Shown here: piece after piece, positions 1 to 64,000 of the stretch
Position numbering within the stretch: position 1 is the first letter of the stretch
Layout of the letters: each line of letters opens with the position of its first letter
From: Minisyncoccia bacterium
GTDB taxonomy: Bacteria > Patescibacteriota > Minisyncoccia > Phycocordibacterales > Zambryskibacteraceae
Reading direction: 5' to 3'
Assembly (NCBI GenBank): GCA_041742965.1
Contig: JBGTNQ010000010.1
Location: forward strand, 38,079-102,078
DNA: 64,000 bases
Notes under the pieces: generated by a model
Told to the model about the DNA's origin: nothing
The model's input: the letters and a program-made list of their open reading frames with translations, nothing else
Database searches by the model: none
Position numbers and translations under genes: made by a program

Positions 1-2
1 GA

Positions 3-176
3 AAAGTGGGCTTTATAACTCCTGACATGCTTAAGGAGCTTGTACCCGACTATTCTGAGAGGGTGTTTTTTATATCTGGTCCCGATGCAATGGTCACAAA
101 CTATAAGAAACTTCTTCGCTCTTTAGGAGTATCAAGAAAAAATATCAAGACAGATTATTTCCCAGGTTTCGCTTAG
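3..176 (+). CDS. C-terminal fragment of an FAD/NAD(P)-binding oxidoreductase (ferredoxin-reductase-like); N-terminus lies outside the window
   Basis: Frame 3 is open from the window edge to TAG at 174-176. The FISGPDAMV motif is typical of the NAD-binding domain of ferredoxin-reductase-type oxidoreductases. Confidence 0.4.
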   Translation, partial: KVGFITPDMLKELVPDYSERVFFISGPDAMVTNYKKLLRSLGVSRKNIKTDYFPGFA

Positions 177-195
177 TATTTAGGTATTTAGTGAC

Positions 196-241
196 TTAAA
201 AAACATTCCAACATTCTTGAGAATGTTGGAATGTTTTTTAA
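196..241. terminator. Bidirectional rho-independent terminator hairpin with a 19-bp perfect stem and TTGA loop, flanked by A-run and T-run; member of a two-copy hairpin family
   Basis: aaaaaacattccaacattc-ttga-gaatgttggaatgtttttt sits between convergent genes (ends at 176 and 248). A near-identical hairpin occurs at 29871-29914. Confidence 0.6.
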
Positions 242-247
242 TTAGGG

Positions 248-1147
248 TTAGTCAAAAATGTTTACTAGGTATTCGTCTATGGTTCTTTGATCTAAATCAT
301 AGAAGTTTATTTCTTCTCGATTTAGGTATCTTGCCAAATCTCGTCCAACAAATCTCCAATGCCATGGTTCATATTGATAATAAGTGTTGTTTTCCGGGTA
401 TGAAAGTATGAATCCGTATCTATAGGCATTTTCTTTTAACCATTTAAATTCTGGCGTGTTGTGAAATCCGACAAGTCCATTGCCGAGTGCTGGGGTGGTG
501 AAGTCAACGGTGGTCCCAAGCTGGTGTTCAGAATAACCCTGATCAGCTGAAAACTGGTTTGCTGTACCCGCACCGTAAGTAATAGTGTATCCAGTTTTCA
601 ATACTTCTTGTGTGTCGAATGATCTGAACGCAGAAGCTATCTTTAAGCTCATCCCATCCCCCTTTGCTTTTTCTAAAAGGTTTTCTAAATGAGGTATTAC
701 ATCCGCATGTAGATAGAGATCTCTCACTCCGTTTCTAGTATATTCTGGGTCAATTTGCTCTGTTCTAGGTGGTGTGTAATGTTCATTTAAGAAAAATACT
801 TTAGAATATTTTTGAAGAAGTTCGGGATCAGTTTTTGAAAGTTTTTCTAATACGCCCACAGTTCCGGCGATTTCATTTATTTGATTTTCAAAATTAGTAT
901 TACGCTCTTGTTCTGCGTAAAGTGTGTTGGCTAGATTATAGTTCTCATCTTGAGAGCGAGCTAAATCTTTCTCTAATACAACAATCCGGTCTTTTAGATT
1001 TTGTATTTCTATTCCCGCATCTGAAGCCTGTTTTTTAGAAGAAAAGAATAAGAACAAAGAAACTCCGATTAATATAAGAATCAGAAATGTCTCGCTCCAT
1101 GCAAAGGCCTTTAGTTTTGTGATGGTGGGGTAGGGGCTTCGATCCAT
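248..1147 (-). CDS. D-alanyl-D-alanine carboxypeptidase, peptidase M15 (VanY-like), membrane-anchored with coiled-coil linker
   Basis: N-terminal TM helix and coiled coil. C-terminal M15 core motifs (FRSFDTQ, SEHQLGTTVDF, EPWHWRFVG). Confidence 0.75.
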   Translation of the reverse strand: MDRSPYPTITKLKAFAWSETFLILILIGVSLFLFFSSKKQASDAGIEIQNLKDRIVVLEKDLARSQDENYNLANTLYAEQERNTNFENQINEIAGTVGVLEKLSKTDPELLQKYSKVFFLNEHYTPPRTEQIDPEYTRNGVRDLYLHADVIPHLENLLEKAKGDGMSLKIASAFRSFDTQEVLKTGYTITYGAGTANQFSADQGYSEHQLGTTVDFTTPALGNGLVGFHNTPEFKWLKENAYRYGFILSYPENNTYYQYEPWHWRFVGRDLARYLNREEINFYDLDQRTIDEYLVNIFD

Positions 1148-1220
1148 AGGCGATATTCTAGCACAGCCCTCTTTTCTGGCGAATATTGCTAGAATAGACC
1201 ATCTAACGTATTTTTAGTAT

Positions 1221-1730
1221 ATGAGATTAAAAACTATTAAAGTTAACGACAAGATGCAGAGGGGATTTGCATATAGATTAGTTGAGCCAGAGGGGAAAAA
1301 TTTTGATATAGACTTTAAACCAGATTTGACTCCTAAGCAGATGTTGGCTCTAGGAGTTTTTGGTGGAAAGTATATGACTGACTGCCAGAGCGAATTTCCT
1401 AGGCAATGGTTTAAAGATGCCAAGCTTTCTCCGGAAAAAAGAAATCCAAAGTTAAACTATTTTGGTGTAAATGCTAGTCAATCTTTGTCTGTTTGGAAAA
1501 AGAAGGGCTGGATATACAAAGATGACCCCAGAGGTTGGTTTCAGTGGTATTGCCGTTACTTTTTAGGCAGGAGAATTCCCAAAGAAGATGGAAGGCAAAT
1601 AAAGAGATGGAAGGCAATATCTAGGCATATTGCTCAACTTAGGGCGAATTGTAGGCCCAGAGATGAGTTCTGTCGTCCAAAGCAAAGACAGGCCATTCTT
1701 CATTGGGCATATGATACTAGGAAGTATTAA
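1221..1730 (+). CDS. Hypothetical basic Trp-rich protein (169 aa)
   Basis: Clean ORF with an extended -10 (ttgctagaat) about 30 nt upstream. Conserved-looking GWFQWYCRYFLGRR block; I cannot assign a family from memory. Confidence 0.55.
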   Translation: MRLKTIKVNDKMQRGFAYRLVEPEGKNFDIDFKPDLTPKQMLALGVFGGKYMTDCQSEFPRQWFKDAKLSPEKRNPKLNYFGVNASQSLSVWKKKGWIYKDDPRGWFQWYCRYFLGRRIPKEDGRQIKRWKAISRHIAQLRANCRPRDEFCRPKQRQAILHWAYDTRKY

Positions 1731-1790
1731 TAGTATATGCGGATTTTATTTGGTGTATAATTAGTTAGTTATTAGATTTATAAAAATAAA

Positions 1791-2399
1791 ATGAAATTTC
1801 GTTATTTTTTAGTTCTATTGTTTTTTGTACTTTTGCCAGTAACTAGTTATGCTCAGACTGCTACTCCTTCAATCGATGACCTTTTGGCGCAAATAAAAAC
1901 GCTGATGGCGCAAATTGAAGAGTTGCAGAAAAAAATGGGACAAGCCCAGACTGAGCTTCGAACTCTTTTGAAAGACAACTTAAAAGAGGGAATGACTGAT
2001 GAGGATATAAAGAAAGTTCAGGAGCTTTTGGCTACTGATCCGGATATATATCCTAGAGGTCTTGTAACTGGTTATTTTGGACCATTGACCAAAGATGCCC
2101 TGAGGCGCTTTCAGGAAAAATTTAAGTTGAAAGTTACTGGTGAAATAGATGAAGATACTAAGGTATATCTAGAAAATTTCTTGAAAGAGAAATTTGGAGA
2201 CAATATTCCACCTGGGCTCCTCCGTGCTCCAGGAATACAGAAGAAGGTTGAGTTGAGAATGATAAATGGTGATTGTAGTGGTATTAAAGGAACAGCTTTT
2301 CTTTGTAAAGAATTAAAGACTAAATGGGCGGACGAAGATGATGAAGACGAAGAAGACGACGATGAAGACGAAGATGGGGATGACGACGACGAGAGCTAA
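1791..2399 (+). CDS. Secreted peptidoglycan-binding-domain protein with poly-acidic C-terminal tail
   Basis: Signal peptide, coiled coil, a PG_binding_1-like block (LTKDALRRFQEKFKLKVTGEID) and a D/E-only tail. Confidence 0.65.
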   Translation: MKFRYFLVLLFFVLLPVTSYAQTATPSIDDLLAQIKTLMAQIEELQKKMGQAQTELRTLLKDNLKEGMTDEDIKKVQELLATDPDIYPRGLVTGYFGPLTKDALRRFQEKFKLKVTGEIDEDTKVYLENFLKEKFGDNIPPGLLRAPGIQKKVELRMINGDCSGIKGTAFLCKELKTKWADEDDEDEEDDDEDEDGDDDDES

Positions 2400-2420
2400 T
2401 GTTTCCAAGGACTTTTAATA

Positions 2421-2454
2421 AAACACCTTCGCTTTAGGCGAAGGTGTTTTATTT
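2421..2454 (+). terminator. Rho-independent terminator (12-bp stem, T-run)
   Basis: aaacaccttcgc-tttag-gcgaaggtgttt followed by tattt, directly after the stop at 2399. Confidence 0.6.
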
Positions 2455-2465
2455 AGAAAACAAAA

Positions 2466-2499
2466 CCACCCGCAGAAGCACGGATGGCTTCGCGGGTGG
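2466..2499 (-). terminator. Rho-independent terminator for the minus-strand gene 2501-2845
   Basis: ccacccgc...gcgggtgg stem, followed on the minus strand by a T-run (revcomp of 2456-2465). Confidence 0.55.
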
Positions 2500-2500
2500 G

Positions 2501-2845
2501 CTACTTCGATATAGACCTTTCGGCTAAATCGAGCAGCTCCTCGAGGCTTGTTATTGTACCTTGAATACTTCTGGTTTTGCTGGGATTGTTTCCATCCGTA
2601 TTTTCTTTATATTCAAAGGTTGCAATTCTTTTTCCTTTGTTTTCCTCTTCTTCGATTAGGGTGACAAGAAGAAGGGAGGCGAAGATTAGTTGGTCGAGAT
2701 TTATAAATTCGTACCTGATTCGTACCCGTTGTAGTTTTTCTACTATTTCCTCACCCAAGTGGTGCGTTAACCACTCTTCGTCTTCAGCCATCTCATCGCC
2801 CTCGTGATCCTTCCAATCTTCTTGGTGGCTAAAATCGTCTGACAT
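2501..2845 (-). CDS. Hypothetical acidic protein (114 aa), GC-rich cassette-type gene
   Basis: Higher GC than neighbours. AGGGGG ribosome-binding site 5 nt before the ATG at 2845 (the longer ORF to 2881 would use TTG). Own terminator. Confidence 0.45.
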   Translation of the reverse strand: MSDDFSHQEDWKDHEGDEMAEDEEWLTHHLGEEIVEKLQRVRIRYEFINLDQLIFASLLLVTLIEEEENKGKRIATFEYKENTDGNNPSKTRSIQGTITSLEELLDLAERSISK

Positions 2846-2993
2846 AGAGCCCCCTAATTGAAGGTTGGCAGATTGAAACAAAAGGCGGGAACTTCCAAAG
2901 GTAATCGTAGCATAAAAATAAACCCACTAGGCAAGCTTATAGACCTGCTTAGTGGGTTTATTAATCTTCAATATCTTATGAATTTCCTAGTAA

Positions 2994-3248
2994 TTAAGGA
3001 GTGTCGGTGGTTTCCTCATCCGTACTATCTGTAGGAGTTATATCTGGAATAGTCACATTTATATTGGTAGAAGTTTCTGAAGTCTCTGAAGTTTCTCTGG
3101 TCTCTGTAGCAGGGGGGGTTCTGTAGCTAAACCAAAAGAAAGCCGCAATGCCGATAACTAGGATTAGTATTACAACCGCCACAGCCCAACCAGAGTCACC
3201 TTCTGTTGGCCGATTTGTGTTCGGTGGGGTATTAATTACTGTTGTCAT
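2994..3248 (-). CDS. Small membrane protein with Thr/Glu-rich repetitive tail (84 aa)
   Basis: Single TM helix (VAVVILILVIGIAAFFWF) and TETSETSETS repeats. Terminator hairpin at 2920-2962. Confidence 0.45.
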   Translation of the reverse strand: MTTVINTPPNTNRPTEGDSGWAVAVVILILVIGIAAFFWFSYRTPPATETRETSETSETSTNINVTIPDITPTDSTDEETTDTP

Positions 3249-3396
3249 ATATTATATTTATTAACTTTTAATCTGAGCTATATGTGTAGCCGTTTTACCC
3301 GCAAATGTATTACAGAGTTATATTTTGGTAATGATTAAAGTATTAACTCGGCTTATGTTTGTGTATAAATTATCAATAACTAAATCATAAAATATT

Positions 3397-3564
3397 ATGA
3401 ATGAACATATAAAAAAAGAAGAAGAGAAGACAAGAGATGATTTAGAAAAAGCTACAGCTGACAAGGTTGATGCTGAGAAAAGGGTAGCAGATGCTAAGAC
3501 TACACAAGCAGATATGGCCCAAGAATCAGCTGATGAGGCCAAAAAAGATGCAGAAGAGGCTTAG
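3397..3564 (+). CDS. Possible small highly charged protein (55 aa)
   Basis: Below the ORF-track cutoff. MNEHIKKEEEKTRDDLEKATADKVDAEKRVADAKTTQADMAQESADEAKKDAEEA. More plausible than the antisense 74-aa ORF 3318-3542. Followed by a hairpin near 3602-3632. Confidence 0.25.
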   Translation: MNEHIKKEEEKTRDDLEKATADKVDAEKRVADAKTTQADMAQESADEAKKDAEEA

Positions 3565-3722
3565 TGGTAAATAAGGCAACCATGTCAATTTATAGCAAAC
3601 AAAAACCTCAAGATTTTTCTTGGGGTTTTTGTATGATAGTAAGTTGATGGGAAAATATTTTTTAATCATATAGTTGTGTTTGATTTTTGCCTTTGGTGTG
3701 CTGATTTTTATATAATACTCTT

Positions 3723-3971
3723 ATGAGTAAAAAAATCTCTAATGGTGTGGTACATAAATTACCTACAGATTTTTGTAAAATCCTCATTTCTTTTCCAGCA
3801 GTTCTGGTCCTATGGGAAGATATAACCCCACTAGCTCGCAATGAATGGATATGTTGGATTGAATCTGCAAAAAAGCACGAGACACGAGAACGCAGAATAA
3901 AGATAATGTGTGAGAATCTTTTGGCGGGGAAACGAAGACCTTGTTGTTGGGCGGGCTGTACCCATCTCTGA
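3723..3971 (+). CDS. YdeI/OmpD-associated (bacteriocin-protection) family small protein
   Basis: C-terminal pattern NEWICWIESAKKHETRERRI matches the YdeI/OmdA domain signature (EY..WI..AK..ETR.RRI). Confidence 0.5.
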   Translation: MSKKISNGVVHKLPTDFCKILISFPAVLVLWEDITPLARNEWICWIESAKKHETRERRIKIMCENLLAGKRRPCCWAGCTHL

Positions 3972-4074
3972 AAAATTAAAGCAAAATCATCCTAGGGGGC
4001 GGTTAAATTTTCTTGGCTCCGCTTGATAAAAGTTTTTAAGCCTGGTTCAGTCAGAAAAATTAATGACCTAAAGT

Positions 4075-4740
4075 TTAAACGACACCCTTATTATTTATCA
4101 CGTCCTCAGCCATTTCCTTGTTTTCTTTCACTACATCTTCAGTAATTTTATCGACCGCACCCCCAATTAATGGAATTGATATCTTCTTTAAGTATAAATA
4201 ACCTACAAAGGAAGTAGTAATTGCACCGATAGCGTCAAGAATCAAATCTATCATAGTATCCTCAAGGCTATTTACTTGTAGGTTTGTATGGAGTGTTCGA
4301 TCGGCTATAAATTCAAAAATTTCCCATAGGGCCCCTATCATTAGGGCGAAGGAAAAAGCAAAAAGAATGATTAGGGAATGAGGGATACGTAATCGATTTG
4401 TGTTATAGAAAACATATATTATCAAGAATCCTACAATCCCGAATACACTCGCAGAGATAAAATGTAAAAAAGCATCGTACCAATGAAACTTATCATAAAA
4501 CTCATTAAATTGACCCAAAAAAATTGACGCAAATATAAAGATTATTGAGCCGTACACGAAGATCATGGGCATATGAATATCATGTACACCTTTCAAATAA
4601 TTCGGAATCATTGATACTAGAAGCATCAGCAATGCTACAAAAGTCACCTGAGGCTGGTTATAGATATATGCAAAAATCGCTCCAGCTAATAGCAGAATGT
4701 TGGTGATAGTGAGTGACAAAATGTTCTTATAGATTTTCAT
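4075..4740 (-). CDS. Polytopic inner-membrane protein (DUF2238/YjdF-like), 222 aa
   Basis: The AT-rich coding part starts at ATG 4740 (MKIYKNIL...). 5-6 TM helices and an ALWEIFEF motif. The upstream 255 nt of the ORF-track ORF is GC-rich and probably leader, not coding. Confidence 0.5.
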   Translation of the reverse strand: MKIYKNILSLTITNILLLAGAIFAYIYNQPQVTFVALLMLLVSMIPNYLKGVHDIHMPMIFVYGSIIFIFASIFLGQFNEFYDKFHWYDAFLHFISASVFGIVGFLIIYVFYNTNRLRIPHSLIILFAFSFALMIGALWEIFEFIADRTLHTNLQVNSLEDTMIDLILDAIGAITTSFVGYLYLKKISIPLIGGAVDKITEDVVKENKEMAEDVINNKGVV

Positions 4741-5068
4741 AATAAACCATTGCTTAGATTGTATATTAGCAAACTTTCGGCACCATATCCTGTACTGCTC
4801 ACATATGGTGAACAAGTTCACCGTGTCCGTCCGTATCTTTATGCGAAGGAGGAGAGCTACTAACTGAGTTAGAATCAAAAGCGATTCCCATTTTAGTGCT
4901 ATTTTGAAATTCCCCAAGGTTAATAATAAACCAGACCTTGGGCTATAAGGCGCGCGCCTAGACGCCGTGTAATTCTTTCTTGTGCCATACGGCACTTGTT
5001 AATTAGATAGGTCGGTTAATGTAGAAAACAAATAATTTTATTAACTATTCTTGTAACTCAAAAAATAT

Positions 5069-5317
5069 ATGGGAATAATTTTATGGATTGTGTTTGGAGC
5101 ATTGGTGGGTTGGATAGCGTCTTTAATTATGAAAACAGATGCAAAGCAAGGCGCTCTCCTCAACATCGTTGTGGGTATTGTGGGTGCGGTATTGGGTGGT
5201 TGGATCATGAATGCGATGGGACAAGCCGGAACTACGGGATTTAATCTATATAGCTTTCTGGTCGCTTTAATAGGCGCAGTGGTGCTTATTGCTATCGTAA
5301 AAGCCATCCGACAGTAA
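5069..5317 (+). CDS. GlsB/YeaQ/YmgE family stress-response membrane protein
   Basis: 82-aa two-TM glycine-zipper protein ([12 protein letters not shown] ... [10 protein letters not shown]), classic transglycosylase-associated family. Confidence 0.85.
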
Positions 5318-5371
5318 ATATTTTTTAGTATAAAACAATAAAATATAATGGTTGGGAATTTCACCAACACA

Positions 5372-5393
5372 AAAACGCCCCCAAAGGCGTTTT
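5372..5393. terminator. Bidirectional terminator hairpin (aaaacgcc-loop-ggcgtttt)
   Basis: Perfect 8-bp stem flanked by an A-run and a T-run, between the glsB-like gene and tRNA-Asn. Confidence 0.6.
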
Positions 5394-5404
5394 TGTGTTG
5401 GATG

Positions 5405-5476
5405 CTCCGGAGACAGGGATCGAACCTGTGACCTTACGATTAACAGTCGTTTGCTCTACCGCTGAGCTACTCCGGA
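5405..5476 (-). tRNA. tRNA-Asn (anticodon GUU)
   Basis: Cloverleaf on the minus strand: acceptor TCCGGAG/CTCCGGA, D-stem GCTC/GAGC, anticodon loop CTGTTAA, T-arm ACAGG-TTCGATC-CCTGT, discriminator G. Confidence 0.85.
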
Positions 5477-5613
5477 ATATTCTTTTTTGTAAAGAACAGG
5501 AGAAATAGTATCAAAAAGAAACTAAAAATCAAACAGCGCAAGTGGTGTGGATTTGTTTATTTATGTTAATATTTTTCTCGGTAGTACAATAAACCGCCAC
5601 CTTTGGAGGACTT

Positions 5614-5841
5614 ATGACAGCAACGGGGGATATGGCGGTGTCTATGACACCGCAGGTTCGTGGGGAATTCCTCAAGGTCATCAAGGCTTTCGGGACAGAT
5701 GTACCCGGAAACCTTCTTGAGCTTTCTCAGTTTCTCCGTCGTGAGGCCAGCAGAGTGGAGATTATGCACAGCTCTGAGGTGGTCCTTGAGGCTCAAGGTC
5801 AAACTTCTATGGGATTTAAGTGGTGTGATCCAGAAGAGTGA
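5614..5841 (+). CDS. Hypothetical small protein (75 aa), GC-rich cassette-type gene
   Basis: GGAGGA ribosome-binding site 5 nt before ATG. GC-rich relative to flanks. Terminator ccggcgc-taaagt-gcgccgg-tttt at 5861-5884, then a TATAAT box. The antisense 114-aa ORF is judged spurious. Confidence 0.45.
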   Translation: MTATGDMAVSMTPQVRGEFLKVIKAFGTDVPGNLLELSQFLRREASRVEIMHSSEVVLEAQGQTSMGFKWCDPEE

Positions 5842-5860
5842 TTTTTCGGGAGGTTTGGAG

Positions 5861-5884
5861 CCGGCGCTAAAGTGCGCCGGTTTT
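5861..5884 (+). terminator. Rho-independent terminator
   Basis: ccggcgc/gcgccgg stem followed by tttt. Confidence 0.6.
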
Positions 5885-6029
5885 GCTATAATAAGGTAAT
5901 GAAAAAACAACCCAAGAACATATCAAAAGAAAAAGAGCTACACATGACCATTCCTCCGCGAATGGAAGGTAAGGTCAAGAATGCAAAAATGAATCCGGTG
6001 CGTAAACCAAAAAAGAAGCGCTAGATTTT

Positions 6030-6257
6030 ATGTATATTAAAGTAAATGTAATACCAAAGTCTAAGAGGGAAGAAATAATAAAAGAGAAGGAGGGTTATTA
6101 CAAAATATCTGTAAGAGAACCAGCAGAGAGGAACTTTGCTAACAAGAGGGTGCGAGAGCTTTTGGCCAAGGAGCTCGGATTCCCCTTGGCCAAGGTCCGT
6201 CTTATTTCAGGTCATCATACGCCACAAAAAATGTTCTCTATCATTAATGATGAGTAG
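6030..6257 (+). CDS. DUF167 (YggU/UPF0235) family protein
   Basis: 75 aa. Pattern VNVIPKSKREEI...YYKISVREPAERNFANKRVRELLAKELG...VRLISGHHT matches DUF167. Confidence 0.6.
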   Translation: MYIKVNVIPKSKREEIIKEKEGYYKISVREPAERNFANKRVRELLAKELGFPLAKVRLISGHHTPQKMFSIINDE

Positions 6258-6310
6258 GCATTTTTTTTGGTATAATTTCTAGAGAAAATTAAAAATAAGA
6301 AAAACACATA

Positions 6311-6691
6311 ATGAACAAAAACATCAAGGCAACAAACATAGAACTTACTCCTGCAATCTCAGACTATATAGAGAAGAAATTTTCTGCCTTTGATCGTTTT
6401 GTGGACAATACACACGGTGGTGCTCATTGTGATGTGGAAGTGGGAAAGACTACCAAACACCATAGACAAGGAGATGTGTTTAAGGCAGAGGTTAATATGA
6501 AGGTTTCTGGTCAGAATTTTTATGCCGTTTCTGAAAAAGATGATTTATACGCATCAATTGATGAAGTAAAAGATGAAATCATTCGCCAGATTACAGCGCA
6601 CAAGGATAAATCTACGACACTAATGCGCAAGGGAGCATTGAGGGTTAAAAATATGTTAAAAGGTTTAGATCCAAGAAATTGGAGAAAATAA
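6311..6691 (+). CDS. hpf: Ribosome hibernation promoting factor (HPF/RaiA, short form)
   Basis: N-terminal NIKATNIELTPAISDYIEKKF is the conserved HPF/YfiA signature. Confidence 0.9.
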   Translation: MNKNIKATNIELTPAISDYIEKKFSAFDRFVDNTHGGAHCDVEVGKTTKHHRQGDVFKAEVNMKVSGQNFYAVSEKDDLYASIDEVKDEIIRQITAHKDKSTTLMRKGALRVKNMLKGLDPRNWRK

Positions 6692-6692
6692 A

Positions 6693-6851
6693 ATGAATTC
6701 ACTTCAAAAAGTAGTTAGAAAAGAGATAACCGCAGGGGTCCTCCTCGGGGGATTGGGCATTGCTCTTTTTTTCTGGTTTACTGCTTACACTCAGGAGAAG
6801 GTAGATGCTTTTTCAAACTATAGTGTTACAGCTGAATACAAGGAACCCTAG
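6693..6851 (+). CDS. Possible small membrane protein (52 aa)
   Basis: ATG 2 nt after the hpf stop with GGAG 9 nt upstream. One TM helix (GVLLGGLGIALFFWF). Below the ORF-track cutoff. Confidence 0.3.
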   Translation: MNSLQKVVRKEITAGVLLGGLGIALFFWFTAYTQEKVDAFSNYSVTAEYKEP

Positions 6852-7705
6852 TTTGAAATAAATCCACGTTTGAAGTCATCAAAAGACATCTCTTTTTTTC
6901 CTGCCGGTATAACCCTTTCTAGAACAAGTTCTCCATTTTCTATGCGAGCTTTTTTTATGACGATACGCATTGGTCCATTTTTGGTATCTAATTCTGTATA
7001 AGCATTTGGCCAACCAGAAAAAGCCCTTATTTTTCTCAGATTTTTTTCAGGGTTATCTTCGAGATTTATCTGACCGTTCTTTTTTTCGATTTTTTTGCAA
7101 TAGGTTGCTTTGGAGTGATCTTGTGGAGTTTCTGCGATTTTTCCTTGAACCCAATCTGAAATTACACCTCTGAGAAGGACTCCTCCCTCATGGGCTAGGA
7201 GTTTTTCTAAATCCTCCATATACATAGGCCACTCGGGTGTTTCTGTTTCTTTTCTTATAACTATTGGGCCGTGGTCCATCTCCTCATCTAACCGCATTAT
7301 AGTTACTCCTGTTTTATCTTCATTCAATATGGCCCCCTGTATGGGAGATGGGCCCCTAAGTTTAGGCAGAAGGGATGGGTGAACATTTAGTGTTTGGCAT
7401 TCTGGGATTTCTAATATATTTTCGGGGATTATTTTTCCGTAAGAGGCAACGATAAATAGCTTATAACTTATAGCTCTTAGCTTAAAGATAACCTCGGGGT
7501 CTTTCAAAGACTTTGGTTGTATAAACGGGATGTTGTTTTTTTCAGCCCATACTTTTACGGGCGGTGGAGTGATGGCGAGGTGTCTGCCTTGTGGTTTGTC
7601 TTCTTGTGTGACTATAAGAGATGGGATAAATCCACCCTTTTTGAGTTCTTCTAATATCATTACTGAAAACTCTGGTGTGCCAAAAAATACAAATGAAATT
7701 TTCAT
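6848..7705 (-). CDS. fmt: Methionyl-tRNA formyltransferase
   Basis: Formyl-transferase N-domain (IVTQEDKPQGR, HPSLLPKLRGPSPIQ) and C-terminal domain. 4-nt overlap with def upstream. Confidence 0.9.
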   Translation of the reverse strand: MKISFVFFGTPEFSVMILEELKKGGFIPSLIVTQEDKPQGRHLAITPPPVKVWAEKNNIPFIQPKSLKDPEVIFKLRAISYKLFIVASYGKIIPENILEIPECQTLNVHPSLLPKLRGPSPIQGAILNEDKTGVTIMRLDEEMDHGPIVIRKETETPEWPMYMEDLEKLLAHEGGVLLRGVISDWVQGKIAETPQDHSKATYCKKIEKKNGQINLEDNPEKNLRKIRAFSGWPNAYTELDTKNGPMRIVIKKARIENGELVLERVIPAGKKEMSFDDFKRGFISN

Positions 7706-8244
7706 CTTTTTTTAGTTCTGGATTTCTTCAGAACTTCAGGGTCTATTTCCTCAAGATCTTTTGCTGTGTCTGTAAACAATATACCGTTTAGGTGGTCTGT
7801 CTCGTGTTGGAAAATTTGGGCCATAAGTCCTGAAGCACCTTTTTTGAAAAAGTTGCCATTTTCATCATATGCTTCAATGCTCGCTTTTGTGGAGCGTTTA
7901 ACTTTTCCATAGAGCCAGCGGACGGAGAGGCACCCTTCCTCCATAAATTCTTTTTCTTTTGAGAGCTTGGTGATTTTTGGGTTTATAAAAACTATATCTG
8001 GATATCGGGGTGCATCGTCAGCGTCTCCTTTTATGAAGTTTAAGACCCTTCCAGACACTATAAAAATCCGCAAAGGCACCCCTATTTGTGGGGCGGCTAT
8101 GGCGACTCCGTCGTCCTCTGCGTCTAGGGCCGATTTCATATCAGAGAGAACTTTTTTGATTTTTAGGCTTGCTATTTCATCTAGCGACACATCTTTTGCA
8201 GTGCTCCTGAGGGTTTTGTGCTCACTTTGGAGTATTTTGACCAT
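7702..8244 (-). CDS. def: Peptide deformylase
   Basis: Motifs GVGLAAPQIG, EGCLS and QHETDHLNG (HExxH). Confidence 0.9.
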   Translation of the reverse strand: MVKILQSEHKTLRSTAKDVSLDEIASLKIKKVLSDMKSALDAEDDGVAIAAPQIGVPLRIFIVSGRVLNFIKGDADDAPRYPDIVFINPKITKLSKEKEFMEEGCLSVRWLYGKVKRSTKASIEAYDENGNFFKKGASGLMAQIFQHETDHLNGILFTDTAKDLEEIDPEVLKKSRTKKR

Positions 8245-8380
8245 AAAAAAACTCTAACATAGGAGTAGGGAATGAGGAATAGGGAGGGAAAGAATAAAGA
8301 ATAAGGAATGACGAATAAGGAGCGGGGATTTATTGTAAAAAAGAAACCGCCCGATAGAGCTGGACGGCTCTTTCGGGCGG

Positions 8381-8668
8381 TTAAGGCCACCGCCTCAAAT
8401 CACCACAGTAAACTTTTTTTTCGGAACTAACGCCACAATCTCCCCAGATCATCAGAACCTCTCCGCTGTCCGGTAGGTCGAAGGAGACCCGCTGTTCCGG
8501 CACGAAGGTTTCCCTCCATTTTGAGGTGAGACCGGCTCCGTCAACTGTCCCGATGACAACAACGGTCATCGGATCGGTGTGAGCGGAGGGAGCTTTCTCC
8601 TGATTTGAGAAAGCAAAATACAAGAGCGCAGTGAAGAAGCCACTCGCAAACCAAAGCGCATTTCGCAT
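8381..8668 (-). CDS. Hypothetical secreted protein (95 aa), GC-rich cassette-type gene
   Basis: GAGGGA ribosome-binding site 4 nt before ATG 8668. Signal peptide. GC-rich. Terminator ccgcccga...tcgggcgg at 8343-8383. Confidence 0.45.
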   Translation of the reverse strand: MRNALWFASGFFTALLYFAFSNQEKAPSAHTDPMTVVVIGTVDGAGLTSKWRETFVPEQRVSFDLPDSGEVLMIWGDCGVSSEKKVYCGDLRRWP

Positions 8669-8757
8669 TGTTCCCTCAGGGTTGATTGTTAGGACTGTTC
8701 AAGATCTACTTCTAATTATATCACACTATATTTAAAAATGCAAGGACAAAAATAACC

Positions 8758-10647
8758 CTAAGACAAAAGGCTTTCGGGGTCTATTTTCACTGATATTGCA
8801 GGGGAAAGACCTTTTAATTTTTCTAAGAGATTCGTATCAGGCCAAGAAGCGGACTCAAGTCTAAAGAGAATATTTATCACCGCATTTCCTCGTCTGCTCA
8901 AATTTTTGCTTTCAAATGGGGCAGGGTTCCATTCCTTGAAATATTCCAAGAGTCTTTCTGTTTCTTTTTCCACAACACTACGCTTTCCTTCTACACTCAG
9001 TTTTATAAACAAAGAGAAAGGAGGGTATTTAAATTTTTTCCTCTCCTCAATTTCTTGTCGGTAAAAATCTATTAGATTTCCGTTTAAAGCATTATTAAAA
9101 AGTGTCTCGTCTCCGTTGCGTGTCTGGATGAGAAAGATCTTCCCGGCTTTGGCGCGCATAGATAGAAGTAGATAAAATATTTTTTCATTAATACGAAAAT
9201 CAGGAACCATAAATAATGCATCCATAGATGCCACGGCTACATTTTCAACTGGCTTCGAAAGGTGAAGCAGAGCCATCTCTGTGCCGACCAATATACTTCC
9301 AGGGGTGTTTTCAAATTTTTTCATAATATCTGAAGCCCTTTTTTCTGTTGAGGCGCTTTCTTTGTCCAACCGAAAGACTTTGGCTTCTGGGAAAAGTTTT
9401 TTTATTTCTTTTTCTACGAGTTCTATGCCGATACCTAGGGTTTCAAGTTTCCAACTATCACAGTGGGTACACCTCTCTGATGTGCTTCTCTCTTCGCCAC
9501 ATTTGTTACAGGAAAAAATATTTTCATCTTTTCTAGCAAATAAAGTTACTGGGGCTCCACACTGTTTACACACCACCACTTGTCCGCAATCTCCACACAC
9601 AGTTACAGGGGCGAGGCCTTTTCTACCACAAAAAATAAAAAGGTTTTCATTTTCTTCTTTTGTTTTATCTATCAAGGCTTCTAGTTCACGGGATATTACT
9701 CTGAACTCTTCGGTAAATAGACCACGAGGAAGTTTCATATCAACCAGAAGATTTCTACTCGAAGAAAGCATGCGAAGTTTAAGGGGAAAAAATTCTGCAT
9801 ATTCCTCCGTCTGCTCTTTATAGAGAGTCTCAACTGAAAGCATTAGGTCGCCCATAATGAGTTTGACGCCCATAGCGCGGGCAAAATTTCTGACGAACAC
9901 TCGCATATCGATATAGGGTCTTGTTTGGGTTCTATATGATCTTGAATTTTCTCTATCCAAAACTATACTTCCCAAGTCACCACGGGCTACTGACAAAAAT
10001 GATGGTGTGCCTATGATGAGGATGGGGTGTCCTTCCTCAGATATTAGACGCAGAGATTCAGTAAAGTCCTTTTTTGAAAGACCGCTATGCAATACACAGC
10101 TGTATTGCTCTATGCCTTTTTCCAAAGTATTTTTGGTCCTACGGATATCTTCGGCTGTTGGTAGGCAAAAGAAAACGGATGAATTTTTGGCGAATTCTCC
10201 GCGTATAAAACTTTTGTAATGAGCGAAGCGTTCGATGTCAACATCTTGTATTACTAAAAATTCTTTTTTTGTTTTTTTGTCACCCTCTTCCGGTTGATGT
10301 GATACTAGCTTTGCATTTTCTAAAACGAGTTTAGGTATGATGGTCTGCAATACAGCGCCCGTAGAAGAGGCGTATATTTCCGCTGTTTCAAGTGCTGATT
10401 TGAGCAAAGCAGAAGATAGAAAATGTTTATTTTTTATTGAGCCGATTTTTTTTAATGCATACGCAGAAGACTTTATTTCGGATTTCGAGAGAGTAACTTC
10501 TTGCTCTTCTATCACAATAGCGTGGGCTGTTTTTTTACGAAGGGGGATAGAGACCAAAGAGCCCAAGGGAATACCATCAGCTCCAAAGTATGAGAGGGTT
10601 TCCTTTGATATTCCTTTGGCTATAGGTATTACTTTATAGAGTTTCAT
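8758..10647 (-). CDS. priA: Primosomal protein N' (PriA)-like protein with degenerate helicase motifs
   Basis: PriA-like N-terminal domain, core helicase region (LHSGLS..., IIGTPSF, PRYxxRxxA-like) and C4 zinc ribbon (CGDCG...CKQCG...CNKCG...CTHCD). I find no Walker A GSGKT, and DEEH is replaced by DREN. Confidence 0.6.
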   Translation of the reverse strand: MKLYKVIPIAKGISKETLSYFGADGIPLGSLVSIPLRKKTAHAIVIEEQEVTLSKSEIKSSAYALKKIGSIKNKHFLSSALLKSALETAEIYASSTGAVLQTIIPKLVLENAKLVSHQPEEGDKKTKKEFLVIQDVDIERFAHYKSFIRGEFAKNSSVFFCLPTAEDIRRTKNTLEKGIEQYSCVLHSGLSKKDFTESLRLISEEGHPILIIGTPSFLSVARGDLGSIVLDRENSRSYRTQTRPYIDMRVFVRNFARAMGVKLIMGDLMLSVETLYKEQTEEYAEFFPLKLRMLSSSRNLLVDMKLPRGLFTEEFRVISRELEALIDKTKEENENLFIFCGRKGLAPVTVCGDCGQVVVCKQCGAPVTLFARKDENIFSCNKCGEERSTSERCTHCDSWKLETLGIGIELVEKEIKKLFPEAKVFRLDKESASTEKRASDIMKKFENTPGSILVGTEMALLHLSKPVENVAVASMDALFMVPDFRINEKIFYLLLSMRAKAGKIFLIQTRNGDETLFNNALNGNLIDFYRQEIEERKKFKYPPFSLFIKLSVEGKRSVVEKETERLLEYFKEWNPAPFESKNLSRRGNAVINILFRLESASWPDTNLLEKLKGLSPAISVKIDPESLLS

Positions 10648-10790
10648 ATTGGTTCTGTTCTCTTGAGTTCAACCTTCATACTAAAGAGATAGGGGTTATT
10701 TTACAAATCCTTCATTTATCTAAAAGAGTGGGTTTCTTGTCTTTTAGGCTTGTAAGCTATAAGCTACAATCAATAAGATTTAAAGTAAAA

Positions 10791-11804
10791 ATGTCTCTAT
10801 TTTCTAAAAAACTCGGTATTGATTTGGGAACTACAAGTGTCTTGGTCTTTGTGCCTGGGAGGGGGATCGTTCTGAATGAACCCTCAGTTGTGGCTATATC
10901 AGAGGAAGATAATAGGATATTGGCAATAGGTATTGATGCAAAAGAGATGATAGGTAAAACTCCAGAGTCTATTGTGGCATATCGCCCGATGAAAGATGGG
11001 GTTATCGCTGACTATCGTGTTACAGAGGCAATGCTTAGGTATTACATAGGCAAAGCCCTTGGTAAGTGGAGTATATTTAAGCCAGAAGTTTTAATATCCG
11101 TACCCGCTGGAGTTACTTCAACAGAAAGAAGGGCTGTGGTAGAGGCGGCGATGAAAGCAGGGGCCAAAAATGCTTATGTAGTGAAGGAGCCTATCTTGGC
11201 CGCTATTGGTGCTGGTATTCCGATTCACGAACCCATAGGCCATATGATAGTAGACATTGGTGGAGGAACCACTGATGTGGCGGTGATCTCTTTGGGCGGT
11301 ATCGTGTCATCTACTTCAGTTAAATGTGCTGGTAATCGTATTGATGCTGCTATTGCTGACTACATAAAGAAGACTTTTAATCTTGCTGTCGGCGACAAAA
11401 CTGCTGAAGAGATAAAAATAAAAATTGGTTCCGCCATTCCTTTGGACGAAGAGCTCTCTATGAATATAAAGGGGCGGGATTATGTTCTAGGTCTTCCTCG
11501 TTCCGTAGAAATAAAAACAAATGAAATCACTAAAGCTATAGGTAAGGAGCTTCGAGAAATGATTAAGGCCATAAAGGATGTTTTGCAAGAAACCCCACCA
11601 GAGCTTTCTTCAGACATTATAGACCGCGGGATTATTATGACTGGTGGTTCGTCTCAGCTTAGAAATTTACCAGAACTTGTTTTTCGTCGCACTGGAGTGA
11701 AGGCTGTTTTGGCAAAAGATGCCCTTTATTGTGTTGCTCGTGGTACTGGTATTGCTCTGGAACATTTGGATACATATAAGAAGAGTATAATTGCGAAAAG
11801 ATAA
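10791..11804 (+). CDS. mreB: Rod-shape determining protein MreB (paralog 1, stand-alone)
   Basis: LGIDLGTTSVLVFV...NEPSVVAI actin-like ATPase motifs. Start chosen at MSLFSKKLGIDLGT; the ORF track extends to 10728. Confidence 0.85.
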   Translation: MSLFSKKLGIDLGTTSVLVFVPGRGIVLNEPSVVAISEEDNRILAIGIDAKEMIGKTPESIVAYRPMKDGVIADYRVTEAMLRYYIGKALGKWSIFKPEVLISVPAGVTSTERRAVVEAAMKAGAKNAYVVKEPILAAIGAGIPIHEPIGHMIVDIGGGTTDVAVISLGGIVSSTSVKCAGNRIDAAIADYIKKTFNLAVGDKTAEEIKIKIGSAIPLDEELSMNIKGRDYVLGLPRSVEIKTNEITKAIGKELREMIKAIKDVLQETPPELSSDIIDRGIIMTGGSSQLRNLPELVFRRTGVKAVLAKDALYCVARGTGIALEHLDTYKKSIIAKR

Positions 11805-11829
11805 TTTCCGTGCTTCGCACGGTTCGATT

Positions 11830-11927
11830 AAAACTCCTTGTGAAAAACACACATATCCCGTTTCTACGGGATTGCTCCGCTCGCCCCAGAGTGCTGGGAC
11901 TGCGCGAGGTTTTTCACAAGGAGTTTT
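11830..11927. repeat. 98-bp element with 19-bp perfect terminal inverted repeats enclosing two internal hairpins (MITE-like or structured ncRNA)
   Basis: aaaactccttgtgaaaaac ... gtttttcacaaggagtttt. Internal cccgtttctacggg and cccagagtgctggg hairpins. GC-rich and non-coding. Confidence 0.4.
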
Positions 11928-12031
11928 GATGTTTTTGGGAAATGTTTTCTCAAGCCGTGTTTCGGGTGGTTTTATGTAAATGAAGGCCCCCACGCGACGC
12001 GTGAGCGGGCATTTTTATAGATTGCTCTAAT

Positions 12032-12066
12032 AAGCTATTAGCTATAAGCTATTAGCTATAAGCTAA
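12032..12066. repeat. Tandem 14-bp direct repeat (aagctattagctat x2.5) containing the AGCTATAAGCT promoter-like motif
   Basis: aagctattagctat aagctattagctat aagctaatcc immediately upstream of holB. Confidence 0.6.
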
Positions 12067-12072
12067 TCCAGC

Positions 12073-12756
12073 ATGAATCTCTCTCTTCACATAAAACCCG
12101 AAGCGCTTCACCACGCATATTTAATCGTTGGTGAGAAGGATCCGACAAGGGACGCTATTCTCAAGTTCATAAAAGATGAAATAAGTTTTGCGACCAGAGC
12201 CAATCCCGATTTTTGGTTTGAGGAGCACAGCAGTGTACCAATCGAACTAGCGCGAGCGATAAGTGATTTTCATATTCAAAAACCATTTCAGGGGGATAGG
12301 AAAATCTTTGTTTTGATTGCGGGCACGGTTACCGTCGAAGCGCAAAATGCATTGTTGAAACTTTTTGAGGAACCCATTGCCGGTAATCATTTTTTTCTTG
12401 TGATGAATGATGACCGCACCATTATTCCAACTCTGCGCTCTAGAATGCAGAGTGTGATTTTAGAAAGGGCGGGAGACAGTGACTTGGGAAAAGAATTTTT
12501 AAAGTCTCCTATTTCGGAGCGACTTGGAATGATTGAAGATATAGTAGAAAACAAAGATAAAGAAAAATCTAAAAAGCTTGTTAAATCCATAACAGAAGCT
12601 TTATACGTCAGCCTCGGTAATGAAAAAGATCTGAAAGATTGGTCTCAAGTTTTTAAAAACCTTCTGAAAGCAGATGACTACCTTTCAGACAGGGCCCCCT
12701 CTGTAAAAATGCTTTTGGAGAACCTCGTTTATACAATTCCTACCAAAAAACTCTAA
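12073..12756 (+). CDS. holB: DNA polymerase III delta-prime subunit-like (short form)
   Basis: LLKLFEEP and TLRSRMQ (SRC-like) motifs of clamp-loader delta-prime. Confidence 0.65.
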   Translation: MNLSLHIKPEALHHAYLIVGEKDPTRDAILKFIKDEISFATRANPDFWFEEHSSVPIELARAISDFHIQKPFQGDRKIFVLIAGTVTVEAQNALLKLFEEPIAGNHFFLVMNDDRTIIPTLRSRMQSVILERAGDSDLGKEFLKSPISERLGMIEDIVENKDKEKSKKLVKSITEALYVSLGNEKDLKDWSQVFKNLLKADDYLSDRAPSVKMLLENLVYTIPTKKL

Positions 12757-12794
12757 GGGCTTTGTTTTTCAGGCTTTTTTGTTAATATATTCTA

Positions 12795-13346
12795 ATGACA
12801 TACGATTTTACCCATCTAAAAAAGAAGATTAGCGAAGTAGAAGATTGGCTCAAAAAAGAGCTTTCTCAAATTCGTACAGGTCGAGCTACTCCAATAATAC
12901 TCGACTCAATATCTGTAGAATCATATGGCTCTTATATGGCCATCAATCAGTTGGCCGGTATTACCATTGAGGATCCAAAAACTATTAGGGTTGTTCCTTG
13001 GGATATGTCTCAGGTGAAAAATATTGAAAAGGCCGTAGTAGATTCGGGATTGGGGCTTTCTGTTTCAGTAGATGAAAGAGGGCTCAGGGTTATTTTCCCC
13101 GAATTAACAGCAGATAGACGAACCTCTCTGGCAAAAATTGCAAAACAAAAGCTTGAGGAGGCACGTGTTTCACTTCGTCAAGAGAGGGAAAAGGTACGAG
13201 AGGATATTCAAGAAAAAGAAAAGAAGGGCGGAATGGGAGAGGACGATAAATTTCGTTTTAATGCCGAGTTACAGAAACTTATAGATGAAGCGAACAAAAA
13301 TCTAGATCTCTTGGCAGAGCGAAAGGAGAAGGAAATTTTGGAATAA
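12795..13346 (+). CDS. frr: Ribosome recycling factor
   Basis: Full-length RRF signature (LSQIRTGRATPIILDSISVESYGSYMAINQLA...). Confidence 0.9.
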   Translation: MTYDFTHLKKKISEVEDWLKKELSQIRTGRATPIILDSISVESYGSYMAINQLAGITIEDPKTIRVVPWDMSQVKNIEKAVVDSGLGLSVSVDERGLRVIFPELTADRRTSLAKIAKQKLEEARVSLRQEREKVREDIQEKEKKGGMGEDDKFRFNAELQKLIDEANKNLDLLAERKEKEILE

Positions 13347-13408
13347 AGGAATGGCGAATGGTGAATAAGGTAATGAGGAGTGGAGAAGGTAAAAAACAAT
13401 AAACACAA

Positions 13409-14500
13409 ATGTCTATAATTATTTTTATTATTATATTGGCGATACTCATATTTGTTCACGAACTGGGACATTTTATAGTTGCCAAGAAGTCGGGTATAAA
13501 GGTTTCCGAGTTTGGAATAGGTTTTCCTCCCAAGCTTTGGGGTATTAAAAAGGGCGAGACAGAATACACTTTGAACGCTATTCCTTTTGGTGGTTTTGTG
13601 AAGATATTTGGAGAAGATCCAGACGAAGAAGCCCTCTCTGGTCCAGAAAAAAACAGAAGTATTACAAGTAAATCTCGTCCTATTCAGGCAGCTGTCTTGG
13701 TGGCCGGTGTGACTTTCAATATTATATTTGCCTGGCTCCTTATCTCTATTGGTTTTATGATAGGTCTTCCAACTTCTACCGCCCACGAAGGTAGGGGTGT
13801 GGTAGAAAACCCACGGACCGTTATCCAGAGTGTCTCTCCAAATTCCCCCGCAGAAAGAGCTGGTATAAAATCTGGAGATTCTATTGCTCAAATATCTTCC
13901 GGAGTTTATGTGGCAAATGAAGTGACTCCAGAAACTGTATCTAATTTTATTGAGGCTCATGGTGATGAAGAAATTTTGATTAATTTGCAAAGAGGTAAAG
14001 ATCTTCTGACTGTTTCATTGAATGCAGAAGAGGGGGTCGTGGCGGGCAAACTTGCTGTTGGTATTTCTATGGACACCATTGGAACCTTAAGTCTTCCAAT
14101 TCATTATGCTTTCTGGGAAGGAGCCAAAACAACAGGAACAGTTCTTTATTTTGTGACCGTGGGCATTTTATCTTTCTTAGGTGACGCTATTGTCGGACAA
14201 GGCGACCTCTCTCAAGTGACCGGTCCTGTAGGAATAGTGGGTATCGTGAGTGATGTCTCAACTTTGGGTTTTGTGTATTTGCTATCTTTCACAGCCTTGA
14301 TATCTCTTAACCTTGCGGTCATAAATCTATTGCCGTTTCCAGCTCTCGATGGAGGTAGACTTGTAATCGTATTTATAGAATCAATCATCCGAAGGCCACT
14401 TAGTCCAAAAATTCTTAATTGGGTGAATGGGGCAGGTTTCATCGTCCTCGTGCTTTTGATGCTTGTGGTTACCGCGCACGATATTTGGAAATTATTCTAA
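13409..14500 (+). CDS. rseP: RIP metalloprotease RseP (site-2 protease, M50)
   Basis: HELGHF zinc motif, PDZ domain and the C-terminal NLLPFPALDGG motif. Confidence 0.9.
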   Translation: MSIIIFIIILAILIFVHELGHFIVAKKSGIKVSEFGIGFPPKLWGIKKGETEYTLNAIPFGGFVKIFGEDPDEEALSGPEKNRSITSKSRPIQAAVLVAGVTFNIIFAWLLISIGFMIGLPTSTAHEGRGVVENPRTVIQSVSPNSPAERAGIKSGDSIAQISSGVYVANEVTPETVSNFIEAHGDEEILINLQRGKDLLTVSLNAEEGVVAGKLAVGISMDTIGTLSLPIHYAFWEGAKTTGTVLYFVTVGILSFLGDAIVGQGDLSQVTGPVGIVGIVSDVSTLGFVYLLSFTALISLNLAVINLLPFPALDGGRLVIVFIESIIRRPLSPKILNWVNGAGFIVLVLLMLVVTAHDIWKLF

Positions 14501-14671
14501 TATAGATTCTCGGCTCGGAAATGAAAAAGATTGCTTTTTCATTTCCCTACGCCTCCGATAAAGATACAGCGGCACGCGGTTGCTCTGTGTCGCCAATAAA
14601 AATATCAACACGCTAATTTGGCCATGTAAATGTTTTTTGCCTTGCCCACCTTTCTCCTGTATTATTGGGTC

Positions 14672-15910
14672 ATGCGACAGTCACAACTCTTCACCAAAAC
14701 CAGAAAAGAAAGCCCAAAGGATGAGGTGGCAAAAAATGCTGACCTTTTGATCAGGGCAGGTTATATACATAAAGAAATGGCAGGGGTTTACTCTATTCTA
14801 CCTCTAGGTTTACGGGTAATGAATAAAATAGAAGAAATCATCCGAGAGGAGATGAATGACTTGGGTGGTATTGAAATGAAGACAAGTGTCTTACAAAATA
14901 AAGAAATTTGGGAAAAAACAAATAGATGGGATGACGAGGTTGTAGATAATTGGTTTAAAACAAAATTAAAAAATGGCGGAGAGGTCGGACTGTCTTTTAC
15001 TAATGAAGAAGCTTATTCAAATATATTAAAACAATATGTAAATTCTTATAAAGATCTACCGGTTTATCCTTATGATTTTAAAAGTATCTTTAGAAATGAG
15101 ACGAGAAGTAAATCTGGGATTTTGAGAGGAAGGGAATTTTATTGGAAAGCTCTATATTCCTTCTCTCGTACCCAAGAAGAGCATGACGATTTCTATGAAA
15201 AATCAAAAATTGCTTATAAAAATATTTTCAATCGAGTTGGTATCGGAGAAAGTACATTCATCACCTTTGCTTCGGGCGGTACATTCAGTAAATATTCTCA
15301 CGAATTTCAAACTATAACTTCATCTGGCGAAGACATCATTTACCTTGATAAAAAGAAGGGAATAGCTATAAACAAGGAAGTCTACATTGATGAGATTATT
15401 GAAGAGTTGGGTCTAAAAAAGGCGGATCTTGTTGAAGAAAAGGCAATAGAAGTGGGTAACATTTTCCCTCTAGGTACCAAGTTTTCAGAACCTATGAACT
15501 TGTTGTTTACTGATGACAAGGGAGAAAAAAAACCAGTGATTATGGGCAGTTATGGTATAGGTCTGGGAAGACTTATGGGGACTGTGGTGGAGGTGCTTTC
15601 AGATGAAAAGGGAATAGTGTGGCCTGAAACCATCGCTCCTTTTGGTGCACACCTTTTGGAAATTCCAAGCAAAGATAGTAATGTGAAAAAAGTAGCCGAA
15701 GAGGCTTACGAGACCTTAAAAAATAGTGGCATTGAGGTTCTATATGATGATAGGGATATAAGGGCTGGAGAAAAATTTGCAGACGCAGATCTTATTGGTA
15801 TTCCTCGTCAAATTATTGTCTCAGAGCGTGGGGTAAATGCTGGGACCCTTGAAATGAAAGATAGAAAAACAGGAGAAACTTCTGTTACGCACATAGAAGA
15901 TTTTAAATAA
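14672..15910 (+). CDS. proS: Proline--tRNA ligase (no editing domain)
   Basis: Class II aaRS. N-terminal SQLFTKTRKESPKDEVAKNADLLIRAGYI. Start placed at MRQSQ rather than the upstream hydrophobic extension. Confidence 0.8.
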   Translation: MRQSQLFTKTRKESPKDEVAKNADLLIRAGYIHKEMAGVYSILPLGLRVMNKIEEIIREEMNDLGGIEMKTSVLQNKEIWEKTNRWDDEVVDNWFKTKLKNGGEVGLSFTNEEAYSNILKQYVNSYKDLPVYPYDFKSIFRNETRSKSGILRGREFYWKALYSFSRTQEEHDDFYEKSKIAYKNIFNRVGIGESTFITFASGGTFSKYSHEFQTITSSGEDIIYLDKKKGIAINKEVYIDEIIEELGLKKADLVEEKAIEVGNIFPLGTKFSEPMNLLFTDDKGEKKPVIMGSYGIGLGRLMGTVVEVLSDEKGIVWPETIAPFGAHLLEIPSKDSNVKKVAEEAYETLKNSGIEVLYDDRDIRAGEKFADADLIGIPRQIIVSERGVNAGTLEMKDRKTGETSVTHIEDFK

Positions 15911-15913
15911 TAC

Positions 15914-16993
15914 ATGATAAAAAGTTTTATCAAAAAACCATCCTTTGAGAAAATTCGTCGGTTGGTGTCAAATGACATCGGTATTGATTTGGGTACTGCA
16001 AATACCTTGGTTTATGTTCGTGGGGCGGGTGTCATAATCAACGAGCCCTCAGTGGTCGCCGTGAATCAAAAGACCGGACGTGTGGTTGCCGTTGGTGGAG
16101 AAGCAAAACAGATGCTTGGACGCACGCCGGCTCACATTGTGGCTGTCAGACCCCTGGTGGACGGAGTCATCTCTGATTTTGAGATTACAGAAGAAATGAT
16201 TACCTATCTTTTGAATAGAGCTCAAAAAGAAAATAAAAAAATATTTGGCCCGAGGGTTGTGGTAGGAGTACCCTCCGGTATTACGAATGTAGAAATTCGC
16301 GCGGTTAGGGATGCGACAAGAAATGCTGGCGCTGGAGAAGTGCATGTTGTAGAAGAGCCAATGGCTGCTGCCATAGGCATGAAGCTTCCAGTTCTTGAGC
16401 CGGTGGGCACAATGGTAATCGATATTGGTGGAGGTACATCAGACATTGCCGTCATCTCTCTTGGGGGTGTAGTTCGTTCCAAGAATTTGCGTGTAGCAGG
16501 AGATAAGTTGAACCAAGACATAATTTCTTATATTAGGAGTGAATTTAAGATTCTTGTGGGTGAAAAAACTGCAGAAAATATAAAGATGGCTATTGGTTCC
16601 GTAATTCCAGGAGACACATCTCTTGAAGCTTCTATAAAAGGTAGAGACCTCGTAACGGGCCTTCCTAGGGAAGTTGTTATTACTGATTCAGACATTCGCG
16701 AAGCGATAGCTCTATCGATTGCCAATCTAATAGAATCAACTCGCGAGGTTTTGGAAACTACTCCGCCTGAAATTCTATCCGACATTATGAATCGTGGAAT
16801 ATATCTAGCCGGCGGTGGTGCCCTCATAAAAGGGTTGGCTGAACTTATTCAGGAAGAGATAAAAATTCCAGTTATTATTGCTCCTGATCCACTTACTGCT
16901 GTTGCTCGTGGCACTGGTCTTATACTCGAAAATATCGAAGGTTTCTCTGAGGTGTTAATTCAAAACGAAGATGAACTACCATCTAAAAACTAA
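15914..16993 (+). CDS. mreB: Rod-shape determining protein MreB (paralog 2, in mreBCD-mrdA operon)
   Basis: IGIDLGTANTLVYV...NEPSVVAV, followed by mreC. Confidence 0.9.
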   Translation: MIKSFIKKPSFEKIRRLVSNDIGIDLGTANTLVYVRGAGVIINEPSVVAVNQKTGRVVAVGGEAKQMLGRTPAHIVAVRPLVDGVISDFEITEEMITYLLNRAQKENKKIFGPRVVVGVPSGITNVEIRAVRDATRNAGAGEVHVVEEPMAAAIGMKLPVLEPVGTMVIDIGGGTSDIAVISLGGVVRSKNLRVAGDKLNQDIISYIRSEFKILVGEKTAENIKMAIGSVIPGDTSLEASIKGRDLVTGLPREVVITDSDIREAIALSIANLIESTREVLETTPPEILSDIMNRGIYLAGGGALIKGLAELIQEEIKIPVIIAPDPLTAVARGTGLILENIEGFSEVLIQNEDELPSKN

Positions 16994-17768
16994 GTCCAAG
17001 GGAAATCCATCATTTCGCCGAGCTTTCTTGGTCGTCTGCGTTATTTTTGCTTTCTTGGGTCTTTTGTTTTTACTAAACAGCAGAGCTCCACTTTCTTTAC
17101 TGACAGCTATAGGCAAGCCTGTTTGGAGTATGAAGCAGACAGCAAGTATTTTTTTTCGAGACAATGATGGTTTTTTGAAACGAAAACAAACTCTAGTTGA
17201 AGAAAACAACTCTTTGAAACAATCTCTCTCAGATCTAACCATCGCATCATTTGAACGCGATATTTTAAAAGAAGAAAATCGAGAACTCAAATTAATAAGA
17301 GAAGAATCTCAAGAAATTGCTAGAGTTCTGTCTACGCCAATCTATACTTTTTACGATTCTTTAATAATTGAACTTTCTAAAGATTCAAAAGCAAAAGCGG
17401 GTGATCTTGTATTTGCTAAGGGAGTGGTGTTACTGGGAGAGATATTGGATAGAAGTGGTTCTACGGCGAGAGTTAAACTTTTTTCTAGCCCAGGTACTTT
17501 GATTACCCTTAGACTCGTATCAAGCGGTGCCGAGCTTTCGGTCTCTGGTCGTGGTGGTGGCAACTTCTCCGTTACAGTTCCGAGTTCACTTCCTATAAAG
17601 GAGGGAGATATTTTTTCTTATCCTTTTTTTACCACGAACGTTGTGGCCCGTGTTGGAGACGTGAGACCAGCCCAGCTAGATTCATTTAATGTCGTTTTAA
17701 GTTCATATCCAGTAAATATTTTTGAACTTACTTGGGTTGGAATTCATCATGTATCAGAAACATTATAG
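16971..17768 (+). CDS. mreC: Rod-shape determining protein MreC
   Basis: N-terminal TM, coiled coil and beta-rich periplasmic domain. Position after mreB. Confidence 0.75.
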   Translation: MNYHLKTKSKGNPSFRRAFLVVCVIFAFLGLLFLLNSRAPLSLLTAIGKPVWSMKQTASIFFRDNDGFLKRKQTLVEENNSLKQSLSDLTIASFERDILKEENRELKLIREESQEIARVLSTPIYTFYDSLIIELSKDSKAKAGDLVFAKGVVLLGEILDRSGSTARVKLFSSPGTLITLRLVSSGAELSVSGRGGGNFSVTVPSSLPIKEGDIFSYPFFTTNVVARVGDVRPAQLDSFNVVLSSYPVNIFELTWVGIHHVSETL

Positions 17769-18024
17769 ATTAATATTTGTTCTTATGCTTTTGCTGTCGG
17801 TCTTTATTTTCCCTTGGTGGATTACAGCACCGTTGGCTATTTTGGGCACATTTTTTTTCATATCTTTTTACGAAGTTTTATTGATTGGATTTATTGCTGA
17901 CAGACTTTTTATTTTATCTATAGATAATGGTTTTATAAAAACATTTCCTTTCACTTTTTCAGCAATCTTAATCTTTCTGTTATCATTTTGGATACGAGAA
18001 CATATTCGTCTCGGCCAAAAATGA
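17722..18024 (+). CDS. mreD: Rod-shape determining protein MreD-like small membrane protein
   Basis: Roughly 90-100 aa polytopic membrane protein between mreC and mrdA. Start may be the ATG at 17749. Confidence 0.5.
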   Translation: MNLLGLEFIMYQKHYRLIFVLMLLLSVFIFPWWITAPLAILGTFFFISFYEVLLIGFIADRLFILSIDNGFIKTFPFTFSAILIFLLSFWIREHIRLGQK

Positions 18025-19727
18025 TGTCACTTTTCCGTATTTTTAGAAGATTCTACCGTTCATCTGATAGGGGTAGGAATGAAATCTATCCAGACGAGAT
18101 TTTTCTTGATGCTCGAAATCTTCCTGACTTCGATACCCACCAATTTGAAGGTAGGATAGAAAGACCAATTTCAAAGACCGTTTTTAAACTTACGGCTTTG
18201 GTATTCATACTTGTTGGAATCATCTTTGGTACGAAGTTGTGGATGCTTCAGGTGAAGATGGGTGAGGCTTATGAGATCAGGAGTCAGAATAATAATTTAA
18301 GACATACAACCATATTTGCTGAGCGTGGGATTATTTATGATAGAAATCAAACTCCACTCGCTTGGAATGAATTAAATCCTGGTGGAGATTTTTCTCTACG
18401 TGGCTATATACCAGATGGTGGGTTTTCTCATGTTTTGGGTTATGTGAAATATCCATCAAAAGATAGGTCTGGTATTTATTATGAAGAGCAGTTTATAGGC
18501 AAAGACGGGGTGGAATCTTATTATAATGATCTGCTTTCTGGTATTAATGGTCTGAAGATAACAGAAACGGATGCTTTAGGTAACGTGCAGTCAGAGAGCG
18601 TGCTTACTCTTCCAAAGGACGGAGAAAATATAACTCTTTCCATTGATGCGGAGGTAACAGCTAAGCTTTTTGAGGCTATGAAAAAGTTTTCAAGAGAAAG
18701 AGGTTTTCTTGGCGGAGCTGGGGTAATAATGGATGTGCACAATGGAGAAATTTTGGCACTTGTGAGTTATCCAGAATATAATAACAAAGTCTTAACTGAC
18801 GGCTCTGATAAAGAGGCCGTATCGCGTGAATTAAATGCCCCGGGCACTCCTTTTTTGGATAGAGTTATCTCTGGCCAATATATACCAGGCTCAATTATGA
18901 AGCCCTTTATCGCCATGGGGGTTCTAGGCGAAGGGGTTATTGATCCAATGAAAAAAATCCAGTCTGTAGGACAAATAAGTATTCCTAACCCATATAATCC
19001 AGAAATGAAAACTATTTTTCGTGACTGGAAAATCCATGGATGGGTGGATTTGAGGCATGCATTGTCCGTTTCTTCTGATGAATATTTTTATACTGTTGGT
19101 GGTGGATACGATGGGCAGAAAGGAATTGGTATAACCAACATAGAAAAATATGTTCGTATGTTTGGCTTCGGTGAACTGACGGGTATAGACTTATTTGGAG
19201 AAAAGGGCGGTGTCATCCCATCTCCAGCTTGGAAGGCTGAAAACTTCGATGGTGATGATTGGCGACTAGGGGATACGTATAACAGCTCTATAGGCCAGTA
19301 TGGGTTTCAGGTGACCCCGCTACAGGCAGTAAGGGCGGTAGCTTCCTTTGCTAATGGCGGAAAGCTGTTTACGCCGACTATAATTAAGTCTAATACAAAA
19401 TATAATGAAGGAGAAAGGATTCCACTTTCTTCTACTCACTTTGATATAGTCCGTGACGGGATGCGACTCGCTGTGACGGAAGGTACTGCTAGAGGTCTAT
19501 CAATGCCAGGAATTTCTGTGGCCGCAAAGACAGGAACAGCAGAATTGGGCGCGTCAAAAGAATTGGTGAACTCATTGGTTATGGGTTACTTTCCATTTGA
19601 AAATCCAAAATATACCTTCACTATTCTTATGGAAAGGGGTCCTTATGCTAACCAGATTGGTGCTACCGCCGTGATGAGAGAGCTCCTAGAGTGGATGTAT
19701 ATCAATACTCCAGAGTATGTGAGGTAG
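17988..19727 (+). CDS. mrdA: Penicillin-binding protein 2 (peptidoglycan D,D-transpeptidase)
   Basis: SIMKPF (SxxK), SSD(E) and KTGTA motifs. N-terminal TM. Start could be 18021. Confidence 0.85.
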   Translation: MDTRTYSSRPKMMSLFRIFRRFYRSSDRGRNEIYPDEIFLDARNLPDFDTHQFEGRIERPISKTVFKLTALVFILVGIIFGTKLWMLQVKMGEAYEIRSQNNNLRHTTIFAERGIIYDRNQTPLAWNELNPGGDFSLRGYIPDGGFSHVLGYVKYPSKDRSGIYYEEQFIGKDGVESYYNDLLSGINGLKITETDALGNVQSESVLTLPKDGENITLSIDAEVTAKLFEAMKKFSRERGFLGGAGVIMDVHNGEILALVSYPEYNNKVLTDGSDKEAVSRELNAPGTPFLDRVISGQYIPGSIMKPFIAMGVLGEGVIDPMKKIQSVGQISIPNPYNPEMKTIFRDWKIHGWVDLRHALSVSSDEYFYTVGGGYDGQKGIGITNIEKYVRMFGFGELTGIDLFGEKGGVIPSPAWKAENFDGDDWRLGDTYNSSIGQYGFQVTPLQAVRAVASFANGGKLFTPTIIKSNTKYNEGERIPLSSTHFDIVRDGMRLAVTEGTARGLSMPGISVAAKTGTAELGASKELVNSLVMGYFPFENPKYTFTILMERGPYANQIGATAVMRELLEWMYINTPEYVR

Positions 19728-19798
19728 TGGCGGATTTTTTCTATCTCTAGTAGCGATTGACTTTTTTCATCTCTCCTATATGATTCTCTAGAATAATT

Positions 19799-20260
19799 AT
19801 GAAAGACGAGCACGAGTATTTGACCCAAGCTAAATACGATGAATTCAAAGAGGAGCTAAATGAGCTCAAGACGGTTCGTCGTAAGGAAGTAGCTGAAAAC
19901 CTTGAATATGCCAAGGCACTAGGTGACCTGTCTGAAAATGCTGAATATCACGAAGCACGCGATACTCAGGCTAATGTTGAGGATCGTATTGCTAAACTTG
20001 AGATGATACTCAAGTCTGCGACCATCGTTTCTTCACACAGTACCAATGTTGTCTCTATAGGCTCTGTTATAACTGTAAAAAAGGGTAGTACTGAACAGTC
20101 TTTTACTATTGTTGGTTCTGAAGAGGCGGATATGAATGAGAACAAAGTTTCTGTAAAGTCACCACTTGGCTCATCTGCTCTTGGAAAAAAGAAAGGTGAA
20201 TCATTTTCATTCGCCACGCCCTCTGGTACAATGGAGTACAAGATAGTGAATATAAAGTAG
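19799..20260 (+). CDS. greA: Transcription elongation factor GreA
   Basis: Coiled-coil N-domain (LGDLSENAEYHEARD) plus FKBP-like C-domain. Confidence 0.9.
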   Translation: MKDEHEYLTQAKYDEFKEELNELKTVRRKEVAENLEYAKALGDLSENAEYHEARDTQANVEDRIAKLEMILKSATIVSSHSTNVVSIGSVITVKKGSTEQSFTIVGSEEADMNENKVSVKSPLGSSALGKKKGESFSFATPSGTMEYKIVNIK

Positions 20261-20342
20261 TTTCTTTCTTTTAACTTTTAAGTATTGTGCGTCCACATCC
20301 TAGGAATTAAAGGCCAAACCTATTCGCTATAAGCTTCATTCA

Positions 20343-21818
20343 ATGGCTTCTCAAGACGAAATAAGACAAATACGCGTTCAAAAGCTCCAACTCTTAAAGG
20401 AAAAGGGAATAGACCCATATCCTATTTCTGCCAAACAAGATTATGAACTAAAAGATGTTTTGGCGAACTTTACCAAGCTCTCAAAGGCAAAAAAGAAATC
20501 ATATTCTTTAGTAGGAAGGGTGATGTCTCTTCGCGCGCAGGGAGGTCTCATATTTTTTCATTTCGATGACGGCACAGGTCGTTTTCAGGCAATGCTTAAG
20601 AAGGGTGAGGGTATTAGTGACGAAGATTTCTCTCTTTTCAGTGACACTGTAGATATAGGAGATTTTGTAGAAGTACAAGGGAGTCTTTTTATAACAAAAA
20701 GACAAGAGAAGACTATCCAAGTTAAATCTTGGAGAATGCTCGCCAAGACACTCAACTCTCTTCCAGAAAAGTGGCATGGTCTTCAAGATATAGAAGAGCG
20801 TTTTCGCAAAAGGTACCTAGATACCTTGATGAATGAGGGGGTGAAGGAACGATTTCTATTGCGCACGAAGCTTGTGACAGAGATTAGGAGAATACTGGAC
20901 GATGCTGGTTATATAGAAGTAGAAACTCCAGCCCTACAACCACTCTATGGTGGTGCTTCTGCAGAACCATTTGTGACCCACCACAACGCGCTAGACACCG
21001 ATCTGTACCTACGTATTTCTGATGAACTTTATTTAAAAAGACTTATGGCCGGCGGGTTCTCAAAGGTCTATGAAATTGCTCGTGACTTTAGAAATGAAGG
21101 CATAGACACAACTCACAATCCAGAATTTACGATGTTGGAGTTTTATGAAGCATATAGCGATGCGCCTCGACAGATGACTTTTGTTGAGAAGATGTTTAAG
21201 TCTCTGGTAAAAATACTTTTCAAAAAAACCACCATTAATTGGGGAGAAGAAGTGATAGATTTAAAACCAAAATTTAAAGTAGTGTCTTTCTACGAGCTTT
21301 TGCGTCAGTACGCTCTTATACCAAATCCAGAATCTATATCTCAAAAAGAGGCGACCATTATTGCCGAGAGACTTGGAGTCAAGACTAATCCAGGAGATAG
21401 CTCGGAGAAAGTTTTAGACAGTATATACAAGAAGGCAGTAAGGCCTAAGCTCATCCAGCCGACATTTATTATTGATTATCCAGCAAACTATCTTCCTCTA
21501 GCAAAGAAAAAAGCAAACGATTCAGATATCGTGGATGCTTTTCAGTTGGTGATGGGGGGAGTAGAGCTGGTGAAAGCATTTTCAGAATTAAACGACCCGA
21601 TTGACCAGAGAGAAAGATTTGAAAACCAAGAAAAGAAACTAGGTGCAGGCGAAGCTGATGCACAGAGAATTGACGAAGATTTTATAGAAGCGATGGAGTA
21701 TGGTATTCCGCCCGCTGGTGGGGTTGGTATCGGTATAGATCGATTAACTATGCTTCTCACCAATACTTCTAACATAAAGGAAGTGATTTTGTTCCCAACC
21801 TTAAGGCCTAAAAACTAG
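20343..21818 (+). CDS. lysS: Lysine--tRNA ligase (class II)
   Basis: OB anticodon-binding domain, FRNEGIDTTHNPEFTMLEFYEAY and motif 3. Confidence 0.9.
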   Translation: MASQDEIRQIRVQKLQLLKEKGIDPYPISAKQDYELKDVLANFTKLSKAKKKSYSLVGRVMSLRAQGGLIFFHFDDGTGRFQAMLKKGEGISDEDFSLFSDTVDIGDFVEVQGSLFITKRQEKTIQVKSWRMLAKTLNSLPEKWHGLQDIEERFRKRYLDTLMNEGVKERFLLRTKLVTEIRRILDDAGYIEVETPALQPLYGGASAEPFVTHHNALDTDLYLRISDELYLKRLMAGGFSKVYEIARDFRNEGIDTTHNPEFTMLEFYEAYSDAPRQMTFVEKMFKSLVKILFKKTTINWGEEVIDLKPKFKVVSFYELLRQYALIPNPESISQKEATIIAERLGVKTNPGDSSEKVLDSIYKKAVRPKLIQPTFIIDYPANYLPLAKKKANDSDIVDAFQLVMGGVELVKAFSELNDPIDQRERFENQEKKLGAGEADAQRIDEDFIEAMEYGIPPAGGVGIGIDRLTMLLTNTSNIKEVILFPTLRPKN

Positions 21819-21890
21819 ATGGTCTTCTGTTTGTCACAGAAATATTTTTAATATAGTATTGCTGTGGAAACTCAAAACCCAGGGGGATCG

Positions 21891-22121
21891 ATGGGTAGCG
21901 ATAGCTGTTTTTCTTGCATTAGGTGTGGGGCCAGAACCCCCAAGCCCAATTCTCTGCGGTGTGTCGTATGTGAACCAAAGGCGCCTGAAATTCGGGACGG
22001 GGTGGACGGCCGGATCGCACAGTGTCCCAATTGTAGGCACGCAGTGTCTACAGATACATGCCTAATTTGTGGATACAACTCCAGCACCTATGATATGGAG
22101 AACGATCGGATAGGGAGTTGA
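21891..22121 (+). CDS. Hypothetical double zinc-ribbon protein (76 aa), GC-rich cassette-type gene
   Basis: Four CxxC pairs (CFSCIRC, CVVC, CPNC, CLIC). AGGGGGA ribosome-binding site 4 nt before ATG 21891. Terminator at 22144-22166. A half copy of the TGGAAACTCA palindrome core at 21866-21875. Confidence 0.45.
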   Translation: MGSDSCFSCIRCGARTPKPNSLRCVVCEPKAPEIRDGVDGRIAQCPNCRHAVSTDTCLICGYNSSTYDMENDRIGS

Positions 22122-22143
22122 TGCGGTCCTATCTCAAAGTGTG

Positions 22144-22166
22144 CGCCACACCTAAACAGTGTGGCG
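22144..22166 (+). terminator. Rho-independent terminator (cgccacac/gtgtggcg, T-run)
   Basis: Stem-loop followed by tttttgttttt. Confidence 0.6.
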
Positions 22167-22369
22167 TTTTTGTTTTTATAATTTTTCGCAAAAATATTAT
22201 TTCTAGTCAATTTTATTAATAAAAAGGTGAACTAAAGTACACCAAAAAAGTGGATAAAAAGTAACAGTAAGTGGGAAGAAGTGTTTTATACTTTATATCA
22301 AGTGGGAAGTAGTGGGAAAGAGGAAACGACACCTTCTTTCTTCGCGCACACTTATAGCAAAAAAGATTT

Positions 22370-22804
22370 ATGTTTATCGGAGAATACACACACACCGTTG
22401 ATGATAAAAAAAGAATCTCGCTTCCTTCGAAGTTTCGAAAGGAGGTTGGAAAAAAAATTATTATCACTCGTGGTCTTGATTCGTGTCTTCTCATCTATCC
22501 TCTCAAAGCGTGGGAGGGGATGGCAGAAAAACTAGGTCAACTTCCCATGGGTCAGAAGGACAAAAGAGACATCGGTCGCTTTATGCTCTCAGGAGCTGTG
22601 GAGGTCGAGGTCGATTCTATCGGGCGCATTCTTGTTCCAGACTTTTTGCGAGAATATGCAGAACTCAAAAGCAAAGTAGTCTTTGCTGGGGTATATAACC
22701 GCATTGAAATATGGAACGACAAAGAATGGTCTGACTACAGCAAACGCATTGAAAAACAAGCGGATGCAGTAGCAGAGAAGCTCGGTGATATTGGAGTCTT
22801 CTAG
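22370..22804 (+). CDS. mraZ: Transcriptional regulator MraZ
   Basis: Duplicated MraZ domain. First gene of the dcw cluster. Confidence 0.9.
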   Translation: MFIGEYTHTVDDKKRISLPSKFRKEVGKKIIITRGLDSCLLIYPLKAWEGMAEKLGQLPMGQKDKRDIGRFMLSGAVEVEVDSIGRILVPDFLREYAELKSKVVFAGVYNRIEIWNDKEWSDYSKRIEKQADAVAEKLGDIGVF

Positions 22805-22814
22805 TCAATGTGCC

Positions 22815-23702
22815 ATGCACATTTCTGTTCTTTTAAAAGAAGCAATAGAGGGTTTGGAGATTAAGGATGGAGACATCATAGTCGACGGAACCTTAGGCAA
22901 TGGGGGACATAGCGAGGCGATTTTATCTCTTGAAAAAGATGTTCAAATTCTCGCTATTGATCTTGACGAAGAAGCAATTCTTAGAAGTAAAAAAAGATTA
23001 GCTAGGTTCGGGGACAAAGTGACTTTCGTACACGACAGTTTCAAAAACATAGGAGATATTTTGGAGAAACAAAATATCAAAAATGTTTCAAAAATACTTC
23101 TTGATTTTGGACTTTCTTCAAATCAGATTGAAGAGTCAGGAAGAGGTTTTAGTTTTCTTCGTGACGAGCCACTTGTCATGACTTTTCGAAAAGTAAATGA
23201 AGAGTCAAACCTCACTGCAAAAGATGTGGTTAACGAATGGCAAGAGGATTCGCTAAGAGAGATTATCCGTGGATTTGGTGAAGAGCGTTTTGCTCACCGT
23301 ATCGCACGGGGTATCGTCGAAGCCAGAAAATTCAAAACCATCGAGACTACCAGCGAACTAGTAGAGATCATTCTTTCTACGACACCGGGATTTTATCACC
23401 GAGGAAGAATACATCCAGCCACTCGCACTTTCCAAGCCCTGCGTATTGCTGTAAATGACGAGTTGAGGACTATAGAAGAAGGTCTTTCACGGGGTTTTGA
23501 AGCCCTATCTCCTTCGGGAAGGATTGCTGCCATATCCTTTCACAGTCTGGAAGACCGTATAGTAAAACACCTCTTTCGCACTTTGGCCCAAGAAGGGCAA
23601 GGAACCGTCATTACAAAAAGACCCATTACTCCGAGCGAGACAGAGTTGAAAGACAACCCTCGCTCTCGCAGTGCCAAGCTTAGAATTATTCAGAAAAATT
23701 AA
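22815..23702 (+). CDS. rsmH: 16S rRNA (cytosine1402-N4)-methyltransferase RsmH (MraW)
   Basis: MHISVLLKEA..., DGTLGNGGHS SAM motif. Follows mraZ. Confidence 0.85.
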   Translation: MHISVLLKEAIEGLEIKDGDIIVDGTLGNGGHSEAILSLEKDVQILAIDLDEEAILRSKKRLARFGDKVTFVHDSFKNIGDILEKQNIKNVSKILLDFGLSSNQIEESGRGFSFLRDEPLVMTFRKVNEESNLTAKDVVNEWQEDSLREIIRGFGEERFAHRIARGIVEARKFKTIETTSELVEIILSTTPGFYHRGRIHPATRTFQALRIAVNDELRTIEEGLSRGFEALSPSGRIAAISFHSLEDRIVKHLFRTLAQEGQGTVITKRPITPSETELKDNPRSRSAKLRIIQKN

Positions 23703-23720
23703 TTTATAAAAATATACGCC

Positions 23721-24038
23721 ATGAGAACTAAAGTCCTGAACGCACAACAATACAAATATATGTTCTTTCTTTTGTTGGCTGCTTCCGTCCTATCTTTGGC
23801 CGTATATGTTTATGCTGTAAATCAGACTGTTAGGAATATTGTAGCTCGTCAAAATATGGAGACAGAGCTTATGGAATTGACCGCCCTAATTGGTGAAAAG
23901 GAATTTAAATACATATCTCAGAAGAATGAGATTGATCTAGACACTGCTTTGTCTATGGGTTTTAGACCTGTAGAAACAAGGATTTTTGTTTCTAGACAAT
24001 CTTCAGTTGCGTTGGCAAACGGACAGTCAGGTCAATAA
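23721..24038 (+). CDS. ftsL: Cell division protein FtsL-like (TM plus coiled coil)
   Basis: 105-aa bitopic protein between rsmH and ftsI. Confidence 0.55.
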   Translation: MRTKVLNAQQYKYMFFLLLAASVLSLAVYVYAVNQTVRNIVARQNMETELMELTALIGEKEFKYISQKNEIDLDTALSMGFRPVETRIFVSRQSSVALANGQSGQ

Positions 24039-24053
24039 TGTTATAGTTTCTCT

Positions 24054-25763
24054 ATGAAGTCAGAATCTTCCTTCAGGATAAGACTCCTTTCTTTTTTTAT
24101 ATTTTGTTTCGCTCTTTTTTTGGTGGTGAGGCTTTATGATTTACAGATAGTTTCTGCCGAAGTATATGCCAACAAAGCTGACCGACAGTATTTGCAATCA
24201 ACCTATCATTATTATGATAGAGGATCTATTTTCTTTCAGACAAAAGACGGTGAACCTGTATCAGCGGGTACACTAAAGACGGGCCTTATTGTGGCCGTGA
24301 ATCCTCAGGTAATTTCTAATCCAGAGCAGGTCTTTCAATCATTGAGCTCTGTCTTAGAACTTGATCGTGAAGATTTTTTTGTGAAAGCCACAAAGCCAAA
24401 TGATCCGTATGAAGAGATTGCTCGAAGGGTGCCTTTGGATAAAGCGGAGGTGATTGATGCTTTAAAAATTCCTGGGGTTGGTGTTTATAGAGAGAGATGG
24501 AGGTTTTATCCAGGGAACAATATGGCAGCACAGACAATCGGCTTCGTGGCTTATGATGAAGAAAATGAATTGGCTGGTAGATATGGACTCGAGCGATATT
24601 ATGATGGGGTCTTAAATAGAAACAATGACAGTGTTTATGTAAATTTTTTTGCTGAAATTTTCTCCAACATATCACAGACTCTCTCTGGTGACTTAGACAG
24701 AGAAGGGGATGTTATCACCTTCATAGAGCCCTCTGTTCAAGGTTTCTTAGAGCAGTCTCTTTTTAAAATGCATGAATCTTGGGATTCTGAATTTACTGGA
24801 GGGATAATAATGGACCCAATGACCGGTGCTATAGTGGCCATGGGCCTGGTGCCGTCTTTTGACCCAAATGATTTTAAAAACGAAGATGTATCAATTTTTT
24901 CTCACGACTTAGTGGAGAAAGTCTATGAGATGGGTTCTATCATAAAACCTCTCACTGTCGCCGCTGGTATTGATGCGGGGGCCATAACTCCGCAATCTAC
25001 ATATTATGATGCTGGTTTTATGACTCTCAATAACAAGACTTTTTCGAACTTTGATGGTAAGGCACGCGGACTAGTATCTATGCAAGAGGTTTTGAGTCAG
25101 TCATTGAATACTGGCGTAGCACATATTGTGCAACAAATGGGAAAGAAAAATTTTGCTGAATATATGTTTAATTTTGGCTTAGGGCAGGAGACCGGGATTG
25201 ATCTTCCAAATGAGACACATGGTTTGGTAGAAAACTTGAAAAGTCCTAGAGACATTGAATATGCCACCGCCTCATTCGGACAAGGTATTGCCCTCACTCC
25301 GATTCAAACCGTGAGAGCGCTGGCCGTGCTTGGGAATGGTGGCAAACTTATTAACCCGCATATTGCAGATCGTATTACCTATAAGACTTTGGGTTCAAAG
25401 AAAATAACTCCAGGTATTGATGTGCAAGTCTTAAAGAAAGAGACTTCTGAGGAGATTTCTAGAATGCTCGTGAAGGTGGTGGACGAAGCTCTTTTGGGGG
25501 GTACGGTTAAAATGGATAGGTTTAGTATTGCCGCGAAAACCGGTACTGCACAAATACCAAATCCAAGAGCTGGAGGCTATTATGATGATAGATTTTTACA
25601 TTCATTTTTTGGTTATTTTCCAGCCTTTAACCCCCGTTTTATTGTATTTTTATACTCAGTTAATCCAAGAGGGGCTAGATATGCGTCAGAGACACTCACG
25701 CATCCTTTCATGGATATTACGAAATTTCTGATAAACTATTATCAGATACCGCCGGATAGATAA
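24054..25763 (+). CDS. ftsI: Peptidoglycan D,D-transpeptidase FtsI (PBP3)
   Basis: N-terminal TM, SIIKPL (SxxK), SQS(LN) and KTGTAQ motifs. Confidence 0.85.
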   Translation: MKSESSFRIRLLSFFIFCFALFLVVRLYDLQIVSAEVYANKADRQYLQSTYHYYDRGSIFFQTKDGEPVSAGTLKTGLIVAVNPQVISNPEQVFQSLSSVLELDREDFFVKATKPNDPYEEIARRVPLDKAEVIDALKIPGVGVYRERWRFYPGNNMAAQTIGFVAYDEENELAGRYGLERYYDGVLNRNNDSVYVNFFAEIFSNISQTLSGDLDREGDVITFIEPSVQGFLEQSLFKMHESWDSEFTGGIIMDPMTGAIVAMGLVPSFDPNDFKNEDVSIFSHDLVEKVYEMGSIIKPLTVAAGIDAGAITPQSTYYDAGFMTLNNKTFSNFDGKARGLVSMQEVLSQSLNTGVAHIVQQMGKKNFAEYMFNFGLGQETGIDLPNETHGLVENLKSPRDIEYATASFGQGIALTPIQTVRALAVLGNGGKLINPHIADRITYKTLGSKKITPGIDVQVLKKETSEEISRMLVKVVDEALLGGTVKMDRFSIAAKTGTAQIPNPRAGGYYDDRFLHSFFGYFPAFNPRFIVFLYSVNPRGARYASETLTHPFMDITKFLINYYQIPPDR

Positions 25764-25845
25764 GGGGTGGGGAAGCTGTTAGCTTATAGCTGTTAGGGGG
25801 AAAATAAGGAAAACGAAAGAAGAATGGGGAATAAATAAATAAAAA
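25764..25845. repeat. ~80-bp intergenic composite element, copy 1 (AGCTGTTAGCTTATAGCT palindromic core plus purine-rich tail)
   Basis: ggggaagctgttagcttatagctgttagggggaaaataaggaaaacgaaagaagaatggggaataaa. Near-identical copy at 27156-27240. Confidence 0.6.
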
Positions 25846-25850
25846 TAGGA

Positions 25851-27155
25851 ATGAAAACAATATTGAAGAAAATCGTTGTCTCCATACTGACTTGGGAGGC
25901 AAAGCTCGTATTAAAGAAATACAAACCCAAGATTATTGCAATCACAGGAAGTGTGGGAAAGACTTCTTCAAAAGATGTTATTTTTTCAGTTTTGTCACAC
26001 TTCTTTTTTGTCCGTAAAAGTGAAAAAAGTTTTAATAGTGAGATAGGTGTACCTCTGACAATACTTGGTTGTCCAAATGGCTGGAATGACCCACTCATCT
26101 GGCTCAAGAATATTTTTGAGGGGCTAGCTTTGATCATTGTGCCAAACAAATATCCAAAATGGCTCGTATTGGAAGTTGGAGCAGATGCTCCAGGAGACAT
26201 CGCCTCTATTACTAGTTGGATTAAGCCAGATATCGCTGTAGTCACTAGACTTTCAAAGGTGCCTGTTCATGTTGAATTTTTCCCTTCTCCTGAGAGTTTA
26301 TTTCAAGAGAAGGGCTATCTGGTTTCTGCGTTGAAGAGGGATGGGGTTTTGATATTAAATGCAGATGATGAGGATGTATTAGCATTCAGCTCTTTATCAG
26401 AAGGTAGTAAAACTATTTTGTTTGGTATGGGCTCTGAAGCGGATGTTTTGGGTTCAAAGTACGAGATTACTTATGAGAATCACGACGGTAAGAAAGAGCC
26501 TGTGGGAATTAATTTTGATATAGAATATTCTGGTTTGGTAGAAAAAGCAGAAATTCGCGGGGGTTTGGGCATTCAGCAGGTTTATCCGGCACTATCTGCT
26601 GTGGCTGTTGCCATGTCGCTAGAATTGCCTTTTGACAAGGTGGTGGCGAGCGTAAAGACACATTTACCGTCTCGTGGCAGGATGAGGATTTTGAGGGGCA
26701 TTAAGAATAGCTTGATTATTGATGATTCTTACAATTCCTCACCTGTGGCTCTTTTTGAGGCATTAAATACACTCAAACACATAAATGTTTCTGGTCGTAG
26801 GATTGCTGTGGTTGGGGATATGTTGGAGCTCGGTACATATTCAAGTGATGAGCACAAAAAAGCAGGAGCACAGGTGGGGGAATTCGCAGATCTTTTGTTT
26901 ACTGTTGGAATACGCGCCAGAGGAGTCGCGGAGGGCGCTTTGAATGCAGGTATGGATGAGTCAAAGATATTTCAATACGAAGACTCTCGTGAAGCGGGCA
27001 AGGATTTAGAAATTATGATAAAGGAAGGAGATACGATACTAGTGAAAGGTTCTCAAGGTGTGCGAATGGAAAAAGTAGTTGAGGAGATTTTGGCCACACC
27101 TTTGCAGAAGGACAAACTTTTAGTGAGACAAGACGCGGAGTGGAAGCGAAGATAG
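25851..27155 (+). CDS. murF: UDP-N-acetylmuramoyl-tripeptide--D-alanyl-D-alanine ligase
   Basis: Mur ligase P-loop ITGSVGKTS and MurF-type IDDSYNSSP motif. Follows ftsI. Confidence 0.75.
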   Translation: MKTILKKIVVSILTWEAKLVLKKYKPKIIAITGSVGKTSSKDVIFSVLSHFFFVRKSEKSFNSEIGVPLTILGCPNGWNDPLIWLKNIFEGLALIIVPNKYPKWLVLEVGADAPGDIASITSWIKPDIAVVTRLSKVPVHVEFFPSPESLFQEKGYLVSALKRDGVLILNADDEDVLAFSSLSEGSKTILFGMGSEADVLGSKYEITYENHDGKKEPVGINFDIEYSGLVEKAEIRGGLGIQQVYPALSAVAVAMSLELPFDKVVASVKTHLPSRGRMRILRGIKNSLIIDDSYNSSPVALFEALNTLKHINVSGRRIAVVGDMLELGTYSSDEHKKAGAQVGEFADLLFTVGIRARGVAEGALNAGMDESKIFQYEDSREAGKDLEIMIKEGDTILVKGSQGVRMEKVVEEILATPLQKDKLLVRQDAEWKRR

Positions 27156-27240
27156 GGGGCAGGGAAGCTGTTAGCTTATAGCTTAGGGGGAAAAGAAGAA
27201 AAACGAAAGAAGAAAGAAGAATGGGGAATAAAAACCCTTT
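27156..27240. repeat. ~80-bp intergenic composite element, copy 2
   Basis: gggcagggaagctgttagcttatagcttagggggaaaagaagaaaaacgaaagaagaaagaagaatggggaataaaaaccc. Confidence 0.6.
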
Positions 27241-27246
27241 GCAAAA

Positions 27247-27279
27247 CCTCCACTTGGAAACCGAGTTTCCAAGTGGGGG
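27247..27279. repeat. Palindromic hairpin element, copy A (core cacttggaaa-ccgag-tttccaagtg)
   Basis: 14-bp arms with a 5-nt centre, 44 nt upstream of tRNA-Glu. Same core as copies at 28626 and 31323. Confidence 0.65.
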
Positions 27280-27322
27280 AAGCTTGAAGCTCGAAGCTAA
27301 AAGCTGTAAGCTTCTTGTTTAA

Positions 27323-27394
27323 GGCCTCATCGTCTATCGGTTAGGACACAGCCTTCTCAAGGCTGGAAGCGGGGTTCGATTCCCCGTGAGGTCA
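27323..27394 (+). tRNA. tRNA-Glu (anticodon CUC)
   Basis: Acceptor GGCCTCA/TGAGGTC, anticodon stem CAGCC/GGCTG with loop TTCTCAA, T-arm CGGGG-TTCGATT-CCCCG. Confidence 0.8.
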
Positions 27395-27540
27395 TGGTAA
27401 CAAAAAACTCCGTCTTGTGTGGGGTTTTTGTTTTTTATATCTTTACATAGGGTGACTCTATGTAATTGGTAATTTGACATTTAAATCAAATTGTTATAAA
27501 AAGTAAGGAGAAATGTACTAAAACAAGAGAGGAATCAATA

Positions 27541-27900
27541 ATGTCAACGAAAAACCACAGATTAGGCGGTAAGTTTGGAGGATCTCACACTACAGTGATT
27601 CCCGTGGCTGGTTTAGTGTCTGACATTGCTGTTAGCCTGCCAGAAGTAAATAAGGTCGTCCTTGGATTTATCAAGGCCGGCTTGTCGTCAGTTGGTGGTC
27701 AACGAAGGGTTAAAATTACTCGTCGAGACGGCAATATTTTTCTCGCAATTCGCGATAATACCTCTCACCAAGAGATCACTGTGTATACAAGTGACCTCCA
27801 GAGGACTGCGCTGTCGATAGCAAGAAGTGCACGAAGTATTGGTCTCCATGTATCCTTCGGTGAAAGTGGCTCCACACCGCGCGCTGTTCAACACTCATAA
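27541..27900 (+). CDS. Hypothetical protein (119 aa), GC-rich island gene
   Basis: GAGG ribosome-binding site upstream. High GC. First gene downstream of tRNA-Glu. Confidence 0.45.
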   Translation: MSTKNHRLGGKFGGSHTTVIPVAGLVSDIAVSLPEVNKVVLGFIKAGLSSVGGQRRVKITRRDGNIFLAIRDNTSHQEITVYTSDLQRTALSIARSARSIGLHVSFGESGSTPRAVQHS

Positions 27901-27918
27901 CCTAAGGGAGAAGAAAAA

Positions 27919-28254
27919 GTGTCAAAGACCAGAAAAGGCAAGCCTGCTCGCTCTCGGTTCTACTTCTTGTTTCCTCGGGATGAGGAGACTGAGGTCCGTT
28001 TTGTTGAGATGGGGTTTCGGCCCCACCAGAAGCTCCGAAGGTATGGTGCGAGGGTGACGGAAGTCATCGTCTACCAGAGCAAGGAAATGCTCTCTTTGTC
28101 GGAGATGGTGGCTCTCAAAAAGAGTCCGCACCTCAATTTCTTGGTTTTGACATGTCTTCGGGGAGATTTTGCCCTAGAGTATGTCAAGCCGAGGCGTCTG
28201 GAGTCGCCGTATCTTGGCAGAGTCAAGATGAGGGTGACCTTCGTTTCGGTCTAG
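27919..28254 (+). CDS. Hypothetical protein (111 aa, GTG start), GC-rich island gene
   Basis: AAGGGAG 8 nt before GTG. Strong terminator 28271-28310 after the stop. Confidence 0.45.
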   Translation: MSKTRKGKPARSRFYFLFPRDEETEVRFVEMGFRPHQKLRRYGARVTEVIVYQSKEMLSLSEMVALKKSPHLNFLVLTCLRGDFALEYVKPRRLESPYLGRVKMRVTFVSV

Positions 28255-28270
28255 TCTTCGAGGGAACAGG

Positions 28271-28310
28271 ATCACCCAGACCGCCAAAGGCGGTCTGGGT
28301 GATTTTTCTT
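28271..28310 (+). terminator. Rho-independent terminator (15-bp stem atcacccagaccgcc/ggcggtctgggtgat)
   Basis: Perfect stem with an aaa loop, then ttttctt. Confidence 0.7.
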
Positions 28311-28344
28311 AACTAGATTTTGATTTCTGGTATAATGGATTATT

Positions 28345-28617
28345 ATGGCAACACAAACAGCAATAGACGTTTTAAAAAAAGAAATAGATAATAAAAAAAG
28401 AGAGCTTGAAAGAGCTAAACAAAAAGTCGGAGACAAAGAAAGGGACGCACAGAAGGAAAAAAGAGAATTAGAAAAAGCTCAAGAAAAAGTTACAGAAGCC
28501 GAGAAAGATATTGAGAAATTAAAAGGCGTAGTGTCAGATATAGAAGCAGAGATTGAAAGGATTCACAATGAAATGGATAGGATGATGGGGGAGTATAATA
28601 GAGAAAAGAAGTCTTAA
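28345..28617 (+). CDS. Coiled-coil protein (90 aa), AT-rich
   Basis: Uninterrupted heptad-like K/E-rich sequence. Composition like the native genome. Confidence 0.45.
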   Translation: MATQTAIDVLKKEIDNKKRELERAKQKVGDKERDAQKEKRELEKAQEKVTEAEKDIEKLKGVVSDIEAEIERIHNEMDRMMGEYNREKKS

Positions 28618-28625
28618 AGAAATAA

Positions 28626-28662
28626 CCCCACTACTTGGAAACTCAGTTTCCAAGTAGTGGGG
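28626..28662. repeat. Palindromic hairpin element, copy B (ccccactacttggaaa-ctcag-tttccaagtagtgggg)
   Basis: 16-bp perfect arms. The ORF-track ORF 28635 (METQFPS...) begins by translating this palindrome and is rejected at its N-terminus. Confidence 0.65.
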
Positions 28663-28733
28663 TTTGCTTGTGGACAAGCCTGAATCTTCTTTGTACTATC
28701 AAGAAGGATTTGCACCTATTTAGGGAGGGACTC

Positions 28734-28949
28734 ATGTATTACGACAGAGCTGATCCGAGGGTTATTGAGAGGGGAAGGGCCAAGCTTGCCGAAGGGAGTG
28801 TGGCTCGAAAGTGCTTTGAGCACATTCTTGAGAAGGGCTTACCATCTCAGAGTGCAAGGGAGTGGTTCGAAGCACTCAAGGACCAGAATTTCTCCGACTG
28901 CATTTTCGAGGTGATTCTATCTCACACCAACAACCTGATCAATGCCTAG
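28734..28949 (+). CDS. Hypothetical protein (71 aa), GC-rich island gene
   Basis: GGGAGGGA ribosome-binding site 3 nt before ATG 28734. Downstream of palindrome copy B. Confidence 0.4.
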   Translation: MYYDRADPRVIERGRAKLAEGSVARKCFEHILEKGLPSQSAREWFEALKDQNFSDCIFEVILSHTNNLINA

Positions 28950-29070
28950 CTCCGCTCAGGATGTACCCGACCTAAGAAGATCTGCCAAATCGGTAGGTCT
29001 TCTTTGTTTACAGCGACTGTTTTAAATAGTATAAAGAAAAAGGAAAGAACTTTCGCTACTCGGAGGTAAG

Positions 29071-29457
29071 ATGCGTAAAAGGAAAGTTGGAGGTCAGCCG
29101 TACAGTATTTCTAGTTACAGGGTTTTGTATCTCGAGATATTGGACCGAGACACCGTGTTCCCTGTGAGCTTTCCAAACTTGGAAACTGAGGTGGTGGTGT
29201 CACGCGGAAGGTATTGTGAGGAAATTCGAGTAAACATTATTACTCTTGCTGATGCCGAGTTGATACTGGCTAGCCGGAAGACTAAGCTCTTGAAAGACTA
29301 TCGCATTTGGGTTCAGGAAGGGAATTCTCCTCTCGCGATTTGGGATCCTCAAACCATCAGGGAAAGCAAGAAGCTCGAGAAGATTCGGGCCATGAGGGAG
29401 AGGGCGTTGGCTATTCAAGAGAGGCAGAAAAGACAGAACCTCTTGAGGAATAAGTAG
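29071..29457 (+). CDS. Hypothetical protein (128 aa), GC-rich island gene
   Basis: GGAGG 5 nt before ATG. Imperfect terminator hairpin at 29480-29530. Confidence 0.45.
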   Translation: MRKRKVGGQPYSISSYRVLYLEILDRDTVFPVSFPNLETEVVVSRGRYCEEIRVNIITLADAELILASRKTKLLKDYRIWVQEGNSPLAIWDPQTIRESKKLEKIRAMRERALAIQERQKRQNLLRNK

Positions 29458-29540
29458 TAGTGGAGTTTGGTTTTCTGGGTAAGGCCCCGCGCTAGTCCAT
29501 TTCAAACGGCTAGTGCGGGGCATTTTGCTATAATAAAAAT

Positions 29541-29810
29541 ATGAAAAGAAGAAGTTTGTTCACAGAACGTGTGTATAAAGTAGTGAAATCGATTCCTAAA
29601 GGAGAGACTTTGTCGTATGGCGGGGTAGCAAAAAGGGCAGGTAACCCCGGGGCTTCACGTGCCGTAGGAACTTTGATGAAAAACAATTTTGATAAAACAG
29701 TTCCGTGCCACAGAGTAATAAAGTCTGATGGTAGTTTAGGCAATTATAATCGCTCCGGTGGGACAGAGGCAAAGAGGAGAATGCTTTTGAAGGAGGGATG
29801 GAGGGGGTAG
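29541..29810 (+). CDS. ogt: Methylated-DNA--protein-cysteine methyltransferase, stand-alone DNA-binding/active-site domain
   Basis: GETLSYGGVAKRAGNPGASRAVGTLMKNN...PCHRVIKSDGSLGNY contains the PCHRV active-site motif. No N-terminal domain. Confidence 0.8.
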   Translation: MKRRSLFTERVYKVVKSIPKGETLSYGGVAKRAGNPGASRAVGTLMKNNFDKTVPCHRVIKSDGSLGNYNRSGGTEAKRRMLLKEGWRG

Positions 29811-29870
29811 GGAGAATGACGAATAAGGAATAATGAATGAGGAAGAGGAGGGGAAAACGAATAAGAAACA

Positions 29871-29914
29871 TTTCAACATTCTCAAGAATGTTGAAATGTT
29901 TCTTAGATATGTTT
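29871..29914. terminator. Bidirectional terminator hairpin, second member of the 19-bp-stem hairpin family
   Basis: aagaaacatttcaacattc-tcaa-gaatgttgaaatgtttctt between convergent genes. Differs from the copy at 196-241 by paired compensatory changes. Confidence 0.6.
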
Positions 29915-30094
29915 TTTTATAAGAGCTCTTAATTCTGCGACATGTTCTTCTTTGTCAGCTTCCATCTTTTTCCAAAAGGCGACAGACTCCTCGTCTCCTT
30001 CGGCGTCTTTTATATATTCGTCTTTGATACGCCAAAGACTTTTGTTTTCCTCTGTTAATTGAAGCATTAAGTTGTATAGATTGTTGTGGAGCAT
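29903..30094 (-). CDS. Hypothetical small acidic helical protein (63 aa)
   Basis: AT-rich ORF convergent with ogt. Its stop lies in the shared hairpin. Confidence 0.35.
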   Translation of the reverse strand: MLHNNLYNLMLQLTEENKSLWRIKDEYIKDAEGDEESVAFWKKMEADKEEHVAELRALIKKHI

Positions 30095-30222
30095 TTTGTA
30101 AAGAATAGGGAAAAACGAATGATGAATAATGAGGAAACAGGAACAGATTCATTCTAATATAAAAATGGAATAAAAAAACACGAGGCGACCGAAGTCGCCT
30201 CGTTTCTACTGACCGCTACTTT

Positions 30223-30495
30223 CTAGTTGCCGTAGTAACGATCGTGCCAGCTTCCCCGTACCACCTTGGGGGCTGGCTCCTGCGCCCCCTCTCTCTTGGG
30301 AGGATCGCTTCTGCCCTTACGCCCCAGAGCCTTGCCGGCTCGGGACATGAACTCCGCGAGTCCCTCGCCCTCCACCGAGTGCTCTCGGTGGAGGTTCTTC
30401 GCCGCAACGAAGAACCTATCCTTCTGCCCGTGGAGCCTTTTGAGCTCCGCGGAGAACGCTTCACGAAGGCGCTCGTTTTCAGCCCTCTCCTTCAC
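30223..30495 (-). CDS. Hypothetical protein (90 aa, GTG start), GC-rich island gene
   Basis: AGGAGG 5 nt before GTG. Terminator acgaggcgac/gtcgcctcgt plus T-run at 30174-30212. Confidence 0.45.
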   Translation of the reverse strand: MKERAENERLREAFSAELKRLHGQKDRFFVAAKNLHREHSVEGEGLAEFMSRAGKALGRKGRSDPPKREGAQEPAPKVVRGSWHDRYYGN

Positions 30496-30680
30496 AAATG
30501 CCTCCTAGGCGGGGTGGTTGGTGCCAAACAGCAGTTCTACACTTAATACTATCATAAAAAAGACAAAAAGTCAATCAAATGTGGATAAGTTTAAAATATG
30601 CCTTAGATAGGCACTTTTTTAGTATAAAAAGTAATACGCGCAGGCTCCCTTAAAGGGTAAGCCCGCGCGTATGGGTGCAA

Positions 30681-31238
30681 TCAAGAGCTGATGATCTTTG
30701 CAGGGAAGACCGCTCCTCCCGGCCAGATTCTGCCCACCCTGTCCAAGTCCATGAATCGCTTGAACCTCTTCTGGATAGACAAATTGGGGTTACTGGAGTA
30801 GTTCGTGAGGAATTGGTGAACTACTGGGACGAGGGTGGCGTCTGGACAAGACTGATTGGGTTCAAACGGAACGCCCGGGAAGACGAAGAGTTGTCCCAAG
30901 TTCCAACTTCTCTCATCTGTGAGGAAGTCCACAGATTCTTGGAAGGAGAGATACTCGAGACCGTCCGCTTTGAGTATGTCCTCAATTCGTCCTCGCCGGA
31001 CATCTTCTCTGAGCGACACCAGCACCACCCCAATTTTTCGGAGTTCGTCTTTACTCGGAGCCTTATCCAGTTTAGGATAGTCAAAGTGAGAGTCGTTGAT
31101 GCGTGAGTCGAAGTGGTGGCACGGCATTGCACTGAATGCCTGTCGAAGACTCATGCGTCCTCCAACCTTCACATCTCTGAGGATGGCCACCTGCTGTTCT
31201 GCTGAGTGCAGAGTGAACTCATCGCTTTCTCGTCCCAT
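30681..31238 (-). CDS. Hypothetical protein (185 aa), GC-rich island gene
   Basis: GAGG ribosome-binding site before ATG 31238. Imperfect terminator at 30631-30675 followed by a T-run on the minus strand. Confidence 0.45.
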   Translation of the reverse strand: MGRESDEFTLHSAEQQVAILRDVKVGGRMSLRQAFSAMPCHHFDSRINDSHFDYPKLDKAPSKDELRKIGVVLVSLREDVRRGRIEDILKADGLEYLSFQESVDFLTDERSWNLGQLFVFPGVPFEPNQSCPDATLVPVVHQFLTNYSSNPNLSIQKRFKRFMDLDRVGRIWPGGAVFPAKIISS

Positions 31239-31322
31239 TTTTTGCCTCGTTTCTAGTTGCGGTTTAGGTACAAAGATTCTCTACAAATACAATCATTTTT
31301 TACAAAAAAGTCAATGAAACAA

Positions 31323-31357
31323 GCCCATACTTGGAAACTCAGTTTCCAAGTATGGGC
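31323..31357. repeat. Palindromic hairpin element, copy C (gcccatacttggaaa-ctcag-tttccaagtatgggc)
   Basis: 15-bp perfect arms at the distal edge of the GC-rich island. The ORF-track ORF 31331 (METQFPS...) is its translation artefact. Confidence 0.65.
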
Positions 31358-31377
31358 TGCCTGTATTTAATTTGCTT

Positions 31378-31830
31378 TTATTGGAAGAGAGCTTCTACCA
31401 CTGTTTTTACATCAGCTCCGTCGGCCTTTCCTTTCAGTTCTTTCATAACTACTCCCATTAGTTGTCCTAATTTGCTTTTGTCCGCATTGAGTTCTATTTT
31501 TTTTGCTTCTGCGACAGTTCGTATTTCATCCAAACTCATCATTTGAGGTAAATATGTCTGCAGAATAGCTAGTTCGGCTTCCTCGCTTTCTGCGAGGTCT
31601 TTTCTTCCTCCGGCCGTGAATTGCTCGATAGAATCTTTTCTCTGCTTCACTCCTCGTCGAATAACATCCAAGGCTTCTTCGTCAGAAAGCTCTTCATTCG
31701 GTTTTCTTTTCTTTGCGACTAGTTCGTTTGTAAAAGCTGATAGAAGACCGCGGAGGGTATTGAGGCGAACTGTTTCCTTGGCGAGCATGGCTTCTTTTAT
31801 CTGATCTCTGATTTGAATATGTAGTGTCAT
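31378..31830 (-). CDS. yqeY: GatB/YqeY domain protein
   Basis: MTLHIQIRDQIKEAMLAKETVRLNTLRGLL... is the typical YqeY N-terminus. Start at ATG 31830; the upstream part of the ORF-track ORF is not coding. Confidence 0.75.
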   Translation of the reverse strand: MTLHIQIRDQIKEAMLAKETVRLNTLRGLLSAFTNELVAKKRKPNEELSDEEALDVIRRGVKQRKDSIEQFTAGGRKDLAESEEAELAILQTYLPQMMSLDEIRTVAEAKKIELNADKSKLGQLMGVVMKELKGKADGADVKTVVEALFQ

Positions 31831-31981
31831 AGGAACATTATACAGAAAAAGGCACGAATGATGAATATGTGTAGCTGTCAGATTACTGCTGTTAGGTGGA
31901 AAAGAATGACGAATAAGTAGTGAGGAATGATGAATAATGATGGGGAATAAGGAAAAATGAAATTCTTGGTATAATAGAGGT

Positions 31982-33043
31982 ATGTCAGAAAGCACTTTTC
32001 TTATTGTTTTTCTTTTGGTTATTCTGGGGTTAAACGCCGTTATTCTGTGGCGCCTTTTTATCCGTGAAAAACAGGGTGGGGAATCGGGTGATGGGTTACT
32101 TCTTATTCAGAACCAAGTGAACGCTTTGGCGAATACTCTGGACAGCAAGCTTTCAGAAAACGCAGACAGACTTCATCAGTCTCTGCAACACCAATCAAGC
32201 GAGTCTGTGAAGATTATTCGTGATATCACGGAAAAACTCACTCGTCTTGATGAGACAAATAAACAAGTGGTTTCCTTTGCAGATCAATTGCAGTCTTTGC
32301 AAGATATTTTGAAAAATCCAAAACAGCGTGGGATACTCGGAGAATATTATTTGGAGACACTTCTAAAAAATGTTTTACCACCAAAAAGTTTTCAAATGCA
32401 GTATCCTTTCAACGATGGGACGATTGTGGATGCGGTAGTGTTTGTGAAAGATAAGGTGATACCGATAGATTCTAAGTTTTCTCTTGAAAACTACAATCGT
32501 TTGGTGGAAGAGAAAGACCCGCTAGAAAAGGAGCGCTTGGAAAAGGCGTTTCGCGCTGACTTGAAAAACAGAATAGATGAAACTTCAAAGTATGTTAAGC
32601 CAAGCGAGGGGACCATGGATTTTGCTTTTATGTTTATTCCGCACGAAGCAATATATTATGATTTACTCATATCTCAGGTGGGTGCGGTGAAGGTGAATAC
32701 AAGAGATTTGATTGAATATGCGTTTAAAGAAAGGAGGGTAATTATAGTTTCTCCAACTTCTTTTCTGGCATATCTCCAGACCGTGCTTCAAGGACTCAAG
32801 GCACTTCAGATAGAGGAAACGGCACAGGATATTATAAAACGCGTTAGTGACCTCGGAAAACATATTAAAAGTTATGAAGAGTATCATGACAAACTTGGCA
32901 CATCTCTTGGTACCGTGGTTAGCCATTTTAACTCATCCCGAAAAGAGCTTGGAAAAATAGATAAAGATGTTTTGAGAATTACTGGAACAGCTGTGGGGGT
33001 TGAGCCGATTGTTCTTGAAAAGCCAGTACTAGAGGACGAGTAA
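31982..33043 (+). CDS. rmuC: DNA recombination protein RmuC
   Basis: N-terminal TM, long coiled coil and RmuC nuclease-like C-domain (VIPIDSKF..., DFAFMFIPHEAIYYDLL). Confidence 0.85.
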   Translation: MSESTFLIVFLLVILGLNAVILWRLFIREKQGGESGDGLLLIQNQVNALANTLDSKLSENADRLHQSLQHQSSESVKIIRDITEKLTRLDETNKQVVSFADQLQSLQDILKNPKQRGILGEYYLETLLKNVLPPKSFQMQYPFNDGTIVDAVVFVKDKVIPIDSKFSLENYNRLVEEKDPLEKERLEKAFRADLKNRIDETSKYVKPSEGTMDFAFMFIPHEAIYYDLLISQVGAVKVNTRDLIEYAFKERRVIIVSPTSFLAYLQTVLQGLKALQIEETAQDIIKRVSDLGKHIKSYEEYHDKLGTSLGTVVSHFNSSRKELGKIDKDVLRITGTAVGVEPIVLEKPVLEDE

Positions 33044-33373
33044 TCCACACGCGCATCAGTGTTTGATGTGTATAATATATAAAGACTTGTAACCGAAAGG
33101 AGGGTTAAAAAAGGTGGGTAGAACCCCGCACCAAACTCTCCGCAGTTCCTATCCAACCCCAGCTTTGGAGATGCACCATGAGTAACAGTCCGTAACCCTC
33201 CTCTCATCGGCTCGAGGCTCCTACCTCAACCTTTGAGAGGGGGTGACCAACTGTCTCTCCTTGTTGGTGAATATCTTGAGTTTCAGGTCACTCCCAACAA
33301 GGGGTGGTGCACTGGGCTCCCGAGCAATTCGGGGGCCCTTGCCATTTTTCTAGATTTATATAGAATGGTACGC

Positions 33374-33754
33374 ACTATGGCTAAAGAATCTACAGAAGTA
33401 AAAACAAAGAAGGCTCCAAAGGCAAAAGTCTCTAAAGACGGCATTTTTGCTGTTATTGCTACTGGAGGCAAACAGTACAAAGTCTCTGAGGGACAAGTTC
33501 TTAAGATTGAAAAAATCCTAGGTGACCACAAAGAGGGTGATTCTCTGACTTTTGATCAAGTGCTTTTGGTGGAAGGTGCTGATACTCAGATTGGTACCCC
33601 GACCGTATCTGGTGCAAAGGTTACTGCTAAATTAGAGAAAATTGGTAGAGCTCCAAAGGTAACTGTTATTAAATACAAACAGAAAAGTAGATATTTTAAG
33701 AAAAACGGTCACCGACAGCCGTATTTTGAAGTGAAGATAGAATCTATAAAATAA
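33374..33754 (+). CDS. rplU: 50S ribosomal protein L21 with Lys-rich N-terminal extension
   Basis: FAVIATGGKQYKVSEGQVLKIEK core. Start set at MAKE; alternative ATG at 33362. rpmA is not adjacent. Confidence 0.8.
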   Translation, partial: TMAKESTEVKTKKAPKAKVSKDGIFAVIATGGKQYKVSEGQVLKIEKILGDHKEGDSLTFDQVLLVEGADTQIGTPTVSGAKVTAKLEKIGRAPKVTVIKYKQKSRYFKKNGHRQPYFEVKIESIK

Positions 33755-33785
33755 ACAAAAATCCCCAGTATCTGGGGGTTTTTGT

Positions 33786-34400
33786 TTAGCTTCTATTTTT
33801 CAAAGCGTTGGCTATAGTGTCTGAATCTGAATATTCAAGTTCGGTACCAGTGGAGAGTCCACGCCCAAGCATTGATACTTTTATATTAAACTTTTCTGTA
33901 AGTGGCCTTATGCGGTTTGTCACAAATTCAGCCGTGTGCTCACCGTCAGTTGTGGCGTTGGTGGCTATGATTATTTCTTTTAAATCTTCGGACCTTTTTT
34001 CAATGAGGGAAAGTAGTTCACGGATTCGTATCTTTTCATCTGGCTCTTTTTCAAGAATTGGTACGACACCTCCGAGTATAAAATATAGACCATCGTAGCT
34101 TTTGGTGCGTTCTATGTTTTCCATATCAACATCTCTTGATACCAGAAGAAGCTTACTAGCGTCTCTGGAATTTAAGGAACAGATTGAGCACATATCTTGC
34201 CGACCGCCATTTTTCGCAAAGTAGCGGAAACATGAAGAACATATTGAGCTTTCTCGTTTTAATGTTTCAAGTTCTCGAACAAGGTCTTTTATATAATCCT
34301 CTCTTTCAGAAACTAGAAAATAAGCAAAACGCTCTGCTTGTTTTGGGCCGATGCCTGGGAATCTGCGGAATAGCTCTATAATGCGTGAGAAGGAGGACAT
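33786..34400 (-). CDS. recR: Recombination protein RecR
   Basis: HhH (FPGIGPKQAERFAYFL), C4 zinc finger, Toprim. Start at M13 of the ORF-track ORF. Confidence 0.85.
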   Translation of the reverse strand: MSSFSRIIELFRRFPGIGPKQAERFAYFLVSEREDYIKDLVRELETLKRESSICSSCFRYFAKNGGRQDMCSICSLNSRDASKLLLVSRDVDMENIERTKSYDGLYFILGGVVPILEKEPDEKIRIRELLSLIEKRSEDLKEIIIATNATTDGEHTAEFVTNRIRPLTEKFNIKVSMLGRGLSTGTELEYSDSDTIANALKNRS

Positions 34401-34453
34401 GATGTGGGGGAATGAATGAGGAATAAGGAATGACAAATAATGAAAAGAAAAAA

Positions 34454-35836
34454 TTAAAATGCCTCGAATTCTTTCTCTGAACCGCCGAAGTTACTTTTAT
34501 CAATACTTTGGAATGTTGCTTTTTTGTCATTGAAGAAGAGCTCCACTTTTCCAGTCTCACCATTTCGATGTTTTTCAATTAGTATTTCGGCAATGTTCGT
34601 GCGTTCTGATTGTTCTTTATATTTGTCTTCTCGGTGAATAAACATCACTACATCGGCATCTTGCTCGATAGAACCTGAGTCACGGAGGTCTGAAAGTCGA
34701 GGTTTACCACCGCGCTGTTCCACCGCACGCGAGAGTTGGGAGAGGGCGATTACAGGAACATCTAGCTCTCGGGCTAGATTTTTTAATGAGCGAGAAATTT
34801 CTGTAACCTGCTGGACCAGATTGTCAGAGCTTCGACTTTGAGTTGGAACCATAAGCTGTAGGTAGTCTACGATAAGGAGACCCAACCCCTTTTCGCTTTT
34901 TAGTCTCCTAGCCACAGAGCGCATTTTTAATATGTTGCTTCCCGGTTGGTCGTCTATATATATGGGCGCTTGAGAGAGTCTGTCTAATGACTGTCTTATG
35001 GCGGCGAAATCACCCTCATCTGAGAGTTTCCCAGTACGGAGTTTCCAAGCGTCTACATTTGATTCAGCAGCAAGCATACGGTCTACTAGCTGTTGGGAGC
35101 TCATCTCAAGGGAAAATATACCAACTGGAACCTTGTGATTTATGGCAGTTTGACGGGCAATATCTAGAGCGAGAGAGGTTTTTCCCATTGATGGTCTGGC
35201 CGCTAAAATGATGAGGTCTGATTTTTGAAAACCAGCGAGCTTGTGATCGAGTTCTTTGAAGCCCGTTGGTACTCCACGCAGTTCACCTTTGTTGTTGTGG
35301 AGATTTTCTAATCTTTCAAAAGCTTCTACCAGTTCGTCTTTCATTGCTACGAATTTGTGTACACCGCCACTTTGTGTGATGTCGTATATATGTTTTTCTG
35401 CCTTGTCTAAAAGATCTTCAAGTTCTGACGACTCGTCGAATCCTAAGTGGGCAATAAATTCTGATGCATCTATGAGTCGACGCATCATATATTTTTTTTG
35501 AATTATTTCGGCATAGTGTTTTATGTTTGCAGAGGAGGGAACAGTGTTGATGATTTCTGTCAGATAACTGGCTCCACCGACCTGATCGAGAAGGTTCTTT
35601 TCTTTGAGTCGAGAAGAAAGAGAAAGGAGGTCTATAGGCGTGCGTTTAGTGAAGAGGTCGAGCATTGAGTCATAGATGATAGCGTGACGCTCAGCGTAAA
35701 AAGACTTTGGAGTTACAAAATCTATAATTTCATATATGGAGTCTGGGCGGAGCATGACAGAACCCAAGAGGGCCATTTCTGCTTCTGTATTTTGTGGAGG
35801 AATTCTAACTTTTTCTCTGATGATGTGTTCGGACAT
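34454..35836 (-). CDS. dnaB: Replicative DNA helicase DnaB
   Basis: N-terminal domain plus RecA-like domain with Walker A (ARPSMGKTS), no intein. Confidence 0.9.
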   Translation of the reverse strand: MSEHIIREKVRIPPQNTEAEMALLGSVMLRPDSIYEIIDFVTPKSFYAERHAIIYDSMLDLFTKRTPIDLLSLSSRLKEKNLLDQVGGASYLTEIINTVPSSANIKHYAEIIQKKYMMRRLIDASEFIAHLGFDESSELEDLLDKAEKHIYDITQSGGVHKFVAMKDELVEAFERLENLHNNKGELRGVPTGFKELDHKLAGFQKSDLIILAARPSMGKTSLALDIARQTAINHKVPVGIFSLEMSSQQLVDRMLAAESNVDAWKLRTGKLSDEGDFAAIRQSLDRLSQAPIYIDDQPGSNILKMRSVARRLKSEKGLGLLIVDYLQLMVPTQSRSSDNLVQQVTEISRSLKNLARELDVPVIALSQLSRAVEQRGGKPRLSDLRDSGSIEQDADVVMFIHREDKYKEQSERTNIAEILIEKHRNGETGKVELFFNDKKATFQSIDKSNFGGSEKEFEAF

Positions 35837-35934
35837 GTGGGAATTTTAACACAGCGGGGTAGTTATATGAAAAAGGTAAAAATATGGACAAAGTGTGGGT
35901 AATTTGGGGACACGTACAGCGGAGGAGCTAACAG

Positions 35935-37323
35935 CTATAAGCTAACCCTTGGTCCTTCAGGGAGGTCTTCTACTGCATATCCTAGGGATTTGAGTTCGTC
36001 ACGGAGTTTGTCTGATGTTTTCCAGTCTTTGTTTTTTCTAGCGTCTTCTCTTTTGTTTATGATGTTTTGAATATTTTCTGGGAGATTAGTAGTTGAAACA
36101 TCTTCTAATTTATTAGCACTGCCCTCTATTCCAAGGCCGAGTAATTTATCAAATTCACCAATAGTTGTTTTCTTATCTTCTACCGATACTCGGTCATCTT
36201 TTATAAGTTCCCAAAGAAGGGCGATTGATTTTGGTGTATCGAGGTCATCTTCCATTGCTTCAATAAGATTCTTTTTGTATCCCTCATTAATTTTTCCGCC
36301 GTCTGGGAGAGTTTTCCAAAATTTAATAATTTTTAAATAAGCTGTTTGCGCAGATTCTAGTGCTTCAAAAGAAAAGTTAATTGGGCTTGAGTATCTTGCC
36401 TGAAGGAGCCAGTAGCGATAGGCGAGTGGAAGAAACTTTTTTTCAGATAAGGTCTTTAAGGTTATGAAGTTTCCTTCCGACTTTGCCATCTTGTCATTTT
36501 CTACATTCACAAAAGCATTGTGTAGCCAATAATTTACAAATTGGCATTCACAAGCATTTTCAGATTGAGCTATTTCATTGTTGTGGTGTATGGGAGCGAG
36601 GTCTATTCCTCCTGTGTGAATATCAAAGTGGTTGCCCAAGTATTTTCTGGCCATAGCTGAACACTCTATGTGCCAGCCGGGGAAACCCTTGCCCCAAGGA
36701 CTTCCAAATCCAAGCTCAGGATTTATTTTCCAGAGAGCAAAATCACGCGAATTTTTCTTTTCAGAGTTGATTCCAATACGGGAGTGCTCATCTGTTTCAT
36801 CCGAATTTCCACCAAGCTTTCCGTAATGCGGGTCTTTCCCTGTATCAAAATAAATGCCATCGCTTGTTTTGTATGCGAAACCTTTTTCTTCCAAGGTTTT
36901 TATGAGGTTTATATCTTCAGCAATGTGTTCGCTGGCTTTTGGAAGAGAGTGCGGGGCAAGGATATTCATTTCCACTAAATCTTTTTTGAAAGACTCGGTG
37001 TAAAAGTCGGCCAACTCTTTCATGGCTTCTAAAGTTAAAGGTTTCCCTTCTCTTTTGAGACCTTTGGTCATCTTGTCTTCTCCTTCATCTTCACCTCCGG
37101 ACAGGTGTCCAATATCAGTGATGTTTATCACCTGTTTTACAGAATAGCCGGTGTATTCAAAAGTTCGGCGCAATATATCTGCAGTAGTCCAAGAGCGGAG
37201 GTTACCAATATGCACATAGTCATAGACAGTAGGTCCGCAGTGGTACATACCCACCGCTCCATTTTGGATTGGTTCAAATTTTTCCTTTTTGCCTGTTGGG
37301 GTGTTAGTAAGAAAGAGTGACAT
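35935..37323 (-). CDS. cysS: Cysteine--tRNA ligase
   Basis: HIGN (HIGH) and KMAKS (KMSKS) motifs and a Zn-binding Cys pattern. Confidence 0.9.
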   Translation of the reverse strand: MSLFLTNTPTGKKEKFEPIQNGAVGMYHCGPTVYDYVHIGNLRSWTTADILRRTFEYTGYSVKQVINITDIGHLSGGEDEGEDKMTKGLKREGKPLTLEAMKELADFYTESFKKDLVEMNILAPHSLPKASEHIAEDINLIKTLEEKGFAYKTSDGIYFDTGKDPHYGKLGGNSDETDEHSRIGINSEKKNSRDFALWKINPELGFGSPWGKGFPGWHIECSAMARKYLGNHFDIHTGGIDLAPIHHNNEIAQSENACECQFVNYWLHNAFVNVENDKMAKSEGNFITLKTLSEKKFLPLAYRYWLLQARYSSPINFSFEALESAQTAYLKIIKFWKTLPDGGKINEGYKKNLIEAMEDDLDTPKSIALLWELIKDDRVSVEDKKTTIGEFDKLLGLGIEGSANKLEDVSTTNLPENIQNIINKREDARKNKDWKTSDKLRDELKSLGYAVEDLPEGPRVSL

Positions 37324-37406
37324 TTATGTGGGGAAGAATGACGAATAAGGAATAAGGAATAAAGATAAAATCGCTATTTGTTATTCACTACTCATCATTC
37401 TTAATT

Positions 37407-38321
37407 CTAAAGCCATTTTTTGTATTTGAAGAACATAAACATAAAGAATGTGGCAACAAGCATGATACTAATAACAATCCAGAAATCATCTGATCGTCCA
37501 ACAATTGGTATAAAAGATGTGTTCATACCAAATATTGAAGCAATAAGCGTGAGTGGAAATGTTATGAAGGCTATGATTGTTAATGTCTTCATAATCTCAT
37601 TTTGTTTTGTAGAAAGCAGGGAGTTATTGGTCTCACGGAGTTCAGAGATTAGCTCCAGGTTGCTTCTAAGGGCATTGTGCATTTTCTTGTATTCATGAAT
37701 AATCCTCTTCACATGATAGGCAAAGTGGTCACCAAATAATTTTAGGCCAAGAGTTTCTAGGTTTTCTAAAACATCTCTATGAAAATCTGTATATTTCTTG
37801 AAGTTCAGTAGGTCTCTTGAAGGTATAGAAAGTTCAATAACCATTTCTCTTTCTTTTCCAGCGAATATTCCTTCCTCAATCCTACTTACTGATGAGCCAA
37901 TATATTCTAGTTCGTTGAAAAGTGAACTATATATTTCTTGTAAAATGCCGAAGAAAATCACTCCAGTGCAATCTTCTTCAAAATCTCTATCTAGAATTTC
38001 TTTTACCTCTACCACCTTGGCGAATTTTTCCAAGGCATCTATGGTGTCATATCTAACTGTAATTAAAAAATCTTTTCCAATAATAAAATCTAACTCCTGT
38101 TTACTGTCTCCGGTGTGAGTGTGTTTGAATACAGGGAAGTGGAGGATTAGATAGAGGAAATCGCGGTGGGCCTCTACACGAGACTTCGGTGACTCCGAGG
38201 TCATCTCATTTGCCACCAGTGGGTCTATTGAGAATTCTTCCATTACAGCACGAACTTCTTCCGTTGTTGGGTGTTTGAGGTCTACCCAGACAGTATCTTT
38301 GTGTTTGTATCTATTGACCAT
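37407..38321 (-). CDS. corA: Magnesium/cobalt transporter CorA
   Basis: C-terminal two TM helices with the GMN motif (IFGMNTSFIP). The 5-prime end is uncertain: the ORF-track start at 38408 is TTG, so ATG at 38321 is chosen. Confidence 0.7.
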   Translation of the reverse strand: MVNRYKHKDTVWVDLKHPTTEEVRAVMEEFSIDPLVANEMTSESPKSRVEAHRDFLYLILHFPVFKHTHTGDSKQELDFIIGKDFLITVRYDTIDALEKFAKVVEVKEILDRDFEEDCTGVIFFGILQEIYSSLFNELEYIGSSVSRIEEGIFAGKEREMVIELSIPSRDLLNFKKYTDFHRDVLENLETLGLKLFGDHFAYHVKRIIHEYKKMHNALRSNLELISELRETNNSLLSTKQNEIMKTLTIIAFITFPLTLIASIFGMNTSFIPIVGRSDDFWIVISIMLVATFFMFMFFKYKKWL

Positions 38322-38446
38322 ATGCGCCAAGTATATCACGGCTCTAGGTGTCTTACTTTTCCACAATTGGTAATAATGTTTCTCTATATAAGTTATTGTG
38401 GTTAACAATGATATGGTAGTATTATCGTAGTAAGGAATATTTTTCT

Positions 38447-39676
38447 ATGAGACCCTCTCAACGGAACGCCATATCTTTCGTCTTAATAGCCCTTCTTTTA
38501 TGGGGCGCTTTTTCTCTAGGGTTGGACAGAGGTGAAAGGAGGGCGAATTCTCTCGATTTAATAAATGCAGTTGAAAACAAAGATTTATATAAGCCAGAAG
38601 CAGTTGATTTTTCCGCTTTTTGGAAAGCATGGAATATCATAAATGAAAAATATGTTCCTGCCAGTTCTACAGACGCTCAGGTTAGTAATGAAGAAAAAAT
38701 GTTTGGGGCCATACAGGGATTGGTTTCATCTTTGGGAGACCCGCATACGGTCTTTTTTCCTCCAGTAGAAAATGAAATATTCCAGAGTGACGTAAGGGGT
38801 AATTTTGAAGGAGTGGGGATGGAGGTGGGTATGCGCGATGGTGTCTTGACGGTTATTTCACCACTCAAGGACACTCCCGCTTATCGTGCTGGTGTAGAAA
38901 CAGGGGACAAGATTATTCGTATAGATGACAAAATAACGACAAACCTCACCACAGATGAAGCCATATCTCTTATAAGGGGCAAAAAGGGGACTACCGTCAC
39001 CATTTCTGTGATTCGCAATGGATCTAGCGAGCCGATAGTCATACCTATAGTCAGGGATACAATAAATATACCCACTATTAGAACGGAGCAGATGAGTAAC
39101 GGTATCTTTTTGATAGAGCTTTATAATTTTTCTGCTAATTCTCCAAATCTTTTTCGTTCTGCTTTACGTGAATTTGTTAGTTCGGGTAAACACAAACTTC
39201 TTTTGGATTTACGGGGTAACCCGGGTGGGTATTTAGAAGCGTCTATTGATATGGCTAGCTGGTTCCTACCTCCTGGTAAGGTAATAGTCAGAGAGGATTT
39301 TGGTGGTAATAAAGACGAGCACCTATATAGGAGTAAGGGGTATGACATATTCAATAATAATTTAGACCTCGTCATTTTAATTGATGGCGGTTCTGCTTCT
39401 GCATCAGAGATTTTGGCGGGTGCGCTCAGGGAACATGGTGTCGCCACTTTGGTAGGAGATAGAACATTTGGAAAAGGGTCAGTGCAGGAGCTTGTGGATG
39501 TTACTTCAAATACTTCCATAAAAGTGACTATCGCCAGATGGCTTACTCCCAACGGGGTTTCCATATCTGACGGTGGTTTAGAGCCGGATGTCTTGGTCAA
39601 AGTAACTAGGGAGGATATTGAAGCGGGCCGTGATACTCAAATAGAGAAGGCTATTGAAATCTTGCTTTCTCAGTAA
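38447..39676 (+). CDS. ctpA: Carboxyl-terminal processing protease (S41)
   Basis: PDZ domain, S41 catalytic Ser (GGSASASE) and Lys region. Confidence 0.85.
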   Translation: MRPSQRNAISFVLIALLLWGAFSLGLDRGERRANSLDLINAVENKDLYKPEAVDFSAFWKAWNIINEKYVPASSTDAQVSNEEKMFGAIQGLVSSLGDPHTVFFPPVENEIFQSDVRGNFEGVGMEVGMRDGVLTVISPLKDTPAYRAGVETGDKIIRIDDKITTNLTTDEAISLIRGKKGTTVTISVIRNGSSEPIVIPIVRDTINIPTIRTEQMSNGIFLIELYNFSANSPNLFRSALREFVSSGKHKLLLDLRGNPGGYLEASIDMASWFLPPGKVIVREDFGGNKDEHLYRSKGYDIFNNNLDLVILIDGGSASASEILAGALREHGVATLVGDRTFGKGSVQELVDVTSNTSIKVTIARWLTPNGVSISDGGLEPDVLVKVTREDIEAGRDTQIEKAIEILLSQ

Positions 39677-39728
39677 AAGTCAGTACAATATCCACCACTT
39701 ACCAGACGCGAATTAATACGAAACAGTA

Positions 39729-40172
39729 ATGAAGGTTATTTTTTTAAAACAAGTGCCGAGTGCAGGGAATAAATATGAAGTAAAGAATGTATCTGATGGA
39801 TACGCTACTAATTTTTTGATTCCAAATGGTTTAGCTTTGGCTGCGACAGACAGCGCCCTCAAAAAAATACTTTCTCAGAAAGAACAAGAAGATTCAGAAA
39901 AAAAGGTTCATGAGGATTTGCTTTTGAAAAACATTAAGGACTTAGAAGGTGTGAGAGTTGAAATGAAAGAGCCGGCAAATGAACAAGGGCACCTTTTTGC
40001 TGGAATCCATGCTTCCGAAATTGTGCCAGTTATAAAAGAACAGACTCGTTTGGAAATTCTTCCTGAGCATATAAAACTTCCTAAACCAATAAAGGAGGTT
40101 GGAGAACACAAAATTTCTGTAAACATTCAAGATATTAAGGTGGAATTTATATTGGTAGTGACGGCGAGGTAA
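39729..40172 (+). CDS. rplI: 50S ribosomal protein L9
   Basis: MKVIFLKQVPSAGNKYEVKNVSDGYATNFLIPNGLA. Confidence 0.85.
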   Translation: MKVIFLKQVPSAGNKYEVKNVSDGYATNFLIPNGLALAATDSALKKILSQKEQEDSEKKVHEDLLLKNIKDLEGVRVEMKEPANEQGHLFAGIHASEIVPVIKEQTRLEILPEHIKLPKPIKEVGEHKISVNIQDIKVEFILVVTAR

Positions 40173-40202
40173 TGGGTGAATGATGAATGGGGAATAGTGA
40201 TA

Positions 40203-40230
40203 CCCCCCGCGGACTATCGTCCGCGGGGGG
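40203..40230. terminator. Rho-independent terminator (11-bp GC stem ccccccgcgga/tccgcgggggg plus tttt)
   Basis: Directly after rplI. Confidence 0.7.
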
Positions 40231-40242
40231 TTTTGGGGTTAC

Positions 40243-40554
40243 TTATGGCTCTAGCCGTCTAGAGAGCTCCCTTTCGGTGAGCTTTCGTAGAGCATGGGCT
40301 ACAGAATTGTTTGATGGTGTGGCTCCAATGGGGAGGTCTTCTTCCAGGATTTCCAACAAATTCTCTTGAATCTGCATAAACTCTTGGAGTGGCAGATTAT
40401 CAAGAATTTTGATAAACCTTTCCAAATCCTCTGTCGTTGATTCCTCGATTACACTAATCCTCCAGATCCAATCCTTGTCCTCAAGTATCAATAGTTCTTC
40501 AGTTGCCGACCACCAACAGCGTCGGACTTTGCGTAGAGCTTCCGAAAGTTGCAC
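40243..40554 (-). CDS. Hypothetical acidic protein (103 aa, GTG start), GC-rich cassette-type gene
   Basis: AGGAGAG 4 nt before GTG. GC-rich. Confidence 0.4.
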   Translation of the reverse strand: MQLSEALRKVRRCWWSATEELLILEDKDWIWRISVIEESTTEDLERFIKILDNLPLQEFMQIQENLLEILEEDLPIGATPSNNSVAHALRKLTERELSRRLEP

Positions 40555-40662
40555 GGGTCTCTCCTAGAGAAGGGGAAGATCTAAATTCTGTTGTTATTTT
40601 TACCACTTTATTTTATTTATGTCAAAATAACAAAAAATCCCACCTTAGGTGGGATTTTTTGT

Positions 40663-40935
40663 TTAGATAACGTGGATGATTTTTTTGATGACCGTTTTAT
40701 TGTTGAAGTGTATTTTGCGTTTATTTTTCATTTCTACTAATCCTTCAGTGAGAGCAAATAGGGTATGGTCTCTTCCCATTCCTACGTTTTTACCAGGGAG
40801 AACATCTGTACCGCGTTGCCTAACCAAAATTGAACCAGTAGTAGTTCTTGCTCCGGGCGTGACTTTAACACCCAGATATTTGGGGTTTGAATCTCTTCCG
40901 TTTTTTGTTGATCCACCAGCTTTTTTTGTTGCCAT
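40663..40935 (-). CDS. rpmA: 50S ribosomal protein L27
   Basis: [24 protein letters not shown]... Bidirectional terminator at 40633-40660. Confidence 0.85.
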
Positions 40936-40950
40936 TTCTTATATAATTAA

Positions 40951-41418
40951 GTGCGTATGAGTATAGAAGAATATAAAGAAAAAAGCAAGCCTCAAAATGG
41001 AGAGGGGCATGGTCAAGATATCCCGACTGAGGAAGAGTTTGATATAGTCAGCGTTGGCGAGACTTTTGATAAAAAGAAGGTTTTTGGGAACTTCCTCATT
41101 CTTATTTTAGTAGCCACAGCTTCCTTTGGTCTGGGTAGGCTTGCTTTTTATGACTCTATAAAGATGCCGGTATCTATAAAGAACCTCCCAGAGATTAATA
41201 CCCCATCTATTGGGGGTAGTGCCCCGATTCCAGTGGTTCAAGGGGTTAGTGTCCAATCTGGTAGTGTGGTGGCTTCTAAAAATAGTAATAAGTATCATGC
41301 CCTCTGGTGTCCAGGAGCAAAACAAATTTCAGAAACAAATAAGGTTTATTATGCTTCGGCAGAGGATGCTCGCAAGGCAGGACTAACTCCGGCAGGGAAT
41401 TGTAAGGGACTGGAGTAG
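40951..41418 (+). CDS. Membrane-anchored protein with C-terminal Ada-like YHxxxC...PC metal-binding motif
   Basis: One TM helix. C-terminus KYHALWCPGAKQISETNKVYYASAEDARKAGLTPAGNC resembles the Ada N-terminal Zn-binding pattern. Confidence 0.45.
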   Translation: MRMSIEEYKEKSKPQNGEGHGQDIPTEEEFDIVSVGETFDKKKVFGNFLILILVATASFGLGRLAFYDSIKMPVSIKNLPEINTPSIGGSAPIPVVQGVSVQSGSVVASKNSNKYHALWCPGAKQISETNKVYYASAEDARKAGLTPAGNCKGLE

Positions 41419-41489
41419 CTTAGGGCTTCTAAGGGAGACAGGAAAATAGAAAGATGAAAATAGAAAATAGAGAGCGGGAAAGAAAAAAA

Positions 41490-41518
41490 CCGCACGGTTG
41501 CATACTGCAACCGTGCGG
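41490..41518 (-). terminator. Rho-independent terminator for gene 41522-41734
   Basis: ccgcacggttgca-tac-tgcaaccgtgcgg with an A-run on the + strand (T-run on the minus strand). Confidence 0.6.
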
Positions 41519-41521
41519 GAA

Positions 41522-41734
41522 TTAATGGCTATTTTCCCCTAGTTTTAACTCATAAGCGACGATCTCTAGTCCACGCTTATAGCCCATCAGGTAACTTTTG
41601 CCACAAGATGAAGGCTTTATTCCCATGAGAGCATGGGTCTTCCCTCGGCCATAGCGTAACCTGAGCAGACCTGGGTTCTCAGCCCTTTTCGGCTTTCTCG
41701 TGAGCTTCTTGCCAGGCCTCTTTTTCATCGGCAT
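41522..41734 (-). CDS. Hypothetical basic protein (70 aa), GC-rich cassette-type gene
   Basis: GGAGA 5 nt before ATG 41734 (MPMKKRPGKK...). The longer ORF-track ORF would start with GTG without spacing. Confidence 0.35.
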   Translation of the reverse strand: MPMKKRPGKKLTRKPKRAENPGLLRLRYGRGKTHALMGIKPSSCGKSYLMGYKRGLEIVAYELKLGENSH

Positions 41735-41859
41735 ATGAGTCTCCGGTGGATAGGTGATGTAGAGCTGATCTTCGGAAATACTACAACAAGAATTAGAAAC
41801 TGCAAAATTCACCCTCGACCCGTTTGGATATCTCGTTTTTTTGTGTTAATTTGGTATAA

Positions 41860-43140
41860 ATGGAACGGACGAAAAGGAGAATTTCTACCCTAGCCACCTC
41901 GCTTTCTGTGGGGTGGTTTTTGGCATTGCGACAAGTTAGGCGCTCCAGTATTGCTACCACAGTACTCATTATTTTTGTGATGATACTCACATTTTTGAAC
42001 CTTGTGGTTGTGCGTGGTATTTTGGTTGGCCTCATAGAGGGCTCAACAGATGTTTATAAGACAGCCTATGCAGGTGACATTTTAATCACCTCACTTCCCA
42101 AGAAAGACTCTATTGAAAACAGCCCTGATATATTAAGCACAGTCCGCTCTTTACCTTGGACAGAGTCAATGACATATCGCTTCGTTTCTGGCGGTTCTAT
42201 TGAGGCAAATTATAAAACTAAACTTCGTGAAACAGACGCTCCAAACTCTGCTGTCGGTTCTATAGTGGGGATAAATCCTGTAATTGAAAATGAAGCCACA
42301 AATTTGCGCTCATATATTATAGAGGGGGAATATTTAGATCTAAATGATTCAGATAGCATACTTCTAGGGGCAAATTTTTTGAGAAAATATCTAGATATTG
42401 AGGCACCCGGACTCTCTCTTTTGGAGGATGTGGAAGTTGGAGATACGGTTAGGGTTCAGATTGGAGAGAATACAAAAGAATTTTTACTTAAAGGAATACT
42501 ACAGAGTAAGGCAGATCAAGTGGATTTTAGAATGTTTGTCTTAGATACCACATTGAGAAGCATGTCAGGAAAGACTGATTTTAATGTGAATGAGATTAGT
42601 GTTTTTCTAAAACCGGGCACAGACCCAGAAATAGTGAAATCAGCTATTTTGAAAACTGGAGCAGGAGACTTTGCTAGAGTTCAGACTTGGGAGGAATCTT
42701 TGCCAAAATTTCTTCTCGATATAAAAAACACTTTCGGTCTTTTGGGTAATGTGGTCGGCTCCATTGGTCTTATCGCCGCTTCCATAACCATATTTATTAT
42801 CATATTCGTGAACGCTATTACTAGGAGGAAATTTATAGGAATTTTGAAGGGGATTGGTATTGATTCTATGGCTGTAGAATTTTCTTATGTTCTTCAGGCT
42901 TTTTTCTATGCCTTAATAGGTATAGGTATAGGTTTGCTGATTCTCTATGGTTTCCTAGTGCCTTTCATCGCTGAGAACCCTATTAAGTTCCCGTTTAGCG
43001 ATGGTATTTTGGTGGCAGAAATTCCCAATACTATGACGCGCGCAGGAATATTGATGATAGCTACTGTTATCGCCGGATATATACCCGCAAGGATTGTGGT
43101 AAAACAAAACACATTAGACGCGATTTTAGGAAGAAAATAA
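41860..43140 (+). CDS. ABC transporter permease, FtsX-like/MacB-type
   Basis: N-terminal TM, large periplasmic MacB-PCD-like domain, three C-terminal TM helices. Confidence 0.85.
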   Translation: MERTKRRISTLATSLSVGWFLALRQVRRSSIATTVLIIFVMILTFLNLVVVRGILVGLIEGSTDVYKTAYAGDILITSLPKKDSIENSPDILSTVRSLPWTESMTYRFVSGGSIEANYKTKLRETDAPNSAVGSIVGINPVIENEATNLRSYIIEGEYLDLNDSDSILLGANFLRKYLDIEAPGLSLLEDVEVGDTVRVQIGENTKEFLLKGILQSKADQVDFRMFVLDTTLRSMSGKTDFNVNEISVFLKPGTDPEIVKSAILKTGAGDFARVQTWEESLPKFLLDIKNTFGLLGNVVGSIGLIAASITIFIIIFVNAITRRKFIGILKGIGIDSMAVEFSYVLQAFFYALIGIGIGLLILYGFLVPFIAENPIKFPFSDGILVAEIPNTMTRAGILMIATVIAGYIPARIVVKQNTLDAILGRK

Positions 43141-43153
43141 TTTCCGTATTTAT

Positions 43154-43837
43154 ATGATAAGAGCAGAAAACATTGTAAAAAAATTCAAAAGTGGAGATTC
43201 GGAAATTATTGCCGTTAATGATGTTTCTTTTGAGGTTAAGACTGGAGAGTTCGTATCCATCACAGGGCGTTCTGGTTCTGGTAAATCTACTCTGATGTAT
43301 CAAATGAGTCTTCTGGACTACCCAACATCAGGAGATGTTTATATAGATGACAAAAGAGTGACCAACCTTTCTTCAGAGGACAGAACAAGGATAAGGCTTG
43401 AGCAATTAGGTTATATTTTTCAGGACTATGCTCTTATTCCAGAATTGTCTGCCATAGAAAATACTATGATACCCCTTCTAATGCAGGGTTTAACAAAAAA
43501 AGAAGCAGAACTTAGAGCCAAAGAATCTTTGGATAGAATTGGTTTAGGTGACAGACTAGACAATCTTCCAAGTCAACTTTCTGGAGGTCAACAACAGAGA
43601 GTATCTATTGCCAGAGCCATAGCTCATAAGCCAAAGATTGTTTTTGCCGATGAGCCAACGGCAAACTTAGATTCAGAAACTTCAGAAATAGTATTGAAAA
43701 ACTTTTTGGAACTGAATCGTGAAGGGCAAACTATTATTATGGTGACTCATGAAGCAGAATATGCTGCGCTCACTGATAGGGTGATTACTCTTTCTGACGG
43801 CAGTATAGTGGAAGATATTTATAATAAGCATAAATAA
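43154..43837 (+). CDS. ABC transporter ATP-binding protein (MacB/LolD-type)
   Basis: Walker A GRSGSGKST, signature LSGGQQQRVSIARA, Walker B IVFADEPT. Confidence 0.9.
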   Translation: MIRAENIVKKFKSGDSEIIAVNDVSFEVKTGEFVSITGRSGSGKSTLMYQMSLLDYPTSGDVYIDDKRVTNLSSEDRTRIRLEQLGYIFQDYALIPELSAIENTMIPLLMQGLTKKEAELRAKESLDRIGLGDRLDNLPSQLSGGQQQRVSIARAIAHKPKIVFADEPTANLDSETSEIVLKNFLELNREGQTIIMVTHEAEYAALTDRVITLSDGSIVEDIYNKHK

Positions 43838-43865
43838 TTAACCTGTTATAATCTAGAGAATAATT

Positions 43866-45389
43866 ATGAAAGAAAAAATAAAAAATGTTTCATTTTATAT
43901 AAAAAATAGGCCGAAAAGATTTATTCTTTTGGCATTATTTCTAGTTATCATCTTCTTTTCATTAGGAAAAAATGGCAACGATAGTATAAGAGACATATCG
44001 GTCGTTAGAGGTGATCTTGTTCAGGAGGTGGCCGTAATAGGTAAGACGAAAGCTTTTCAGAGCGTAGATTTGGCTTTTGAGACAAGTGGGAAGGTGTCTT
44101 ATGCTCCGGCTGTATTGGGCGAAAAGGTTTCTCGTGGCTCTGTTTTGGCTCAGTTGGAGACTTCTACAAAATTGGCGGAAGTTGCTAGGGCAAAGGCGAA
44201 TCTTTTTGAGGAAGAAGTGCGTCTTGCTGAGATAAGTCGTCAAAGTATGGATGGCTCTAATCAAGCCAGAGAGAGTATGGTGGCCACCATAAGGAACTCT
44301 TATACTCGAGTTGATGATGCTGTTCGTAATTATGCGGATCGTTTTTTCAAAGACCCAGCCACTCAGTCAACTTATTTTGAGCTGATTATTGTCGACGGGG
44401 CGACGACCTACCACTTTTTGGTAAATGATAGTTTAAAAAGGGAATTAAATATACTTCGTCGTGGTTTGGAAAAAGATATACAGGATTGGCAGGCTGATTT
44501 AAATAGTCTATCAATTAATTCAGATTTAGGGCCTTTTGTTTTAGAGACGGAAAAAGTTTTAAATGACACTAAGATTTTTTTGGACAAGTTGGCTTCTGCT
44601 ATAAATTCAATATCGAATGTTGATTTTCAATACCAGTCTAATCTGAGTGGATACAAGGCCGATGTTTCAACTGCTAGAACATCTGTTTCTACAGCTATTT
44701 CTAATTTGATTATAGCGAAAGAAAAACTTTCGGCATCACCTCAAGATATTTCTGGCGTAGGGGGGCCTTCTTCTCTAGATGCTATTTTGGCTCAAGAAGC
44801 GAGAGTGGCCCAATATCGAGCACAATTACAGAGTGCAGAGGCGGACCTTTCTCGTTTGACTATATATTCTCCAATTGACGGCACAGTAACAAGGCAGGAT
44901 GCTAAACTCGGTGAAATAGTGACGGCAGGAAAACCTGTGGTATCTGTAATTTCAGTAGATGAATTAGAAATTGAAGCGAATGTATCTGAGGTGAATATAG
45001 GAAAAGTGAATGTTGGCAATTCAGTTAAGATAATATTCGATGCTTTTCCTGGCCAGGAATTTTCTGGTGAGGTAATTTTTATTGATCCTGCAGAAACCAT
45101 GGTTGACGGGGTGGTGAATTATAAAATAAAAGTAGCATTCACTGACGATTCTAGTCTTATAAAGAGTGGGCTAACATCGAGTATTTATATTAAAACTTTG
45201 GAGTCTCAAGGGGTTTTGAAAATTCCTTTGTATGCCGTCAGGGAGAGAGACGGTCAATCTTTTGTTTCTAAGGTTGTAAATGGTCAAGTTGTTGAGACTC
45301 CGATAAATGTGGGCTTTGTTGGAAATGACAGCTTTGTAGAAATTATCTCCGGTCTTTCTGAAGGCGAAGTTGTGAGGGTTGGGGAGTAG
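43866..45389 (+). CDS. HlyD/MacA-like periplasmic adaptor with long coiled coil
   Basis: N-terminal TM, biotinyl/lipoyl-like half-motifs flanking a ~250-aa coiled coil, beta-barrel C-domain. Confidence 0.65.
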   Translation: MKEKIKNVSFYIKNRPKRFILLALFLVIIFFSLGKNGNDSIRDISVVRGDLVQEVAVIGKTKAFQSVDLAFETSGKVSYAPAVLGEKVSRGSVLAQLETSTKLAEVARAKANLFEEEVRLAEISRQSMDGSNQARESMVATIRNSYTRVDDAVRNYADRFFKDPATQSTYFELIIVDGATTYHFLVNDSLKRELNILRRGLEKDIQDWQADLNSLSINSDLGPFVLETEKVLNDTKIFLDKLASAINSISNVDFQYQSNLSGYKADVSTARTSVSTAISNLIIAKEKLSASPQDISGVGGPSSLDAILAQEARVAQYRAQLQSAEADLSRLTIYSPIDGTVTRQDAKLGEIVTAGKPVVSVISVDELEIEANVSEVNIGKVNVGNSVKIIFDAFPGQEFSGEVIFIDPAETMVDGVVNYKIKVAFTDDSSLIKSGLTSSIYIKTLESQGVLKIPLYAVRERDGQSFVSKVVNGQVVETPINVGFVGNDSFVEIISGLSEGEVVRVGE

Positions 45390-45411
45390 TATAGTATTTA
45401 AGAGAATCTTT

Positions 45412-46290
45412 ATGCATCAAATCTTGCTTTATTATAAATATGTTCCTATAGAAGATCCCGAATCTCTGGTGAAATCACAGAGGGAGCTTTGTGAGCGTCT
45501 AGGGCTTAAAGGTAGGATTATTATCGCTAGCGAGGGCATAAATGGCACCGTAGAGGGTACAAAAGAAGCAACAGAGGAGTATATGAAAAAGCTTTCTTCT
45601 GACAGGCGTTTCGCTGATATAAATTTTAAGATAGACGAGAGTAATGGTGAGTCTTTTCCAAAACTTTCGGTGAAATTAAGAAAGGAGATTGTTTCGTCGC
45701 ACTTGGGAGATGAAGATGTAAAACCATGGGAGACTACCGGCAGGCACCTTTCGGCGGATGAGTTACAAAGCTGGATAGATTCTGGTAAAGATTTTGTGAT
45801 TGTAGATATGCGAAATGATTATGAATACAAGATTGGGCACTTTGAAGGTTCTGTAAATCCTAAAATGGATAATTTTAGAGATTTACCTGATGCTGTTTCT
45901 AATCTCGAGAAAATAAAAGAGAAGCCGGTTCTTTCTGTTTGTACTGGTGGCGTTAGATGTGAAAAGGCTTCTGGATATTTAATTAAAAAAGGATTTAAAG
46001 AAGTTTATCAGCTTGAAAACGGTATTGTGAGTTATATGAAAAAGTATCCCAACCAAGCTTTCAAAGGTAAGCTCTATGTTTTTGATAAAAGGATTGCAGT
46101 AGACTTCGATAATCCAGACAATCACACGGTGGTAGGGAAGTGCGATATTTGTGAATCTCCGACAGAAAGGTATGTTAATTGCAGGAACAAAGAATGCAAT
46201 GCTCATTTTCTGGTTTGCGAAACTTGCGAGACAGAAAAGGGAGTATTTTGTAGTGAGGGGTGTAAGGAGAGCGTTGCATTGGCTGTTTAA
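45412..46290 (+). CDS. trhO: Rhodanese-domain tRNA U34 hydroxylase TrhO (YceA/UPF0176) with Cys-rich C-terminus
   Basis: MHQILLYYKYVPIEDPE N-terminus, rhodanese domain with CTGGVRCEKA, and a C-terminal Cys-rich region (CDICES...CETCETEKGVFCSEGC). Confidence 0.75.
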   Translation: MHQILLYYKYVPIEDPESLVKSQRELCERLGLKGRIIIASEGINGTVEGTKEATEEYMKKLSSDRRFADINFKIDESNGESFPKLSVKLRKEIVSSHLGDEDVKPWETTGRHLSADELQSWIDSGKDFVIVDMRNDYEYKIGHFEGSVNPKMDNFRDLPDAVSNLEKIKEKPVLSVCTGGVRCEKASGYLIKKGFKEVYQLENGIVSYMKKYPNQAFKGKLYVFDKRIAVDFDNPDNHTVVGKCDICESPTERYVNCRNKECNAHFLVCETCETEKGVFCSEGCKESVALAV

Positions 46291-47065
46291 GTTCTATTTT
46301 ACTTGCATTTTGGGTCAAAGTGTGCTATATAATAATTGTGTGAAGTTCGTTGAAATACTAATTTAGCCCCAAGTTTTGCTCCGCAAAACTTGGGTCGGAA
46401 CCTCTTTTCTTGTTTCTGGATTTGCCAAAAGCTAGTCCACAAACAAGAGGGGGGTAGCCTGATTATGGGCTGTCTGGTTCTTGTCCGAACCAGATAACGC
46501 TTCTCTCAATGTAATCCGTATGAAAATTTTACGAGTCATTGGGCTGGGGCTGTTCATAATCATGCTTCAGTTCCTTGTTCCGCGAATCTTCGCTGGATTC
46601 GAGAACACCCTCCTCGTGTTCTTTGATACACTCGAAAGTGTCCTTGGTTCTGCCAAGGATATCTCTCAAGCTGGCGCTTTTACACCTCTTTCGAGGTGAT
46701 AAATCGCAACCCCGTTGCCCACAAGGTGACGGGGTTCGTGTTTTTGGATTTTTTGTCTAAACCAATGATCAAGTGGACAAAAAGACTAAAAAATGGGATA
46801 TTTTAGTTTCGATAAATATGGCTTAATAGGGCCATACAAATGACTATTTTCACATAAAAAGCATTGACAATTAGATTGAAAGGTGCTAAGATTAATACAA
46901 CTCAGTTAATTGCTGAGTTTTCGTTTTTAAAGGGCTAATATTCTTTAAATTCAATTTCCGGACCTGACAGAATTAGAAGTAACCCAAATAAGTATTTTAA
47001 ATTTAAGCACAGTTGGTCTTCTCGCAGTAGTTTCAGGCTTTAATGTCTTTGGAACACCGGCTGAA

Positions 47066-47440
47066 ATGCCTATTCCCATAGAACCTACTCCTTTAGCTGA
47101 TGCATATCAGGATAGGAAACCGAGAACGACTAAGCAGATTGTCACCGAGTATTTCGCTGATACCCCGATAATGATAGATATTGCTCGATGTGAATCAGAG
47201 TTTCGCCAGACAGATGGAAATGGGAATCTCCTTCGTGGGGTTGTAAACCGTTCAGATGTCGGCGTAATGCAGATTAACGAATACTACCATTTGAAGGATT
47301 CAAAGAAACTTGGTTTAGACATTCATACAATTGAAGGAAATATGGCGTATGCAAGGCATCTCTATGAGAAGCAGGGTGCACGACCATGGATCGCTTCATC
47401 CGCTTGTTGGGCGAAATATTCCAATATAGCGAAGAACTAA
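47066..47440 (+). CDS. Lysozyme-like/lytic-transglycosylase-domain protein (124 aa from the first ATG; likely longer)
   Basis: IARCESEF...DVGVMQINEYYH matches the SLT family-1 catalytic Glu-Ser region. An in-frame hydrophobic segment upstream (47012-47065) has no canonical start codon. Confidence 0.5.
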   Translation: MPIPIEPTPLADAYQDRKPRTTKQIVTEYFADTPIMIDIARCESEFRQTDGNGNLLRGVVNRSDVGVMQINEYYHLKDSKKLGLDIHTIEGNMAYARHLYEKQGARPWIASSACWAKYSNIAKN

Positions 47441-47441
47441 A

Positions 47442-47475
47442 AACAACCCCGTCGCTCGCGAGCGACGGGGTTGTT
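47442..47475. terminator. Bidirectional terminator (14-bp stem aacaaccccgtcgc/gcgacggggttgtt)
   Basis: Between convergent genes ending at 47440 and 47476. Confidence 0.7.
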
Positions 47476-47937
47476 TTACTGAGAGATTGTTCGGTTTGGT
47501 GTTGGGAGGGTTTCCTTTGAGATCTTTCGTGCGATGAGTGCGAAGATAAAGAGAAGGGTAGAGGTTCCGGCTGAGACGAGACAATACGAACAGAGGGCAT
47601 TAAGAACAAATACCTGTAGTCCTACGAGCCATATAGAGAATACAAAACCAGAAGAAGTAATCCAAGGAAGTGCCTCGAGCACTCTTTTTTGTTTTTTATC
47701 TACATAGAAAAGCCACAAAGCTAGAACACAGAGGTAGTACAGCGCCCCCAAGAGGGCAATAGGGATGCCTAGTATTGTTGCATATTGGCTTGTGGTCACA
47801 ACATCACACCCGCCAGTTACAAAGCAAGGGGGGATAGCTTTTAGGAAGAAATTTGTTGTTAAATATGTAGCATCAAGAAAACCAATAAATCCAGTTACAA
47901 AGATTGATATCGTGAGCCAAAGTGGTATGGGTTTCAT
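47476..47937 (-). CDS. Vitamin K epoxide reductase (VKOR) family protein
   Basis: Five TM helices. CxxC active site (CFVTGGC) and the loop Cys pair (CSYC). Confidence 0.8.
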   Translation of the reverse strand: MKPIPLWLTISIFVTGFIGFLDATYLTTNFFLKAIPPCFVTGGCDVVTTSQYATILGIPIALLGALYYLCVLALWLFYVDKKQKRVLEALPWITSSGFVFSIWLVGLQVFVLNALCSYCLVSAGTSTLLFIFALIARKISKETLPTPNRTISQ

Positions 47938-47941
47938 TGGA

Positions 47942-48616
47942 TTATTCAGTATTTGTAGCTTTCTCTATTTCTTGAGCAATAAGGTCCCTAAAGGCCTCGT
48001 AGCTTCCAGGATTGGCTATTTTGTTTCCGTTTAAGTAAAAGGTAGGCGTTGAATTAAGTCCGTTATCAACCGCAAATTGATTGTCTCTTCTCACCCTGTC
48101 TCTTGGTGAATCTGAGTTTATGTCCTCATCATATTTATTCATATCTAAGCCTATTAATTCTGCGTATTCTCTGAAGGCGCCCTTGCCAGTTGTGGGGTTC
48201 CATTTAGATTGATTATCAAACAGGGCGTCATGCATTTCCCAGAATTTTCCTTGGAGATTCGCTGCTTCTGATGCAATGGCAGCGTTCTCTGCTTGGAAGT
48301 GAATAGCCTTTAGTGGAAAGTGCCTGTATATGAATTGCAGATCATTTGGGAATTCTTTGACCAGCTCACCTATTATAGGGTAGTAGGCTGCACAGGCTGG
48401 ACACTGGAAATCACTGAATTCCATAAGGGTAACTTTTGGATTTTCCGCGCCCTTTTTGTGGTCGTCAGAGGCTATGGTGAAATCTATTGTGTCTTTAGCT
48501 ATCCCAGTAGGAGAGGGGAGTGAGCTATTTTTTGAGGCAAAACCCATAGCCACAAATGCTCCGACCAATAAGACCGCAAAACCAACACCCCATATATTTT
48601 TTCTGATGAATGACAT
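47942..48616 (-). CDS. DsbA-family thiol:disulfide oxidoreductase
   Basis: Signal anchor, thioredoxin fold with CPAC active site (FSDFQCPACAAY). Adjacent to VKOR. Confidence 0.8.
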   Translation of the reverse strand: MSFIRKNIWGVGFAVLLVGAFVAMGFASKNSSLPSPTGIAKDTIDFTIASDDHKKGAENPKVTLMEFSDFQCPACAAYYPIIGELVKEFPNDLQFIYRHFPLKAIHFQAENAAIASEAANLQGKFWEMHDALFDNQSKWNPTTGKGAFREYAELIGLDMNKYDEDINSDSPRDRVRRDNQFAVDNGLNSTPTFYLNGNKIANPGSYEAFRDLIAQEIEKATNTE

Positions 48617-48762
48617 AGTTTTTGATTTAATTCGTATTAACAGAACTTTATTGTAGCTTAAAAAATAGTGATGGGGTAGGTATTGCTTTTTATTTTTTAA
48701 TGTTGTATTATCTATATTGGAAGTTCGTTTTGTTGTACGTCTACCACTCTTACCATGGAGAT

Positions 48763-49215
48763 ATTATGAGTAGTGAGAACACCATCTGTGAGCGTGGCAC
48801 CCTGTCTCTCCTCCCTCGGCCATCTGGAATGTTGCAAAGGCACCACGATGTGTTGAAGTTTTGTTTTATCGGTGAGACACTTTACGCCGTTCCTTTTCAT
48901 GGTTCGGTAGTGGTGTATCATCACGAGGCGCTTGAAGAAGTCGTGAGTGTGGGCTTCAGCAAGACTGCGGATGTTGTGGTGTCGACTGATACTCTGGCAA
49001 TCATCCAGGATTCATCAAGGAGGCTCCTTAGGGCGTTCGATCGAACTCGGCCCCATGAAGGGTCAGAGTCTGAAGGAAGTCATGTTACTGATTCCGAGCA
49101 CCCACTTGGTGACAAGGCGGTAGGCCGAGCTATCGAGCGCCCATCAGGACTACTGACTGACTCTTTTCGGGAAACCCAGCTGGGGCGTACCATTGGGATT
49201 GGTATGATGCAATAG
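48763..49215 (+). CDS. Hypothetical protein (150 aa), GC-rich cassette-type gene
   Basis: GGAG 6 nt before ATG 48763. GC-rich. Hairpin ggcccc...ggggcc at 49240-49268. Confidence 0.4.
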   Translation: MMSSENTICERGTLSLLPRPSGMLQRHHDVLKFCFIGETLYAVPFHGSVVVYHHEALEEVVSVGFSKTADVVVSTDTLAIIQDSSRRLLRAFDRTRPHEGSESEGSHVTDSEHPLGDKAVGRAIERPSGLLTDSFRETQLGRTIGIGMMQ

Positions 49216-49294
49216 CTACGTTTTCTCTGTGAAATTTTGGGCCCCGGACAATTGCGTCTGGGGCCTTGTTCTTATCCACAGTCCTTTCTTGCGA

Positions 49295-49310
49295 GTGAAC
49301 TCTAGTTCAC
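49295..49310. promoter_or_regulatory. LexA operator (Cheo-box type GAAC-N4-GTTC) overlapping a TATAAT -10 element
   Basis: gtGAACtctaGTTCac immediately followed by ttataat, 240 nt upstream of lexA. Confidence 0.55.
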
Positions 49311-49357
49311 TTATAATAAATTTATCAAATAAATTAGTTACTAACAGAAAAACTTTT

Positions 49358-49549
49358 ATGAGCAAAACACAACTTCTTTCCACAATCACAAAAGAGATAG
49401 AGGAGATCAATCATGAGATTGATTGGAAGATAATCAAAGGCCTCTCATATAAGAGGGAAGCGAAGAGGCACAAACTCCTCCTCTCCATACTTCATAGTAT
49501 GGAGAGGAGGCAAGGGCCTTCATATAGCTTCTTTTCATTTCTTCTATAA
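49358..49549 (+). CDS. Possible small SOS-regulated protein (63 aa) between the LexA box and lexA
   Basis: ORF MSKTQLLSTITKEIEEINHEIDWK... ends 2 nt before the lexA start. No clear ribosome-binding site. Confidence 0.25.
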   Translation: MSKTQLLSTITKEIEEINHEIDWKIIKGLSYKREAKRHKLLLSILHSMERRQGPSYSFFSFLL

Positions 49550-49551
49550 AC

Positions 49552-50130
49552 ATGAACACCAAAAAACAAGAACAAAGAGATAGGTTGCTAGATTTCTACA
49601 AAAAAAACAGGAGAATGCCCGGGTATCAGGAGATTATGTCTCTTTTAGGATTCAAATCTAAAAACTCCGTTCATAAATTTATTTCTTGGCTGGTAGAAGA
49701 GGGTATAGTGTCCAAGGATTCTCGTGGCAAGATAACTCCAAACTCTCGATTTGATGAGATACCAATATTGGGTCTCGTAGAGGCTGGTATGCCATCTCTG
49801 GCAGAGCAAGATGAGCTAGACACCATAAGTATCGAGGACTTGGTTATAGATGATAAAGAAAAAAGTTACATTTTGGAGGTCAAGGGTGACTCGATGATTG
49901 ATGCACACATTGCAGAGGGTGATTATGTGCTCGTGGAACGAAAAGGAGAGCCTAGGGTAGGGGACATAGTCATAGCAGAGATTGATGGTGGTTGGACAAT
50001 GAAATATTTTCGTAAAGACAAGAAGGGCAGACCCTATCTGGAGCCCGCAAATAAAAATTATGACAATATGTATCCTGAAGAAAGTTTCAATGTGGTAGCA
50101 ATCGTGAAGGCTGTCATAAGAAAGTTCTGA
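49552..50130 (+). CDS. lexA: LexA repressor
   Basis: N-terminal wHTH, S24 peptidase domain (GDSMIDAHI Ser, RKDKKG Lys region). Confidence 0.9.
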   Translation: MNTKKQEQRDRLLDFYKKNRRMPGYQEIMSLLGFKSKNSVHKFISWLVEEGIVSKDSRGKITPNSRFDEIPILGLVEAGMPSLAEQDELDTISIEDLVIDDKEKSYILEVKGDSMIDAHIAEGDYVLVERKGEPRVGDIVIAEIDGGWTMKYFRKDKKGRPYLEPANKNYDNMYPEESFNVVAIVKAVIRKF

Positions 50131-50497
50131 TACTTCAAAGGAGTGTTGGACGCTGGGAGTATAGTGACCACGATACTTAGGGGATGTCTAGTTTGAGGTG
50201 ACTGTGGATAAGAATATGAGTGTCGCACAATATATCTTTTCCGACTCTAAACAATAAAAAATATGGCTAGAATACTCAGCGGCCCTTCCCTACAGTATTT
50301 TAGGAAATTAAACCCTTACATCTAATTAATTTATATATCTGAACCCGCCTCTATCTTGGGTGTTGTCCTATGCCTACATTCTTCCCTTCAAGCCTAACAG
50401 TATAAAAATAAGATTATTGGAGATTTTGAGCCATACTCAAATTTGGTCTTCCCTACTAAAAAACTATTTTGTAAGAGATCTCTAAAAAAAGTTTGAC

Positions 50498-50902
50498 TTA
50501 TTTGACCCTTGATATGATGGCAGAACCAACATGATCTATTATTTCATCAGGAACTATTGAAGCTTTGACAATGTATCTGAAGGCTCCAAGTTTCATTCCT
50601 TTTTCTATATGAGACGGTTCGCTGAGATTTGAAAGTATAATAACGGGAATACTTTTGAGTTTATCATTTGACTTTATTTGCTCTAATACTTTGAAACCAT
50701 CTATTCCTCCAGGAAACATTATGTCTAGTAGTATTACATCTGGTGAATCTTGTTCTAGACTAGAAATAGCATCGTCCCCGTTTTCGCAATTATTTAAAAT
50801 ACTTCCAGCTTTAGTAAGTTTGTCTTTTATTATTTTGGTCAAAAATTTATCGTCTTCAACCAGGAAAATCTTTTTACCATTTATTGCTTCTAGGCTCTTC
50901 AT
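50498..50902 (-). CDS. Stand-alone response regulator receiver domain (CheY-like)
   Basis: KIFLVEDD acidic pocket, phospho-acceptor Asp in VILLDIMFPG, conserved Ser and Lys. Confidence 0.85.
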   Translation of the reverse strand: MKSLEAINGKKIFLVEDDKFLTKIIKDKLTKAGSILNNCENGDDAISSLEQDSPDVILLDIMFPGGIDGFKVLEQIKSNDKLKSIPVIILSNLSEPSHIEKGMKLGAFRYIVKASIVPDEIIDHVGSAIISRVK

Positions 50903-50929
50903 CTTAGTTTAATAGGTATCAAAATTATA

Positions 50930-51691
50930 TCACAAGTTTTTGTCTATTGGCAATATGATTTTGAATACAGTTCCTAGTCCCTCTGTACTATCAAAGTCTA
51001 TATCCCCACCATGTTTTTCTACAATATATTTTGATATAAAGAGGCCCAGCCCAGTTCCTCCCATGTCTGCTTCCTTTGCGTTTTTACCTCTGAAGAATTT
51101 TTTGAAGACATCTTTTTTATCCTCTTCTGGTATTCCTATACCAGTATCTGTTACAGAGACTTCAATTTTATTTTGAGGTTTTTCCTCTATTTTGACTGAT
51201 ACGGAGCCTCCATCTGCTGTATAAAGAACAGCATCTCCTATTATATTTTCAAAAACATAGTTTATTTTTTCTTCGTCAGCTATTATCTCAGGAAAGTTCT
51301 GGGAGGTTTCTTCTACGGACATCTTTAAAGATTTTTTTCTTATTTCTGGTTCTAATCTCTTTATTATTTTACTTATAAGTTTATTTAAATTGATCTTTGA
51401 AAGATTTAACTTAAATACCCCGCCAATCTCTTTTTCAGTCAATAGTATTCCCTTGACTATCTTTATTGCTCGCTCATTGCTTTCATAGACGGTTTCTAGA
51501 ACTTCTCTCTGGGCGGGTGTTAGATTGTCGTTATTTTCGCCAAAAAGATAGTTTATAGCCCACTTATTTGTCGTCAAGGCTGTTTTGAGTTGGTGAATAG
51601 CTACAGTTACGAGCTCTGATTTTTCCGATCCGTTTGATCCCTTCTTATTGTGTTCTAAGTCCATATGTTTCGAAGTTGGGGGGCACAACAT
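50930..51691 (-). CDS. Cytoplasmic sensor histidine kinase (HisKA plus HATPase_c)
   Basis: G1/G2 boxes (DTGIGIPEE, GGTGLGLFISK), no TM segment. Start may be the ATG at 51664. Confidence 0.85.
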   Translation of the reverse strand: MLCPPTSKHMDLEHNKKGSNGSEKSELVTVAIHQLKTALTTNKWAINYLFGENNDNLTPAQREVLETVYESNERAIKIVKGILLTEKEIGGVFKLNLSKINLNKLISKIIKRLEPEIRKKSLKMSVEETSQNFPEIIADEEKINYVFENIIGDAVLYTADGGSVSVKIEEKPQNKIEVSVTDTGIGIPEEDKKDVFKKFFRGKNAKEADMGGTGLGLFISKYIVEKHGGDIDFDSTEGLGTVFKIILPIDKNL

Positions 51692-54649
51692 CTATATTCT
51701 AAATATCTCCTTAAGGATACCATTTTTTATATTCATGGGCTCTGATGTAAATGCTGGTTCAAGTGCCTCTGGGCCCACTCTTTTCTCCACTTTTACATAA
51801 TACTCTCCATTGGGAACTAGGCAAAAATACCTTCCCAAGCTATCAGTGATGGTGTGTCGTATTTCTATATTGGTAGATGCTTGAAACACCTTAACCAAGG
51901 CAAATTTTAGAACATCACCACTCTTGTCAAACACCTTCCCATACCTTTGTGGTTTGGCTAAATGTCTGATTACAATAACAACTAAATATCCAAGTAGAAT
52001 TAAGAAGTTGTATGTATTCTGGTTTAGGTAAAATGATATACCAGACCAGATTGTTCCTAGGAATATTAATATACTTGTAAATCTTTGGATAAATAACTCG
52101 TGCCTTGAGAAGAACCTAGTGACACCAGTATCTCTTTTTTCTGCTTGGTTCCAGTCAAAACCCTGGCTATCCATAGGGATGTCTCTAGTAACTAGAGGCT
52201 TATCACCCTCTATCACTATGTTTCCACCGAAGTATAGGTTGTCATATATTAAATCTCTGGTTTTTCCAAATAGTCTTCTTGATGGAAATCCATAGTTTGT
52301 CTTCTCTACAGCTATTTGGTACACACCTGGAGGAGCAATAAATCCATATCTTCCATCTAGGTCTGTAATAGCAGATGATATTTCTTTACCATCCTGACTT
52401 AGGAGAGTAACCATTGCTGGGTCAAGTGGCTCTTTGGTGGAGCTATCGTAAATAGTTCCCCATGGATTTTTCCTTCTTCTAGAGCCCAAGAAAATACCCA
52501 AAGGATTAAGACCTCTTCTTGCGTTAAGTATGGATAATGCATTTGGAGTAGAAATAACTTGCAGGGCGGTTGCCATTCCACCGCCCAATAAAGCTATTGA
52601 AGAGATGTAGATAACCATCTCATCAATTGAAGGCGTTGATCCTCCAAACATTCCATCTGGTGGGTCTAATCGTGGATCGAATACGGGGACCAATGGTTCA
52701 TCTACTACAATTTCCTCTACCACGATTCCTTCTTCGATAGGTTCTTCTGGTTCAGGGACTGTTGGGGTTTCTTGTGTTGGTGTAACTTGAGCAATAATAA
52801 CTGGGGGTTGTGGTAATTCTACGGGTGGTGGTAATACGGGTGGAGGTGGGGGTGGCACAGACTCATCTTCTATTGGCGGTTGAATAGCTGGACCTTTTTG
52901 TCTTGCTCCACCACCAGAAGAACCCCCTTCTTCAGGGGCGGGGTTTACCGTTACAGATACGCTGTCTCCATCAGAGAATGCACCATTAACACAAGTTATT
53001 GTATAGAGAGTTGTTTCTGTGGGACTCAAATCTTCATCTCCTGATGTTGCTGTGGAGTCAGTCCAATCAGCGGAACACGAGAGAGTATCTGTGGATGTCC
53101 AACTAAGGTTGAAGCTTTCTCCAGCTGTAATTGTATCTGGAACAGCAGTTAATGTTACTGAAGGTTCTGGGTCTCCTTCAGATGCACCAAGAACCTGGGG
53201 ACCGCAAGCTTGAATACCTCCTTCCTCAAAGAAGCGCAATACAGGGTATGTCCCCTCCTGCTCAAGCCAAACCGTGTCAAAGTCCCAAGTGTCTAGGGGC
53301 GGGTTAGTTGTGTTGTTGAAAAAATAATTTGTATTAGGAACCCCGACTGTGTTTACGGCAGTACAGCCAATGTTTGAACCAGCACCTTCTAAACCGACAC
53401 ACAAGGCCTGAGATCCGCTTCGTATAAAATCATAAAACGAATTTGTTATTGTATTGTTGGCATATACATAACCCACAAGACCACCAATCTCTGCGCCAGC
53501 AGAAACAATCTCGGACGCAGAGAAACTGTTCTCTATTTCTGAAAGGAAAGAGGCATTTCCTAGTTCTCCAACAAGCCCACCGACCCAATTTGTACCAGAG
53601 ATAGTTCCTGTTGCATAGGAGTTTGAAATAATGACCCCTCTGGTTTCACCAACAAGTCCCCCCATTGTAATACCATTAGCAGAAGATGCGTTCCCAATGG
53701 AATATGAATTGTTTATACTTCCTCTGTCTAAATACCCAATTAAACCTCCAGAATATCCCCAATCGTCCGGTTCCGGTATAGAAGTTACTGCGCCAGAGGC
53801 AAAGCTTTCGGATACATAGTAATTTTCTGCTAAACCAGTGTCCCCTCTGAAATGTCCCACAAGGCCACCTGCATAATAATTTGCACTAACATCACCAGTA
53901 GCATAACTTCTCGTTATTGTGGATCTGCTAGAATAGCCAACCAAACCTCCAACCTCCACACCCCAATCAGCACTTATAATATTTCCAGAACTGCAAGAAT
54001 TGTTAATGGAAGAAGTATATATTCCGCCAACAAGACCTCCTGCGGGCCCTGTTTGGTTTGTAATGTTTCCTGTAGAAAAACTGTTCGTGATGGAGCCATT
54101 GGGTTCAATAGAACCAGCAATTCCACCGACATGCCCGCCATCTACGGTAATTGGCATATTACTAGAAACGTTTTCTATGGTAGTGCCTCCATCTGCCATA
54201 CCAACAAGAGATCCGGCAAAGTTTGTATTTGTGGCAGTAATGGAACCTCCATCAAAGTTTATGTCTTGAAATGCTGCCCCTAAAGTAATGGCAAAAAGAC
54301 CTAGGCCATCACAGGTGTCACATTCTATAAAAAGATCACTTATGGTGAAATTTTGCCCATTTAAACTTCCTGTGAAGACAAGTTCATTTGGGCCTCCTAT
54401 TGGTGCAAAACCCTCTCCCCCATTCCAATTGACCGTATCAGAACAATCAATGTTGTTCATTAGCATATAATCAGATGCTAGTGTCCAGCCGACATGGTCT
54501 CCAGCATTAGAACCAATTGCCTGCAAATCAGCACAGTCATATACTTCAAAATGACTACTAGAATTGATTAAAAAGGGTGGATAAAAAACTAAAGCCAGAA
54601 AAGTAAAAGACGCAAAATATGGAAAGCTTTTTATTAAAAAACGAGACAT
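51692..54649 (-). CDS. Large (985 aa) GLUG-repeat cell-surface protein with Pro-rich linker, TM segments and carboxypeptidase-regulatory-like domains
   Basis: Signal peptide. At least 10 GGLVG(Y/H/E) GLUG-type repeats. PPPPPVLPPPVELPQPPV linker. Two CarboxypepD_reg-like beta-sandwich segments (GTIYDSS...DLDGRYGF, ...TDSLGRYFCLV) interleaved with TM helices. Confidence 0.8.
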   Translation of the reverse strand: MSRFLIKSFPYFASFTFLALVFYPPFLINSSSHFEVYDCADLQAIGSNAGDHVGWTLASDYMLMNNIDCSDTVNWNGGEGFAPIGGPNELVFTGSLNGQNFTISDLFIECDTCDGLGLFAITLGAAFQDINFDGGSITATNTNFAGSLVGMADGGTTIENVSSNMPITVDGGHVGGIAGSIEPNGSITNSFSTGNITNQTGPAGGLVGGIYTSSINNSCSSGNIISADWGVEVGGLVGYSSRSTITRSYATGDVSANYYAGGLVGHFRGDTGLAENYYVSESFASGAVTSIPEPDDWGYSGGLIGYLDRGSINNSYSIGNASSANGITMGGLVGETRGVIISNSYATGTISGTNWVGGLVGELGNASFLSEIENSFSASEIVSAGAEIGGLVGYVYANNTITNSFYDFIRSGSQALCVGLEGAGSNIGCTAVNTVGVPNTNYFFNNTTNPPLDTWDFDTVWLEQEGTYPVLRFFEEGGIQACGPQVLGASEGDPEPSVTLTAVPDTITAGESFNLSWTSTDTLSCSADWTDSTATSGDEDLSPTETTLYTITCVNGAFSDGDSVSVTVNPAPEEGGSSGGGARQKGPAIQPPIEDESVPPPPPPVLPPPVELPQPPVIIAQVTPTQETPTVPEPEEPIEEGIVVEEIVVDEPLVPVFDPRLDPPDGMFGGSTPSIDEMVIYISSIALLGGGMATALQVISTPNALSILNARRGLNPLGIFLGSRRRKNPWGTIYDSSTKEPLDPAMVTLLSQDGKEISSAITDLDGRYGFIAPPGVYQIAVEKTNYGFPSRRLFGKTRDLIYDNLYFGGNIVIEGDKPLVTRDIPMDSQGFDWNQAEKRDTGVTRFFSRHELFIQRFTSILIFLGTIWSGISFYLNQNTYNFLILLGYLVVIVIRHLAKPQRYGKVFDKSGDVLKFALVKVFQASTNIEIRHTITDSLGRYFCLVPNGEYYVKVEKRVGPEALEPAFTSEPMNIKNGILKEIFRI

Positions 54650-54812
54650 CTATTTATTCAAATATTGTCTCTAAATACTAACATTTTTTTTCAGTCTAAA
54701 AGGCCCTCCCACCATTCAAATGTGTAGTGCATAAAGACAAACATAGGCAAATAAACTGGTGCGAGTATGAAAAAAAGTACTTTTTTAGGTGTCATATTAG
54801 GAGTGTTCCGTA

Positions 54813-55100
54813 TTAATTTTGATTTTTGTCTACCCAATCTTTCAAAAGCTCGAATCCTTCTTTTGTTATTTTCCAAATGATATCAATAAATATATCGTTC
54901 CATAAGAAAGAAGCGGGTAGTACTAAGAATTTTTCCCAAATCAGTACTGCAAATTTTTTTATATAAACTACAATCTCCCCAAAATCCGGTGATTTCAATA
55001 ATCCCACTATATCGAACTTAAAAACTACTTGAATGAGAATTAATGCTGTGATTATTGATATAATCGCCCCTATAAACCCCCTTTCTTTCTGTGTTTTCAT
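54813..55100 (-). CDS. Hypothetical small membrane protein (95 aa)
   Basis: One TM helix. Overlaps the out-of-frame 61-aa ORF 54691-54876, a possible frameshift or two tiny genes. Confidence 0.3.
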   Translation of the reverse strand: MKTQKERGFIGAIISIITALILIQVVFKFDIVGLLKSPDFGEIVVYIKKFAVLIWEKFLVLPASFLWNDIFIDIIWKITKEGFELLKDWVDKNQN

Positions 55101-55110
55101 TAGTTAAAGA

Positions 55111-56427
55111 CTAGTTAACTGGAGGTAAATATGCAAGTGGATCCAGATAAGCATTTAATCCGGCCATAGGGATGCTGACTTCCTTACAGAAATTACTTGA
55201 TGTATATCTTTGTACTTTAACCCCTTCCGAAGCAAAAAGACCGAGGTGAAGATGTGGTCCAGTTGAATATCCAGATCCAGGCATACCTGGTTGTCCGCCA
55301 GAGTATCCTATAACCTCTCCAGAAGCCACGGTTTGGCCCTGAGATACCTTTATACCAGAAAGATGAGCATACATGCTGGAAAGTCCATTACTGTGCTTTA
55401 TTAGTATCCATCTACCATAAGAATAGCAACCTCTTTGGTCGTCGGTATTACCGACGCCCTCAACTACACCGGCACCCACTGATTTTATTGCCGTTCCAAC
55501 GCTTGCTCTAAAATCTACTCCATTGTGTGTTCCCGAAACGTAAAGTCTTCCAGAGTCACTAGTTCTACCAAATGGTTGGGTCACAAATATGTTATCTAGT
55601 GGCCAAGCCAGCACACCAGGTTTTTGAGTTGGTAGCTTTGTTTTATCGATGTGGGCCTGTAGTTGTGATTCAAATTGAAACAATTCCAATTGGAATTGCC
55701 TTCCTCTCTCGAGGTTGTCTGCAAGTTGTTTTTTGTACTCAGCTTCCTGGTTTTTTGTTTGTGTTAAAAGGACTGCTTTTGCCTGTTTATTCTCTTCTAC
55801 AATTTCTTTCTGACTAGCGAGTTGGCTCTTAAAACCCAGGAGACTCTTTTTTGCCTGCTCACCTTCCGTTTTTTTCCCCTCAAGCTCTACCCTTAGGTCT
55901 GCCAATTCATTTGTCCGGTTTTTAACCACTATTTGAAACCTCCTGATTGTTTCTAAAGAATCCCATAACTCACTGATATTCTTATATTTCATCAACGATT
56001 CAATTAGAGATGTTTCCCCGTTTTGGTATAAAATTTTTATTGTTTCTCCTATAGCTTCCTTATTTTGTTCAATTTGTTTTTCTTTATTAGTCAGCTCTAT
56101 GGTTATTTTTTGGATAGATAGCTCTGTTCCGCCTATTCTATTTTCTGTAACCTTGAGGTCGTTTTGTAACTTTTTGCCGGTAGCATCAAGGGCGTTAACT
56201 GTTCCTTGGAGACTTTTGGCTTGCTTGTTTGTCTCTTGGATTTGGGCCTCAAGTTTTGCTTTTTCAGCATCCAGGGCTTCTTTTTCTTTTTGTTTTTTTA
56301 ATATTTCTTGTCTTAATTCTTCCAAACTCATCGTTTGAGCATAGGTGTGGATAGGAAAAACAAATCCGATAGACACAGCGCCAAGGAGAAGAGTTATCAA
56401 AATTAAAATAGTAGCTTTATTTATCAT
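55111..56427 (-). CDS. M23 family metallopeptidase with N-terminal coiled coil (EnvC-like murein hydrolase)
   Basis: Signal anchor, ~250-aa coiled coil, M23 motifs (HNGVDF, SMYAHLS, GPHLHLG). Confidence 0.85.
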   Translation of the reverse strand: MINKATILILITLLLGAVSIGFVFPIHTYAQTMSLEELRQEILKKQKEKEALDAEKAKLEAQIQETNKQAKSLQGTVNALDATGKKLQNDLKVTENRIGGTELSIQKITIELTNKEKQIEQNKEAIGETIKILYQNGETSLIESLMKYKNISELWDSLETIRRFQIVVKNRTNELADLRVELEGKKTEGEQAKKSLLGFKSQLASQKEIVEENKQAKAVLLTQTKNQEAEYKKQLADNLERGRQFQLELFQFESQLQAHIDKTKLPTQKPGVLAWPLDNIFVTQPFGRTSDSGRLYVSGTHNGVDFRASVGTAIKSVGAGVVEGVGNTDDQRGCYSYGRWILIKHSNGLSSMYAHLSGIKVSQGQTVASGEVIGYSGGQPGMPGSGYSTGPHLHLGLFASEGVKVQRYTSSNFCKEVSIPMAGLNAYLDPLAYLPPVN

Positions 56428-56431
56428 TTAA

Positions 56432-57790
56432 CTATGAATTCAAGATTTTTATCGCCGAGTCTATTCTATCTAATGTTTCCTTTTTGCCCAATAAACTTGC
56501 TAGCACAAAAGGATCTGGAGATTTTTCTTTTCCCGAAAAAGCGACTCTCAATGGCCAGAGGACAAAACCCCGCCCCACTTCTCCAGAATAATCCCATATG
56601 GATTGTTTTACATTTTCATTACTAAATTTCTTTTCATCAATTTCAGACAAAATATCTCTCGCCTTCTCTAGATGACGAATTATGGACTCCAAATCTTTCT
56701 CTTCTTTCCAGTATAGTAACTCTTTTGAATATCGAGGTTTGCTGTTGTCTAACATATAGTCTTTCCACCCCTCTTTTTCTATTAGTTCTTTTTGTTGACT
56801 GATAGTGCTGTATTGTCCACCAGAGATTTCTAATAAATTCATAATTCTGGCGATTTCCATCTTATTCAAGTTGTCCCCAATTACCTCTCTTATGGCTGTT
56901 TTCATATCTTTATTCAGCGAATCAGTAGAAAGTTTCTTTTTGTGTTCACTGTTTATCCATTTGAGTTTTTCTTCATCAAATATTGCGCCTCCTTTTTGTA
57001 TTTTCTCTAAACTGAATTCTTCCACCAGCTCTTCTGTGGTAAATATTTCTTTTTCTGTTCCAGGATTCCATCCGAGAAGAGCTAGATAATTTATTAATGC
57101 TTCTGGTAGATACCCTTTTTCTTTATATTCAATTACAGACACAGCCCCATGCCTTTTTGATAGTTTTGATCTGTCTGGAGCCAGTATCATTGGTATATGT
57201 GCATATAGTGGTTTCTTTGCACCTATTCCCTCCTGAATAAGTATCTGCCTTGGAGTATTTGATATGTGGTCTTCTCCTCGAATGACATGGGTTATATTCA
57301 TTTCATGGTCATCAATAACAACCGCCAAGTGGTAAAGTGGCTCTTCAGGGCTTCTAGCTATTACAAAATCTCCTAGTTCAGTGGTATCAAAAGACACTGT
57401 TCCACGGACAATATCTTCAAATATTATTTTTTTATTTGGATTTTTGAATCTAATTACCTCAGCTCTCTCACCTTCATTTTTTGGTTCTTCTTTTGATACA
57501 AAAGCGGAACCATTTTCAATCATCTTTTCTATATATTTTTTGTATATATCACTACGCTCTGATTGTCTGTGGTAGCCTCCTTCATTATAAGAAAGACCGA
57601 GCCAGTTGAAGCTCTCTTTTATATTTTCTTCATATTCTTTAGTACTTCTCTCTCTGTCCGTGTCTTCAATGCGGACAATAAAAGTTCCTCCGTGTTTTTT
57701 TGCAAAAAGAAAATTAAATAGAGCTGTGCGGGCTGTGCCGACATGTAAATTTCCTGTGGGTGATGGAGCAATGCGAACTATAGGTTTCAT
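56432..57790 (-). CDS. gltX: Glutamate--tRNA ligase
   Basis: Class I HVGTA (HIGH) and KLSKR (KMSKS) motifs. Confidence 0.9.
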   Translation of the reverse strand: MKPIVRIAPSPTGNLHVGTARTALFNFLFAKKHGGTFIVRIEDTDRERSTKEYEENIKESFNWLGLSYNEGGYHRQSERSDIYKKYIEKMIENGSAFVSKEEPKNEGERAEVIRFKNPNKKIIFEDIVRGTVSFDTTELGDFVIARSPEEPLYHLAVVIDDHEMNITHVIRGEDHISNTPRQILIQEGIGAKKPLYAHIPMILAPDRSKLSKRHGAVSVIEYKEKGYLPEALINYLALLGWNPGTEKEIFTTEELVEEFSLEKIQKGGAIFDEEKLKWINSEHKKKLSTDSLNKDMKTAIREVIGDNLNKMEIARIMNLLEISGGQYSTISQQKELIEKEGWKDYMLDNSKPRYSKELLYWKEEKDLESIIRHLEKARDILSEIDEKKFSNENVKQSIWDYSGEVGRGFVLWPLRVAFSGKEKSPDPFVLASLLGKKETLDRIDSAIKILNS

Positions 57791-57792
57791 AA

Positions 57793-58932
57793 TTATTTTG
57801 TCTCGTGCAATTCGTGTTTTAGGGCTATTTTTGTGATTTCCTCTGCGATTAATCTCGCTGCTTCAGGTTTTACGAATTCCTTCGTAGACTCTTTCATAGA
57901 GTTAAAAATTTCTTTGTCATTTATGATTCTTCTTATTTCAGCCAACAATATGTTTCCGGTCAAGTTTTCTTCTTGGATAACTATCGCGGAGCCTGTTCTG
58001 GCATAAGCAAATGCATTTTCTACTTGATGGTTCCCGTTTGAATCTTTGATTGGGATAATAATGGACGGTATACCCCAAGACGCTATTTCAAAAATAGATG
58101 AACCCGCTCTTGATATTATGAGACTCGATGCACCAGAAGCTGAACGCAGCATTAGATTATCTAAGTATTCGTACGGCCTATAACGATCTTTGTGTGTACT
58201 TTGAAAAAGAACTGTTTCCGCGATTTTTTTAATACCCTCTATATTATTTTTACCAGTCTGATGAATAACTTGGTAGTCTTCTAGGAGTTTTGGAAGAGCT
58301 TCCATTATCACTTCGTTAATTTTCTGAGAACCCTGTGATCCGCCGATAATCAAGATTGTCGGAATATTTGGATCAAGATTTAAATACTCATGAGCATTTG
58401 TAGTCAGTGGAACAGTTAGGTCTTTTCGTATTGGGTTTCCTGTATAGGCTACTCGCTCTTTTGAAAAATGTTTTGATGCATCTGGGTATGAGACAGCTAT
58501 TTTTTCTGCGAATTTTCCAGCCCACAGATTAACCCTACCGGGGACACTGTCGGATTCGTGTATGATTACTGGAATACGCAATACTCTAGCAGCAAAAATA
58601 GCCGGGAAGCTGGCGTACCCTCCTTTTCCAAAAACAACATCTGGATATATTTTGAATATCTCCCACAGTGATCTGATTATTCCCCAGCCCGTTTTGAATA
58701 AATCGAAAAAGTTTAATATGGAAAAATACCTCCTCATTTTTCCAGCCGAATTTTTCTTATATATAATTTTATGATTAAACAAAACCCCCGCATTGTATGG
58801 GGTTGGTGACATAAAATAAAGTTCTATATCAACAATCTTGTTTTCTCTAGCTATGGAGTGCAATTCTTCAGCGATAGCTATGATTGGATAAAAATGTCCT
58901 CCGGTAGCTCCTCCTGTAAGTAGTATTTTCAT
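57793..58932 (-). CDS. murG: Undecaprenyldiphospho-muramoylpentapeptide beta-N-acetylglucosaminyltransferase
   Basis: MKILLTGGATGGHFYPIIAIA N-terminus and GT28 C-domain. Confidence 0.9.
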   Translation of the reverse strand: MKILLTGGATGGHFYPIIAIAEELHSIARENKIVDIELYFMSPTPYNAGVLFNHKIIYKKNSAGKMRRYFSILNFFDLFKTGWGIIRSLWEIFKIYPDVVFGKGGYASFPAIFAARVLRIPVIIHESDSVPGRVNLWAGKFAEKIAVSYPDASKHFSKERVAYTGNPIRKDLTVPLTTNAHEYLNLDPNIPTILIIGGSQGSQKINEVIMEALPKLLEDYQVIHQTGKNNIEGIKKIAETVLFQSTHKDRYRPYEYLDNLMLRSASGASSLIISRAGSSIFEIASWGIPSIIIPIKDSNGNHQVENAFAYARTGSAIVIQEENLTGNILLAEIRRIINDKEIFNSMKESTKEFVKPEAARLIAEEITKIALKHELHETK

Positions 58933-58952
58933 TGTTTTTTGATTCCTTCAAT

Positions 58953-60053
58953 TCAAGGTCCCTTCTGATACCTTGAGACATTTAAAACTATTCCAGACAT
59001 TGCCAATGTTATGAAAAGCGCAGTTCCTCCATGACTTACGAATGGCAATGGGTTACCACTCAGAGGTAAAATACCAAGCATTGAAGCGATATTTAGAAAA
59101 GCCTGGGATGTTACCAGTATAACAATTCCAACCACCAATAGTCTACCGAAGGAATCTTCTATACGGACAGCTATTTTAAGGCCTCTAAATGCAAAAAACA
59201 CAAAAAGCAATATTAAAATAACACTACCCACAAAGCCAAATTCCTCGGCAGCCACAGCGAATATTGAGTCCCCTATTGGTTCTGGCAAGAAGTTAAACTT
59301 TTGAATACTTTGCCCAAACCCTCTTCCTGATACTCCGCCAGATCCTATGGCTATCAAGGATTGTTGAATTTGATATCCACTTGTCAGTGAATTTTCTTTT
59401 GGGTTTATGTAAGTAGCAATCCTATCTTTGATATAAGGATTCATATTGACAAAAATACCAACGGCAATAGCGCCGATTGTCACCAAAATTAAAAGATGTC
59501 GCCACTTACCTCCCGCAATCATGAACATTACGAGACCAGATGAGGCTATAAGTAAAAATGTGTCAGTATCTGGTTGATTTAAGACTACAACACCCACAAT
59601 TCCCGCCACGATCAGAAAAGGAACTAAACCATATTTTATTGTTCCTACCCTATCTTTCATTGAAGATAGGAGGGCGGCAAAATATATGATAAACCCCATT
59701 TTGAGAAACTCAGAAGGTTGAATAGAAAGACCAAATATATGGAGCCATCTTTTGGCTCCACCGTGTTCAAATCCAAGGCCGGGAACAAAAACTAATAATG
59801 TTGCGATAACAGAAATAATAAAAATATAAAACCCGTATTTCCTCCAGTTTTTATAATTAGTTCTACTAAAAAATAAAAGAGCCATACTACCTAAAAAAAT
59901 CCCAAGAAATAGCTGAGAAAAAGCCACATTAGTATAGCTGTCTCCGCCCTTCGCCAATAGACCAAGGGATGCAGAGCTGAATATAAAAAAACCGACAGTC
60001 ATCAGCGTCAAAACGCAAAACAAAAATGGCTTATCGATTTTCGCTTTCTTCAT
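58953..60053 (-). CDS. ftsW: SEDS-family peptidoglycan glycosyltransferase FtsW
   Basis: 10-TM SEDS protein between mraY and murG. Confidence 0.85.
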   Translation of the reverse strand: MKKAKIDKPFLFCVLTLMTVGFFIFSSASLGLLAKGGDSYTNVAFSQLFLGIFLGSMALLFFSRTNYKNWRKYGFYIFIISVIATLLVFVPGLGFEHGGAKRWLHIFGLSIQPSEFLKMGFIIYFAALLSSMKDRVGTIKYGLVPFLIVAGIVGVVVLNQPDTDTFLLIASSGLVMFMIAGGKWRHLLILVTIGAIAVGIFVNMNPYIKDRIATYINPKENSLTSGYQIQQSLIAIGSGGVSGRGFGQSIQKFNFLPEPIGDSIFAVAAEEFGFVGSVILILLFVFFAFRGLKIAVRIEDSFGRLLVVGIVILVTSQAFLNIASMLGILPLSGNPLPFVSHGGTALFITLAMSGIVLNVSRYQKGP

Positions 60054-60106
60054 TTACCATAGTATACCAATGAAATACCCTATTTAGATTGTGGGTAATA
60101 AGAGAG

Positions 60107-61177
60107 TTAACTTGCAAGGGCGAGTATGACACCTAAAATTGAAAATATAACTCCAAATATCCAGTATCTCATTGTGACTTTGTACGCCGGCCAACCAATC
60201 GCTTCAAAATGATGATGTAGTGGGGCTACAAGAAAGACCTTTTTTCCTCTCCATCTTTTCGAAGTAACTTGAATTATGTTTGAGAGCGTTGTGATTACTA
60301 GGGGTAAAGCAATGATTGGCAATACTAATAATCCATAACCGCCTCCCAAGCTATCAGTCATAAAAGCTATAACTGTAAGTGTAATTGTGAGGGCCATACT
60401 CCCCGTTTCTGTCATATAGAATCTGGCTGGCGGTATGTTGAACCACAGAAAGGCCAAGGTTCCACCAACTACCACCAAACAAAATGCGGCTAAATCAATT
60501 TGCTGTTGATAAAAAGCTATGCCCGCGTAAGCAGAAAACATAGAAGCAAATATACCACCAGATAATCCATCTATACCGTCTATAACTCCACCTGAATAAA
60601 CTGCCAACATTACCAGAGAAAAAAGTGGAATTATGAGCCATCCAATAGTAAGTTCCCCTCCTCCCGGTAAACCAATGCCGGTTATTCCTAGTTTGTTCCA
60701 AAACCAGATCCCACAAAGAAGACCTATGGTCATTACTATGGTCAATCTTTTTTTCAGAGACAATCCCCCAGAAAAATGCCCGCCAATTCCTTTGATTTCA
60801 AGATAATCATCTATAAGACCAACAAGGGCTCCTATAATTAAAGTCATAAGAGGTATCCATGTCTGATTTCTACTTAAGAAATCCAGTTTAATACTTAGGT
60901 CATTTGATAAAAATTGAGATATTCCCCATACAAGAAATATTGTTACGGTGGCCGACAGCCAAATTATAATTCCGCCCATGCGTGGAGTATTTACTTCCTT
61001 GTCTTTATGGAGAGAGTTAAAGATGGGCGTTGCGTTTCCTTGAGAATCGATCTTACCGGATTTTTTCTTCCACATCTGGTTTCGGTAAAGATAATTTGAA
61101 ATTCCTGGTGTTAGCAATATCCCTACTATGAAAGAAATTATTGCTGGGAAAAATATTTTTACTACATCTGCAACCAT
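60107..61177 (-). CDS. mraY: Phospho-N-acetylmuramoyl-pentapeptide transferase
   Basis: Polytopic. DDxxE-like GLIDDYLE and PLHHHFE motifs. Confidence 0.9.
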   Translation of the reverse strand: MVADVVKIFFPAIISFIVGILLTPGISNYLYRNQMWKKKSGKIDSQGNATPIFNSLHKDKEVNTPRMGGIIIWLSATVTIFLVWGISQFLSNDLSIKLDFLSRNQTWIPLMTLIIGALVGLIDDYLEIKGIGGHFSGGLSLKKRLTIVMTIGLLCGIWFWNKLGITGIGLPGGGELTIGWLIIPLFSLVMLAVYSGGVIDGIDGLSGGIFASMFSAYAGIAFYQQQIDLAAFCLVVVGGTLAFLWFNIPPARFYMTETGSMALTITLTVIAFMTDSLGGGYGLLVLPIIALPLVITTLSNIIQVTSKRWRGKKVFLVAPLHHHFEAIGWPAYKVTMRYWIFGVIFSILGVILALAS

Positions 61178-61214
61178 GGTTTTATTATAACAGTAAATGG
61201 AGTCTAATTATTAA

Positions 61215-62174
61215 TTAGTTTTGAGATATATGTTCTAGCGTTTTTTGTACCAAATTATCTACATCATTGAAACGACCTTTAAAACTAGAGCCTAAAACAA
61301 CAATGGCTATTGGTCGACCCAGACCTGGGTCAAAGACAACAGCCAGATTTCCACCAGCAAGTTCTGTGTAACCGGTTTTTGAAGCCAGTATTCCCGGAGT
61401 ATTATTTATATTTATATTAGTGTTTGTAGCATTATGTTCTATAAAACTGAGAGATGTTAAATAGAGGGAATCGTGTTTGGTCGCTGAAATGACCTCTGGG
61501 TGATTTTTGAGGGCATACGACATTAGTAAGGCGAAGTCTCTAGCTGAGGCGTATCCTCCACTAATCGATTTTGAAATATCGAGCCCCGTTTCATTATAGA
61601 AGCGAGATTGTTTTAATCCTATTTGTTGAGCTTTTTCATTCATTGCCTCAAGGAAATCTTCCCTACTTGTATTTGATGCTGACAAGCCTTGTCTTTTCGC
61701 CCCAGCCACTCCAGCAATCGCGGCCATTCCGTCATTTGAAGAAACCATAAGACTAAAGTCGATAAGGTCACTCAATTCCCAAACCTCATCCATGAAAAGT
61801 CCGCTATCACCTTCTTCCGCGAGGAATTCTGGTTTAATGGTGACGGTAGCCCCACTTGGAAGTAGCTCCACTGCCGTAATTGCGGAGAGTATTTTTGTAA
61901 GGGATGCTAGTGGTAACGCTGTGTCAATATTTTTTGCAAATAAAACTTCATTATTGAGAATATCAACGACGATAGCTGAATCAGCTTCTATATGTAGTTC
62001 ATCAAATGGGTTGTTTCTCACTTCTTCTGCTACTGGTCCGGGTTCATATACCCTTACCCCCTTAGAAAGGTAGATAGATATAATGGTAATTATAAGAAGT
62101 ACGACAGCCAGGAATATCCCGAGTCTAAGCAGTCTCTTATTATCTATATCCGTATCTTGATTGAATGTGTCCAT
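61215..62174 (-). CDS. dacA: Serine-type D-Ala-D-Ala carboxypeptidase (S11, PBP5/6-like)
   Basis: N-terminal TM. SLTK (SxxK), SSND (SxN), KTGYT (KTG). Confidence 0.8.
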   Translation of the reverse strand: MDTFNQDTDIDNKRLLRLGIFLAVVLLIITIISIYLSKGVRVYEPGPVAEEVRNNPFDELHIEADSAIVVDILNNEVLFAKNIDTALPLASLTKILSAITAVELLPSGATVTIKPEFLAEEGDSGLFMDEVWELSDLIDFSLMVSSNDGMAAIAGVAGAKRQGLSASNTSREDFLEAMNEKAQQIGLKQSRFYNETGLDISKSISGGYASARDFALLMSYALKNHPEVISATKHDSLYLTSLSFIEHNATNTNININNTPGILASKTGYTELAGGNLAVVFDPGLGRPIAIVVLGSSFKGRFNDVDNLVQKTLEHISQN

Positions 62175-62178
62175 TTTT

Positions 62179-62748
62179 CTATTGCTCTGCGTCTGTTATC
62201 TGTTCGTCTGTGTTTTTGGCTGTAAGAAAAATTTCTAGTTCCTTTTTCATTGATTCGAATTCTGGCATTTCTTCCGCTTTCTCTATTCCAACGTGAGCAA
62301 GTAGTTCTATTGTTGGCTTGTATATAAAACCTCTTTCTCCCTTCTCTTCTTCTCTGCACACTAGCCCTCTAATTAATAGGTTTCTTAAAATAAATCCAGA
62401 ATTTACTCCACGAATATAATCGATTTCTCTTTTACTCGCCTGTCCTTTATAGAAAATTATAGCTAATGTTTCGAGGCTCGCTTTTCCAAGGTCTTTGCTC
62501 AGCTCTTCTTTGTTTATTTTTTCAATAATTGAGCTAACTTCCGGATTAGTTCCTAGAGAAACTTCATCGCGATTTTCTACAATGACGACACCTCCGTCAG
62601 AAAGTCTTTGTTTTAGCTTTAAAATAGCATCTTTTACTTCCTCCACACTGCTTTCAGTATATTCTGCAAGTTTTTTAAGACTCGATGGTTCTCCTTGGAA
62701 AAAGAGTATTGCTTCAATTTTGATATCTAGGGAGGTTTTCATGGCCAA
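62179..62748 (-). CDS. scpB: Segregation and condensation protein B
   Basis: Tandem winged helix: EAILFFQGEPSS..., LETLAIIFYKGQASKREIDYIRGV. Confidence 0.85.
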   Translation of the reverse strand: MAMKTSLDIKIEAILFFQGEPSSLKKLAEYTESSVEEVKDAILKLKQRLSDGGVVIVENRDEVSLGTNPEVSSIIEKINKEELSKDLGKASLETLAIIFYKGQASKREIDYIRGVNSGFILRNLLIRGLVCREEEKGERGFIYKPTIELLAHVGIEKAEEMPEFESMKKELEIFLTAKNTDEQITDAEQ

Positions 62749-62774
62749 GTTACTTTATCAGATTTAATAGATAA

Positions 62775-63548
62775 TTAAAAATAATTTGGAGTTTTAACGT
62801 TTTTTGTTTCAATAGAGATATCATCACTAAAATTATCCTGATTGACCTCCACTATTCCCTGCTTGACCAATTCAAGCATAGCCAAAAAGCTGACGATTAC
62901 CATTATCTTGTTTTCTTTAGTAACCATATGCTTTACCCCACTTGATGTTATTTTTTCGTGACTGCCAGCAAAATCACTGAAATTCAGTTTTAGATTATTT
63001 TGAATTTTTTCAGTTAGTTTATCTATCATTTCCTCCAAACTCATCATTTTTTTAACCGTTATCTGTGGCAAAACTTCTTTTTGAGGCAAAGAGCTTATCA
63101 CTTCTTTCATTGAGCTTAGAAGTGATTCCTTTGTCATCCCTTTGTTTGGAGAAAATATAATACTAATTCTTTTTGGTGGATTTGCCAAAAAGATTACTTT
63201 TTTTCCATATCTTTTTTGTATGTGCAGAGAGGCATCTCTTATTTTTTTGTATATAGCGAGTCTGGCTTCGAGATTTTCTATACTCCCCTCTTCTTCGGCA
63301 GTTAGTTCGATTCCTGGAAGCAAGGACTTTGATTTTATGAGTAGGAGGGTGGAGGCTATAAGTATAAAGTGTGCTGTAGTCCCCATTGGAAAACTCCCTA
63401 GTTTTTTTACATGTTCTATAAAATCATCAGCTACTCTTGATAGTGATATGTCGTTAATGAGAAGTTTCCTTCTCTCTATTAAAGTAAGTAAGAGCTCCAG
63501 GGGGCCCTCGAATATTTCTGTCTTTATTTTGAATTCAGTTTCGGACAT
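62775..63548 (-). CDS. scpA: Segregation and condensation protein A
   Basis: FEGPLELLLTLIERRKLLINDISL... kleisin N-terminus. Confidence 0.85.
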   Translation of the reverse strand: MSETEFKIKTEIFEGPLELLLTLIERRKLLINDISLSRVADDFIEHVKKLGSFPMGTTAHFILIASTLLLIKSKSLLPGIELTAEEEGSIENLEARLAIYKKIRDASLHIQKRYGKKVIFLANPPKRISIIFSPNKGMTKESLLSSMKEVISSLPQKEVLPQITVKKMMSLEEMIDKLTEKIQNNLKLNFSDFAGSHEKITSSGVKHMVTKENKIMVIVSFLAMLELVKQGIVEVNQDNFSDDISIETKNVKTPNYF

Positions 63549-63557
63549 TGCTATACC

Positions 63558-64000
63558 CTAGAAGCCTTCGCTATTTAATTTTTCATCAATTCTATTCATA
63601 TCCCTTGGAAAAATTGTGGCTTCACGAATATTTTTAAGTTCTAGTATTTGCATTGTTATGCGCTCTGCACCTAATGCGAATCCACCCTCTGGTGGAACTC
63701 CATATTTAAAAGCTTCAAGAAACATCTCTATCTTCTTGGGGTCCATATTCCAAGTTTTTACTTGTTCTAAAAGTTGTCTATAGTCGTTGACTCGCCTTCC
63801 ACCAGAAAGCCACTCAACTCCCCGACATATCAAATCCATTCCTTCGTTAAATTCAGGATCTTCCGGGTTTGGATATACATAAAATGGCTTCTTACGACTT
63901 GGGTAGCCATATATAAAGACAAAATCAGATCCAGTCTCTTTTTTTATAATTTCACATATTTCTCTTTCATCTTGTGGATTTGTGTCTTTTTCACCACGCA
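63558..64000 (-). CDS. aspS: Aspartate--tRNA ligase (archaeal/eukaryal-like class IIb), C-terminal part; N-terminus beyond the window edge
   Basis: The reading frame is open to the window edge. Motif 3 region GGFALGAERITMQILELKNIREATIFPRD. Confidence 0.7.
   Translation of the reverse strand, partial: RGEKDTNPQDEREICEIIKKETGSDFVFIYGYPSRKKPFYVYPNPEDPEFNEGMDLICRGVEWLSGGRRVNDYRQLLEQVKTWNMDPKKIEMFLEAFKYGVPPEGGFALGAERITMQILELKNIREATIFPRDMNRIDEKLNSEGF

Follow-up and report, generated by a model that had tools for sequence, protein, structure and literature searches.

The stretch of DNA analysed here (the window, 64 kb) is part of a Patescibacteria (CPR) chromosome and contains three intact copies of a palindromic hairpin with the 23-nt core ACTTGGAAAC-NNN-GTTTCCAAGT (Table 1). 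All three are intergenic. Copy 1 is located 92 nt past the murF stop codon and 44 nt ahead of a tRNA-Glu(CUC) gene, within a larger imperfect inverted repeat made of GAAGCTT 7-mers. Copy 2 begins 7 nt past the stop codon of a 90-aa coiled-coil ORF (28345-28617), and copy 3 is found 20 nt downstream of the stop codon of yqeY (minus strand), followed on that strand by TGTTTCATT. Shuffled sequences are expected to yield 0.00 exact matches to the core, and 0.04 even if three mismatches are allowed; the three full copies with a common core that a sequence-only reading of the window had proposed are thus real.

Table 1. Hairpin copies and relic in the window (window positions).
Feature	Coordinates	Strand	Core	Centre	Remarks
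REP-like palindrome copy 1	27247..27279	.	27252-27274	CGA	
REP-like palindrome copy 2	28624..28664	.	28633-28655	TCA	
REP-like palindrome copy 3	31322..31358	.	31329-31351	TCA	
Decayed relic	29169..29190	+			inside ORF 29071-29457; TTTCCAA then ACTTGGAAACTGAG

Each core forms the tip of a stem of 15-20 bp, not of 14-16 bp as given in the sequence-only reading. Copy 2 has a perfect stem of 19-20 bp (AACCCCACTA...TAGTGGGGTT) and copy 3 a perfect 17-bp stem (AGCCCATA...TATGGGCT); the 15-nt arms of copy 1, with outer segments CCTCC/GGGGG, are 93% complementary and include one T.G pair, so that the perfect self-complementarity claimed for every copy holds for copies 2 and 3 only. RNA folding of the three copies yielded -25 to -33 kcal/mol (z -4.4 to -7.6).

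The outer stems had been described as completely different between copies, and their preserved pairing as evidence for selection on structure. This description does not hold: over the 13 nt to the left of the core, a one-gap alignment matches copies 2 and 3 at 10 of 13 positions (p ~0.001), and the family as a whole is enriched in C/G beside the core (consensus CCA-core-TGG), which indicates that the element includes part of the extension. By this alignment, copies 2 and 3 have related and not independent outer stems, and both probably derive from one extended palindrome of ~40 bp. The differences between their left arms are mirrored in the right arms, which points either to selection for pairing or to one arm being rebuilt from its counterpart. 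Family-wide, bases more than ~4 nt away from the core pair no more often than expected by chance, which leaves the covariation argument weak in the form in which it was made for the outer stems; compensatory covariation does, however, exist in the core stem between lineages, as described below.

Of two partial copies reported earlier, the relic is real. Positions 29177-29190 are identical over 14 nt to arm plus loop of the palindrome (0.06 expected by chance), and the relic is translated within its ORF as ..SFPNLETE.., consistent with a junction of two decayed tandem copies in the LETxFPS frame. The second candidate, at 21866-21875, is a 9-mer match of which 0.75 are expected by chance, and we discarded it.

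The three intact copies and the relic are confined to 4 kb of lineage-specific sequence with small G+C-rich ORFs; those around the copies have 47-63% GC compared with 40% for the window, which bears out the proposed co-localisation with G+C-rich genes. A link to an insertion boundary was likewise found: copy 2 bounds, on the left, a 378-nt segment, comprising a small ORF plus terminator, that is missing from the relative L116. The L116 spacer orthologous to the copy 3 site is 80 nt shorter and hairpin-free. In 793 kb from the syntenic loci of 80 relatives, we found neither palindrome copies nor RAYT genes, demonstrating a patchy distribution. The hairpins hence mark a lineage-specific, G+C-rich island in the window.

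Hairpins that punctuate such an island beside a tRNA gene, one of them at an indel boundary, recall integron attC or other site-specific recombination sites bounding gene cassettes, as the sequence-only reading had suggested; attC sites, too, are recombination substrates read as single-strand hairpins with little primary-sequence conservation. However, attC sites are 57-141 bp long and imperfect, with extrahelical bases, an R''/L''-L'/R' layout and a GTTRRRY crossover site, and are arrayed in one orientation together with the tyrosine recombinase IntI. The window hairpins are perfectly or near-perfectly paired and show none of these features, the copies do not form a cassette array, and neither IntI nor any other tyrosine or serine recombinase is present among the annotated neighbours. 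Since the enzyme associated with the palindrome elsewhere is an HUH/Y1 transposase, we consider an attC-like function practically negligible.

The hairpins might alternatively be plain intrinsic terminators or stabilisers of mRNA 3' ends, resembling each other by descent or convergence, without any mobile-element biology. The short distances of copies 2 and 3 from the preceding stop codons, their A-rich 5' and T-rich 3' flanks and the high stability of the hairpins as RNA would fit this explanation. The absence of a U-run, noted earlier for all copies, applies to copy 1 but not to copies 2 and 3, which, read in the direction of the upstream gene, are followed by T-rich tails and satisfy a loose terminator scan (>=5 T in 8). 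Against a terminator origin, the 23-nt core recurs in very distant genomes, lies inside ORFs in three frames, and occurs around and within a transposase gene; moreover, the native terminators of the window have unrelated stems and clear T-runs. We therefore regard simple terminators as very unlikely. Because they lie 7-20 nt past stop codons and have A-rich/T-rich flanks, copies 2 and 3 have plausibly also been co-opted as transcript 3' hairpins (terminator or stabiliser). A structured RNA element, another option raised initially, is not borne out: Rfam gave no match over the hairpins at E<=1, with the tRNAs alone reaching the gathering score, and copies within genes occur in both orientations and all three reading frames.

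A scan of 185,579 species genomes (596 Gb) revealed the core in at least 115 loci, compared with ~9 matches expected by chance according to our own arithmetic. Among the matches listed, almost all are Patescibacteria metagenome-assembled genomes (MAGs) from many named lineages, and copy number appears low, with a few to ~10 exact cores per ~1-Mb genome. The conserved unit spans ~23-29 bp and reads (C)CA-CTTGGAAAC-NNN-GTTTCCAAG-TG(G); accordingly, 139 copies have a flank consensus of yCA (5') and TGr (3'). MAGs from over 10 named CPR lineages contain an identical 18-nt core; the associated enzymes are ~55-60% identical, and horizontal transfer may have contributed to the sharing of the core. 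Sixty-three of the 139 copies are located within ORFs >=150 aa long, among them LepA, GatA, ArgRS, LigA and TopA, where they encode the peptides LGNxVSK, LETxFPS or TWKxxFQV. With about half of the sampled copies being intragenic, the element cannot be called extragenic. In-frame palindromes in essential genes, translated as surface-loop peptides, are also typical of Rickettsia palindromic elements; the latter, however, are 100-150 bp long, Rickettsia-specific and without a known cognate transposase, whereas the CPR unit is short and has an evident cognate Y1 enzyme. No clean pair of filled and empty sites was found, and in the topoisomerase I loop alleles with and without the element are of similar length and thus do not demonstrate simple cut-and-paste insertion.

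The core stem itself varies between lineages in a compensatory manner. Variants such as GGAGAC/GTCTCC, GGAAGC/GCTTCC, TTAGAAGC/GCTTCTAA and TTGGCGC/GCGCCAA are lineage specific and common to most or all copies at a locus. Double changes were observed at 6 of 10 pairs, with 98% of cells paired in an alignment whose input sequences had been pre-filtered for pairing. These compensatory changes are real, and the initial idea that it is the hairpin that is conserved was therefore right.

The search for a cognate enzyme, recommended at the outset, was successful in related genomes. In 14 of 14 loci examined (10 from the scan, four chosen by protein similarity alone), the palindrome flanks a gene for an HUH/Y1 transposase of about 213-215 aa. 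At the 10 scan loci, the palindrome or a compensated variant is found on both sides of the ORF: 10-25 nt separate the upstream copy from the ATG, the downstream copy, where canonical, starts 0-16 nt after the stop codon, and zero to two in-frame copies lie within the gene. Most loci have such an in-frame palindrome, usually at two fixed positions. The four loci selected by protein similarity (L201-L204) have the upstream and both internal copies in all cases and a recognisable downstream copy in three, and differ in the neighbouring genes (UDG, RuvX, KsgA and S12). Paralogous RAYTs with 32-38% identity, at L010 and L079, are each flanked by their own unrelated hairpins. The window contains no RAYT gene, and the one further record of its genome, a 28.8-kb contig, spans this same region; the link between hairpin and enzyme consequently rests on other genomes.

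The upstream copy overlaps the promoter of the RAYT gene, with a TGnTAnnAT extended -10 element starting at its 3' foot. Together with the perfect dyad, the 3-bp spacer kept across lineages and the DNA-repair genes nearby (ATL, RmuC and RecR), this arrangement could be taken to indicate an operator of a conserved double-strand DNA-binding regulator of the LexA, HrcA/CIRCE or ParB type, with the neighbouring genes forming its regulon. Yet half of the copies are found within the coding sequences of unrelated housekeeping genes, the compensatory changes keep pairing rather than sequence, the half-site by itself shows no enrichment, and the transposase is the sole recurrent neighbour gene, all of which makes an operator exceedingly improbable.

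Pfam assigned eight of 10 ORFs to PF01797 (Y1_Tnp; E 1e-7 to 6e-4), the other two being unrelated proteins; at L002 and L016, a tblastn search located the RAYT gene (57-58% identity). Neither the HxH nor the Y motif varies across 28 sequences. For three scanned members, the sole NCBIfam match was REP_Tyr_transpos, at 23 bits against a cut-off of 80. The AF2 model of the transposase (pLDDT 82) matches best the E. coli RAYT bound to a REP hairpin (Foldseek to 4er8_A: E 1.8e-5, TMt 0.71, rmsd 3.0); similarity to the TnpA proteins of IS608 and ISDra2 is lower (TMt ~0.55).

The latter comparison bears on the question of whether the gene and its two flanking hairpins form an autonomous insertion sequence of the IS200/IS605 type, of which the window palindromes would be left-over ends or mini-derivatives. 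Like IS608 and ISDra2, the CPR locus has a Y1 HUH transposase, acting by homology on single-stranded DNA, whose best sequence match is Y1_Tnp; the hairpins abut the gene as the subterminal hairpins of IS200 ends do, and the gene neighbours vary by lineage. On the other hand, the fold is nearer to RAYT, and the protein, at ~213 aa with a C-terminal extension, is larger than a TnpA of ~130-150 aa. The same perfect palindrome occupies both flanks in place of distinct, imperfect left and right ends, and a solitary 23-bp palindrome lacks the two ends of a mini-IS element. There is no tnpB and, among the matches listed, multiple full-length copies are not in evidence, with one cognate transposase locus per assembly. 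We therefore judge this explanation unlikely.

Taken together, these data lead us to interpret the three hairpins as copies of a REP-like element belonging to a REPtron-type system widespread in Patescibacteria, a reading to which we assign a probability of about 0.8. On this reading, the hairpins represent selfish or domesticated DNA of REP-like character and neither integron sites nor a novel RNA. Within the REP/MITE option of the sequence-only reading it is the REP alternative that is supported, by the cognate RAYT-like gene in relatives and by its predicted fold. REPtrons, RAYT-specific REP families and in-frame REPs inside tnpA-REP have been defined previously (PMC6006769, PMC3337134), and the closest known system is the REP/RAYT (TnpA-REP) REPtron of subclass 2.4 of Quentin et al. 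2018, which occurs in Cyanobacteria and Bacteroidetes (PMC6006769). Shared characteristics are an HUH/Y1 gene with the HUH and Y catalytic motifs, flanked by a short palindrome of which further copies are scattered over the chromosome; a multi-copy, hairpin-forming repeat of about 20-40 nt (here three copies and one relic of a 23-nt core in 64 kb); a private hairpin family for each paralogous enzyme; in-frame repeat copies inside the enzyme gene and other genes; and a stem symmetry resembling a 'double foot'.

The CPR system also departs from known REPtrons in several respects. The foot of a REP hairpin carries a conserved 5' GT[AG]G guide tetranucleotide (PMC6006769), which is absent from the consensus of the 139 CPR copies, GTGG occurring solely as part of the 3' foot. 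The CPR palindromes are perfect with a 3-nt centre, low in copy number among the matches listed, and nearly invariant across many lineages, whereas REP sequences are described as species-specific (PMC6006769). REPs are predominantly extragenic, unlike the roughly half of sampled CPR copies that lie in ORFs, essential genes included. Finally, the internal copies of the enzyme gene precede the HUH motif and follow the Y motif instead of lying between them, and the protein scores well below the NCBIfam RAYT cut-off.

By homology with E. coli TnpA-REP and the TnpA of IS200/IS605, the enzyme would recognise the hairpin when extruded in single-stranded DNA, for example in the lagging-strand template, cut and rejoin at the hairpin foot, and in this way seed or homogenise copies elsewhere in the chromosome. 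A bolder version, which we consider doubtful, is that Patescibacteria possess an ancient, vertically kept REPtron with a near-invariant palindrome, whose enzyme gene is always accompanied by four hairpins at fixed positions (one as part of the promoter, two in the ORF and one past the stop codon). If so, the mirrored arm changes would reflect fold-back templating and not two independent mutations, the in-frame copies in LigA, TopA, ArgRS and LepA would be maintained and not merely tolerated, and the smallest known bacterial genomes would harbour a host-integrated system for processing single-strand DNA.

Most descriptions of REP/RAYT systems concern Proteobacteria, Cyanobacteria and Bacteroidetes, and our literature search found no paper tying them to Patescibacteria. 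If the REP-like reading is correct, ultra-small, streamlined CPR genomes retain a repeat-plus-enzyme system whose repeat is unusually conserved between lineages, co-varies with its enzyme, and contributes short peptides to essential proteins. With just a small protein and a 23-nt hairpin, the system would offer a tractable model for Y1 recognition without a GTAG guide. CPR DNA could also be recognised in metagenomes simply by the palindrome sequence, which may further account for some contig breaks, many RAYT contigs being just 1-2 kb long.

Three copies of the 23-nt core ACTTGGAAAC-NNN-GTTTCCAAGT are present in the window, against 0.00 matches in dinucleotide-preserving shuffles, and tolerating three mismatches yielded no extra copy. 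By reading of the sequence, each core lies within a longer inverted repeat; in RNA folding the three copies reached -25 to -33 kcal/mol (z-scores -4.4 to -7.6). Each intact copy lies between genes, and from their placement copies 2 and 3 could plausibly serve in addition as 3' hairpins of transcripts. The sequence-only reading had also listed two partial copies. That in ORF 29071-29457 is borne out by an exact 14-nt match to arm and loop (0.06 expected), directly preceded by TTTCCAA, as if two decayed tandem copies met there; that at 21866 is a mere 9-mer match, of which 0.75 are expected by chance.

Positions and sequences of the hairpin copies, related palindromes and associated features. 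L-numbers denote loci fetched from other genomes.
Feature	Position	Sequence	Context
Copy 1	27247-27279 (core at 27252)	CCTCCACTTGGAAAC/GTTTCCAAGTGGGGG, one T.G pair	intergenic, murF to tRNA-Glu
Copy 2	28624-28664 (core at 28633)	AACCCCACTACTTGGAAACT/AGTTTCCAAGTAGTGGGGTT	intergenic, starts 7 nt past stop of 90-aa coiled-coil ORF
Copy 3	31322-31358 (core at 31329)	AGCCCATACTTGGAAAC/GTTTCCAAGTATGGGCT	intergenic, 20 nt past yqeY stop, minus strand
Partial copy	29177-29190		within ORF 29071-29457
7-mer runs	27162-27190; 27279-27317	GAAGCTT-like	flank copy 1; 5 copies in right run
378-nt segment	28618-28995		copy 2 at left edge
Promoter-like sequence		TGGACA-17-TACTAT	in 378-nt segment
71-aa ORF	28734-28949		in 378-nt segment
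Small hairpin (terminator)		AAGAAGATC...GGTCTTCTT then TGTTT	in 378-nt segment
Island ORFs			G+C: o111 52%; o71 50%; o128 47%; o90 63%; o185 52%
H1	ends 19 nt ahead of ATG		TGnTAnnAT-like extended -10 directly after
H2	about +170 nt into ORF		RAYT-like gene
H3	about +455 nt into ORF		RAYT-like gene
H4	10-30 nt past stop		RAYT-like gene
Foot/-10 overlap	L201-L204, 362-400; also L026, L029, L040, L054		RAYT-like gene
Stem, L201		GGAGAC/GTCTCC	
Stem, L203		GGAAGC/GCTTCC	
Stem, L202		GGAAAT	gives a U.G pair
Stem, L002		TTAGAAGC/GCTTCTAA	
Stems, L016		TTGGCGC/GCGCCAA; TTGGTGGC/GCCACCAA	
Variant palindromes	L116 11543-11565; L168 4217-4239; L016 639, 3138, 3390-3930		
Second palindrome family	196-241; 29862-29905; L116 4879-4912; L126 12713-12746		

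A scan for CTTGGAAAC-NNN-GTTTCCAAG in one genome per species (596 Gb, in which about 9 matches are expected by chance according to our arithmetic) returned at least 115 loci. Among the matches listed, almost all were Patescibacteria (CPR) MAGs, comprising Moran-, Giovannoni-, Campbell-, Zambryski-, Niyogi-, Sungii-, Nealson- and Nomurabacteria together with Paceibacterota and MAGs labelled Saccharibacteria. The few non-CPR matches have other flanks, with C...G in place of A...T, and look like chance hits. In a sample of 139 copies, the A and T that flank the core vary little (120 copies each), CC...GG is favoured at the positions next out, and the 3-nt centre differs by lineage (TTA/TAA, CCG/CGG, TCG/CGA and GGG/CCC, in both orientations). 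Sixty-three of these copies lie within ORFs 150 aa or longer and are read in each of the three frames (LGNxVSK 28, LETxFPS 26, TWKxxFQV 9); among the host genes are those for LepA, GatA, topoisomerase I and a PMT-type glycosyltransferase, as well as ArgRS, with three intragenic copies across two genomes, and LigA, with two tandem copies. The core was kept in four orthologous pairs, which we do not count as evidence of purifying selection since the loci had been chosen by exact core match. The idea of an uptake sequence was rejected, the half-site alone not being enriched (5 singles versus 4 expected). The canonical palindrome was also seen in L002, from a MAG labelled Bdellovibrionales and additionally carrying a RAYT-like gene with variant hairpins, and in L015, L022 and L049, labelled Gammaproteobacteria; either these bins are mislabelled or CPR-contaminated, or the element exists outside Patescibacteria.

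The motif recurs around a particular gene. Simple ORF calling revealed a recurrent ORF of ~215 aa that has the palindrome inside it and close by on either side. Eight such ORFs, which share about 55% identity between lineages, match Pfam Y1_Tnp (E-values of 1e-7 to 6e-4), and the sole NCBIfam match is the model for the REP-associated tyrosine transposase (RAYT), at 23 bits versus a cut-off of 80. With a threshold of E<=1e-5 the family is large, at 4,487 clusters; its HxH and Y motifs do not vary, and the source databases call its members "transposase" or, at JGI, "REP element-mobilizing transposase RayT". Because PDB sequence searches with the enzyme gave no matches, we turned to a fold search. 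The structure closest to the AlphaFold model (pLDDT 82) was 4ER8, a complex of E. coli RAYT with a REP hairpin (E 1.8e-5, rmsd 3.0, target-normalised TM 0.71); the TnpA proteins of IS608 and ISDra2 were weaker matches (TM about 0.55). By homology, this Y1 enzyme would act on the hairpin in single-stranded DNA.

At the motif-found loci, the upstream palindrome ends 10-25 nt ahead of ATG-AGA (MRK...), and the downstream one, where a canonical 3' copy is present, starts 0-16 nt past the stop. Because these first loci had been ascertained by the motif, four homologues (L201-L204; 59-68% identity to the query) were fetched by protein similarity only as an unbiased test set. Palindromes at the first three of four positions (H1-H3, numbered 5' to 3') were found in all four loci, and a recognisable H4 in three, being absent from L203. 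The palindrome within the ORF is translated as L-G-N-x-V-S-K. An extended -10 (CCAAG-TGnTAnnAT) lies ~10 nt before the start codon and takes its TG from the 3' foot of the upstream palindrome, so that the hairpin overlaps the gene's own promoter; this arrangement suggests autoregulation and a very short leader. Many contigs carrying the gene are only 1-2 kb long, suggesting frequent breaks at this repeat-rich locus in the assembly of metagenomes.

Enzyme and repeat appear in matched variants. The stems of individual lineages differ by compensatory changes common to most or all copies of a locus, translated ones included. Across 32 distinct 23-mers, pre-filtered for at least nine pairs, two-sided changes were seen in 6 of the 10 pairs (30 cells), 98% of cells were paired, and the observed covariation score was reached by 0 of 500 shuffles. 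Paralogous enzymes (32-38% identity) in two loci, L010 and L079, have their own, quite different flanking hairpins. An operator for LexA or another regulator was rejected because some copies are intragenic and the changes compensatory. Variant palindromes were also observed in which the ACTTGG/CCAAGT foot is kept and the apical stem changed (ACGT/ACGT, CGG/CCG, CGC/GCG or TGGC/GCCA), and several such families can share one genome with the canonical one.

REPtrons pair every RAYT with a repeat family of its own, and repeats flank its gene (PMC3337134; PMC6006769); in subclass 2.4, in-frame REP copies occur within tnpA-REP genes and other genes (PMC6006769). The CPR system resembles them in its RAYT-like gene flanked by palindromes and in paralogous enzymes with hairpins of their own. 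It differs from classical REPs in that the 5' GT[AG]G guide is absent from the flanks of the 139 copies and in the large intragenic share of that sample, and, whereas REPs are described as species-specific (PMC6006769), the CPR repeat is conserved across lineages. We consider the hairpins to be REP-like elements of a CPR-wide REPtron-type system, with a probability of roughly four in five. The sequence-only reading had offered attC-like sites, REP-type hairpins and structured RNA elements side by side; the flanked RAYT-like gene in relatives and the fold nearest to 4ER8 support the REP option, and the attC and structured-RNA readings are not supported. In the literature searched we found no description of REP/RAYT in Patescibacteria, although one may exist elsewhere, and a search by motif sequence returned nothing relevant.

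The outer stems had been thought to differ completely between copies, as though selected for pairing independently of sequence. Family-wide, complementarity past the 9-bp arm is enriched at about four further positions (z 6.7, 5.4, 3.7 and 2.1) and is at chance level beyond them. Extensions of at least 6 bp were found in 13 of 76 copies outside long ORFs versus 0 of 63 inside. In copies 2 and 3 the left outer arms, AATAACCCCACTA and AACAAGCCCA-TA, agree at 10 of 13 positions (p about 0.001); a substitution and an indel separate them, and both are mirrored in the right arms. The extensions therefore did not arise independently. Both copies appear to descend from a single ~40-bp palindrome that would have stayed symmetrical either because pairing was selected for or because one arm was regenerated from the other. 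Insertion of the core into the loop of a pre-existing terminator is not supported: the orthologous yqeY spacer of L116, the closest relative, lacks a hairpin, most of the extended stems seen in other genomes are rich in A+T, and the C/G-rich bases beside the core belong to the family consensus.

The copies evidently come and go, as one surface loop in 120 topoisomerase I homologues shows every state: one, 1.5 or two copies, copies in progressive decay, or unrelated sequence of similar length, all of them even among proteins 83-89% identical. No clean filled-versus-empty site was found, the intact, decayed and unrelated alleles of this loop being similar in length; a plain +23-bp insertion there is not demonstrated, and the ArgRS paralogues are too divergent for such a comparison. 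Neither the core nor a RAYT homologue was found in 80 RmuC-syntenic loci (793 kb). The flanking genes of L116 are 81-89% identical in protein to those of the window; the 378-nt segment with copy 2 at its left edge is missing from L116, and the spacer with copy 3 is 80 nt longer in the window. The alignment with L116 resumes, after this segment, at the promoter region of the next gene.

The window is a bacterial chromosome of ~40% G+C encoding MurF, PBP, MraW, LysRS, DnaB, RecR, CysRS, RmuC, tRNA-Glu, an ATL-type DNA-binding protein, YqeY, L21 and CorA. Among the fetched loci, Patescibacteria MAGs match its DNA most closely, and its sole other record is a 28.8-kb Logan contig (L196) of the same sequence. 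A phage origin was rejected, with no match among phage records and the window being CPR chromosome. Between tRNA-Glu and yqeY (27400-31300) lies a lineage-specific island of small ORFs of 47-63% G+C versus 40% overall, absent from 78 of 80 related loci, the exceptions being L116 (some, at 36-47% identity) and L196. Searches of Pfam, PHROGs and PADLOC with them yielded nothing informative, and ORFs of the two strands overlap at 30216-30546, a stretch that may therefore be non-coding. The proposed association of the copies with G+C-rich genes and an insertion boundary holds in the window.

Two further repeats were observed. In the predicted fold the GAAGCTT-like runs on either side of copy 1 base-pair, so that copy 1 would form the tip of an imperfect hairpin of ~150 nt immediately before tRNA-Glu; between the two runs lies a purine-rich AAAGAAG x4 repeat. 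A second, unrelated family of perfect palindromes, AACATTyCAACATTCT-nn-AGAATGTTGrAATGTT with A-run and T-run flanks, has two copies in the window that differ by one compensatory change, C:G to T:A. One of them lies between the convergent genes ATL and o63 and has a conserved counterpart at the orthologous site of L116; it is probably a bidirectional terminator, or possibly a member of another REP-like family.

Follow-up and report, generated by a model that had tools for sequence, protein, structure and literature searches.

Several two-component kinases lack a sensor and depend on a neighbouring membrane protein to supply or gate the signal, as in the LiaF-LiaSR and BceAB-BceRS systems and in WalK with YycH/YycI or SpdC (PMC3543457; PMC11009047; bioRxiv 10.1101/2020.02.28.969956; PMC5013275; PMC5854430). 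The window analysed here (the whole stretch of DNA, 64 kb) holds a comparable arrangement, in which a kinase without a sensor domain of its own is encoded beside a membrane protein. Three co-directional genes on the minus strand (50498-54649 in the ORF list) encode a GLUG protein, the kinase and a receiver; all three ORFs proposed by the initial annotation are present at their coordinates, and the operon-like layout that it described is supported. The features are as follows.

54813-55100, minus strand: 95-aa membrane ORF (hydrophobic segment)
54795 (ATG) to 54691, minus strand: membrane ORF of ~34 aa (hydrophobic segment); with the preceding ORF, the two small membrane ORFs (54691..55100) directly upstream of the 985-aa gene
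51692-54649, minus strand: gene for the 985-aa GLUG protein (ORF and Pfam)
54566..54649, minus strand: signal peptide or signal anchor, residues 1-28 (hydrophobic segment 4-28)
53240..54553, minus strand: GLUG right-handed beta-helix, residues ~33-470 (Pfam, motifs, AF2, Foldseek)
52880..53197, minus strand: probable Ig-like beta domain, residues ~485-590 (pattern 'SFNLSWTSTDTLSCSADW...YTITC')
52634..52879, minus strand: Pro/acid-rich stalk, residues 591-672 (29% Pro, 21% Asp/Glu)
51695..52633, minus strand: conserved membrane module, residues 673-985 (alignment A1, AF2, Foldseek)
52550-52618, minus strand: module TM1, residues 678-700
52160-52465, minus strand: transthyretin-like sandwich 1, residues 729-830
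51956-52093, minus strand: TM2-TM3 hairpin, residues 853-898
51695-51937, minus strand: transthyretin-like sandwich 2, residues 905-985
50930-51691, minus strand: soluble HisKA-type kinase, 253 aa (Pfam, NCBIfam)
50498-50902, minus strand: stand-alone receiver, 134 aa (Pfam Response_reg)

The absence of any gap between the first two genes, as initially reported, holds for the longest kinase ORF, while the distance is 27 nt from the annotated Met10 start at 51664 (database version P0141, 244 aa). Downstream of the receiver, the spacer described as 370 nt long and AT-rich measures 367 nt and is only mildly AT-rich (36.5% GC vs 40% for the window). It separates the convergent receiver and lexA genes, and one block of 25-30 nt within it is conserved in a relative. 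The whole window contains only one kinase domain and one receiver domain, with no CheA/CheW, Hpt or second regulator. The small membrane ORFs upstream, correctly noted at first, have no Pfam match; a one-TM ORF of 112 aa occupies the equivalent position in the related loci L001/L002, and none was seen in distant module cassettes. Both may be co-transcribed with the 985-aa gene and may be regarded only as candidate members of the module system. Beyond them lies the expected coiled-coil M23 peptidase, but its metal ligands (HxxxD and HxH) are intact and the domain is therefore not of the degenerate EnvC type.

The ectodomain of the 985-aa protein follows an N-terminal hydrophobic segment preceded by R3 and K7 and is dominated by GLUG repeats (Pfam Glug, E=9e-15, 54.4 bits vs a cut-off of 20.5). 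At least 10 repeats had been claimed; the repeats are real, with nine clear GG[LI][VIA]G-type motifs between residues 146 and 389, spaced 27-40 aa apart. AF2 modelled the beta-helix with pLDDT >90, and its top Foldseek matches were the beta-helix of streptococcal IgA1 protease (7uvk, 6xja) and BACOVA_03286 (3n6z). The probable Ig-like domain that follows had no Pfam match and an AF2 pLDDT <50, and its pattern is conserved in P0002. The proline-rich linker of the initial annotation corresponds to residues 591-672, a stretch that presumably crosses the cell wall, and comparable Pro/Thr/Ser-rich stretches lie N-terminal to the module in P0004, P0012, P0040 and P0122.

The C-terminal module was detected in 8,088 cluster representatives at E<=1e-3, 4,384 at 1e-10 and 2,426 at 1e-30 (the last count referring to 50%-identity clusters), and in at least 521 confirmed matches among species-representative genomes. 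Nearly all matches are labelled Patescibacteria, Paceibacterota, Nomurabacteria or Saccharibacteria, and the homologues are affiliated with Patescibacteria. Among the best matches listed, the module lies at or near the C-terminus in almost all proteins, which range from 271 to 3,040 aa, so that 'giant', as the 985-aa protein had been called, is a relative label in a family of ~270 to 3,000 aa. The module defines a large and as yet unnamed family of predicted Patescibacteria surface proteins, built on a plan of variable extracellular head, Pro-rich wall-spanning stalk and conserved C-terminal module of ~300 aa. The GLUG beta-helix is predicted to be one interchangeable head among many ectodomains: across 163 loci, GLUG occurred only in the window, in its relative L001/L002 (57% identical) and in L003, which has neither kinase nor receiver. 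The proposed tie between a GLUG adhesin and a phosphorelay thus finds no support in that form, and the gene linkage lies with the module.

Linkage was assessed in 80 genome loci picked for the module alone, those most similar to the module of the window. Approximately 14 of these, together with L092 and L165, carry a kinase and/or a single-domain receiver directly 3' of the module gene, and of 15 receivers in the sample, 14 are encoded one or two genes downstream of it (+1 or +2; naive binomial p = 7e-12, or ~6e-6 when collapsed to 6 lineages, kinship being otherwise ignored). The order is module, kinase, receiver in L007, L014, L040, L048, L059, L080, L092 and L165, and module, receiver in L016, L026 and L060; the cassettes of L037, L077, L063, L070 and L081 are convergent, and hence not co-transcribable. 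Module-to-kinase gaps range from -47 to +66 nt, five being <=6 nt. The kinases and receivers belong to one orthologous family (H-box 'HQL..x.L...KW...FGKI(S/T)xEQ'), while the ectodomains vary between GLUG (window), BNR/Asp-box (L165), Ig and no Pfam match. The link between surface protein and kinase-receiver pair thus recurs in distant Patescibacteria, beyond local synteny, and the module, whatever its ectodomain, is on this gene-order evidence a recurrent partner of the pair. We consider the chances about evenly balanced that module protein, sensor-less kinase and receiver form a three-component system in which the first gives the input. An unlikely but serious alternative is that the pair works independently, for instance on a cytoplasmic input or in connection with DNA damage, and stands beside a surface-protein gene only through inherited order in compact genomes. 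Among genomes without this synteny, L164 encodes the nearest relative of the kinase (46% identity), and there the same pair sits between uvrB and uvrA and has no module gene next to it; both the window and L001 have the pair abutting lexA; neither a kinase nor a receiver is close by at ~80% of the sampled module genes; most module genes occur in other conserved settings, either upstream of rpsL-rpsG-fusA or ahead of FtsW/RodA-FolD; and some cassettes are convergent. Against independence, adjacency recurs at ~30-45% protein identity on several separate branches of the module tree and persists with differing upstream genes and ectodomains, the receivers keep their position next to the module gene, and reading frames abut or overlap.

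Loss of the kinase sensor region, which correlates with module adjacency, also argues against an independent pair. In nine of 10 module-adjacent kinases with this H-box, 17-77 residues precede the phospho-His, whereas eight of 10 non-module kinases have 170-412 (one-sided Mann-Whitney p = 0.001); the window-type kinase is, by this comparison, one that appears to have lost its own sensor region. As initially described, the window kinase is soluble, with no hydrophobic segment, TM or sensor region. HATPase_c was matched at 2e-26 and HisKA at 1.1e-5 (25.8 bits, slightly below the cut-off of 26.9), and the NCBIfam WalK model scored 157.8 vs a cut-off of 725. H33 sits in the H-box 'IHQLKTALTTNKW', and PDB alignments place Asp153 at the N-box position of the Mg-ATP Asn; the same Asp occurs in L001 and L164 ('NIIGDAVLY' vs 'NLxDNAIKY'). 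The equivalent substitution in EnvZ, N347D, gave a mutant that was kinase-negative but phosphatase-positive (Dutta & Inouye 1996, as cited in PMC5727384, ref. 19). Unlike in that mutant, the Asp of the window, L001 and L164 kinases is natural and lineage-conserved, and the G1, F and G2 boxes of the window kinase are intact. Because Asp replaces the Mg-ATP Asn, kinases of this lineage may, by analogy, be biased to phosphatase activity or be weak kinases, and that of the window may lack autophosphorylation.

The receiver (Response_reg, 4e-22, residues 12-123 of 134) retains the canonical residues E16-D17-D18, D60, S91 and K113, and in other loci its place is taken by orthologues of 119-134 aa. 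It has no output domain in Pfam, as first stated; its best NCBIfam matches were the receiver parts of PleD and PhoB, and no CheY, DivK, Spo0F or PilH-type model reached its cut-off. Like CheY or DivK, it must act on other proteins by direct contact or serve as a relay or sink. Such a protein partner might be the module itself, with two conserved, predicted cytoplasmic domains encoded next door: the kinase would sense a cytoplasmic cue and the phosphorylated receiver would bind these sandwiches, so that the surface protein would be the output, with its clustering, conformation or turnover altered. Six module-plus-receiver loci in which no kinase was detected (L016, L026, L060, L063, L070 and L081) fit this reversed wiring. 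We nevertheless consider it improbable, since module-adjacent kinases show no recognizable domain that could take in a cytoplasmic cue, and the swapping of ectodomains over a constant module resembles receptor families.

The module alternates TM helices with two beta-sandwich domains, as the initial annotation had it, and the hydrophobic segments of the protein (residues 4-28, 678-696, 857-875 and 880-898) confirm this alternation. CarboxypepD_reg was matched over two stretches (E=1.4e-16, 61 bits vs 32.3), alignment A1 has 23 invariant columns, and the AF2 model (pLDDT 78.8) retrieved SdrD B, CnaB and the transthyretin-like domain of carboxypeptidase D in Foldseek. TM1 is followed by a juxtamembrane amphipathic helix that ends in RRRK, and an 'FDWN' helix lies between sandwich 1 and the hairpin. 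Averaged over 79 members, the 12 aa leading into sandwich 1 hold 4.0 K+R, the 15 aa ahead of TM2 also 4.0 and the 15 aa that follow TM3 3.3, against 0.3 for the TM2-TM3 loop of ~4 aa. Judged by this charge bias and by hydrophobicity on a simple scale, both sandwiches are probably cytoplasmic, which speaks against the envelope-spanning structure first envisaged. Domains of the CarboxypepD_reg/transthyretin-like type would be unusual in the cytoplasm. That the module is an anchor or stalk only, with four membrane passes, both sandwiches outside and no signalling role, leaving the soluble kinase of the window with nothing to contact, is nonetheless very improbable. In its favour, the matched folds (CarboxypepD_reg, SdrD_B, CnaB) are typically extracellular, moderately hydrophobic stretches come in consecutive pairs ahead of sandwich 1 in many members, and a crude Kyte-Doolittle count gives five segments in many proteins. 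Against it, this topology would expose ~11 conserved K/R on the outer face and leave almost none inside, two good TM candidates (dG<2) before sandwich 1 occur in none of the members (the second in the window protein contains RR, with an apparent insertion dG of +10.5), and the recurrent kinase/receiver adjacency would be left unexplained.

If a three-component system takes its input from the module protein, binding to the ectodomain or mechanical load on it would reach the cytoplasmic sandwiches by way of TM1 and the hairpin, or would pass within the membrane in relatives with a two-TM kinase. This input would set the kinase/phosphatase balance of the partner kinase, and the phospho-state of the receiver would act through protein-protein contact because it has no DNA-binding domain. 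Module and minimal kinase together suggest an unrecognized route of surface sensing in the tiny Patescibacteria.

The ectodomain shares its GLUG motifs (PF07581) and predicted beta-helix with the streptococcal IgA1 protease/ZmpA but, unlike these, the 985-aa protein has no M26 metalloprotease or other peptidase domain and no HExxH motif (Pfam, motif check); the NCBIfam ZmpA model scored 19 bits vs a cut-off of 3000. Head, Pro-rich wall-spanning region, hydrophobic segment and positively charged tail recall the MSCRAMMs (SdrD) and CnaB pilins, whose fold the sandwiches share. The motif check found no LPxTG sortase signal, however, and in contrast to MSCRAMMs the sandwiches follow a membrane pass, are predicted to be cytoplasmic and are split by a TM hairpin, within a module conserved as one unit. 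The receiver resembles CheY, DivK, Spo0F and PilH in being a receiver-only protein with all phospho-chemistry residues, and differs in falling below their NCBIfam cut-offs and in having no chemotaxis or Hpt partner in the 64 kb. The kinases of L007, L014, L040 and L048 are of the intramembrane-sensing type (two TM 3-10 aa apart, short loop, no HAMP), whereas that of the window has no TM and an Asp at the N-box Asn. Set against the Lia, Bce, Yyc and Wal systems, the response regulator of this locus carries no DNA-binding domain, and the proposed partner of the kinase, rather than an ABC transporter or a protein of the LiaF or YycH/I type, is a surface protein of large size and modular build that carries two transthyretin-like domains.

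The surface protein, kinase and receiver ORFs are all co-directional on the minus strand, and each was delimited as an open reading frame with Pfam support:

51692–54649, minus strand, 985-aa protein with GLUG repeats and the C-terminal module
50930–51691, minus strand, 253-aa histidine kinase
50498–50902, minus strand, 134-aa stand-alone receiver

Pfam backed all the domain calls of the initial annotation (Glug, 9e-15; CarboxypepD_reg, 1.4e-16 over two stretches; HATPase_c, 2e-26; Response_reg, 4e-22), with HisKA (1.1e-5) falling slightly below its cut-off. The 0-nt gap between surface protein and kinase holds for the 253-aa ORF but becomes 27 nt for the kinase of the public record (P0141), because the latter begins at Met10. 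A phmmer scan of all ORFs found no further kinase or receiver in the 64-kb window.

The 985-aa protein begins with a hydrophobic signal (residues 4–28) that precedes a GLUG region (PF07581, 54.4 bits against a gathering threshold of 20.5) in which the motif is indeed repeated, although we counted nine clear copies rather than the 10 or more reported initially. This region was modelled as a beta-helix (pLDDT > 90) matching those of streptococcal IgA1 proteases and BACOVA_03286, and is followed by a probable Ig-like segment and then by the poly-Pro linker already recognized, a stalk with 29% Pro. Like the IgA1 proteases, which bear GLUG repeats, the protein is predicted to have a beta-helix, but unlike IgA1 protease/ZmpA (peptidase M26) it carries neither a peptidase domain nor an HExxH motif. 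An IgA1-protease-like enzyme was ruled out on these grounds, there being no Pfam peptidase match and an NCBIfam ZmpA score of 19.2 bits against 3000. No sortase signal ([LIN]Px[TSA][GNDA]) was found across the whole 985 aa and, unlike in LPxTG sortase-anchored proteins, whose motif precedes a TM segment and a positively charged tail, about 290 residues come after the first C-terminal TM helix.

It is this C-terminal part that is conserved. In the last ~310 residues three hydrophobic helices alternate with two transthyretin-like sandwiches (CarboxypepD_reg, PF13620, 61 bits against 32.3, two stretches), for which Foldseek returned the transthyretin-like domain of carboxypeptidase D, CnaB and SdrD B. 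The layout of this module runs from a C-terminal TM helix through a first sandwich ('PWGxVYDSxTKxPLDPA...ITDLDGRYGF'), 'FDWN' and a TM hairpin to the second sandwich. The more distant full-length matches (P0004, P0012, P0040 and P0043) have mainly this tail in common with the query, their heads being BNR plus GLUG, GLUG alone or laminin-G. An alignment of 14 such tails (A1) has 23 invariant columns, including 'PWGxVYDS', 'ITDLDGRYGF' and 'FDWN', all 23 of which are kept in the window; residues 683–985 score 413.7 bits against the A1 profile, a partly circular value because the window's own module is the first sequence of that alignment.

Searched against 1.84 billion cluster representatives, the A1 profile matched 2,426 proteins at E ≤ 1e-30, a number that rises to 4,384 at E ≤ 1e-10 and to 8,088 at E ≤ 1e-3. 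In nearly all of the best 150 matches the last residue of the module is also that of the protein, whose length ranges from 271 to 3,040 aa. At least 521 module copies were confirmed in species-representative genomes, nearly all labelled Patescibacteria, Paceibacterota, Nomurabacteria or Saccharibacteria. These figures come from a genome scan and an exhaustive profile search, which replaced a word-indexed protein database that had returned 19 matches and missed known relatives. Neither Pfam nor NCBIfam holds a model of the whole unit, and our literature searches found no description of it. The modules were also placed in a neighbour-joining tree (alignment of 1,267 columns), which is crude and was used qualitatively only. 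The 6,305-aa protein P0273, which sandwich 1 of the profile matches in 61 separate places, is a giant tandem array of CarboxypepD_reg-like domains outside the module family.

The association with kinase and receiver was assessed in 80 genome loci fetched by the module alone. Same-strand order of module gene, kinase and receiver occurs in six of them (L007, L014, L040, L048, L059 and L080), with gaps of −47 to +66 nt, and the module gene is followed by a receiver in three more (L016, L026 and L060). Elsewhere in the sample a kinase–receiver pair (L037 and L077) or a receiver alone (L063, L070 and L081) lies convergent to the module gene. Altogether 14 of 15 receivers are at position +1 or +2 of the module gene (naive binomial p = 7e-12, or about 6e-6 for six lineages), and the cassette kinases and receivers align as a single family, marked by a distinctive H-box and by conservation of the receiver sequence. 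Two loci outside this sample also carry the cassette, namely that of a kinase of 41% identity beside a protein with a BNR/Asp-box head (L165, same gene order) and a metagenomic locus (L092). The latter was the only cassette carrier among the matches listed when metagenome contigs were scanned with the kinase alignment; the patterns were too general, most matches were generic kinases of unrelated bacteria, and the scan yields no frequency estimate. The heads of the linked proteins mostly gave no Pfam match. Since these heads are so varied or unmatched, it is the module, whatever its head, that is the recurrent partner of the kinase–receiver pair, and the earlier picture of a GLUG adhesin tied to a phosphorelay finds no support in that form. 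In the closest full-length relative (P0002, 57% identity) the gene order from MraY to LexA is that of the window, which shows shared synteny, nothing more. An inherited neighbourhood without any wiring between the products is a rival explanation that we consider unlikely, if still a serious one; the presence of homologous loci in relatives well beyond the syntenic genomes speaks against it.

The commonest context of the module gene, in about 35 of the 80 loci (including L005, L006, L010, L013, L021, L024, L028 and L034), is a fixed succession that opens with an oppositely oriented L28 gene and continues with a gene for an M50-like protein (~210 aa, 5–6 TM helices), often one for a large Peptidase_S74 surface protein, the module gene and finally rpsL-rpsG-fusA. 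A second recurrent context comprises the module gene, a 261-aa one-TM protein, FtsW/RodA and FolD. The closest kinase–receiver pair outside the syntenic genomes (L164, 1–2947; kinase 46% identical to that of the window) is flanked by uvrB and uvrA, and its 2.9-kb contig carries no module gene beside it; in the window and in L001, a locus of the 57%-identity relative, the pair abuts lexA (window 49552–50130); this proximity to DNA-damage genes may be coincidental or a real association.

Intramembrane-sensing histidine kinases have as their sole input region two N-terminal TM helices, separated by a spacer of < 25 aa, and no extracellular domain. This layout is seen in the cassette kinases of L007, L040 and L048, and probably L014, while the window kinase has no hydrophobic segment at all. 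Of the kinases that carry the family-specific H-box, 10 are adjacent to a module and nine of these have 17–77 residues before the phospho-His, these short forms being either soluble or equipped with two TM helices joined by a 3–10-aa loop and no HAMP domain, compared with 170–412 residues in eight of the 10 located elsewhere (one-sided Mann–Whitney p = 0.001, uncorrected for phylogeny). Short N-termini beside modules are what one would expect were the module protein to stand in for a sensor within the kinase itself.

HisKA scores 25.8 bits in the window kinase, slightly under the cut-off of 26.9, with H33 (in 'IHQLKTAL') aligned with the H-box of WalK- and HK853-type structures and invariant in the alignment of the kinase and its relatives (A2). 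The catalytic domain (HATPase_c, 93 bits) has its G1 ('DTGIGI'), F ('FKKFFRG') and G2 ('GGTGLGL') boxes, but in the N-box HMMER alignments to solved kinases place Asp153 ('NIIGDAVLY') at the Mg-ATP Asn position. This Asp is common to the window, L001 and L164 kinases, with Asn kept in all other cassette kinases. The equivalent substitution in EnvZ, N347D, is described as kinase-negative and phosphatase-positive (Dutta & Inouye 1996, as cited in PMC5727384); by analogy, the kinase of the window lineage may be phosphatase-biased or weakened. Similarity to full-length NCBIfam equivalogs is limited to the catalytic core, all scoring below cut-off (WalK, 157.8 against 725; PnpS, 154.6 against 400; PhoR, 123.6 against 334).

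The receiver is of the stand-alone class, Response_reg (PF00072, 78.8 bits against 30.2) taking up residues 12–123 of 134 with no further domain, as initially proposed, and all its phosphorylation residues are present (E16-D17-D18, D60, S91 and K113). Reverse wiring, in which the receiver would act on the cytoplasmic domains of the module, would suit loci with a receiver and no kinase beside the module and sits less easily with the shortened kinase N-termini; we regard it as quite improbable.

Across 79 members, mean K+R is 4.0 just ahead of sandwich 1, 4.0 ahead of TM2 and 3.3 past TM3, but 0.3 in the ~4-residue TM2–TM3 loop. Given an extracellular head, this pattern of charges and helices predicts that the tail crosses the membrane once before sandwich 1 and that both sandwiches, separated by the hairpin, are cytoplasmic, an unusual placement for the transthyretin-like fold. 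Four membrane passes with external sandwiches, the module being an anchor only, would make use of a second TM candidate before sandwich 1 in the window protein, but this contains RR (apparent insertion dG, +10.5) and none of the 79 members has two strong candidates there, which makes such a topology very improbable.

The flanking genes qualify the initial description further. EnvC-type amidase activators combine a coiled coil with a degenerate LytM/M23 domain lacking metal ligands; the neighbouring M23 protein (55111–56427), called EnvC-like at first, has the coiled coil/M23 layout but retains its HxxxD (HNGVD) and HxH (HLH) metal ligands with no EnvC-type degeneracy, and is probably an active endopeptidase, not such an activator. 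A WalK-like cell-wall system tied to this peptidase and the dcw genes was rejected, the synteny being confined to the window and its close relative and the WalK model far below cut-off. The stretch is unusually wall-centred for a small genome, with two MreB paralogues (10728–11804 and 15914–16993) and two PBP2-type transpeptidases (17988–19727 and 24054–25763) within 15 kb, an RseP-like M50 protease, VanY, a Mur ligase and a MraY-FtsW-MurG run. At 41860–45389, a MacB-like ABC permease (FtsX + MacB_PCD), an adjacent 227-aa ORF (43154–43837) at what we take to be the position of a MacB-type ATPase, and an HlyD-type membrane-fusion protein have the layout of a tripartite pump, in an organism that presumably has a single membrane. 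Two ORFs, of 306 aa (4075–4995, minus strand) and 171 aa (48700–49215, plus strand), had no Pfam match at E ≤ 1e-4.

The spacer beyond the receiver, originally described as AT-rich and put at 370 nt, measures 367 nt (36.5% GC) and is flanked by the convergent receiver and lexA genes. Between their stop codons, a block of 25–30 nt (50216–50245) is identical at L001 (~14205–14235), the rest of the spacer being unalignable between the two. On the minus strand the block reads GTCGGAAAAGATATATTGTGCGACACTCAT and contains the imperfect inverted repeat GTCGg-N14-GCGAC; it is single copy in the window and, among 163 loci, present in L001 and L002 (both of the 57%-identity relative) only. A small-RNA element, a terminator and an operator are all conceivable identities for it. 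The spacer gave no match in Rfam and tRNA scans, and the counts from promoter and terminator scans were those of chance.

The account with most support is a three-component unit, in which the module protein would be coupled physically to the sensor-less kinase and feed it a signal, and the stand-alone receiver would act on a protein partner, a proposition that we hold to be evenly balanced. The anatomy, the extent of the family, the charge bias, the recurring adjacency, the exchange of heads and the correlation of adjacency with loss of the sensor are shown by the sequences, whereas physical coupling, the direction in which the signal flows, the cytoplasmic position of the sandwiches and the output are inferred. 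More tentatively, and possible rather than probable, Patescibacteria may have a so far unrecognized receptor class of modular surface proteins, built on a shared membrane module that has two transthyretin-like domains in the cytoplasm and that can bear one head or another (GLUG beta-helix, BNR propeller, Ig and others), the module serving as a plug-in sensor for minimal kinase/stand-alone-receiver pairs. If so, these reduced, often host-attached cells would gain a contact- or envelope-sensing pathway with post-translational rather than transcriptional output. Patescibacteria (Candidate Phyla Radiation, CPR) are very poor in signalling proteins and, to our knowledge, how they perceive a host or their own envelope is essentially unknown; an unnamed family of at least 2,400 sequence clusters, repeatedly coupled to a sensor-shedding kinase, is a testable candidate for the missing input layer. 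Even if the signalling link fails, the module is worth defining as a family in its own right, a major C-terminal anchor for the surface proteins of the CPR.

As parts, GLUG, the transthyretin-like sandwich, the HisKA kinase and the receiver are already known, as is the principle by which a minimal kinase takes its input from an accessory sensor. What appears undescribed is that the module is conserved as a unit, that its sandwiches are predicted to be cytoplasmic, that it is used under heads of different kinds and that it recurs beside a kinase and a receiver without DNA-binding output; together these would amount to a new type of accessory sensor for two-component systems and to a cytoplasmic role that is unusual for the transthyretin-like fold. 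The replacement of a kinase's own sensor by the module would find its parallels in LiaF-LiaS and BceAB-BceS (PMC3543457; PMC11009047; bioRxiv 10.1101/2020.02.28.969956).
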